From Gemmata obscuriglobus (GTDB taxonomy: Bacteria; Planctomycetota; Planctomycetia; Gemmatales; Gemmataceae), in assembly GCF_008065095.1 (NCBI RefSeq), contig NZ_CP042911.1, forward strand, positions 4,950,001-4,982,000: a DNA stretch of 32,000 nucleotides, given 5' to 3'. Both the position numbers and the translations under genes were made by a program. Of the stretch, positions 1 to 32,000 are shown piece by piece. Position 1 is the first letter of the stretch; each line of letters begins with the position of its first letter. The notes beneath the pieces were generated by a model, which was given only the letters and a program-made list of their open reading frames with translations, was not told the origin of the DNA and made no database searches.

Positions 1-1456
1 TGGCGAAGTCGAGGAGCGCCTTGCGGCCGGTCGGGTACGTCACCCACTCCTTGCTCCGCTCGGTGCGCCCCGTGGCCAGCACCACCTGCTGCGCCGCGAC
101 GATCCGGGGGACCCACTCCCCCGCGAACGCGTCCTCGCACCGCGTGCCGGCGAGCGCGGACGCGGGGCGCCCGGCGAACGCCTCGAACGCCGGGTTGCAC
201 CCCAGGAGCCGGCCGTCGCGATCCTGGTAGCACACCACGTCCGGCACCGACGCGAACAGCCCCTCGAGCAGCGTGTGCTGTTTGGCCACCTCGCGCACGG
301 CCGCGTCGCGCTCGGTCACGTCCCGGTAGTTCACGACCACCGCGCACACGCTCGGGTCGTCGAGCCGGTTCACCGCGTTCATCTCGACGAGCCGGGTGCC
401 GCCCCGCGCGCCGAGCATGCGGAGCGTGGCCGGAACGTCCTCCCCCGGGCGGCCGATGCTGGCCCCCAGGCGCCGGGCGGCGCCGGGAACGTCGTCGGGG
501 TGGATCAGGGACAGGAGATCCACCCCGACGACGTCCTCCGGGGCGAACCCGAGGACGAACTTGGCGGCCGGCGTGGCGTACCGGATCACGGCCCGCTCGT
601 CGAGCAGCAGAATTCCGTCGCGGCTCTTCTCGACCAGGGCGCGGAACCGCTGCTCGCTCTGGCGCACCGCCTCCTCGGCGTCCCGGCGGGCGGTCACGTC
701 GGTCAGGCATCCGTCGAGGCGGAGCGGCCGACCGCCCCCGTCGCGGACCAGGCGGAGCCGGTCCTGGACCCACCGCACCGCGCCGCCCGGCTGCTGGACC
801 CGGTACAACTGTTCAAGGTCCTCGCCGGCGGCGAGCAGGCGCCGCACGGCCGCGCGGTAGCCCTCGCGTTCGGCCGGGTGAACGGCCTCGGCCCACTTGA
901 ACGGGTGCTCGTAGGGCTCGCCCGGCCGGCCCGCGATGTCCGCCATCTGGGGCGAGACGTACCGGAACTGCCAGCCCGAGAACACGTCCGGCCCCGGGGT
1001 CCGTTCGGCGCTCCAGAGCGCCCCCGGCGCGCTGCCGAGTACGGTGCGCAGCTCCGCCTCGACGCGCCGCGCCTGGGCCAGCGCGGCCCGGCGGTCGCGG
1101 TCGTCGCGGGCGATGATCAGGCCCAACGGCTTCGGCGGCAGGTGCAGCCGCGACACGGTGAGGCTGACCGGGAGCCAGTTGTCGTCCTTCGTGCGGAGCA
1201 GGAACCCGTCCTGCCCGTGGAACACCATGGTCTTGCTGAACGCGCCCTTGAGCCGCTGGGCGCCGCCGCTGGACTCGAACCGGAACAAGTGGGTGGCGGG
1301 CAGCTCGAGCACCTCGGCCCGGGAGAACCCGGTCAGGCGCAGCGCAACGGGGTTCACCTCGAGCAGCCGGTCCGTGTCCGGGTCGAGGAAGAACAGGGCG
1401 TCCCCGATCTCAGAGAGGAGGGCCTGGGCGAGTTCAGCCTGATCGTACGCGGTCAT
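1..1456 (-). CDS. multi-PAS-domain sensor protein, N-terminal part; the gene continues beyond the left edge of the window
   Basis: My own minus-strand translation from ATG (1456-1454) gives MTAYDQAELAQALLSEIGDALFFLDPDTDRLLEVNPVALRLTGFSRAEVLELPATHLFRF... Further PAS-like units follow (GWQFRYVSPQMADIAGRP..., GILLLDERAVIRYATPAAKFVLGFAPEDVVG..., VPDVVCYQDRDGRLLGCNPAFEAFAG...). The frame stays open to position 1, so it is absent from the track. Track ORF 275..1648 (+) is its antisense shadow. Confidence 0.8.
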   Translation of the reverse strand, partial: MTAYDQAELAQALLSEIGDALFFLDPDTDRLLEVNPVALRLTGFSRAEVLELPATHLFRFESSGGAQRLKGAFSKTMVFHGQDGFLLRTKDDNWLPVSLTVSRLHLPPKPLGLIIARDDRDRRAALAQARRVEAELRTVLGSAPGALWSAERTPGPDVFSGWQFRYVSPQMADIAGRPGEPYEHPFKWAEAVHPAEREGYRAAVRRLLAAGEDLEQLYRVQQPGGAVRWVQDRLRLVRDGGGRPLRLDGCLTDVTARRDAEEAVRQSEQRFRALVEKSRDGILLLDERAVIRYATPAAKFVLGFAPEDVVGVDLLSLIHPDDVPGAARRLGASIGRPGEDVPATLRMLGARGGTRLVEMNAVNRLDDPSVCAVVVNYRDVTERDAAVREVAKQHTLLEGLFASVPDVVCYQDRDGRLLGCNPAFEAFAGRPASALAGTRCEDAFAGEWVPRIVAAQQVVLATGRTERSKEWVTYPTGRKALLDFA

Positions 1457-1732
1457 GCGCGCGCGGTCGGTCTATTGGAGGGTCGGTCGTCGTGCCGCGG
1501 CGGATACCGGGGCGCCCCTGGACGAGCGATGGCGAGCAGGGGGAGTATAGCTTACCCGCTCACCACCGCCATACCGAAAACGCCTGCACGAGCGAAAGGG
1601 CTCTCGCCCCGCTCCCGCGCCCGCCGATCGGGATCGCGCGGGGGCTGACCAAAGCACGGCCGTATGGCCAGAATGTGTGGTGACGTGTACCGGCACCCGT
1701 TAACCAGCCCGGCCCACACCACCGGCACCCAA

Positions 1733-2845
1733 ATGATCCTTCACGCACGCCACTATGCCACCGCTCAGCCCGTCGCGGTCACGATCGAGGGGGGGCGCAT
1801 CGCCGCCGTGACCGCCTCGGACCGGGAGGCCGAAGAGTGGATCGCCCCGGCGCTATTCGACCCGCAAATCAACGGCTGCCTCGGCATCAGCTTTAACGCC
1901 ACGGCCCTGACCCCCGACGGGGTGCGTACCGTCACCGACGTGTGCTTGGCGCACGGGATCGGCGCGTTCGCCGCCACCCTCGTGACCAACAGCTCCGGGG
2001 CGCTGCGTCACGGGTTCGCGACGCTCGCCCGGGCGCTCGACTCGGACCCCGAACTGGCGCGGCGGGTGCCGTGCTTCCATCTGGAAGGGCCGTACCTGTC
2101 CGCGGACGACGGCCCCCGCGGCGCGCACCCCCGGCAGCACACCCGCGACCCAGATCGGGAGGAGTTCCGGCGGCTCCAGGACGCCGCCGGCGGGCGCATC
2201 CGTATGGTGACGCTCGCCCCGGAGCGCTCAGGCGCGCTGCCCTTCATTGAGGAGCTGACCGCGGCCGGTGTGGTCGTTGCGATCGGCCACACCGCCGCCA
2301 CCGGGCAGCAGATCCGTGACGCAGTGGCGGCCGGCGCGCGCACCAGCACCCACCTGGGCAACGGGTGCCACGCCACGCTCCCGCGGCACGACAACTATCT
2401 CTGGGAGCAGCTCGCGTGCGACGAGCTGCGGGCCAGCATCATCACCGACGGCCACCACCTGCCCGCCACCCTCATCAAGTGCATCGTCCGCGCGAAGGGA
2501 ACGGCCCGGCTGCTGCTAACGTGCGACGCGGGGAGCCTGGCCGGGCTGCCGCCGGGAACTTACTCCGAGTGGGGGACCGAACTGGAGGTGCTCCCCTCCG
2601 GGAAGATCGTGGTCGCCGGGACGCCGTTCCTCGCCGGCAGCGGGCACTTCACCGACACCTGCGTGTCGCACCTGCTTGATGTCATGCCGGACCTCGGGTT
2701 AAAAGCCGTGCTCGACCTCGCCTCGGCCCGGCCGCGCGAGTTGCTGGGCCTGCCGGTGACGAAACTCGAACCCGGGCACCCGGCGGACCTGATGCTCTTC
2801 ACCTGGCGCCCCAGCGCCGCACTGACCGTCCGGCGGGTGCTGTGA
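1733..2845 (+). CDS. nagA: N-acetylglucosamine-6-phosphate deacetylase (NagA-family amidohydrolase)
   Basis: In frame with track ORF 1664..2845; start moved to ATG 1733 (MILHARHY...). NagA hallmarks are present: FDPQINGCLGISFN (the E. coli-type QxN variant of the HxH site), FHLEGPYLS...GAH, IRMVTLAPE, IGHTAAT, STHLGNG, ITDGHH. Confidence 0.85.
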   Translation: MILHARHYATAQPVAVTIEGGRIAAVTASDREAEEWIAPALFDPQINGCLGISFNATALTPDGVRTVTDVCLAHGIGAFAATLVTNSSGALRHGFATLARALDSDPELARRVPCFHLEGPYLSADDGPRGAHPRQHTRDPDREEFRRLQDAAGGRIRMVTLAPERSGALPFIEELTAAGVVVAIGHTAATGQQIRDAVAAGARTSTHLGNGCHATLPRHDNYLWEQLACDELRASIITDGHHLPATLIKCIVRAKGTARLLLTCDAGSLAGLPPGTYSEWGTELEVLPSGKIVVAGTPFLAGSGHFTDTCVSHLLDVMPDLGLKAVLDLASARPRELLGLPVTKLEPGHPADLMLFTWRPSAALTVRRVL

Positions 2846-2901
2846 CTTCCGCGCCTCCGGCGGCGCTGGTAGAGTTAAGTAACAACCCGAGAGGACCGCG
2901 A

Positions 2902-3315
2902 ATGAGCGTCGCCCCCTTGGTCCGTCGGGTGACGGTGTGCCGAAAGGTCGAGGCCGCGAGCGGGCCGCTGGGGCTCCCGTACACGGCGCGCGGGATCGAA
3001 ACGACGATCCGCCCGCCGGTGGGCGGGGCGTTCCCGTACGCGGAGCAGGAGTTGTGGCTGTTCGTCCAGTACGCGGACGGTCAAGGCACCCACCCGGTGC
3101 GGTTCGAATTGGTCCGCCAGCGGCTCGAAACGGAAGACCCGGTTGTGGCGTTCGATCTGCCGCCGATCCACATGACCCGCGGCCGCTTTTTTGTGCTGAA
3201 CCGCGGGTACCGGTTGGCCCTTGTGCCGTTTCCCGAACCGGGCATTTACGAGTTCCGCATCCGGTGCGGGAACAACGCCGGGTGCGACGAAATTCGTCTG
3301 GAGGACACCGCATGA
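2902..3315 (+). CDS. hypothetical protein (137 aa), no recognisable domain
   Basis: In frame with track ORF 2842..3315. ATG 2902 is preceded by GAGAGG (2889-2894). An alternative GTG at 2842 overlaps the nagA stop as GTGA. High third-position GC. Sequence looks beta-rich (ELWLFVQYADGQGTHPVRFELV..., GIYEFRIRCG). Confidence 0.55.
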   Translation: MSVAPLVRRVTVCRKVEAASGPLGLPYTARGIETTIRPPVGGAFPYAEQELWLFVQYADGQGTHPVRFELVRQRLETEDPVVAFDLPPIHMTRGRFFVLNRGYRLALVPFPEPGIYEFRIRCGNNAGCDEIRLEDTA

Positions 3316-3701
3316 CCGGCGAACCGGCCGAGGGCCAGCGCCCCGACGAGGATTTTGAGATCGTTGAGGTCGACGTGGGCCGCTACCTGACCGACGAGCA
3401 GCGTGCGTGGCCGGTCGGCGTCGGGCAGCGGCCGGAGCAAGAGTTTGCGATCGAGGGGCCGCTCCCGGCGCTGAGCGTGCGCGCCCCCGAGGCGCGACTC
3501 GCGGCGCTGGTGAGCGTGCTGTCGGAGCAGGAGACTAAACTCGGCGGGAGCGGGCTCGAACTGGCGCACCGGGCACGCGACGCGAACGGCGTTCGCGCGA
3601 CGCTGGTGCCGCGGCGGGTGGAAGGGGCACGGACCCGATTCGAGCTGATAGCCCGGTGGGCGGCCGCGTTCGGATCCGAAGTGGCGGTGACGGTGGTGTG
3701 A
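3312..3701 (+). CDS. hypothetical protein (129 aa), translationally coupled to the preceding ORF
   Basis: ATG 3312 overlaps the upstream TGA (3313-3315) as ATGA. It is the C-terminal part of track ORF 2937..3701: MTGEPAEGQRPDEDFEIVEVDVGRYLTDEQRAWPV... No family recognised. Confidence 0.5.
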   Translation: MTGEPAEGQRPDEDFEIVEVDVGRYLTDEQRAWPVGVGQRPEQEFAIEGPLPALSVRAPEARLAALVSVLSEQETKLGGSGLELAHRARDANGVRATLVPRRVEGARTRFELIARWAAAFGSEVAVTVV

Positions 3702-4060
3702 GGTCCGCGCCCGGGTGTCGGACTTTGCAATACGACGCTGACGGACCTTGGGCCGACACATTGGGGACATCGTACCGCCTCGCAGCCGCTCGCCAGGCGC
3801 ACCACAATGAAACCCGGCGAAGCGGTGTGGCCCGCCTGTACCGGGTCGCAAGACCGGTACCGCCCGAGGAACCGGCCACGGCTCGACTTCAACCTGGAAT
3901 GAAGAGGCCTTCCCCGGCCCGGACATCCGAGGCTTGAAATGCCAAGGCCGGTTCCGTGGAACGTCTCAACACGACCACCGCCAGCGTCGGCTGAGTCGAG
4001 GCGCGTGTAATGCGCGGCGCGTCGTCGTGTATCCATTTTGTGTCACGACTGGATACGAAC

Positions 4061-5464
4061 ATGTCCCCGCCGGTCCCTCCTGCGTCACCTGATCCTCCCG
4101 CGGCCGGAGCCACCAGCGCCGCCCCGCCGGCGACGCGCCCGCGGGTAACGTGGACAGCCGCCCTCGTGGTCGCGGCGGCGCTGGTCGCTGCGCTCGGGGT
4201 GGTGCCCTACGTTCACTACCGTCTGACCCACTCTCTCACCGACGACGCCTTCGTCGAGTCCCACCTCACGCACCTCGGGGCACAGACCCCGGGCCTCATC
4301 ACGCGGGTTCTGGTCGAGGAGCGGGACGCGGTGAAGGCCGGCCAACTGCTCGCCGAAATCGACCCCGAACCGCACCGGCGGGCGGTCGATCTGGCGGCCG
4401 CCAAACGCGCTAAAGCGGAGGGCGAACTGACGCTCGAGCGGTCGACGTGGGAGCGGTTGGAGAAAGAGCACCCGCGCCGCGTCGCGGCAGCCAAGGCCGA
4501 CCTAGCATTCGCCGAGGCCGGGGTGTCCCAGGCGAAGACGGAGCTAGAAGTGGTCCGGGTTGATGTGGACAAGGCCGTTCGGGAGGCCGAGGCGGCGGTC
4601 GCGTCCGCCAAGGCGTCGCTGGTCAAGGCGGACGAGGACGCGACCCGGTACGAGCGGCTGTTCAAGGAGGCGTCGGTCCCGAAGGTGAAATGGGAGGACG
4701 CGGTCAAAGCCCGCGCGGCCGCCGACGCCGACGTGCAAACGGCCGAAGCCAAACTCGACCGCGCCACCTCGAACCGCCGCAAGGTGGCGATCGCCGAACA
4801 GGCGGTGGCGGTTGCGAGCAGCCGCCGGGACAAGGCGGCCGAAGAGCTGCGGCTCACAGAGCTGGGCCGGCTGACCGTGGAGGAAGCCGGGCTCAAGGTG
4901 AAGGTGCTGGAGCGCGAGGTGGACCAGGCCAAGCGCAACGAAGCGTCGGTGCGGACGCAGCTCGAGTACTGCCGCGTCGTCGCCCCGTTCGACGGGATCG
5001 TTGTGAAGCGGTACCGCAACCCCGGCGACCACGCCCCGCTCGGCTCGCCGGTGCTCAGCCTCTACGACCCGGACCTCGTGTACGTCACCGCTTACCTGGA
5101 AGAAGACCGGCTGGCCGGCGTGTCGCCGGGCAACGCGGCGGTGCTGAAGCTGGACGCCTTCCGGCAGCCGCTCGCCGGCCGGGTGGTCTGGGTCGGACAG
5201 GCGACCGGGGCCAACTTCGCGCTCGTGCCCCGGGACGTTAGCTCCGGGGAATTCACCAAGGTGCCGCAACGGGTGCCGGTCCGCATCCTCCCCGACCGGG
5301 ACGAACGCTGGGGCGACCTCCGACCGGGGCTGTCCGTATCCGTAGTCATCGACCACGGAGCGGGCGACCGGGAGTGGGCGGCAACACAGGCCGAACGGCT
5401 GCGGGCGCGGGGCGAACGCGGGCAAGGACCGTTGCCGACGGCGGGAACGGGGGGCGGGCCGTGA
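4061..5464 (+). CDS. HlyD/EmrA-family membrane fusion (periplasmic adaptor) protein
   Basis: Track ORF 4010..5464. It has one N-terminal TM (WTAALVVAAALVAALGVV), then TDDAFVESHLTHLGAQTPGLITRVLVEERDAVKAGQLLAEID, a long Ala/Glu-rich coiled coil, and a C-terminal beta-barrel part (VVAPFDGIVVKRY..., GEFTKVPQRVPVRI). Start placed at ATG 4061 because codons 4010-4060 have low third-position GC; 4010 remains possible. Confidence 0.85.
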   Translation: MSPPVPPASPDPPAAGATSAAPPATRPRVTWTAALVVAAALVAALGVVPYVHYRLTHSLTDDAFVESHLTHLGAQTPGLITRVLVEERDAVKAGQLLAEIDPEPHRRAVDLAAAKRAKAEGELTLERSTWERLEKEHPRRVAAAKADLAFAEAGVSQAKTELEVVRVDVDKAVREAEAAVASAKASLVKADEDATRYERLFKEASVPKVKWEDAVKARAAADADVQTAEAKLDRATSNRRKVAIAEQAVAVASSRRDKAAEELRLTELGRLTVEEAGLKVKVLEREVDQAKRNEASVRTQLEYCRVVAPFDGIVVKRYRNPGDHAPLGSPVLSLYDPDLVYVTAYLEEDRLAGVSPGNAAVLKLDAFRQPLAGRVVWVGQATGANFALVPRDVSSGEFTKVPQRVPVRILPDRDERWGDLRPGLSVSVVIDHGAGDREWAATQAERLRARGERGQGPLPTAGTGGGP

Positions 5465-7026
5465 CCCCACCCCGCTCGCCCGAGCGCGACTTCCTGGGGC
5501 ACGTCGGTGTGGTGCTGGCCATCGTCCCGGCCATGCTCCTGGCCGGGATCACCGCCACCCTCACCGAACTGCCCCGCATCTTCGTCGTCAGCGAACTGGC
5601 GTCCGACCGCTACCGGTTCCAGTGGGTCACCGGCGCGACACTGGTGGGCGGCGTGATCGGTATCGCCGGCGTGGGGTGGCTGGCCGGTCACATCGGGCTG
5701 CGGCGCTGCTACCTGCTCGGGCTGATGCTGTACACGGCCGGGAGCGCCGCGGCCTCCCTGGCGCCCGGCACCGACCCGCTGGCCGTGGCCCGGTGCGTGC
5801 AGAGTTGCGGGAACGGGCTGGTGGCGACGACGGTACTCGCGCTGCTGTGGCGCGAGTTCCCCGCGCACCGCGACCTCGGGATCGCGGTGTTCGCGTTCGG
5901 GGTCTACTTCGGCCGCATCGCCGGGCCGAGCATCAGCACCTGGCTCGTCACCCACGACGACTGGCGGAGCGTCTTTTACGCCACCGCTGCGGCCGGCGCG
6001 ATCGGTCTGCTCGTAGCCTGGCGGGCGCTGCCGCCGGACGCGCCGGCAGTCGAACCGCCGGGGGCGTTCGACTTCACAGGGCTGGCCCTGCTGGTCGCCT
6101 GGGTGGTGTGCCTGGTCATCGGGCTGTACCGGTTCCAGTTGTGGGGCTGGCAGCGGGCGAACGAAACCCTGGTGGTGGCCGCGCTCGGGCTCGCCCTGTT
6201 AGCGGCGTTCGTGCGGCAGCAGTTCACCGCCCCCCGACCGCTGCTCGACCTGCGGCTGTTCTCCCGGCACCACTTCGCAATGGGCGTGGTCATCAAAGCG
6301 CTGATCGACGGCCAGTTCTTCGCCGTACTCGGCATCCTCACGCGGTACATGGCCGTCACCCGCGACTACCAGCGGGTGGCGACCGGCGCGGTCCTGCTGC
6401 CGGCGGTGGCAGCGATGACCGGCACGCTGGTCTTCACGGCCCACTTCGGCACGCGCGACAACCGCAAGCGGCGGCTGCTCGTCGGGCTGGTCGGTATGAC
6501 CCTCGCCACCTGGCAACTGACCCGAATCGACTTGTTCACCAGCAAGGAATGGGTGGGCTTGGTGGCGGCGGTGTGGGCGGCGGCCGTGGGGCTCGTCGCC
6601 TCCCCGGTCATCTGCATCGCCCAGGACAATCTGCGCCCGGAGGAGATTGCGAGTTCGGCGAGCATCAAGAACCTCGGGCTGGTGCTGCCCGGGGCGATCT
6701 GCGGCGGGCTGATCGCGATCGCCAGCGAGCGGGCCGGCGACGCGTACTTCGACACGCTCCGGCAAACGATTCAGGTGAACCGGGTGCCGGTCGGCGACGT
6801 GTCGGCCGGGCTCACCGACTGGATCACCCGCACGCACGGGAGCACCCCGGGCGCGGCCGACCTCCAGGCGGCCCAGGTGCTCGCCCGGTACGTCCGGTCC
6901 ACCGCCGCCGTTTACGCCGACCAGACGGCCTTCGGCTGGCTGACGGTCATCAGCGTGGCGACCTTCGTGCTGGCCTGCTTCTTGCGCCGGCTCCCACCGG
7001 AAGCACCCGGGCCGCGGCGGGGCTGA
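5461..7026 (+). CDS. MFS transporter, DHA2/EmrB-like (about 14 TM segments)
   Basis: In frame with track ORF 5374..7026. GTG 5461 overlaps the HlyD stop (5462-5464) as GTGA. About 14 hydrophobic segments by eye, with a large loop before the last TM as in EmrB/QacA-type pumps. Confidence 0.8.
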   Translation: MTPPRSPERDFLGHVGVVLAIVPAMLLAGITATLTELPRIFVVSELASDRYRFQWVTGATLVGGVIGIAGVGWLAGHIGLRRCYLLGLMLYTAGSAAASLAPGTDPLAVARCVQSCGNGLVATTVLALLWREFPAHRDLGIAVFAFGVYFGRIAGPSISTWLVTHDDWRSVFYATAAAGAIGLLVAWRALPPDAPAVEPPGAFDFTGLALLVAWVVCLVIGLYRFQLWGWQRANETLVVAALGLALLAAFVRQQFTAPRPLLDLRLFSRHHFAMGVVIKALIDGQFFAVLGILTRYMAVTRDYQRVATGAVLLPAVAAMTGTLVFTAHFGTRDNRKRRLLVGLVGMTLATWQLTRIDLFTSKEWVGLVAAVWAAAVGLVASPVICIAQDNLRPEEIASSASIKNLGLVLPGAICGGLIAIASERAGDAYFDTLRQTIQVNRVPVGDVSAGLTDWITRTHGSTPGAADLQAAQVLARYVRSTAAVYADQTAFGWLTVISVATFVLACFLRRLPPEAPGPRRG

Positions 7027-7247
7027 CACGGGTCTAATAATCAAGCGGTCGGGGCGGGCGGTCTGTTCTCGGGCGGTCACGCGAAACGTATCGTCCGCGT
7101 GCGCGATCACCGACCTGCAAACAAAACGAGGAAGTGTCACGGGTCCAAGCTGACACGGCTTCCGCACCCGGTTACGCTGACGGTTGTGCGAGCTCGGTGC
7201 GTTCGAGGCCCTGCGCCAAAAAGTTCCGGAAGGGGAGATGCGGGGCA

Positions 7248-8003
7248 ATGGCAGACTTCACTCCGACGCAGGGCCGCTATCTGGCGTTCATCCACGCGTA
7301 CATCAGCCTGCACGGCTTCCCGCCCGCCGAATCCGAGATCGCCGCCGCGATGTGCGTTTCGGCGCCGTCTGCGCACCAGATGATCAAGACGCTGGAAAAG
7401 AAAGGGTTGATCCTGCGCCACCCGGGGCACGCCCGCGCGCTCCAGATCATGATCCCGGAAGCCGAAATTCCGTCGTGGAATCAGCGCGCCGCGGGGAAAC
7501 GGTCCGCACCCCCTGCGGCCCGGACTGACCGCGTACCAGCAGCCCCGCCCGCGCCGCCGGGAACTCTTTACGTCTTCGAGGTGTTCCTGGCTGGCGGGCC
7601 GGTGAGCGAAAAGTACACAGGTAAGGAGATCAGTCGCACCATCGAGATCCGCGGCGACCAAACGCTCGAGCAGTTGCACCGCTCCATCTTCGCGGCGTTC
7701 GACCGGTTCGAGGAGCACCTCTACGAGTTCCAGTTCGGGAAACGGCCGTTCGACCCGAAAGGCCCCAACTACGGCATCCCCGACGCGGGCGAGAGCCGAA
7801 AGGGGTACGGCGACGCGCGCACGACCACGCTGGACGCCCTCGGACTGACCGAAGACAAGGTCTTCGGTTACCTGTTCGACTTCGGGGACGAGTGGTTCCA
7901 CCAGATCCAGATTCGGCGGATCGAGCAAGCGATCCCGACGGTCACCTACCCGCGCGTCATCAAGCGGGTCGGCCCGTCCCCTCCGCAGTACGATGAGGAA
8001 TAG
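7248..8003 (+). CDS. LexA-type winged-helix DNA-binding domain fused to a plasmid pRiA4b ORF-3-like (PRiA4_ORF3) domain
   Basis: In frame with track ORF 7134..8003. ATG 7248 follows GGAAGGGGAG. The N-terminus TPTQGRYLAFIHAYISLHGFPPAESEIAAAMCVSAPSAHQMIKTLEKKGLILR matches the LexA N-terminal pattern (E. coli [29 protein letters not shown]...HLKALARKGVI). The C-terminus (LYVFEVFL...TLEQLHRSIFAAFDRFEEHLYEFQFG...YLFDFGDEWFHQIQI) matches the PRiA4_ORF3 pattern. There is no S24 peptidase domain. Confidence 0.7.
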   Translation: MADFTPTQGRYLAFIHAYISLHGFPPAESEIAAAMCVSAPSAHQMIKTLEKKGLILRHPGHARALQIMIPEAEIPSWNQRAAGKRSAPPAARTDRVPAAPPAPPGTLYVFEVFLAGGPVSEKYTGKEISRTIEIRGDQTLEQLHRSIFAAFDRFEEHLYEFQFGKRPFDPKGPNYGIPDAGESRKGYGDARTTTLDALGLTEDKVFGYLFDFGDEWFHQIQIRRIEQAIPTVTYPRVIKRVGPSPPQYDEE

Positions 8004-8096
8004 TCGCGCCCGCTCACGCTCCGCGCGTGCCGGGCCGACAACTCGTCGTTGGACGTAACACACCTGTCCGGACCGGTGCCCGCTTTAACCCGGGCG

Positions 8097-9611
8097 CTAC
8101 TTCTTCTCGACCGGCCGCGGGGCGGGCACGTCCCCGGACGGTTTTGATGGTGCCGTGGGTTGGGGCGCACCGCCGGTCGCGAACTTCATCCGCGCGAGAG
8201 CGACGAGCAGGTCGTACCGGGCGGCGTTCAGGTTCTGCTCGGCGCGGATGAGTGCGGTCTCGGCGTCCACCACGTCCGTCGGTTTGGCGTCCCCGCGGTT
8301 GTAGCGGTTGCGCACCAGACGAAGAGTCTCGATCGCCTGACCAACGGCCGACCGCGACAGTTTCAAGCGGCCGACGGCGTCCTCAATGTTTCGGTAGGCA
8401 ACGTGCGTCTCGAACGCGATCGTGTCGCACACCTGCTGCCCTTGTGCGAGCGCAACTTCAACCTCGGCCTGCGCGCCGTCGAGTTCGGCCCGGCGGCGCC
8501 CGCCCGTGTACAAATCCCACTTCAGCGCGATGCCGGCGTCCGCGACTTGCGAATTCTGCACCCGGCTCCCCTCAACGAGCGCGCCGCCCCCGCTCACGGC
8601 GATCGTCGGTAGAAAGTCGGCCCGCACGACATCCGTCCCGCGGCCGGCGGCGGCCACACCCAGCCGGACAACCGAGAATTCAGGCCGGCCGGCCACCGCC
8701 TGAGCCAGACAGTCTTCGAGCCGCACTGAATAATCGTCCAATTCGGCGCTGCGCTCGACCACCCGCGTCGGGGAGCTGACGTTGACGCCCATGACCCGGT
8801 TCAGCCCGGCGACGGCGATCTGGGACTCGCTGGTGGCCGTGACCAACCCTTGCCGGACCTCGGCCAAGAACACCTCGGCCCGGAGCACGTCCTCGTTCGT
8901 GAGCACCCCGTTTTGGGCCAGGTTCCGCACGTCCTTGAGGGAAGCCTCGGCCCTAACGACGGCCCGCTCGGCCACCACCTGCGCCGCCCGCGCCTGGAGC
9001 ACGCGGGCGTAGTTGACCGCGACATCGAACGCCACCGACTGACGGGTCCGCTCCCACTGCCACTGGGCGATCTCCGCCCGCAGGTGCGCCTGATCGCGGG
9101 CGGCCAGCCGCTTGCCGAACTGGAACACAGTCCACTGAACCCGCAAATCGAGCACCTCGAAGTCCTGGTTCCCCGGCCCGAACCCGCGGACCGGCAGCAC
9201 CGGGAACCGGCCCCCGTCCGGGACCCCGACGAACCCGGTGTGGCTGGAGTAGCCCTGGAACGCGTAGCTCGTGCCGACCGTCGGCAGAAAGGCGGCCTGC
9301 GCGGACCGCTCGCCGGCCTGACGGGCCGTAGCCGCCCACCGCGCCTCCGCGATGCGGGGGCTGTGACGCAGTGCTAGATCTTCGGCTTGCTCGAGGGTCA
9401 GAGGTTGGTCAAGGGGCGCGGAGGTCTCTGCGCCCGTCTCGTGCGGCGCCGGCACCGAACCGGCGGGCGGAACGACCGGGTCGTACTCCTTCGGAATCAC
9501 TTGCGGGGCGGTAACTCGGGCGGCATACGCCCCCCCCGGGTCCGTCGCCGAGGAGTGAAGGCACCCGGCCGCACCAAGGACCGCAACCGCGGCCGCGCGA
9601 ACGTGGCGCAT
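8097..9611 (-). CDS. TolC-family outer membrane efflux protein
   Basis: Track ORF 8097..9653. Start moved to ATG 9611, preceded by GGGGAG, giving MRHVRAAAVAVLGAAGCL (signal or lipobox-like). It shows two repeats of the OEP pattern: TLEQAEDLALRHSPRIAEARWAATARQAGERSAQAAFLPTV... and LEDCLAQAVAGRPEF...ADFLPTI. Confidence 0.85.
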   Translation of the reverse strand: MRHVRAAAVAVLGAAGCLHSSATDPGGAYAARVTAPQVIPKEYDPVVPPAGSVPAPHETGAETSAPLDQPLTLEQAEDLALRHSPRIAEARWAATARQAGERSAQAAFLPTVGTSYAFQGYSSHTGFVGVPDGGRFPVLPVRGFGPGNQDFEVLDLRVQWTVFQFGKRLAARDQAHLRAEIAQWQWERTRQSVAFDVAVNYARVLQARAAQVVAERAVVRAEASLKDVRNLAQNGVLTNEDVLRAEVFLAEVRQGLVTATSESQIAVAGLNRVMGVNVSSPTRVVERSAELDDYSVRLEDCLAQAVAGRPEFSVVRLGVAAAGRGTDVVRADFLPTIAVSGGGALVEGSRVQNSQVADAGIALKWDLYTGGRRRAELDGAQAEVEVALAQGQQVCDTIAFETHVAYRNIEDAVGRLKLSRSAVGQAIETLRLVRNRYNRGDAKPTDVVDAETALIRAEQNLNAARYDLLVALARMKFATGGAPQPTAPSKPSGDVPAPRPVEKK

Positions 9612-9954
9612 CCGACCGCTCCCCGCTAAAGGCCCCGGAACGCCCATAATCACAGCTCGTTGTGGATGTGGCGTGGGATACCCGCACCCGCCCGGGCCGT
9701 CAATCGAACTCCCTGATACCCAAGTGCGGCGACAGTGGCGAAACCCGCGCGTAACACGACCCCATGGCCTAACCGTCCTTGCGCCCGACGGCGCGCATGG
9801 GTGCCGTGCGGCACCGCGTGCCTCAAGCCCGCGTCATCTCGTGCCTAGCCGTCTGACCATAAAAGTGAGCACTTGTCCGAAGCGTACCGCTCCCGCAGAA
9901 TGCGAGAGCGTGGGCTCCGTTCGCCACAGAACCGTACCGCTCAGGGGGAAGAAG

Positions 9955-10965
9955 ATGTCGGTAATTCAGGCGTGGGTGGCTCCGGCGGCCGGGCAGAAGT
10001 TGACGAAACAGGACGTGGACCTTGGGCCGCTCGGGTCGGACGAGGTGGAGGTTCAGGTCGAGCACTGCGGGCTGTGCCACTCGGACCTGTCCGTGCTGAA
10101 CAACGACTGGGGCATCGCACAGTACCCGGCGGTGCTCGGGCACGAGGCGGTGGGCCGGGTGGTGGAGGTGGGGACCGGGGCCAAGGGGCTGAAGGTGGGG
10201 CAGCGGGTCGGGATCGGGTGGACCGCCGGGAGTTGCATGCACTGCCGCCCGTGCAAGTCGGGCGATCAGCACCTGTGCGACCAGGCCCAGCCCACCATCG
10301 TCGGGCACCGGGGCGGGTTCGCCAGCCGGGTCCGGTCCCACTGGGCGTGGGCGGTGCCGATCCCGGACGCGCTGCCGGCCGCCGACGCCGGGCCGCTGCT
10401 GTGCGGCGGGATCACCGTGTTCAACCCGATCATGATGCACGCCCGGCCGATGAGCCGGGTCGGGATCGTGGGCATCGGCGGGCTCGGGCACATGGGGGTC
10501 AAGTTCGCGGCCGCATACGGGTGCGAGGTGACCGCGTTCACCTCCAGCGAGCGCAAGTTCGAGGAGGCCCGCGGGTTCGGGGCGCACCGGGTGGTCGCCA
10601 CCCGGGACTCGGACGCCGTGCGCCAGTTGGCCGGGGCGCTGGACCTGTTGATCGTCACCACCAACGTGGCGCTCGACTGGGACGCGATGCTCGGCACCCT
10701 GGCCCCGAACGGGCGCATGCACGTGGTCGGGGCGGTGCTGGAGCCGATCCCGGTGACCGTGTTCCCGCTCATCATGAAGCAGGGGTGTATTTCCGCCTCG
10801 CCGACTGGCTCCCCGGTGGCGATCGAGGACATGCTGGCGTTCGCGGCCCGGCACCAAGTTCTACCGACCACCGAGCACTTCCCCATGAGTCAGATCAACA
10901 CGGCGTTCGAGCGGTTGCACGAGGGCAAGGCCCGGTACCGCATCGTCCTCGACGCCGACTTCTGA
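9955..10965 (+). CDS. Zn-dependent NAD(P) alcohol dehydrogenase (YahK/cinnamyl-alcohol-DH-like)
   Basis: In frame with track ORF 9673..10965. ATG 9955 follows AGGGGGA. Motifs: HCGLCHSDL, GHEAVGRVVEVG, structural-Zn cysteines CMHCRPCKSGDQHLC, and Rossmann GIVGIGGLGH. Confidence 0.85.
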   Translation: MSVIQAWVAPAAGQKLTKQDVDLGPLGSDEVEVQVEHCGLCHSDLSVLNNDWGIAQYPAVLGHEAVGRVVEVGTGAKGLKVGQRVGIGWTAGSCMHCRPCKSGDQHLCDQAQPTIVGHRGGFASRVRSHWAWAVPIPDALPAADAGPLLCGGITVFNPIMMHARPMSRVGIVGIGGLGHMGVKFAAAYGCEVTAFTSSERKFEEARGFGAHRVVATRDSDAVRQLAGALDLLIVTTNVALDWDAMLGTLAPNGRMHVVGAVLEPIPVTVFPLIMKQGCISASPTGSPVAIEDMLAFAARHQVLPTTEHFPMSQINTAFERLHEGKARYRIVLDADF

Positions 10966-10969
10966 CCTT

Positions 10970-11011
10970 CCTGAGGTGAGCGGATGTCTGGCTGCTCACC
11001 AAACCCTCAGG
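10970..11011 (+). terminator. GC-rich interrupted stem-loop 5 nt after the ADH stop; possible terminator, but no U-tract
   Basis: CCTGA (10970-10974) pairs with TCAGG (11007-11011). GGTGAGC (10975-10981) pairs with GCTCACC (10994-11000). Loop is 12 nt. No T-run follows. Confidence 0.25.
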
Positions 11012-11165
11012 TCGGAGCCGGCGAGTACCATATCCGCAATCGCGAGCAGTCCCGCCGCACACGCAACGCTCGAACGCGATCCTCATCACTCGGGCTTGCG
11101 CTGGAACGGACCGAGAACGAGTTCCGGCCCGTTCAGAAAATCGGAGTCGGATCAGTTGATCTGGA

Positions 11166-11633
11166 TCAGCCTTCGATCTCGAAGATGCACTCGATCTCGA
11201 CTGCCATGCCGCCGGGCAGCGAGTTGTGGCCGACCGCGCTGCGGGCGCCGACGCCGGCGTCCTCACCGAACACGTCTTTCATCAGCTCCGAGAACCCGTT
11301 GATCACCTTCGGCTGATCGACGAAGTCGTCGGTGCAGTTCACCATCCCGAACGCCTTGACGAGCCGTTTCACCTTGTCGAGTGAGCCGAGGTGGTCCTTG
11401 AGGGTGGACAGGATCGCGAGCCCGGTTTGGCGGGCCGCCTCTTTACCCTGTTCCAGCGTGAGCTTGTCGCCGACCCGACCGAGGATGAGCGTTTTGTCCT
11501 CCTTCAGCGGCCCGTGCCCGCTCACGTACAGCAGGCTCCCGACCTTCACCGCGGGCTTGTACACCGCGACCGGCTTCGGCGCCGGGGGGAGCGTGAGGTG
11601 CAGTTCCTGGACGCGCTTCTCGGGGCTGGACAT
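11166..11633 (-). CDS. ridA: RidA/YjgF-family reactive-intermediate deaminase
   Basis: Track ORF 11166..11639, whose first codon is TTG. ATG 11633 lies 8 nt after AGGAG. Family pattern: LLYVSGHGP..., ARSAVGHNSLPGGMAVEIECIFEI. Confidence 0.85.
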   Translation of the reverse strand: MSSPEKRVQELHLTLPPAPKPVAVYKPAVKVGSLLYVSGHGPLKEDKTLILGRVGDKLTLEQGKEAARQTGLAILSTLKDHLGSLDKVKRLVKAFGMVNCTDDFVDQPKVINGFSELMKDVFGEDAGVGARSAVGHNSLPGGMAVEIECIFEIEG

Positions 11634-11720
11634 CGTCAAAACTCCTGGGTGAACGGGTTGGCGTTGTGATAACCGCCGCAGGGGTGCGAGGCAAGAAAGC
11701 GGGCAAGAAGACGGCGGCCC

Positions 11721-13961
11721 TCATCCCTCCGAAATCAGCACCAGCGCACTGAACGGCACCAACGTGTACGTGATCCCGTCGGCGACCGGCGGCCCGTTTT
11801 CCGTTTCAACGATGTCCTCGGGACCGGGCATTGCGGTGTCGACCAGGCGGCGCCAGCGCCGCCGCGTTGGGGCCGGGGGGATCCGGAACGCGAGCGGCTC
11901 GCTCCAGGCGTTCAGCGCGACGTAGAAGTCGTTGTCGATGTGGTAATCGCGGTCGTGTTCGCGGCCCGTGAACCGGCCGTCGAGCGCGAACGCGAGCGTG
12001 CGCGCCGTGCCGCCCCAGTCCGGCTGATACGGCTCGGTACCGTGCCAGTGGATGTCCGCCAGGAGCGGCGTACCGCCGGCCCCCGGGGTACGGGTGGCAC
12101 GTGCGAACTCACCCACCGCGCCCGGGGACAAGCCGGCGTCGCCCGGACGCACCGGGCCGCCCGGCGGGAACACCTCCGCCGCCGCGCTCGCGAGGCCCGG
12201 GGACTCGCCGCGCATGAGCTCGCCCACGAAGAACCGCCGCCGCCGCAACACGGGGTGCCGCTTGCGCAGGTGGATCAGCTCGCGCACGAACCGCAGGAAG
12301 TCCTTGTTGCCCTCCGCCAGGGTCCAGTCGACCCAGGAAATCTCGTTGTCCTGGCACCACGCGTTGTTGTTGCCCTGCTGGGTGCGCAGGAACTCGTCGC
12401 CCGCGAGCAGCATCGGCACCCCCTGGCTCAGCATCAGGGTCGTCATCATGTTCTTCGCCTGGCGCCGGCGCAGCGCGAGGACCTCGGGGTCGTCGGTCGG
12501 CCCCTCGGCGCCGCAGTTCCACGAGCTGTTGTGGCTCTCGCCGTCGCGGTTCCCCTCGCCGTTCGCGTGGTTGTGCTTCTCGTTGTAACTCACGAGGTCG
12601 TTCAGCGTGAACCCGTCGTGGGCGGTGACGAAGTTCACCGAGTGCCGCGGCAGCCGCCCGCTCCACTGGTACAGGTCCGCGCTCCCGCACACGCGCTCGG
12701 CCATCGCCGGCGCCAGCCCGTGGTCGCCTTTCCAGAACCGGCGCACGTCGTCCCGGTACTTGCCGTTCCACTCGCTCCACCGGCGCCCAAACGGGAACCG
12801 CCCCACCTGGTACAGCCCGCCGGCGTCCCACGGCTCGGCGATCAGCTTGGTGTCCGCGAGCACGCCGTCCTCCGTTATGCTCTCGATAACCGGCGGCTCC
12901 ACCATCACGTTCCCGCTACGGTCGCGCCCCAGGATGGAGGCCAGGTCGAAGCGGAACCCGTCCACGTGCATGTCCGCGGCCCAGTACCGCAGGCACGTCA
13001 TGATGAGGTCGCGCACCACCGGGTGGTTGCAGTTCACCGTGTTGCCGCACCCCGAGTAGTTCAGGTAGCGGCCCTGGGGGTCGAGCAGGTAGTACAGCTC
13101 GTTGTCGAGCCCGCGGAACGAGTAGGTGCGGCCCTGGTCGTTGCCCTCGCCGGTGTGGTTGAACACCACGTCCAGGATCACCTCAATGCCGGCCGCGTGC
13201 ATGGCCTTCACCATGTCGCGGAACTCGTGCGTCTGGCCGAAGCGGTTCGCGGTGGCCGCGAACGCGGCCTTCGGGGCGGCCAGCGCGACCGGGTTGTAGC
13301 CCCAGAAGTTGACCAACTTCTCGCCGGTGTCGGGGTTGAAGAACGGGCAGTCGCACTCGTCCCACTCGAACACGGGCATGAGCTCGACCGCGGTGACCCC
13401 GAGCCACTTCAGGTACGGGATCTTCTCCACCAGGCCCTTGAACGTGCCCGGGAACTGCACCCCGCTCGACGGGTGGCACGTGAACCCGCGCACGTGGACC
13501 TCGTAGATGATCGAGTCCTCGTACTCGATCAGCGGCGGCACGTCCTCCTCCCAGTTGTACCGCGTGCCGCGGCGGAACAGGCTCCGGCGCGAGGTGCGCT
13601 GCGGGTCCGTTTCGCACGTCCCGGCCCACACGGCGCCCTCGGACAGCATCGCGCAGGCCGGGTCGAGCAGGAGCCGGTTCGGGTCGAACCGGGTCCGCGG
13701 GCCGCGCGGGCCGTCCACCTTCCACCCGTAGCAGAACGCCTCCGGCAGGTCGTGGACGCGGATGTGCCAGTGATCCCCGGTGCGGTTCAGGCGGGCGTCC
13801 AATGGCAGCTCCGCCAGCGGCGTGCTGCCGCCCTCGGCCGGGAGGATCACCAGCGTCACCCGCTGCCCGTGCCGACACAGCAGGGCGAAGTTCGCACCGT
13901 CGGGGGTGAGCGTCGGACCGAGCGGCAGCGGGCGCCCGCGGCTGGTGCGGAACGGCATCAT
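11721..13961 (-). CDS. glgX: glycogen debranching enzyme GlgX (GH13)
   Basis: In frame with track ORF 11721..14255. Start placed at ATGATG (13961), MMPFRTSRGRPLPLGPTLTPDGANFAL. GH13 regions present: DVVFNHT, GFRFDLAS, AEPWD, FVTAHDGFTL. The upstream 98 codons are R-rich and run into a palindrome, so I treat them as non-coding. Confidence 0.9.
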   Translation of the reverse strand: MMPFRTSRGRPLPLGPTLTPDGANFALLCRHGQRVTLVILPAEGGSTPLAELPLDARLNRTGDHWHIRVHDLPEAFCYGWKVDGPRGPRTRFDPNRLLLDPACAMLSEGAVWAGTCETDPQRTSRRSLFRRGTRYNWEEDVPPLIEYEDSIIYEVHVRGFTCHPSSGVQFPGTFKGLVEKIPYLKWLGVTAVELMPVFEWDECDCPFFNPDTGEKLVNFWGYNPVALAAPKAAFAATANRFGQTHEFRDMVKAMHAAGIEVILDVVFNHTGEGNDQGRTYSFRGLDNELYYLLDPQGRYLNYSGCGNTVNCNHPVVRDLIMTCLRYWAADMHVDGFRFDLASILGRDRSGNVMVEPPVIESITEDGVLADTKLIAEPWDAGGLYQVGRFPFGRRWSEWNGKYRDDVRRFWKGDHGLAPAMAERVCGSADLYQWSGRLPRHSVNFVTAHDGFTLNDLVSYNEKHNHANGEGNRDGESHNSSWNCGAEGPTDDPEVLALRRRQAKNMMTTLMLSQGVPMLLAGDEFLRTQQGNNNAWCQDNEISWVDWTLAEGNKDFLRFVRELIHLRKRHPVLRRRRFFVGELMRGESPGLASAAAEVFPPGGPVRPGDAGLSPGAVGEFARATRTPGAGGTPLLADIHWHGTEPYQPDWGGTARTLAFALDGRFTGREHDRDYHIDNDFYVALNAWSEPLAFRIPPAPTRRRWRRLVDTAMPGPEDIVETENGPPVADGITYTLVPFSALVLISEG

Positions 13962-14114
13962 TCGGCGGACCTCGGACAGGGTGGGCGCGACGGGGTTACC
14001 GGTACGGCTCTCCGTGCGTGAGGCAAGAACCCGTAACCCTACAACAGCCCCCGCGCGAAAGCGAATCGCGCCGGCCTTCAAACCGAGCGCGGGGCCGTGC
14101 GGCCGTGAGTCCGA

Positions 14115-14174
14115 CCGCCCACGGCGGGCGTTTGGGAGCGGCCCGGGCCGCTCCCAAACGCCCGCCGTGGGCGG
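14115..14174. repeat. 60-bp perfect palindrome (30-bp arms, no spacer)
   Basis: CCGCCCACGGCGGGCGTTTGGGAGCGGCCC (14115-14144) is the exact reverse complement of 14145-14174. I checked it base by base; the first mismatch is 14114/14175. Each arm holds a nested hairpin CGCCC-ACGGC-GGGCG. Confidence 0.95.
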
Positions 14175-14519
14175 CCTGTTGCGTCGGCGCCGTACTCGTA
14201 GGGCGCGAGTTCTTTGAGACGTGGCGGCTGGTTTACAGACTGCGTTTTTCAACAACTCCGGGCGAACGCCACATACGTGCCGCCTCTCACGACTTCATCG
14301 GCGCGGTATCAACAGGCGGCACCCGAAGACCGGCATCGAAACGTTTGCGAGCACCCGGGGCCTACAGCAAGGCCCGAACCCGATTCGAACCGGATCTGGC
14401 GCGCACCGTCGCAGACCACGTGACCGCCGCGCTATTGGGAGCGGTCCCGGTGCGTTGTGTGTTCACCCGCGTGGGGCGGCGCTCCTCGCAGTTGCCACCG
14501 AGTGCCGAAGTTCGAGAGT

Positions 14520-14862
14520 TGTTCGACAAGATGCCGATGAGCCCGGGGTTGACCCTAAAGCGATTCGCCACCGCGCTTGACCCAGGAACCGAATTGGCAA
14601 CCCTGTACCGGCGCCGGCAGGATGCCGAAACGGACATCTGGAACATCAAGGAAACCCTGGCATGGAACGACTTACGGGCCAAGGGGCGGCGATGGTGGGA
14701 AAGGAATCGGTGCTAGGTGTGGCGGCCTACAACACAGTCAATCACGTGAGCCGGTTGGCCCCGCCGGCGCGGCCAACCGGCTCGTATTCGCAGGCGCGCG
14801 GACGTTGCCCGGCACGTTGCTGATGGCCACGGCACCCACCACCCGGCGTGGAGAGCCGATTC
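14520..14862 (+). pseudogene. IS4-family DDE transposase, C-terminal remnant with frameshifts and no N-terminal part
   Basis: ...LTLKRFATALDPGTELATLYRRRQDAETDIWNIKETLAWNDLRAKG carries an exact Y-(2)-R-(3)-E-(6)-K signature (Y codon 14606-14608, K codon 14648-14650). After the stop at 14716 the similarity continues in another frame (AMVGKESVLGVAAYNTVNHVSRLA), then a third. The left boundary is uncertain. Confidence 0.55.
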
Positions 14863-14864
14863 TA

Positions 14865-14889
14865 GTCTCTTTTTAAGTTCAGCGTAGCG
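14865..14889. repeat. IS630-family element, left terminal inverted repeat
   Basis: See the mobile element entry; matches the reverse complement of 15869-15893 at 23/25 positions. Confidence 0.85.
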
Positions 14890-14937
14890 CTGAAGTTTGG
14901 AATCGATTATAGGGGGTGTATCCGACCGGGGGATGCC

Positions 14938-15896
14938 ATGAACGCGCTGTCGATGGACTTGCGGAAGCGGGTGCTTGAGGACTGTGATGCGGGGATGGGA
15001 ACCACGGCCGTCGCGGAGAGGTACAAGGTGAGCGCGTCGTGGGTACGCCGTCTCAAGCAGCGGCGTCGGGAGGACGGGCGCATCGAGCCCGGGTCGTGCC
15101 GCAACAACCGGGTGCCCCAACTCGACACCCAGGCCGAGCGGATCCGCGAGGTCATCGCTGCAACGCCCGACATGACCCTCGAAGAGCTCAAGGTGAAGTT
15201 GGGCGTTGCGGTCGCCCTCGGGACCCTGTGGCGAGCCGTCGCCAAGCTCGGCCTGACGGTGAAAAAAAAGTCCAGCGGGCGTCCGAGCAGGAGCGCCCGG
15301 ACGTGAAGCAGAAGCGGGCCGATTGGAAGGCGACCCAACCGGCATTGGACCCGGACAAGGTGGTGTTCATCGACGAGACGTGGGCCCGCACGAACATGAC
15401 CCGGCGTTATGGCCGGAGCCCCAGAGGGGAGCGGCTGGTGTGCCCGGTTCCGCACGGGCACTGGAAAACGACGACGTTTGTGGCGGCCCTACGGGCCGAT
15501 GGGCTGACGGCCCCGATGGTGATCGATGGGGCCATGACCGGGGACCTGTTCGTGGCCTACGTGAAGCCGATCTTGGTGCCCACGCTCCGGCCCGGTGATG
15601 TGGTGGTGATGGACAACCTGATCTGCCACAAGCGGGTCGCGGCCAAGCAGGCGATCGAGGCCGCGGGCGGCCAGGTGCTGCTCCTACCGCCGTACAGCCC
15701 CGACCTGAACCCCATCGAGTTGGCGTTCTCCAAACTCAAGGGGTTGCTCCGAGCCGCCGGGAAGCGAACCATCGACGGCCTATGGGACTTCTTGGGAAAA
15801 GCGGTGGATGCGTTCACACCCGACGAGTGCCGACGGTACATCCGGCACTGCGGATACGGAATCAATACCGCTACAATGAACTTAAAAAGAGACTAG
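14938..15896 (+). CDS. IS630-family transposase, made from two frames joined by a -1 shift at an A8 run
   Basis: Frame 1 (14938..15306) is the HTH part: MNALSMDLRKRVLEDCDAGMGTTAVAERYKVSASWVRRLKQRRRE... The -1 frame holds the catalytic part: VQRASEQERPDVKQKRADW..., VFIDETW, VVMDNLICHK, PPYSPDLNPIELAFSKLK (the DDE triad). The TAG stop (15894-15896) uses the terminal TA plus one flanking base. Confidence 0.85.
15262..15269 (+). other. A8 slippery run; candidate programmed -1 frameshift site of the IS630 transposase
   Basis: GGTGAAAAAAAAGTCC. Reading one A twice joins ...LGLTVKKK to KVQRASEQERPDV... An A9 run would give a single ORF. Confidence 0.6.
15869..15893. repeat. IS630-family element, right terminal inverted repeat
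   Basis: CGCTACAATGAACTTAAAAAGAGAC. It also encodes the last residues of the transposase (TATMNLKRD). Confidence 0.85.
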
Positions 15897-16076
15897 CAAC
15901 TGTTCGGTTGGTGCCGTCAACGGGAGTTGCCACGGTGAGCATCTCCGCGCACCATCACCGCGGAACGATCGGCCTCAGCAAACGCAAAAAGTCCGACACA
16001 CGCGCTGACGCAATAGTACATGCCATTGGCCGGCTCCTGCGCCGCACTCGGCAGAAACACAAGGTACACGATCCAG

Positions 16077-17345
16077 TTACGCCGCGCGGCCCGCAGCAAC
16101 GTAGCTCACCCCCGGGTCATTAGCGAGACCCGCGGCGAGGAAGTGTGTCGGGTCGATGACCTTGGGCTTTTTCATTGCAGCGCGCACCTGCGCCGCGGTT
16201 AGGGCCCGGTACGCCGGCCACGGCGTCGCCAACACGCCGATGTCGGCGCCGCGAAGCGCGTCCTCCGCAGTCGAAGCCAGTTCAACGCCCGCGAGTTCCT
16301 CGGCGGGCTTTTTCACGGCGGGGTCATGCGCCTGCACCTTAACTCCCCGTGAGAGCAGCCACTGGCACAGTTCCACAGAACCGGAGCGCCGGAGCGTGTC
16401 CGTTCCGGGCTTGTAGGTCAACCCCAGAACGGCCACGGTTGCGCCGGCAGGAACGCCCGAGAGCTGATCGCGGAGCCAGTTCTTCTGGCACTCGTTGCTC
16501 GCCCGCACTCCGTTAAACAGGTGCGCCGGGCGGTCGTGCTGTTGCGCCAGTTCGAGCAGAAACCCGATGTCCCGGGCCAGCGTCCCGCCTGCGAAGGCCG
16601 CACCGGGGGAAAGGTACGCTTTCGGCCCGATCCGCTGCTCGGACTTCAGCCCGCGCTCGACCTCCTTAGCGTCGGCGCCGACCACCTCGCAGATGCGGGC
16701 CAGTTCGTTGATGAACGCGACCGAGGTGGCCAGAAAGGCGTTGACCGCGTGTTTGGTCATCTCGGCTGACGCCACCGACATCCACACCCGGTCGCCGCCG
16801 AACGGCTTCAGCAGCGTGGTGAACGCGGTGCGGTCCGCGTCTTCGCACCCGATCACGACGCGATCGGGCTTCCGGAAGCAGTCGAGTGCTTGCCCGAGGC
16901 GCAGGTTCTCCGGCGAGCACGCGACATGGACGCCGCGGTGCGCCCAATCCGCAGCGAGCTTCGCTCCGAACCCCACAGGAACCTGCGACGAGATCAGCAC
17001 CCGCACCCCGGCCCGGAGGTGCGGGGCGATGTCGTCGAGTCGGTCGCGGACCCACTGCACGTCTGCATTGTCGTTCGCGTCCACCGGGGTGTCGAAGCAC
17101 ACCCACACGACCTCCGCTTCGGGCACGGCGTCGGCGGCATCGGTCGTGAAACGGAGCCGGCCGGCGGCTCGTTGCTCGGCGACGAGGGCCGCAAGCCCCG
17201 GTTCGTCCACCGGCGGCCGGTCCGCTTTGAGTCCCGTAACGGTTGCCGGATCAGGATCGAGGCCGACGACCTCGTGCCCGCCCTCTGCGAGGCAAGCGGC
17301 CGTCACACTGCCGAGGTGCCACAAGCCGTACACGGTGACGCGCAT
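16077..17345 (-). CDS. UDP-glucose/GDP-mannose dehydrogenase-family protein, atypical: the catalytic Cys position is Thr
   Basis: In frame with track ORF 16077..17381. ATG 17345 follows GGAAGG. Family pattern present: MRVTVYGLWHLGSVTAACLAEGGHEVVGLD, SAEMTKHAVNAFLATSVAFINELA. The expected GGxCxPKD motif reads FAGGTLARD (16569-16595). Confidence 0.8.
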   Translation of the reverse strand: MRVTVYGLWHLGSVTAACLAEGGHEVVGLDPDPATVTGLKADRPPVDEPGLAALVAEQRAAGRLRFTTDAADAVPEAEVVWVCFDTPVDANDNADVQWVRDRLDDIAPHLRAGVRVLISSQVPVGFGAKLAADWAHRGVHVACSPENLRLGQALDCFRKPDRVVIGCEDADRTAFTTLLKPFGGDRVWMSVASAEMTKHAVNAFLATSVAFINELARICEVVGADAKEVERGLKSEQRIGPKAYLSPGAAFAGGTLARDIGFLLELAQQHDRPAHLFNGVRASNECQKNWLRDQLSGVPAGATVAVLGLTYKPGTDTLRRSGSVELCQWLLSRGVKVQAHDPAVKKPAEELAGVELASTAEDALRGADIGVLATPWPAYRALTAAQVRAAMKKPKVIDPTHFLAAGLANDPGVSYVAAGRAA

Positions 17346-17430
17346 GGTTGCCTTCCGGAAGCGCGGACCGCTGGCCCGCATCTGCGATCGTGTTCAGTTC
17401 GTTTCGGTATGGCGGAGCGGCCGCGTCCGG

Positions 17431-18393
17431 CTAAGCAGCTTTGCGCGACTCCAGCACCCACGGGTTCGCCCGCAGGTAATCGAGCGTGCGGCCGACCGCC
17501 TCGCGGATGCCCAGCTTCTGGCGCCAGCCGAACGATTTCAGTTTGGCGGTATCGAGGAAGATAAACGGGCTGTCGCCGATCCAGCCGCGTGCGCCACCGG
17601 TGTGGTTCACCTGGGGCCGCAGTCCCAACCGGTCGCAGATCCAACCGAGCGAGTCGTCGACCTGGCAGTACTCGTCCGCGCCCAAGTTCACCACGTTGAC
17701 CGGCTCGGTCGCCTTCTCAACCACTGTGAAAATGGCGTCGACGCAGTCCTGAACGTACAGGTAGCTCTTGCGCTGCTTCCCGTTCCCGAGCACCTCGATC
17801 TGGTTCGGGTTGGCGAGCAGTTTGGCGTAGAAGTCGAACACGTGACCGTGTGTATACCGCTCGCCCAGGATCGACACGAAGCGGAAGATGAACGCCTGAA
17901 ACCCGAACCCGGTCGCGTAAGCGGAGAGGAGCCCTTCGCCCGCGACCTTGCTGGCCGCGTACAGGCTGGTCTGGATCGGGAACGGCGCGTCCTCGGGGGT
18001 GGGGAACACGTTGGCTTCGCCGTACACCGACCCGGTGGACGAAAAGCCGATGCGTTTCACGCCGTTCAGGCGCATCGCTTCGAGCACGTTGAACGTCGCG
18101 ATGGTGTTCTGTTGCAGATCGCGGTCGGGGTGGTTGGTGCCGAACCGGACGTCCGCGTTGGCCGCCAGGTGGAACACGAAGTCGTGTCCGGCGACGGCGC
18201 GGGTCAGCACCGGTTTGTCGAGCAGATCGCCTTCCACGAGCGCGAAGCGGTCGCTCTTGAGCGCGTCCGCCAGGAACGGCCGCTGTCCGGTGCTGAAGTT
18301 GTCGAACGCGGTGACGTGGTGGCCGGCCGCGAGCAGCCGGTCCACCAAGTTGCTGCCGATAAACCCGGCCCCGCCGGTAACAAAATAGTTCAC
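17431..18393 (-). CDS. NAD-dependent nucleotide-sugar epimerase/dehydratase (extended SDR)
   Basis: In frame with track ORF 17431..18597. GTG 18393 follows GGAGGG and overlaps the upstream stop as GTGA. Motifs: VTGGAGFIGSNLVDRLL and the catalytic YAASK. Substrate and reaction type cannot be read from the sequence. Confidence 0.85.
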   Translation of the reverse strand: MNYFVTGGAGFIGSNLVDRLLAAGHHVTAFDNFSTGQRPFLADALKSDRFALVEGDLLDKPVLTRAVAGHDFVFHLAANADVRFGTNHPDRDLQQNTIATFNVLEAMRLNGVKRIGFSSTGSVYGEANVFPTPEDAPFPIQTSLYAASKVAGEGLLSAYATGFGFQAFIFRFVSILGERYTHGHVFDFYAKLLANPNQIEVLGNGKQRKSYLYVQDCVDAIFTVVEKATEPVNVVNLGADEYCQVDDSLGWICDRLGLRPQVNHTGGARGWIGDSPFIFLDTAKLKSFGWRQKLGIREAVGRTLDYLRANPWVLESRKAA

Positions 18394-19169
18394 GCAACCC
18401 TCCGAGACTCGGAAGAAGCTACCTGGCGTGCCGCCACCGGCCGCTCGCCACACAGCAACACGCTCGTGCCGAGCGGCAAGGGGACGCGCCGCTCCGCCGC
18501 GAGCAGCCCGTTCAGCACGCGCGACACCACCCCCGGCTTGCCACCCACCTGACCCACCGGGTACGGGCGCCGCAGCCACCGGCTGAACGCCAGACACACC
18601 GGGATCAGAGTGCCACCGAAGTACCGCACTTTTGTGACGTCACAGTGGTCCGAGACGAGGGCCCGCAGGCTGCGCTTGCTGTACCGGCGGTAGTGGCCGA
18701 GTTGCTCGTCGTGGAACCCGAACAGCCACTGCCCGGCCGGCACCGCCACGAGCACCAACCCGCCCGGGCGCACGAGCGCGGCCATCTTAGCGAACGCAGA
18801 CCGGTCGTCCTCAATGTGCTCGAGGACGTCCGTCGATACGGCGGCGTCGAAGTCCCCCGGCCCGGTGTAGTTCTCGATCGAACAGACGTGGTACTCGCTG
18901 TCCGGGAAGTTGGAGCCGGCGCGATCGCGGGCGAGGGCGATGTAGGTGGGATCGGGGTCGATCCCGACCACCTGGTGCCCCGCGGCGGCCAGCAGGCACG
19001 ACAGCTCGCCGCTCCCGCACCCGGCGTTGAGCACTCGCAGCCGCCCGCGCCCGCTCATCCAGCGGAGCAGCACGCGGTACTTGCTCTGCGCGTACACATC
19101 GCCGGACTTCGCCAAGAAGTCGTCGTACTGGGCTTGGTTGAACGTCGCTGCGGACAGATCGGCATTCAT
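18390..19169 (-). CDS. class I SAM-dependent methyltransferase
   Basis: Track ORF 18390..19169. ATG 19169 follows AGGAG. Motif I VLNAGCGSGELS; also VVGIDP, DVLEHIEDD, RPGGLVLV. Confidence 0.8.
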   Translation of the reverse strand: MNADLSAATFNQAQYDDFLAKSGDVYAQSKYRVLLRWMSGRGRLRVLNAGCGSGELSCLLAAAGHQVVGIDPDPTYIALARDRAGSNFPDSEYHVCSIENYTGPGDFDAAVSTDVLEHIEDDRSAFAKMAALVRPGGLVLVAVPAGQWLFGFHDEQLGHYRRYSKRSLRALVSDHCDVTKVRYFGGTLIPVCLAFSRWLRRPYPVGQVGGKPGVVSRVLNGLLAAERRVPLPLGTSVLLCGERPVAARQVASSESRRVA

Positions 19170-19175
19170 CGCGGA

Positions 19176-19922
19176 TCAGCTCCTGGCGGTTCGAGAGCCG
19201 GTCGGCACGCCCCGCGCGCCGAACCGGATGCGGAACAGGTCCTTCACGTTCTTCCAGTTTCCGGACACAAGTTGGAGTCGGGTGTCGCCGTCGTCCTGCC
19301 ACGTGACCCCGACCTCTTTCACCGCGTACCCGGCCCTCAGCGCCAGCGAAAGAACCTCGACATCGAACATGTACCCGTCAATGCGCTGCCGGGCGAACAG
19401 GTCGCGGGCCACCTCGCGGCGGAAGAACTTGAACCCGCACTGGGTGTCGGCGATCCCGTACAGCCCGACCAGTGGGCGCATCAGCAGGGCAAACCCTTTG
19501 GACCCGAGCCGGCGGTACCACTTCTGGCCCACCCGCACGTCCGCCCCGTTCACCGCCCGCGAGCCAATCACGATATCAAAACCCTGGTCGAACCAGGGCA
19601 GCACCTTCTCCAGTTCGGTGATCGCGACCTTGTAATCCGCGTCCAAGAACCCCACGATGTTGCCGGCCGCGACGAGCACCCCCTCGCGGACCCCTCGCCC
19701 CTTACCGCGGCGCTCCGGGGCGCCCATAACCCGCACCGGCAGTTCCGCGGCAAGGGCCGCCGCGGCCTCCCGGGTGCCGTCGGCGCCGTCGGCACTGACG
19801 ATCAGCTCGTACGTCACCCCGCGCGGTTCCAGGTAGTCGCGGATCGCGCGCAAGGTGCACTGGATCGTGGCCACTTCATTGAACGCTGGCACCACCAAAC
19901 TGAGCTGCGGGGACGCGGACAT
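19176..19922 (-). CDS. GT2 glycosyltransferase, polyprenyl/dolichyl-phosphate sugar synthase type (ALG5/ArnC/GtrB-like)
   Basis: In frame with track ORF 19176..19943, whose first codon is GTG. ATG 19922 preferred; both are possible. Motifs: LSLVVPAFNE, FLDADY (DxD), DTQCGFKFF, YMFDVEVL. Confidence 0.85.
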   Translation of the reverse strand: MSASPQLSLVVPAFNEVATIQCTLRAIRDYLEPRGVTYELIVSADGADGTREAAAALAAELPVRVMGAPERRGKGRGVREGVLVAAGNIVGFLDADYKVAITELEKVLPWFDQGFDIVIGSRAVNGADVRVGQKWYRRLGSKGFALLMRPLVGLYGIADTQCGFKFFRREVARDLFARQRIDGYMFDVEVLSLALRAGYAVKEVGVTWQDDGDTRLQLVSGNWKNVKDLFRIRFGARGVPTGSRTARS

Positions 19923-19954
19923 ATAGGGCCCTGTTTCTGGCACGGGTATTAAAA

Positions 19955-22900
19955 TTAGGGTGTTTGCCGTGCCGGTTCGAATCCGACGAACCGAACCAGC
20001 GCGCCGACGGCCCTACCGTCCGGCGGGGGGAGCACTTGCGTGTTCGTAAATCGGCATTCCAGCCGCCGGCCTTGAGCCGGGCCGCCGGGCGCCCGCAACT
20101 CGAAGGCCCCCGGTCCCACCGAGCGGCGCGCGACCTCGACGCCGTCCGCGAGCAGCGCCACCTCGGTCCGGTATCCGGATCGCCCCGCGAATGCCGGGAT
20201 CTCGCCGCGAACGACCGCCTGGTGACCTGCCGCCGCGGGGTGGCACGTGACCGCGAACGTCGCCGCGCACCACCCGTCCGAGTACAACCCGGTGGCCGCA
20301 AGCCCCGCCCGTGCCAGGTCGCCGGGGAACGTGCCCACCGCCTCCGGCGGCCGGCACTGCGGCTCGAAGCCGACGTACCGCAGGTGAGCCGACAACCGCC
20401 GCCCGTCCGGCGCGGGCAACGTCTGGTCACCCGAGAATCGGACCGTGATCCACCGCGGCCCGCTCCCGTCCCCGCCCGGGGCGCGAAGTTCAAACTCGCC
20501 CGGCCCGAGATCAACGGTCACACCCGGGCGCCCGTCCACAAGCACGACCGCCGTCGTGCGGAACCCGTCCGCACCGGGCACCCCCGGTACCAGCCCGCGG
20601 ACCACGGCCTCCTGCCCGCGCTCCGGCTGCGTGAGCCGCACCTTGAACTCGCGCCCGACCCAGCCTTCTTCAGAAAGCCCCGAGAACTCAAGGTGCGGGT
20701 GCGTCAGGTCCTCCGGGAATCGGTGCAGCGCGGGCGGCGGCGCGAACGCGGCGTATTCGGCTTCGGTCAGCACCGAGGCGTCGCGCAAGTACCCGGTCAG
20801 CCGGCGCCGGTCCCGCGACAGCTCTGCCCCCCACAGCCGCTCCGCAGCCGCCAGCTGATCGCGGGAACGCAGCGGCTGCCCGAACTCGAGCGCCAGGTAA
20901 CGGCCGGGGCCGGCCGGCTGCGGCGCAACCGGCGGAGACACCAACCGGCTGGCCCCGCACCCGACCGCACCGAGCGTCACCCGCCGGTCACCGACCACGC
21001 GCACCGGGGCGGTGCCGCGCGCCTGCGGGTCAGCCTGGAACGACGCCGTGTGACTCACGAGAACCCGCACTTCGGGAGACGGGTTGAGAACGTCGAGCAG
21101 TACCGCGCGGCCGGTTCCGGCCGCGCTACGCCCTGCGAACGCCGGGTCCGCCTGGAGTTGGTACAGCGCGATCGCATCCGGCTCGGTCATCCCGAGAAAG
21201 TGGTGCCGGGCCCCAGACGCATCGCACAGCACCGCAAAGTTGTGGAGTTCGGACAGCGGGGCGCACACCACCACCGGCCCGCCCTCCGGATGCCGCACCC
21301 GGTTGAGGGGGGCCACCGCCCCGCCGCTCGCAACCACCAGTGTTCGCTCCGGCTCGTTGCCCCGATGCGGAGGCCGCCCCAGCGGCGTGTACAGGACCGC
21401 ACCGGTGTCCGGGTCCCGAACCGCGTACACGTTTGCCGCCTCGGCCGCGTACGCCGCTCGCAGCGCGCGAAATGGTTCGAGCAGGTCGCGGCGCGCCCGC
21501 ATCAGCGGGGCACGCTCCCCGCCCGGCAGCGCGTTTCTCACGTGCTCGTCGAACGTACTGACACCCACCTCACCGCCGAGCGTGCCGCGCACCTCGATCG
21601 CTACCAGTTTTCGTAAGGTCGTGTTGTCGCACGCGATCAGTACACGGTCCACCCCGCCGGACGAAAGCCGGCGGGCGTATTCGGCTCGGAACTCGGACAG
21701 GCCGTGCCGCTCGGAGACGGTCAGCAATTCCACGCGCCCCTCGAGCCCGCGGCTCTGGTCCACGTACCAGAACTGCACCCGCACGTTCAGCCCGACGAGC
21801 GCGACGGCCGCCGCCACGGCCGCGCGGGCGGCCCACCGCGTGCGGTGCCGCGCCACCACCCAGCCGGCCACCACGGACCACAGGAATGGTTGCACGAACA
21901 TGGCCAACTTGAACAGCCCGAACCCGCTGCCCCGAACGAACAGCACCGCCCCCAACGCGGCCGACACCGCGAGCACCGCGGCCGGAGCGAACCCGCGCCA
22001 CAGCCCGCGCGCCGCGACGGTTACGACGGCCGCGGACAGAGCCAGCGCCAGCAGGATCGCGGCGCTCTGCGCGCCCTCCGGTTCGGGGCCGGCAAGCGGC
22101 AACAGCCCCCACACCAGTGCCGGCCCGCGGGGCGTGAGGTACAGCGGGAACATTTCCTTGAGCCAATCAGCCGAGCGGGCGGCCGCGCCGGTTTGAATCA
22201 TCATGAACGACACGCACCCGACCAGGTACGCGGGCATCAACGCCGTCATGATCACCACTGCCCCGGTGACCTGAGCCAAGTGCCGCCCGTCCAGCCGCCG
22301 CCGTACCAGGTCGCGTAGCCCGAGAGCCACACACGTCCCGACCAGCAACGGGATCACCTCGGGGTAGAACACGAGCAACCCGGTGAAAACCACACCGAGG
22401 GCGCCGGCCCGGCGGGCCAGCGCTCCAGCGGACAGCCTCCGCACGCGAACCGTAACGAGCGCCACCGCCACGCACAGCAGCCCCAACCCCGCGGCCTGGG
22501 CGATGAGTTGCTGCACCACCCCGTAGGTGGTAGCCGCCGAGACCGCCAGCAGCCCGGCGGTAAGGGCACCCGCCCGCCGCCCGGCGGATGCCGTCGCGAG
22601 CCCGCCCGCCGCCGCCACCAGCGCGAGGTTCAGGGCCGCGATCACCGGCATGAACACCTCTACCACCGGCCGCCCGGCCCACACGGACGAGATCGCCAGC
22701 AGCACCTCAGAGCCCGGGCGGGTTTCCTGAATTATGTACGAAAACCAAAAAGCCTGTGTCTGATCAACGCAGCCCAGCACATCGCTTACTTCCGGCGCGT
22801 GCGCGTACCCGTGGTCCCGATACCCCGTGGCCATCAGGCAGTAGTTGGCCATGTCGTCGTTGCCGTTGGCCACCCAGTCGAACCCATACTCGAACAGCGG

Positions 22901-23230
22901 CCACGCAGTCAGCCCGAAGGCCGCAACAAGAGCCGTCGCAGGCAGGGCACACCGGCGGGCCACGAGCCGCGCGGCCGCCGCCCGCGGCCGGGTGAGCCAC
23001 AGGACCGCCGACGCGCCGGCGAGCAGGCACGCCCCCACCGGCACTGCCGAGTGCCGCACCGGTACCCCCCACCTCACGAGAACGTACGTTGGGATGGTGA
23101 GCGTCGCGAACCCAACCGCCGGTGCCAAAAGCACCACCGCCGGCCCCCAGCGGAACCGGCCGAGCCGCAGCACCGCCAAGCCGATGATGCCCCAAGAACC
23201 GAACAGAGCCCAGGACAGCACGGCCGCCAC
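19955..23230 (-). CDS. 1091-aa polytopic membrane protein with a large C-terminal soluble region; putative lipid-linked-sugar transferase (function inferred from context only)
   Basis: Track ORF 19955..23230. GTG 23230 follows GGGAGGTG. About a dozen hydrophobic segments in the first ~500 aa, by eye. The C-terminal ~590 aa end in two tandem ~110-aa modules. No known catalytic motif recognised. Confidence 0.6.
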   Translation of the reverse strand: MAAVLSWALFGSWGIIGLAVLRLGRFRWGPAVVLLAPAVGFATLTIPTYVLVRWGVPVRHSAVPVGACLLAGASAVLWLTRPRAAAARLVARRCALPATALVAAFGLTAWPLFEYGFDWVANGNDDMANYCLMATGYRDHGYAHAPEVSDVLGCVDQTQAFWFSYIIQETRPGSEVLLAISSVWAGRPVVEVFMPVIAALNLALVAAAGGLATASAGRRAGALTAGLLAVSAATTYGVVQQLIAQAAGLGLLCVAVALVTVRVRRLSAGALARRAGALGVVFTGLLVFYPEVIPLLVGTCVALGLRDLVRRRLDGRHLAQVTGAVVIMTALMPAYLVGCVSFMMIQTGAAARSADWLKEMFPLYLTPRGPALVWGLLPLAGPEPEGAQSAAILLALALSAAVVTVAARGLWRGFAPAAVLAVSAALGAVLFVRGSGFGLFKLAMFVQPFLWSVVAGWVVARHRTRWAARAAVAAAVALVGLNVRVQFWYVDQSRGLEGRVELLTVSERHGLSEFRAEYARRLSSGGVDRVLIACDNTTLRKLVAIEVRGTLGGEVGVSTFDEHVRNALPGGERAPLMRARRDLLEPFRALRAAYAAEAANVYAVRDPDTGAVLYTPLGRPPHRGNEPERTLVVASGGAVAPLNRVRHPEGGPVVVCAPLSELHNFAVLCDASGARHHFLGMTEPDAIALYQLQADPAFAGRSAAGTGRAVLLDVLNPSPEVRVLVSHTASFQADPQARGTAPVRVVGDRRVTLGAVGCGASRLVSPPVAPQPAGPGRYLALEFGQPLRSRDQLAAAERLWGAELSRDRRRLTGYLRDASVLTEAEYAAFAPPPALHRFPEDLTHPHLEFSGLSEEGWVGREFKVRLTQPERGQEAVVRGLVPGVPGADGFRTTAVVLVDGRPGVTVDLGPGEFELRAPGGDGSGPRWITVRFSGDQTLPAPDGRRLSAHLRYVGFEPQCRPPEAVGTFPGDLARAGLAATGLYSDGWCAATFAVTCHPAAAGHQAVVRGEIPAFAGRSGYRTEVALLADGVEVARRSVGPGAFELRAPGGPAQGRRLECRFTNTQVLPPPDGRAVGALVRFVGFEPARQTP

Positions 23231-23318
23231 GCGTCACCTCCCGTTCCGCTCGGGTGGACCGAATCGGTGGGGAGTGATAGCGAGTCTGCGGCACGTACAC
23301 AAGAGCAACCGCCCCGCG

Positions 23319-23351
23319 TGACGCGGCCTATTTCATGACGGGCCTATTTCA
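23319..23351. repeat. back-to-back tandem direct repeat TGACG(C)GGCCTATTTCA x2 in the divergent intergenic region
   Basis: Read directly: 23319-23335 and 23336-23351. They are identical except for one extra C in the first copy. Confidence 0.8.
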
Positions 23352-23541
23352 GGACCGATCCTTGCTCCACGCCACGTGCCTTGTTGAATCCCGAAATGAA
23401 CATAAGTCGTTATTCTTCAATGCTCCAGCCCACGCCGTATCGAACATGGAACGGCGCGGCCAAGCATCCCATGCCACCTTGCTCTGGAGTGATAGCCGTG
23501 GTATGTGCGCGCTAGGTCCCGCGCACCGCCCGGAAGGTCCA

Positions 23542-25767
23542 ATGAACACTTACGGCTGGCTGCTACTCGGTCAAACCGTGCTCGCACTGCTCGCGCTTGG
23601 GATGGGCGGCGGATGGGCGCTGTGTGCGTTCCGCCGGAGCGAGCGCCCGTATCTGTGGCTGGCAGCCCCGCTCGCCGGAGTGCTCACGCTCGGCGGCGCG
23701 CTTGCCCTGCTGTATTTTTTCACCGGCCTTTCGCTCCGTCAGTCCCTTTGGATCGGGTGGGGGCTGAACGTGCTCGGGACCGTGGTAACCGTCGCTCGGA
23801 CCCGAACGGTCCCTCGCGCGCGGTATCTTGCTGCCGGTGGCGTGGTCGCTCTGGCCGTGTCCTACTGGGCAACGGTGAGTTGCAACAAGACGGCCATCGA
23901 CGCGCGGGAGCCGACGCTCATCACGGTCGACGGGAGCGACATGTTCGGTTACGCGATCGTAGGGGACTGGGTGCGTGCGCACCCGGCCGCAGACGGGCCG
24001 CAGCCGACCGAGGTGCTGAACGGTCTCACGTACGGGAACTTGCGGCGCGAGTGCAGCCGCCCGATCGCGTTCCTGCTGCTGGCCGCCGGGGCCGAGACGC
24101 GCGGCACCACAACTCTCTTTTCGTACGATTGGGTGTCCGGGGTTCTGCTGGCGGCGGGGTTGGCCGGCTTCGCCGGCGCATCCGCGGGCAACGTACCGAT
24201 ACTCGTACTCGTGGCAGCCGGCGGGGCCGCCAGCAGTTGGCTTACCGACAACCGGACCGGGTACCTCGGAAAGGCAATCGCGTACCCGGCCGGGGTGCTG
24301 CTCGTGTCACTCATGCTTACGGCCCTCACGGAGCCATCCCGGGCGCGGTGGGCGGTGACCATTCTGTTCGGGACAGTGCTTGCGTGGTGCCTCAGCCCTA
24401 TGTTCCCACCGGTGCTGCTGGCGATCGCTGCGGGCGGGTACTTGGTGACGCTCGTGGCGCTGTTCATTCGCGGGCGGTGGGACGAACACTCTAATGGATT
24501 CGGAACCGCGGTCATTCGCCCGGCGGTAGCGGCCCTAGTTCTGTCAGCGGCTTCGTCTGTACCGATGTTCGTGACCTACAGGTTGATGTTCGGCTCGTTC
24601 CCGCCGCCGCCGCCACCGACAGACTGGAGTTGGGTGCTTCCGGTGTCGCTCGACTTGGAACTGCCGACGCTCAAGGCAGTAACCGTTATATCATGGGTGT
24701 GGCTGATGCGGGCGGCCGCGGCGGCGATCGCGGTAGCCCTTGCCGCCGCCCTATGGCGGGGCCAGCGGGCGGCCTCTGCCCTTTTGGCATGTGGCCTGTT
24801 TGTACCGTTCGCGTGGGCTCTGGACGAGTTCCGGCTATACACTTTCCACGGACTCGTCTTCCCTTTAACACTCGCCGGGGCAGCAGCGCTCGCCGACCCG
24901 CGTTCCAAGGTGGCCGCCGTCCCGTCGGTTGAAGGGCCTTCAACCGGCGGGGCGGGAGTGGTCCGCATCGCACTGGTCGCGCTGCTGGTGTGCGGTACGG
25001 TCGGGTTGCGGGTTCCTCAGTTCCGGGCGGCAGCCTCCCGATACGTCTACGCGCCGCCGAGCCACCGAGTTGTGCATCGCCAGAGTGAAGCCGTGGCCCT
25101 CCGGGCGGCGCTCGAACACGCACCGCTCGACGTGGCCCTCGGACACTACGCCGACAACCACTTCGTGTGGGCCGAATTGGCCACCCGAGAGGTGCCGGTG
25201 CGATTCCGATCGCCGGGCTGGAATGTTTCTGTTGGAGCGTACGCCGGGCCGAGTCCGAACTACGATTTGTTCGCCCCCAAAGCGTCGTTCGCCCTACTCG
25301 AGCGAGGCGCATGGTCCGCCCCAGGTACCGAGCGCTGGGTCGGCAAACGATTGAAACTGGTTCAAGACCAGAAGGCGATCGCGGTAGTCGGCGTGTACGC
25401 GGGGCAGGCCAACTCTTGGGACGGTGAGTGGCGACCGGGTGTGTGGATCGGAAACGCGCCGACCACCCTGCTGATACACAACGGTGCAGACCATGTTTGT
25501 GCGGTCCGACTCACGGCCGACACGGCGGCCGGCCCGGCGCATCCCGATCCCAATCGCCGCACTTTGCGCTACCGGCTCCGAGACCGTGCAAGCACACTGT
25601 CTCTGCCCAAAACGAACCGAGCCGTTCTCTCGTTACTCCTGGAACCCGGTATGAACCGGATCGAGTTGAGCGTCGAGGAGCAAGCCGAACCGCTGGCTCC
25701 AGCCGGTCATCCCGTACCCCTGCTCGAATTCCGGAACTGGTGTATCGAAACCGCAGGTGGGCCGTAA
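23542..25767 (+). CDS. 741-aa polytopic membrane protein with a C-terminal soluble region; same architecture as the divergent 1091-aa protein, function unknown
   Basis: In frame with track ORF 23335..25767. ATG 23542 follows GGAAGG (MNTYGWLLLGQTVLALLALG...). About a dozen hydrophobic segments, a PPPPPP tract, then ~260 aa of soluble, beta-rich sequence. Confidence 0.6.
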   Translation: MNTYGWLLLGQTVLALLALGMGGGWALCAFRRSERPYLWLAAPLAGVLTLGGALALLYFFTGLSLRQSLWIGWGLNVLGTVVTVARTRTVPRARYLAAGGVVALAVSYWATVSCNKTAIDAREPTLITVDGSDMFGYAIVGDWVRAHPAADGPQPTEVLNGLTYGNLRRECSRPIAFLLLAAGAETRGTTTLFSYDWVSGVLLAAGLAGFAGASAGNVPILVLVAAGGAASSWLTDNRTGYLGKAIAYPAGVLLVSLMLTALTEPSRARWAVTILFGTVLAWCLSPMFPPVLLAIAAGGYLVTLVALFIRGRWDEHSNGFGTAVIRPAVAALVLSAASSVPMFVTYRLMFGSFPPPPPPTDWSWVLPVSLDLELPTLKAVTVISWVWLMRAAAAAIAVALAAALWRGQRAASALLACGLFVPFAWALDEFRLYTFHGLVFPLTLAGAAALADPRSKVAAVPSVEGPSTGGAGVVRIALVALLVCGTVGLRVPQFRAAASRYVYAPPSHRVVHRQSEAVALRAALEHAPLDVALGHYADNHFVWAELATREVPVRFRSPGWNVSVGAYAGPSPNYDLFAPKASFALLERGAWSAPGTERWVGKRLKLVQDQKAIAVVGVYAGQANSWDGEWRPGVWIGNAPTTLLIHNGADHVCAVRLTADTAAGPAHPDPNRRTLRYRLRDRASTLSLPKTNRAVLSLLLEPGMNRIELSVEEQAEPLAPAGHPVPLLEFRNWCIETAGGP

Positions 25768-25878
25768 CGGTCCGCGCGCAGCAAGCACGCGGCGCGGTCT
25801 CGCAATGCACCCGACATCAGTCATCGCCCATCGTCGCATTGCGGAGGTGGTGCGGAACGCTGATGCCCCAATAGACCC

Positions 25879-25994
25879 TGTTCACGATAAGGATAAGAAC
25901 TGCACTTAAACTCTTTCAGAACAGAGACTTGCATCCGAAATCACATGTTCGACACAAACCCATTGCTGACAAGTGGTTCCGCTTATCGTGAACA
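25879..25994. repeat. 13-bp perfect inverted repeat pair (TGTTCACGATAAG / CTTATCGTGAACA) bracketing 90 bp of AT-rich DNA
   Basis: Arms at 25879-25891 and 25982-25994, read directly. The local GC is clearly lower than in the flanks. Confidence 0.8.
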
Positions 25995-26070
25995 TGGTCT
26001 AATGGAACCAAGTGTACCCGAGCAGGCGTCACCGGGCTGAGTGAATGCCCGATAGGCCGTGATCCGAAGG

Positions 26071-26078
26071 CTTTTTGG
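26071..26078. repeat. 8-bp target-site duplication (CTTTTTGG), left copy, of the ISL3-family element
   Basis: Identical octamer at 27572-27579, immediately outside the other terminal repeat. Confidence 0.85.
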
Positions 26079-27571
26079 GAGACTTCTCGCTGAACGCGAC
26101 AACTTCATGATGCCGGCTTTCTGGTCTCCACACCCTTCGACTGTGTATCCGGCGTGACCGCGGTTTGTTTTTGGGTCAAGCGTTGTTGGTGCCAGCGATC
26201 CAGGGCCAGGACGATGAACCGGACGATGGTCCTTCGCCGACGCCATTTGTACCGCACCTTTTCCAAGTATCGGAGGCGCCGATTGGTGCGCTCCACGTGG
26301 TTATTGGTCCGAACCCGTCGAGCGTGGGGGCTGTGCAGGAACGCCATCATCTTGTCGAACTTCTCGGCGCTCAGCAGTTCCAACGCCGAGGACAGGTCGG
26401 GATCGGATTGGTACTGTGCGTCTCGGACCAGAGCCGCCCGACGGCACCGCGCTTGATGAGGGCTTTGCTCGGGGTCGAACAGCCGATAGATCCGAAGCGC
26501 GAACGCGCGGAGCGCCCGCAGCGCGGGCAGGTAACCGAACATCTGGCTGAGCCAGCGGCGTTGTCGCCCATCCAGATGTTCGGGTCGGGTCACGATCAGG
26601 TGCCGATGCTTCCACACGAAGTGCCCTTGCTCCGTCTTGGTCTTCCCGCGGCGTGCCCGGGCCTGTTTCTGGGCCTTGCTCGGCCGGCCCCGACGTCGCT
26701 TCCGTCCCCCTTTTCGGGCGAGCGCGCGTCGGAGCCGTCGCAGGGCATCGAAGACATGGGTATTGATGTCCTTGAGGACATGGAACACGCACAGCTGGTG
26801 ACGGGCGTGGGGCCACAGGTCCGCCAACACGGTGGGGTACAGGTTCGAGCCATCGGTGACGACCACTTGGGGCAAGAACCCGTGGTTCCGCAGGTTGTTC
26901 AGGAACCCACGCATATGGGCCTGATCGTTGGCCGAGACCACGGCGAAGGCCACCGGGAAATCGCCGATCGGGTCGGTGGCCAACAGGAGCGTGCGGTGGC
27001 CCAAGTGCAGCTCGTCGATGCACAGGGTGCCCGAGAAGTTGTCAAGCGTCCACTGGCGGTACCCGGGCATGTCGGTCTGGCGCACCTTCCAGTCCAGGCA
27101 GTCCGAGAGGAACCCGTCGGACAGATCCAGGAGGAAGTCCCGACGCAACGCCTGTTGGAGCCGATGGGCGCTCATGCCGTCCTCGAGGAGTCGGTCGATG
27201 ACGGCCTCGCGAACGCGGTTGGTGTACTCGGCTCGAGGTTCGATCCCTTCGATCTGAGAGCGGAAGGTCTTGCAACAGGCACAGGTGGCGCGGTATTCTC
27301 CAACGGTCAACTCGAGGAACACGATTTCCCCGTAGGCGATGTCCCGAACGCGGCGGGTGTGGGTACCTTTCCGCCGTCCCCGTTCTCCGCACCGGGGGCA
27401 CGGGAAGGTCTCCGGGGCACAACTCTTCGACACAACGCGCACATGAGCGCGGTCCATGCCGGTGTCCTTGATGGGTTGGTGTGGTAACCCCCAAAAAGGC
27501 ACCGGCTGGACTCTTTCACAAGATCAATCACCGCAACGCAGTACCCGCTGTCGCGTCCAGCGAGAAGTGTC
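26079..27571 (-). mobile_element. ISL3-family insertion sequence (1493 bp)
   Basis: The 25-bp terminal inverted repeats match at 22/25 positions: GAGACTTCTCGCTGAACGCGACAAC (26079-26103) versus the reverse complement of 27547-27571 (GACACTTCTCGCTGGACGCGACAGC). It is flanked by a perfect 8-bp direct repeat and has a single transposase ORF ending 2 nt from the repeat. Confidence 0.9.
26105..27457 (-). CDS. ISL3-family transposase
   Basis: In frame with track ORF 26105..27502, whose first codon is GTG. ATG 27457 gives MDRAHVRVVSKSCAPETFPCPRCGERGRRKG... (zinc-finger N-terminus). The DDE core is LCIDELHLGHRTLLLATDPIG..., VVVTDGSNLYP..., HQLCVFHVLKDIN. Confidence 0.9.
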   Translation of the reverse strand: MDRAHVRVVSKSCAPETFPCPRCGERGRRKGTHTRRVRDIAYGEIVFLELTVGEYRATCACCKTFRSQIEGIEPRAEYTNRVREAVIDRLLEDGMSAHRLQQALRRDFLLDLSDGFLSDCLDWKVRQTDMPGYRQWTLDNFSGTLCIDELHLGHRTLLLATDPIGDFPVAFAVVSANDQAHMRGFLNNLRNHGFLPQVVVTDGSNLYPTVLADLWPHARHQLCVFHVLKDINTHVFDALRRLRRALARKGGRKRRRGRPSKAQKQARARRGKTKTEQGHFVWKHRHLIVTRPEHLDGRQRRWLSQMFGYLPALRALRAFALRIYRLFDPEQSPHQARCRRAALVRDAQYQSDPDLSSALELLSAEKFDKMMAFLHSPHARRVRTNNHVERTNRRLRYLEKVRYKWRRRRTIVRFIVLALDRWHQQRLTQKQTAVTPDTQSKGVETRKPAS

Positions 27572-27579
27572 CTTTTTGG
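27572..27579. repeat. 8-bp target-site duplication (CTTTTTGG), right copy, of the ISL3-family element
   Basis: Identical to 26071-26078. Confidence 0.85.
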
Positions 27580-27657
27580 TAGCGAAATGAGGCCCATCGT
27601 TAGTGGGGTAGAGTCGCCGGAGCCTGAATCGGATCGACGGCCCACCGAATTATGAGT

Positions 27658-27929
27658 TTACTGGAGAGCACACGCGCCTCCCGATCCGCAGTGAGGCTGC
27701 TGATACCATTTGATCTCTGCCGACATCCGCGCCACCACCCATCGACGGGGCAGTTTCACCTGCCTCTTCTGGGGGTGGTGCCGGCTCGCCACCTCGACTT
27801 CGCACTTGGCGCGATCGGCCCTCAAGCGCAGAGATCATGGTTGTCGTACGTCTGCTCCGCCCATAGCAACATCAGCCGTGGCACATCCGCAGCGGTGATC
27901 TCCGGCAGCATCACCGGGCCACCGGTCCG
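27658..27929 (-). pseudogene. IS5-family (IS427/IS1031-like) DDE transposase, C-terminal remnant with a frameshift
   Basis: My own minus-strand translation gives RTGGPVMLPEITAADVPRLMLLWAEQTYDNHDLCA* (27929-27822). In another frame it continues LRADRAKCEVEVASRHHPQKRQVKLPRRWVVARMSAEIKWYQQ... (27825-27658). This resembles the IS5-family pattern ...G.PL...T.an.hD...LL...aDKgYDs..LR...R.vvERtFaw.K.fRR. It is degenerate and no N-terminal part is present. Confidence 0.4.
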
Positions 27930-28095
27930 TCACCTACTCTGACGGCCGTGATCGCTACCGCCGCCAACACACCAGCAGTGCCCACCACGTGTGGTTCACA
28001 TTCCGATCGCGAAACCTATATTAACGAACACTACAACAGGTTAGCAAAATCAGGACCGATCATACCAACTATCACGATAACTAATTGTCTCAATA

Positions 28096-29385
28096 TCAAT
28101 ACAACAATATCCACGGCTTTCGGTACTCCTTCGTCAGCAGCGCAGCCGCTTCCTTGTCGCCGACGATGGTTTCCGACTTCGGATCCCAGGTGATTTTACG
28201 TCCGGTGCGGATCGCGATGTTCCCAAGGTGACATACGGTCGCGCTACGGTGCCCGATCTCCACATCACAAATCGGCAGCTTTCGGGTCTTGATGCACTCC
28301 AGCCAATCTGCGTGGTGCCCCTTCGACACGTACAATTTCGCCTCGCCCGTCGGCAGTTTGTAAGGGTCGGCCACCTTTTCACCGTTAAGCATCGCGGCGA
28401 TAGCCCCACGCTTCACGGAAATGGTGCCCTTTTCGCCGACGAACGTCACCCCACCGGGGTTGCCACCGGCGCCCAGTGTGCAGTGAACTTTCACCCCGTT
28501 CGCGTAAGTAAAGACCTGGTTTGCGGATTCAGGCGTCTCGAACCACTTATCCTTGTTGAACGTTGCCATGCCCTCGATCGTTGTCGGGCCGCTGTCGTCC
28601 AGCCCGAGAGCCCACTGTGCGATGTCGAGATCATGCGCGCCAAAATTGGTCTGTTGACCGCCCGAGTAGTCCCAGAAGAACCGGAACAGGTAGTGAACGC
28701 GGTTGGCGTTGAACGGGCGCTCCGGTGCCGGGCCGAGCCAGCGATCGTAATCGAGCGTCGCCGGCGGGCTTCCGTCCGGAACCGCCTTCTTCGCCCGGCT
28801 CACCCAATTCGGTCCCGGCAAACCGACTTTCACCTCCTGCAGTTTCCCCAGCGCCCCGTTGCGGACCAGTTCACATGCGTGCCGAAACTCCTTCCCGGAT
28901 CGCTGTTGACTGCCTGTTTGCACAATCCGTTTATTGTCGCGTGCGGCCTTCACCATCGCGCGGCCCTCCGTCACCACCAGTGTGAGGGGTTTCTCGCAAT
29001 AAACATCCTTACCAGCCTTACAAGCATCGACCGTCACGAGCGCGTGCCAGTGGTCTGGGGTACTACAAAGCACCGCGTCAATATCCTTCTTGTCCAGCAG
29101 TTTGCGGTAATCGCTCGCGGTTGCGACCTTGGTCCCCTTTTCCATCTCCCGAGCGGCCGCTTCAAGGTGAACGGAGTCCGTATCGCACACAGCGACCACG
29201 TTCTTGCGAACAGCTTTCATGTTGGCCAACCCTTGTCCCCCCACACCTACACACGCAACGCGAACGGTTTCGCTCGGTTTGTCCTGGGCCAAAAGCGCCG
29301 CGCGATAAGTCAGCGCTGGAAGCGCGAGGAAGGTACTGCCTGTGAGGGACGCGCGGAGCACAGCGCGGCGATGAAGTTGCGTCAT
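28096..29385 (-). CDS. Gfo/Idh/MocA-family oxidoreductase with a twin-arginine (Tat) signal
   Basis: Track ORF 28096..29385. N-terminus is MTQLHRRAVLRASLTGSTFLALPAL. Rossmann motif VACVGVGGQGLANM. EKPLT motif present (YCEKPLTL). Confidence 0.85.
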   Translation of the reverse strand: MTQLHRRAVLRASLTGSTFLALPALTYRAALLAQDKPSETVRVACVGVGGQGLANMKAVRKNVVAVCDTDSVHLEAAAREMEKGTKVATASDYRKLLDKKDIDAVLCSTPDHWHALVTVDACKAGKDVYCEKPLTLVVTEGRAMVKAARDNKRIVQTGSQQRSGKEFRHACELVRNGALGKLQEVKVGLPGPNWVSRAKKAVPDGSPPATLDYDRWLGPAPERPFNANRVHYLFRFFWDYSGGQQTNFGAHDLDIAQWALGLDDSGPTTIEGMATFNKDKWFETPESANQVFTYANGVKVHCTLGAGGNPGGVTFVGEKGTISVKRGAIAAMLNGEKVADPYKLPTGEAKLYVSKGHHADWLECIKTRKLPICDVEIGHRSATVCHLGNIAIRTGRKITWDPKSETIVGDKEAAALLTKEYRKPWILLY

Positions 29386-29532
29386 TTGCGGCTTTCAGAA
29401 GATGGAGATTGGAAGACAAGTCTTCGGACAGTTTAACCCCGCGTGGTGGAACGACGCCACTGCGAAGAACCGTCTTGCACCGAGCGGGCGCGCGGTTATA
29501 CCGGTGCCCCGTTTCATTCGGGGACCGAGCCC

Positions 29533-30351
29533 TTGATCCGACCACGCTTCACGTTCCGGCGCGTGTTCGCGCTACTGCTGGCCGCACTACTGACGGGGTG
29601 CGGCACGACCAAAATGACCGACAGCCCGCGTGCGGCCACCGAGATGCTACTCGTGTCGCAGGCGATCGATTACGCAGTCGCGAAGATGGACTTCAGCGCG
29701 CTCAGCGGGCAAGCCGTCTTCCTCGACACCACGCCGATTGAAAAGGATGTCATCGATAAGGGCTACGTCATCAGTTTGGTGCGTCAGCAGTTGCTGGCGC
29801 ACGGCGCTCTAATCCAGGAGGAGCGCACCCGTGCCCTATACGTGGTCGAGTTGCGAGCGGGCGCGATCGGCACGGACAGGCACAGCGTGATGGTGGGTAC
29901 CCCTGCGGTGTCACTGCCCTCGGTAGTGCCCGGGTTGCCCACAAGCATTCCCGAAATTGCCCTCATGAAGAAGAACGACCAACGTGGGGTCGCAAAGATC
30001 GGGGTATTCGCCTACAACCGCGTCACCGGGCGAGCCCTTTGGCAGTCCGGCACAGTCGAGGGCGAAAGCCAGTCGAAAGACCTTTGGGTGTTCGGCGCGG
30101 GTCCCTTCAGCAAAGGCACTATTCGCGACCGCACCGAACTGGCCGGCGAGCCGCTCCCCTCCATCCCGACCCCAGCCGAGTTGCTGGGAACCAAAAGCGA
30201 CAAAGATAAGCACGTGATTCCGGCAGCGGGCACCGCTCGAGAGCAGTTTTTCCCCAACAACACAGCGCCTGCGCCGCCACTACCCGTTCCCGCGGCAGCG
30301 GAAGCCGTGACTGGTAGCGCGATTCTCGCGAACACGCCGCTCGTGCGCTAG
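29533..30351 (+). CDS. lipoprotein of unknown function
   Basis: In frame with track ORF 29443..30351 (GTG). TTG 29533 would give (M)IRPRFTFRRVFALLLAALLTGCGTT, a lipobox signal peptide. The start choice is uncertain. The C-terminal tail is Pro/Ala-rich. Confidence 0.6.
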   Translation: MIRPRFTFRRVFALLLAALLTGCGTTKMTDSPRAATEMLLVSQAIDYAVAKMDFSALSGQAVFLDTTPIEKDVIDKGYVISLVRQQLLAHGALIQEERTRALYVVELRAGAIGTDRHSVMVGTPAVSLPSVVPGLPTSIPEIALMKKNDQRGVAKIGVFAYNRVTGRALWQSGTVEGESQSKDLWVFGAGPFSKGTIRDRTELAGEPLPSIPTPAELLGTKSDKDKHVIPAAGTAREQFFPNNTAPAPPLPVPAAAEAVTGSAILANTPLVR

Positions 30352-30553
30352 CATCCGCATGCGCTGCTCATGAATACGCCTTTAACTCGACATCCACTCC
30401 GAACGGCTCACCCCGCTCGGCACGCACTCCGATAACGGAACTCACTGAGGAGAGGTTCGTAACGATACGAGCGCCCGGTGGACGTAGTCGTTCCGTACTA
30501 ACGTTGAACCGTGGCGCCCATTTACGGCGTGCCACGATCCAGAGGCCGCACAG

Positions 30554-30751
30554 ATGCAACCGCTCTCACCACTTGCCCGTCATGAGCCCTCGCACCCGAA
30601 CTGGGAACTCCTCCGGCGGCTCGGTTGGTCGGTTGCCAACATTTCCGGAGCGTACTGTGTCGCGTGGCGCGGGCGTGACGAGGTCGTGTTCGAGTGGCGC
30701 GAGGACGGGTGGCACCGTATCGGCGGGAGCGGCCCTGTTGAGCAGGTGTAA
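30554..30751 (+). CDS. hypothetical small protein (65 aa, Trp-rich)
   Basis: Track ORF. AGAGG lies 9 nt upstream of the ATG. Third-position GC is moderately high. No family recognised. Confidence 0.35.
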   Translation: MQPLSPLARHEPSHPNWELLRRLGWSVANISGAYCVAWRGRDEVVFEWREDGWHRIGGSGPVEQV

Positions 30752-31009
30752 AACCAAGCAGCCCGGTTTAGTGTGAGCGTTACCGAATGGCGTGAGCAAG
30801 AGCTATTCGGATAAGCCACTGCGGCGTGGCGGCCCCAAAAACACGGATGGGTGCGCTCGCGATTCCTACTTGACCTACCCCGGTGCGTGCGGGTACCAAT
30901 GAGGTGCCCGTCGCGCCCGTTCGTCTCTCTTGGGCCGGATCGTGATGTGATTCAGAACGACACGCGAATTCCGATCGTAGCCCGAGCCACTCCTTGAGGG
31001 GACAGCCGA

Positions 31010-31195
31010 ATGAACTCCGCCACCCGCGACGTTCCCGCCCCGGAATCCTACGCGACCTTTTGGGAGCCGATCCCGGTGGACACCCCTCCGGTCGTTCACA
31101 CACCGGCCAGGGAGCCGAAAGACGCGTACCAAGATTTCGTTAACATCACCGAAGACGCGCCGGTGTCGCTCCAAGTCTCGCAAATCGACATCTAA
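31010..31195 (+). CDS. hypothetical small protein (61 aa)
   Basis: Track ORF. GAGGGG lies 8 nt upstream of the ATG. The stop is 6 nt before the rsmE start. No family recognised. Confidence 0.4.
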   Translation: MNSATRDVPAPESYATFWEPIPVDTPPVVHTPAREPKDAYQDFVNITEDAPVSLQVSQIDI

Positions 31196-31201
31196 TCAGA
31201 C

Positions 31202-31915
31202 GTGTCCGATCGCTTTTACATTCCCGATCTGCTCGGTGCCGGCGAGTTTGTACTTACCGGTCCGGAGGCACACCACCTCGTCGCCGTGCGCCGGTTCGGT
31301 GACGGCGACGAGGTGGTGGTTTTCAACGGAGACGGCAACGACTACCCGGCGCAAATTCTTAGCGCCGGGAAAAAGAGCGTTGTGCTTCTGGTGCGGGAGC
31401 CGGTCTTTGTCAATCGCGAACTCCCCTTCCCGGTCGTGGTCGCGTCAGCCCTTCCGAAAGGAGACCGCGCCGATTTTCTCGTCGAAAAATTGACCGAACT
31501 CGGGGTCAACCGATTCATCCCGCTCATCACGACACGAGCAGTGGTCTTACCCAAAGTGTCGGTGGTGGAAAAGTTCGGGCGTGCGGTGATCGAGGCGAGT
31601 AAGCAATGCGGTCGAAACTGTTTGATGCAAGTGGACGCCCCACAGAAATGGGACTCGTTCGTCGCGCGTGCCGACCTACCGCAGCCGCTAACAATTCTGC
31701 ACACCGGCCCGGGGTTGGTGGGCGCGAGTGGCGCCGGCGGAACCTTGGCCGTCGGCCCCGAGGGCGGGTTCACGACGGAAGAGGTTGAGCGCGCCCTCAC
31801 ACACGGATTTGTAGCCCGGAGCCTGGGTTCTCGTGTGTTGCGGACCGAAACGGCAGCGATTGCCGCTGCCGCGAGATTGGGAGAAGGCACGAAAATCAAT
31901 GCAACGAACGGCTGA
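31202..31915 (+). CDS. rsmE: 16S rRNA (uracil1498-N3)-methyltransferase RsmE
   Basis: Track ORF, GTG start. Motifs: MSDRFYIP..., GPEAHHLVAVRRFGDGDEVVVFNGDG, ALPKGDRADFLVEKLTELGV, VGPEGGFTTEEV, LGSRVLRTETAAIAAAA. Confidence 0.85.
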   Translation: MSDRFYIPDLLGAGEFVLTGPEAHHLVAVRRFGDGDEVVVFNGDGNDYPAQILSAGKKSVVLLVREPVFVNRELPFPVVVASALPKGDRADFLVEKLTELGVNRFIPLITTRAVVLPKVSVVEKFGRAVIEASKQCGRNCLMQVDAPQKWDSFVARADLPQPLTILHTGPGLVGASGAGGTLAVGPEGGFTTEEVERALTHGFVARSLGSRVLRTETAAIAAAARLGEGTKINATNG

Positions 31916-32000
31916 TCAAAACGGGTTTGCGGCTCGCAACCGCACACGACGATCAAGCCGCAGCGATCCCGGCCATATGAACCATAAGGGGACACAACAG

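Follow-up and report, generated by a model that had tools for sequence, protein, structure and literature searches.

The interval 16077-25767 of the Gemmata obscuriglobus DNA analysed here (32,000 nucleotides, hereafter the window) probably encodes a Gtr/Arn/Emb-type module for glycosylation outside the cytoplasm, in which a lipid-linked sugar donor would serve two GT-C enzymes. A preliminary description had proposed that a GT2 of the polyprenyl-phosphate type supplies large membrane transferases acting outside the cytoplasm, and this proposal is supported by GT-C folds, the class of the GT2 and the co-location of the genes. The word undescribed suits the two GT-C families but not the type of system, which is already known; the sugar handled by the cluster is probably uncharacterised as well. 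Six intact open reading frames occupy the interval, five on the minus strand and one divergent 741-aa gene, with the spacings described earlier:

14938..15896, plus strand: IS630-family transposase (HTH part 14938-15306, DDE_3 part 15303-15896; PF13358 DDE_3, E 2e-29)
16077..17381, minus strand: Cys-less homologue of the UDP-glucose/GDP-mannose dehydrogenase family (start probably ATG 17345; TIGR03026)
17431..18393, minus strand: predicted extended-SDR NDP-sugar epimerase, 320 aa (PF01370)
18390..19169, minus strand: class I SAM-dependent methyltransferase, soluble (Methyltransf_11/25/23)
19176..19943, minus strand: GT2, short and soluble, 248-255 aa, predicted polyprenyl-phosphate sugar synthase (start probably ATG 19922; PF00535)
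19955..23230, minus strand: GTC1, 1091-aa polytopic membrane protein (GT-C fold by AF2 model and Foldseek)
23231..23541, no strand: GTC1/GTC2 divergent intergenic region, 311 nt (sequence read)
23542..25767, plus strand: GTC2, 741-aa polytopic membrane protein, divergent (GT-C fold by AF2 model and Foldseek)
26105..27502, minus strand: ISL3-family transposase on the other flank of the cluster (PF01610, E 1e-14)

The same six genes are annotated in three public G. obscuriglobus assemblies, with 19922 as the start of the GT2 (248 aa). In one of these annotations the dehydrogenase homologue begins at 17345 (422 aa), which matches residue 1 of the Frigoriglobus orthologue. The methyltransferase and the GT2 are 6 nt apart, and the GTGA start/stop overlap between the SDR and methyltransferase genes can be read directly at 18393-18390; we infer co-transcription within the cluster. 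The GTC1 and GTC2 promoters presumably both sit in the 311-nt intergenic region, where a scan for the sigma-70 consensus, which says little for a planctomycete, found no match. As the preliminary description stated, the interval holds no aminotransferase, formyltransferase or small GtrA/ArnEF-type gene, and no flippase candidate occurs in or beside the cluster. The ISL3 transposase has an identical position in all G. obscuriglobus assemblies, and the IS630 element (HTH_Tnp_IS630 plus DDE_3 in public calls) bounds the cluster on its 3' side, where relatives carry on into sugar-activation genes.

The two membrane proteins had been reported as unassignable by motif, and this is accurate: GTC1 matches nothing in Pfam, NCBIfam or the PDB sequences, and GTC2 has no credible Pfam match and none in the other two collections. 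Structural models are more informative. AF2 predicted GTC1 with pLDDT 92.9 and pTM 0.88 and GTC2 with pLDDT 87.4 and pTM 0.90. Foldseek searches of the PDB, a check that the preliminary description had suggested, matched GTC1 to AftD (8e-6) and STT3 (1e-4, TM-score 0.44 on target), as well as AglB and AftA, and matched GTC2 to EmbB (3e-4), AftD, STT3 and PglB. All membrane-protein fold matches of the pair are thus GT-C enzymes; no transporter, Wzy or ligase is among those listed, and none of the contrary computational outcomes named beforehand was found. These matches are moderate (E 1e-4 to 1e-5, TM-score about 0.4 on target), and searches of Pfam and PDB sequences connected neither protein with a characterised GT-C family. 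On the models, GTC1 and GTC2 are most likely GT-C glycosyltransferases of uncharacterised families.

Profile comparison marks GTC1 and GTC2 as remote paralogues (hhalign probability 94%, E 1e-7, 479 columns), with D133 of GTC2 (G-S-D-M-F-G-Y) aligned to D126 of GTC1 (N-D-D-M-A-N-Y). Both families keep this Asp without exception, in a loop that is poor in Arg and Lys; the TM helix before this loop is itself preceded by an Arg-rich loop. For the D126 loop, the positive-inside rule predicts a periplasmic location. Among 53 GTC1 homologues, Y130, R171, E291, K441 and Q447 are invariant as well, and the family comprises about 2000 clusters at 50% identity. GTC1 consists of a GT-C module (~1-492), a mixed alpha/beta periplasmic domain and two CBM-like beta-sandwiches (~845-958 and ~975-1087), which form tandem repeats with 45% identity (E 2e-30) and by Foldseek resemble CBM22 and GH2-type sugar-binding domains. 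GTC2 ends in a single beta-sandwich, CBM6/CBM35-like by the same search. The best structural matches to both proteins, mycobacterial AftD, EmbA/B/C and AftA, have the same plan, a many-TM GT-C core followed by large periplasmic domains with CBM-like beta-sandwiches, although identity over the structural alignments is 10-13%, TM-scores are 0.2-0.44 and nothing matches at the sequence level. C-terminal CBMs likewise occur in Emb, AftD and GT136 (PMC11127046). Mycobacterial decaprenyl-phosphate arabinose, however, derives from PRPP and not from a GT2 and an NDP-sugar.

The GT2 (PF00535, E 7e-23) contains the motifs attributed to it, VVPAFNE at residue 17, DTQCGFK at 166 and YMFDVEV at 191, together with a DAD motif at residues 101-103. 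Its nearest PDB sequences are the P. furiosus Dol-P-Man synthase (6e-16), GtrB (4e-8) and ArnC (5e-7). The nearest NCBIfam models, Dol-P-hexose transferase, AglJ and PpgS, all score below their cutoffs, and the protein falls far under every equivalog cutoff, so its lipid-phosphate acceptor is read from relatives and gene context. No TM segment is predicted. Sequence comparison points to the DPM1/ALG5/PpgS type of polyprenyl-phosphate sugar synthase. Of 14 Gemmataceae loci, 13 have this gene immediately 3' of GTC1. Loci from other phyla have a TM-anchored GT2 of the GtrB/ArnC/PgfS type there instead; the short type and the type with TM helices replace each other. The methyltransferase (Methyltransf_11/25/23, E 1e-16 to 1e-18; GCGSG at residue 47) is predicted to be an accessory tailoring enzyme acting on the sugar or the lipid-linked sugar. 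Of 83 related loci, 30 contain an orthologue of it or another class I methyltransferase; one contig carries three in succession, and some Gemmataceae loci have none.

The SDR (PF01370, E 9e-50) had been called an epimerase/dehydratase. The first part holds and the second does not: GGAGFIG (residue 7), SSTGSVYG (118) and YAASK (145) are present, and both the Asp-Glu pair that marks 4,6-dehydratases and the Thr-Ser-Glu that marks decarboxylases are absent. [quoted passage not shown] Judged by these features, the SDR is of the epimerase type, nearest to GDP-sugar 4-epimerases. The neighbouring nucleotide-sugar-dehydrogenase homologue was placed in the right family (TIGR03026, 303 bits, above cutoff; it scores far under the cutoffs of the TuaD and AglM models), yet it lacks the catalytic cysteine. 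Its AFAGGTLARD aligns with GYGGSCFPKD of the UGDH structures 4A7P and 3GG2, with Leu in place of Cys in the window protein and all 16 orthologues; GGTL(A/G)RD is kept in these 17 sequences from six phyla. Canonical uronic-acid formation is therefore excluded, and the protein is predicted to be a two-electron NDP-sugar dehydrogenase.

Gene context supports the grouping. In 83 loci with a GTC1 homologue, from about ten phyla, a polyprenyl-phosphate-type GT2 is present in 52 and lies no more than 600 nt from the homologue in 40, which supports the logic of a lipid-linked donor and a GT-C enzyme. SDR orthologues (at least 55% identity) occur in 41 of the 83 across phyla, and the dehydrogenase homologue in 18, each time with the SDR. 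The GT2, SDR and dehydrogenase homologue are thus co-conserved with the 1091-aa protein across phyla. Frigoriglobus conserves the full six-gene set at 54-90% identity, with GTC2 adjoining GTC1, and a JGI metagenomic contig reads GTC2-GTC1-GT2-MT-MT-MT-SDR on a single strand. GTC2 is linked to GTC1 in only three of the five GTC2 contexts examined, the window included; elsewhere it adjoins an MBOAT gene. In other phyla the GTC1 homologue directly follows a GT9+GT2 fusion (41/83 loci), and ABC-2 (Wzm-like) permeases lie nearby in 10/83.

The Arn (lipid A-Ara4N) and Rgt (lipid A/core GalA) systems combine the same families, a dehydrogenase-family enzyme, an SDR, an ArnC/RgtE-like GT2 and a large GT-C, and UniRef labels on some homologues of both membrane proteins point the same way. 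By that logic a UGDH would supply UDP-GlcA, the SDR would epimerise or decarboxylate it (to UDP-GalA, or a 4-keto-pentose or xylose), the GT2 would make an undecaprenyl-phosphate uronate or pentose, and the GT-C enzymes would decorate lipid A or LPS core like ArnT and RgtA-D. G. obscuriglobus does have LPS. This reading is nonetheless very unlikely, and the Arn-like chemistry suggested earlier is not supported: without the cysteine, four-electron oxidation is not possible, and the SDR is nearest to GDP-sugar 4-epimerases rather than to UDP-GlcA epimerases or ArnA. The cluster also lacks a decarboxylase, deformylase and ArnE/F, besides the genes noted above, and no PMT_2/ArnT Pfam match appears in 42 family members or in the UniRef-labelled homologues. 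The GTC1 family further occurs in Chloroflexia and Solirubrobacteraceae genomes, groups known to lack LPS, so lipid A/LPS core is unlikely as a general acceptor, and the CBM-like domains suggest a polymer instead. Those domains also weigh against the idea that GTC1 and GTC2 are STT3/PglB-, PMT- or Pgf-like transferases moving a polyprenyl-phosphate sugar to secreted or envelope proteins. STT3, AglB and PglB are indeed among the best fold matches, and the TM-anchored GT2 of other phyla has PgfS, from the protein-glycosylation system Pgf of streptococci, as its nearest match (234 bits, below cutoff). Both proteins, however, lack a WWDYG-type motif and match neither PMT nor STT3 Pfam models, and the GT9+GT2 fusions and ABC-2 permeases point to a polysaccharide pathway; protein glycosylation is accordingly a doubtful account, with little probability.

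A separate question concerns sugar supply. Downstream of the dehydrogenase homologue, Frigoriglobus encodes adh_short, GFO, GHMP kinase, NTP_transferase, SIS, HAD and a transaldolase cut at the locus end, and similar genes occur in many other related loci. Searches with the first six found none in the window. No G. obscuriglobus orthologue of the GHMP kinase appeared among matches sharing 84-93% identity with the Frigoriglobus kinase or in ten cluster listings, a search that covered one 46-member cluster in part. This organism may therefore have an incomplete or a rewired pathway. The G. obscuriglobus module is a shortened version, with IS630 where relatives have sugar-1-phosphate/NDP-sugar genes, and these genes must lie elsewhere in the genome or another NDP-sugar must now be used. 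That the cluster is a remnant truncated by insertion sequences, its genes intact and its product no longer made, is a possible but unlikely explanation: the flanking IS630 and ISL3 transposases and the missing genes favour it, whereas the six frames are full-length with their invariant residues kept, the layout is identical in independent assemblies, and the missing genes could sit elsewhere in the 9-Mb genome.

In relatives, the SDR and dehydrogenase homologue stand beside a transaldolase, SIS isomerase, GHMP kinase, HAD-IIIA phosphatase, NTP-transferase (guanylyltransferase-like) and GFO/IDH/MocA oxidoreductase. This set resembles the GDP-D-glycero-alpha-D-manno-heptose pathway (GmhA/HddA/GmhB/HddC), although scores stay far under every NCBIfam equivalog cutoff for the heptose pathway, and it resembles the lincosamide GDP-octose pathway more fully. 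By family, LmbL goes with the UGDH proteins, LmbM with the SDRs and LmbZ with GFO/IDH/MocA. The lincosamide route runs through LmbR/N/P/K/O, then LmbM, LmbL, LmbZ/CcbZ and LmbS/CcbS (PMC4351081, PMC12945683), and the relatives' genes correspond one for one to Lmb R, N, P, K, O, M, L and Z (PMC4351081, Table 2), compared by activity and not by sequence. Unlike that pathway, the window lacks the first five genes, an aminotransferase occurs in only a few loci, and the product would be destined for a polyprenyl-phosphate carrier and a glycan at the cell surface rather than for an antibiotic.

The preferred reading, a lipid-linked donor serving GT-C enzymes, places the cluster near the three-component periplasmic glycosylation systems, which include the ORF12-15 pentofuranose system of Citrobacter youngae with GT136 (PMC11127046). 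Like GtrA/GtrB/Gtr* (Shigella, Salmonella), GmlABC (Klebsiella), GacI/GacL and CsbB/YfhO (Gram-positives) and GT136, it pairs a GT2-type polyprenyl-phosphate sugar synthase with a polytopic GT-C; a C-terminal CBM is shared with GT136, GtrA flippase genes occur in a few related loci, and the common predicted role is extracytoplasmic glycan modification after polymerisation. In contrast to those systems, the Gemmata cluster has no flippase gene, two GT-C paralogues that match no Pfam model in the copy searched, a short soluble DPM1/ALG5/PpgS-like GT2 instead of a GtrB with TM helices, and a built-in SDR, Cys-less dehydrogenase homologue and methyltransferase.

We infer a route that would begin in the cytoplasm, where an NDP-sugar, probably GDP-linked by analogy with relatives, would be tailored by the 4-epimerase-type SDR and the dehydrogenase homologue, whose single two-electron oxidation would give a keto or aldehyde sugar and no uronic acid. 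The methyltransferase may optionally methylate this sugar. The GT2 would then load it onto polyprenyl phosphate at the cytoplasmic membrane's inner face, and a protein encoded outside the cluster would flip the lipid-linked sugar. In the periplasm, GTC1 and GTC2 would move the sugar to a glycan acceptor through Asp D126/D133 in the loop after TM4, their CBM-like C-terminal domains holding that glycan, and the two enzymes would probably serve two distinct acceptor sites or linkages.

The cluster at 16077-25767 is best supported as a Gtr/Arn/Emb-style extracytoplasmic glycosylation module, centred on two polytopic membrane proteins, GTC1 and GTC2. The preliminary description had read this region, from sequence alone, as an Arn/Gtr-like lipid-linked-sugar cluster; its ORFs were all found, and direct reading of the window sequence confirms the 6-nt gap before the methyltransferase gene and the GTGA start/stop overlap after it. 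The four soluble enzymes encoded 3' of GTC1 are recognised by both Pfam and NCBIfam, neither of which assigns GTC1 or GTC2. The GTC1 product is 100% identical to GobsT_42080, and the layout is identical in three public assemblies of G. obscuriglobus. A promoter and terminator scan of the window gave counts no higher than those of shuffled sequence, and is therefore uninformative on an operon.

Cluster genes and flanking insertion elements (window positions, strand, product)
14938-15896, plus: IS630-family transposase, directly after the dehydrogenase homologue, with separate HTH and DDE_3 ORFs
17381 or 17345->16077, minus: UDP-glucose/GDP-mannose dehydrogenase-family homologue
18393->17431, minus: extended SDR
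19169->18390, minus: class I methyltransferase
19943 or 19922->19176, minus: GT2 (PF00535)
23230->19955, minus: GTC1, 1091 aa
23542->25767, plus (opposite strand): GTC2, 741 aa
26105-27502, minus: ISL3-family transposase, beside GTC2

Gene neighbourhoods in relatives show which parts of this set travel together. Frigoriglobus tundricola keeps the whole set at 54-90% identity, with GTC2 and a 633-aa protein on one strand and GTC1, GT2, methyltransferase, SDR and dehydrogenase homologue on the other, followed by adh_short, GFO/IDH/MocA, GHMP kinase, NTP-transferase, SIS, HAD and transaldolase genes. A Tepidisphaeraceae genome retains GTC1-GT2-methyltransferase, and a metagenomic contig carries GTC2, GTC1, GT2, three methyltransferases and the SDR on a single strand. 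The 633-aa Frigoriglobus protein (L001:7732-9633, minus), located between GTC2 and GTC1, has no Pfam match and no window counterpart by tblastn; one possibility is that it is the system's third component and was lost in G. obscuriglobus.

For a wider view, ORFs around 83 GTC1 loci were clustered and the cluster representatives re-scored by tblastn. A polyprenyl-phosphate-type GT2 occurs in 52 of these loci, an SDR orthologue (at least 55% identity) in 41, a class I methyltransferase in 30, and at least two of the GHMP kinase, NTP-transferase, HAD-IIIA, SIS and transaldolase genes in 26, with the full set in Frigoriglobus. The co-conservation expected from the preliminary description thus holds for GT2 and SDR, holds for the dehydrogenase homologue only in a subset (18/83, each time with the SDR), and is weaker for GTC2. 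Linkage of GTC2 to the cluster is looser than that of the other partners, since in two other genomes a GTC2 homologue adjoins an MBOAT (membrane-bound O-acyltransferase) gene, with no GTC1 beside it. These MBOAT genes lie upstream of the GTC2 homologues (L084:6447-7646 and L085:4098-5294), an arrangement suggesting that GTC2 can belong to a locus for glycan O-acylation and glycosylation. Nine Opitutaceae loci have, downstream of the GTC1 homologue and about 3 kb from it, a gene for another large polytopic protein (about 938 aa) with no Pfam match (for example L063:20189-23005, plus), which may be a further unclassified membrane glycosyltransferase.

GTC1 belongs to a large family, with full-length homologues numbering in the hundreds. 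An exhaustive profile search of 1.84 billion representative proteins yielded 2026 clusters with the threshold set to E<=1e-3 and 968 with E<=1e-30, giving a family of about 2000 clusters at 50% identity. When one genome per species was scanned, a relative turned up in 209 species. The 80 loci retained come from Planctomycetota, Verrucomicrobiota, Acidobacteriota, Cyanobacteria, Chloroflexota, Alpha-, Beta- and Gammaproteobacteria, Eremiobacterota/Vulcanimicrobiota and Actinomycetota. The GTC2 family is much smaller and found chiefly in Gemmataceae. Profiles of both families matched no solved structure by sequence and no Pfam family. Among 42 GTC1 relatives there was no Pfam match to PMT_2, ArnT, STT3, YfhO or the like, and the window protein and 41 family members gave none to the ArnT/PMT_2/RgtA-D-like families (PF02366, PF13231) at E<=1. 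Two of 42 GTC1 homologues match DUF6541 (PF20176) weakly, below its gathering threshold (the best reaches 28.3 bits, E 7e-7, where 29 are required), and the window GTC1 protein does not match it.

Several database labels were set aside. The "RgtA/B/C/D-like" names that UniRef gives to some homologues of both GTC1 and GTC2 are not reproducible with Pfam, as the homologues so labelled (P0017, P0027, P0122) have no Pfam-A match at E<=0.1, and they are kept as a lead only. A 22-bit NfeD_membrane match to GTC2, below the cutoff, was taken as noise. One NCBI record, for homologue P0007, is evidently misnamed "Di- and tricarboxylate transporter ... Yersinia mollaretii".

AlphaFold (AF2) models built from the family alignments are confident, with pLDDT 92.9 and pTM 0.88 for GTC1, and 87.4 and 0.90 for GTC2. 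Foldseek against the PDB matched GTC1 to AftD (8e-6), AglB and AftA, and to yeast and human STT3 at 1e-4 to 1e-3 (TM-score about 0.44 on the target); GTC2 matched EmbB (3e-4), then AftD, STT3 and PglB. The C-terminus of GTC1 resembles CBM22 and GH2-type sugar-binding beta-sandwiches, and that of GTC2 resembles CBM6 and CBM35. The GT-C fold is taken here as a polytopic membrane core (about 7-13 TM helices, or more) that resembles solved GT-C structures. For both proteins, every membrane-protein match is a GT-C enzyme, at moderate TM-scores of 0.2-0.44. No transporter, Wzy or ligase structure appears among the matches listed, and that reading was rejected. The two membrane proteins, which the preliminary description could not place by motif, are thus, on their models, GT-C-fold glycosyltransferases with CBM-like periplasmic domains, a plan of GT-C core plus CBM-like domains shared by Emb, AftD and the recently described GT136 (PMC11127046).

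Comparison by hhalign (probability 94%, E 1e-7, 479 columns) shows the two families to be remote paralogues. The alignment superposes N-D-D126-M-A-N-Y of GTC1 on G-S-D133-M-F-G-Y of GTC2, with both Asp residues invariant, and places R171 of GTC1 opposite R173 of GTC2. The loop carrying D126/D133 follows the fourth TM helix and is almost without Lys or Arg, while the loops before it alternate between Arg-rich and Arg-free; by the positive-inside rule, the D126 loop should therefore be periplasmic. In GT-C enzymes, the catalytic acid sits on the periplasmic side, and D126/D133 is a candidate catalytic acid in the first long extracytoplasmic loop. GTC1 ends in a tandem repeat: a domain of about 110 aa occurs there twice (copies 45% identical, E 2e-30), whereas many relatives have it only once.

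The GT2 gene product is a short DPM1/ALG5/PpgS-like form and a predicted polyprenyl-phosphate sugar synthase. Its nearest solved relatives are the Pyrococcus Dol-P-Man synthase PfDPMS (6e-16), GtrB and ArnC. On the NCBIfam side, Dol-P-hexose transferase, AglJ and PpgS score best, each falling well short of its cutoff. A DAD motif occupies residues 101-103, and the protein lacks a TM helix. In relatives, the GT2 directly downstream of the GTC1 homologue is either this short type or a GtrB/ArnC/PgfS-like form with C-terminal TM helices, occupying the same position; in 40/83 loci, the GTC1 homologue has a polyprenyl-phosphate-type GT2 no more than 600 nt away, with the donor type read from context. 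The SDR carries GGAGFIG at residue 7, SSTGSVYG at 118 and YAASK at 145, and its sequence has neither the Asp-Glu pair of 4,6-dehydratases nor the Thr-Ser-Glu of UDP-GlcA decarboxylases. Among solved structures, it is closest to 3EHE (1e-79), 8RDG (2e-75), 3ICP and 3AW9, of which 3EHE, 8RDG and 3AW9 have been placed in the GDP-sugar subgroup of NDP-sugar 4-epimerases (PMC12171764), the subgroup of PhGal4E_1. The SDR fits this subgroup, with a GDP preference and action at C4 as predictions.

The dehydrogenase homologue shows the full three-domain UDPG_MGDP_dh architecture, matching PF03721, PF00984 and PF03720, and scores 303 bits against the TIGR03026 cutoff of 190. Among NCBIfam models, it falls below every UDP-glucose dehydrogenase equivalog, with TuaD and AglM far below their cutoffs. 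Pairwise alignment places its AFAGGTLARD opposite GYGGSCFPKD of the UGDH structures 4A7P and 3GG2, so that Leu occupies the position of the catalytic Cys in the GGxCxxKD motif of UDP-glucose 6-dehydrogenases (EC 1.1.1.22). All 16 orthologues adjoining GTC1 homologues, drawn from Gemmataceae, Tepidisphaerales, Bryobacterales, Opitutaceae, Alphaproteobacteria, Chloroflexota and Cyanobacteria, have GGTL(A/G)RD (17/17 with the window protein). In the UGDH mechanism, this Cys makes the thiohemiacetal and thioester required for the second oxidation, so the Cys-less branch should not make a uronic acid. The simplest prediction is a single two-electron oxidation. Automatic annotation will label the branch "UDP-glucose 6-dehydrogenase", wrongly implying uronic-acid synthesis.

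The additional genes in relatives bear on which sugar is handled. They match the GDP-D-glycero-alpha-D-manno-heptose route (GmhA, HddA, GmhB, HddC), far below equivalog cutoffs, and include a dedicated transaldolase above the TIGR02134 cutoff. Compared by list of activities, the relatives' genes reproduce the activities of the lincosamide GDP-octose pathway one for one, whereas the window holds only the SDR and UGDH-family genes of that set. The family-level identities of three members of this pathway, LmbL, LmbM and LmbZ, are in part presumed here, beside the literature. The published list comprises the transaldolase LmbR, isomerase LmbN, kinase LmbP, phosphatase LmbK, guanylyltransferase LmbO, epimerase LmbM, dehydrogenase LmbL and oxidoreductase LmbZ/CcbZ (PMC4351081 Table 2; PMC12945683). 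The affinity of the SDR to GDP-sugar epimerases is compatible with a heptose or octose route.

A donor derived from GDP-heptose or GDP-octose is proposed only tentatively as the usual one of the GTC1 family, and we lean towards doubting it. Unlikely is the full octose scenario, in which GTC1 would found a widespread, unannotated GT-C family using a polyprenyl-phosphate-linked modified heptose or 8-deoxy-octose-type sugar. That sugar would come from a primary-metabolism counterpart of the lincosamide pathway, in which transaldolase, SIS, GHMP kinase, HAD and guanylyltransferase steps precede those of an LmbM-like epimerase, a Cys-less LmbL-like dehydrogenase and a GFO oxidoreductase, often with subsequent methylation. 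To our knowledge, a lipid-phosphate-linked heptose or octose donor would be the first of its kind. Nothing relevant to the GTC1 family came up in the literature on DUF6541 or on GT-C systems together with heptose.

What has been observed of the proposed mechanism is the gene content, the fold, the conserved residues and the co-location; each of its chemical steps is an inference. The epimerase and the Cys-less dehydrogenase would tailor an NDP-sugar, which the methyltransferase would often methylate, and the GT2 would move the sugar onto polyprenyl phosphate. A flippase encoded outside the cluster would then carry the lipid-linked sugar across the membrane, where GTC1 and GTC2 would attach it to a glycan held by their CBM-like domains. 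As in Gtr-type three-component systems, the GT2 is encoded with the GT-C protein, but the dedicated flippase gene is missing: no small flippase ORF of the GtrA, SMR/ArnEF or MATE type lies within 16077-25767. GtrA (PF04138) occurs in only 2-4 related loci, and DegT aminotransferases in a few.

As for the acceptor, lipid A or LPS core is unlikely in general, because the GTC1 family is present in Chloroflexia and Solirubrobacteraceae, which are without LPS. It is possible that GTC1 and GTC2 glycosylate proteins, given their fold similarity to STT3 and PglB, but likeness to the STT3/PglB/AglB oligosaccharyltransferases is confined to the fold: neither protein has a WWDYG-type motif, with WWD and WWDxG absent from both, and neither matches the STT3 Pfam family. 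The CBM-like domains point instead to a polysaccharide acceptor, as do two neighbours in other phyla. One is a GT9 (heptosyltransferase family)-coiled-coil-GT2 fusion directly upstream of the GTC1 homologue in 41/83 loci, all outside Gemmataceae; the other is a Wzm-like ABC-2 permease, found in 10/83. The fusion has a long coiled coil (for example L072:58-2655, plus); it may be what builds the acceptor glycan, and it is in keeping with the heptose theme.

The G. obscuriglobus copy of this proposed glycosylation module is a truncated version of the cluster in relatives. IS elements bound it in the same way in other G. obscuriglobus assemblies. The separate HTH and DDE_3 ORFs of the IS630 element suggest a frameshifted or two-ORF transposase. 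Short-read (Logan) contigs with the cluster end near the IS630 and ISL3 elements, consistent with these being multi-copy in the genome. When the Frigoriglobus downstream genes, all but the transaldolase, were used as tblastn queries, none was found in the window. Searches with the Frigoriglobus GHMP kinase and ten protein clusters gave no orthologue labelled G. obscuriglobus among the matches listed; close orthologues were found in other Gemmata and Frigoriglobus. All six cluster genes are intact, with no invariant residue lost. The genes for sugar supply may be located at another place in the genome, another NDP-sugar may be used, or the pathway may be inactive in G. obscuriglobus.

Elsewhere in the window, genes for a HlyD-family membrane-fusion protein (4010-5464, plus) and an OEP/TolC-like outer-membrane factor (8097-9653, minus) belong to an efflux or type I secretion system and have no relation to the cluster. 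Four more genes encode a GlgX-type isoamylase (11721-14255, minus), a GFO/IDH/MocA oxidoreductase (28096-29385, minus), a DUF6655 protein (29443-30351, plus) and an RsmE-type RNA methyltransferase (31202-31915, plus). The oxidoreductase may be a synteny anchor, as it is 39% identical to one flanking the Frigoriglobus cluster.

Three-component periplasmic glycosylation is a well-known type of system (PMC11127046). Not described so far are two GT-C families with no Pfam model and no solved relative by sequence, for which nothing was found in the literature, the conserved Cys-less branch of the UGDH family, and a GT-C and polyprenyl-phosphate GT2 pair coupled to a heptose- or octose-type GDP-sugar pathway. 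A new principle would follow only if the higher-carbon lipid-linked donor is confirmed; otherwise, the value lies in bacterial glycobiology and annotation. Planctomycete envelopes are chemically poorly characterised, and the cluster genes had previously been given no function. Two GT-C families missed by current profile libraries, one of them large and spread over many phyla, are now defined, with a testable putative active-site residue and a conserved partner set. Should the donor turn out to be a heptose or octose derived from GDP-sugar and delivered on a polyprenyl-phosphate carrier, periplasmic glycosylation would gain a new class of donor, and lincosamide sugar chemistry would be linked to the synthesis of ordinary cell-surface glycans; the full octose scenario, if true, would offer an evolutionary source for the sugar chemistry of this antibiotic.
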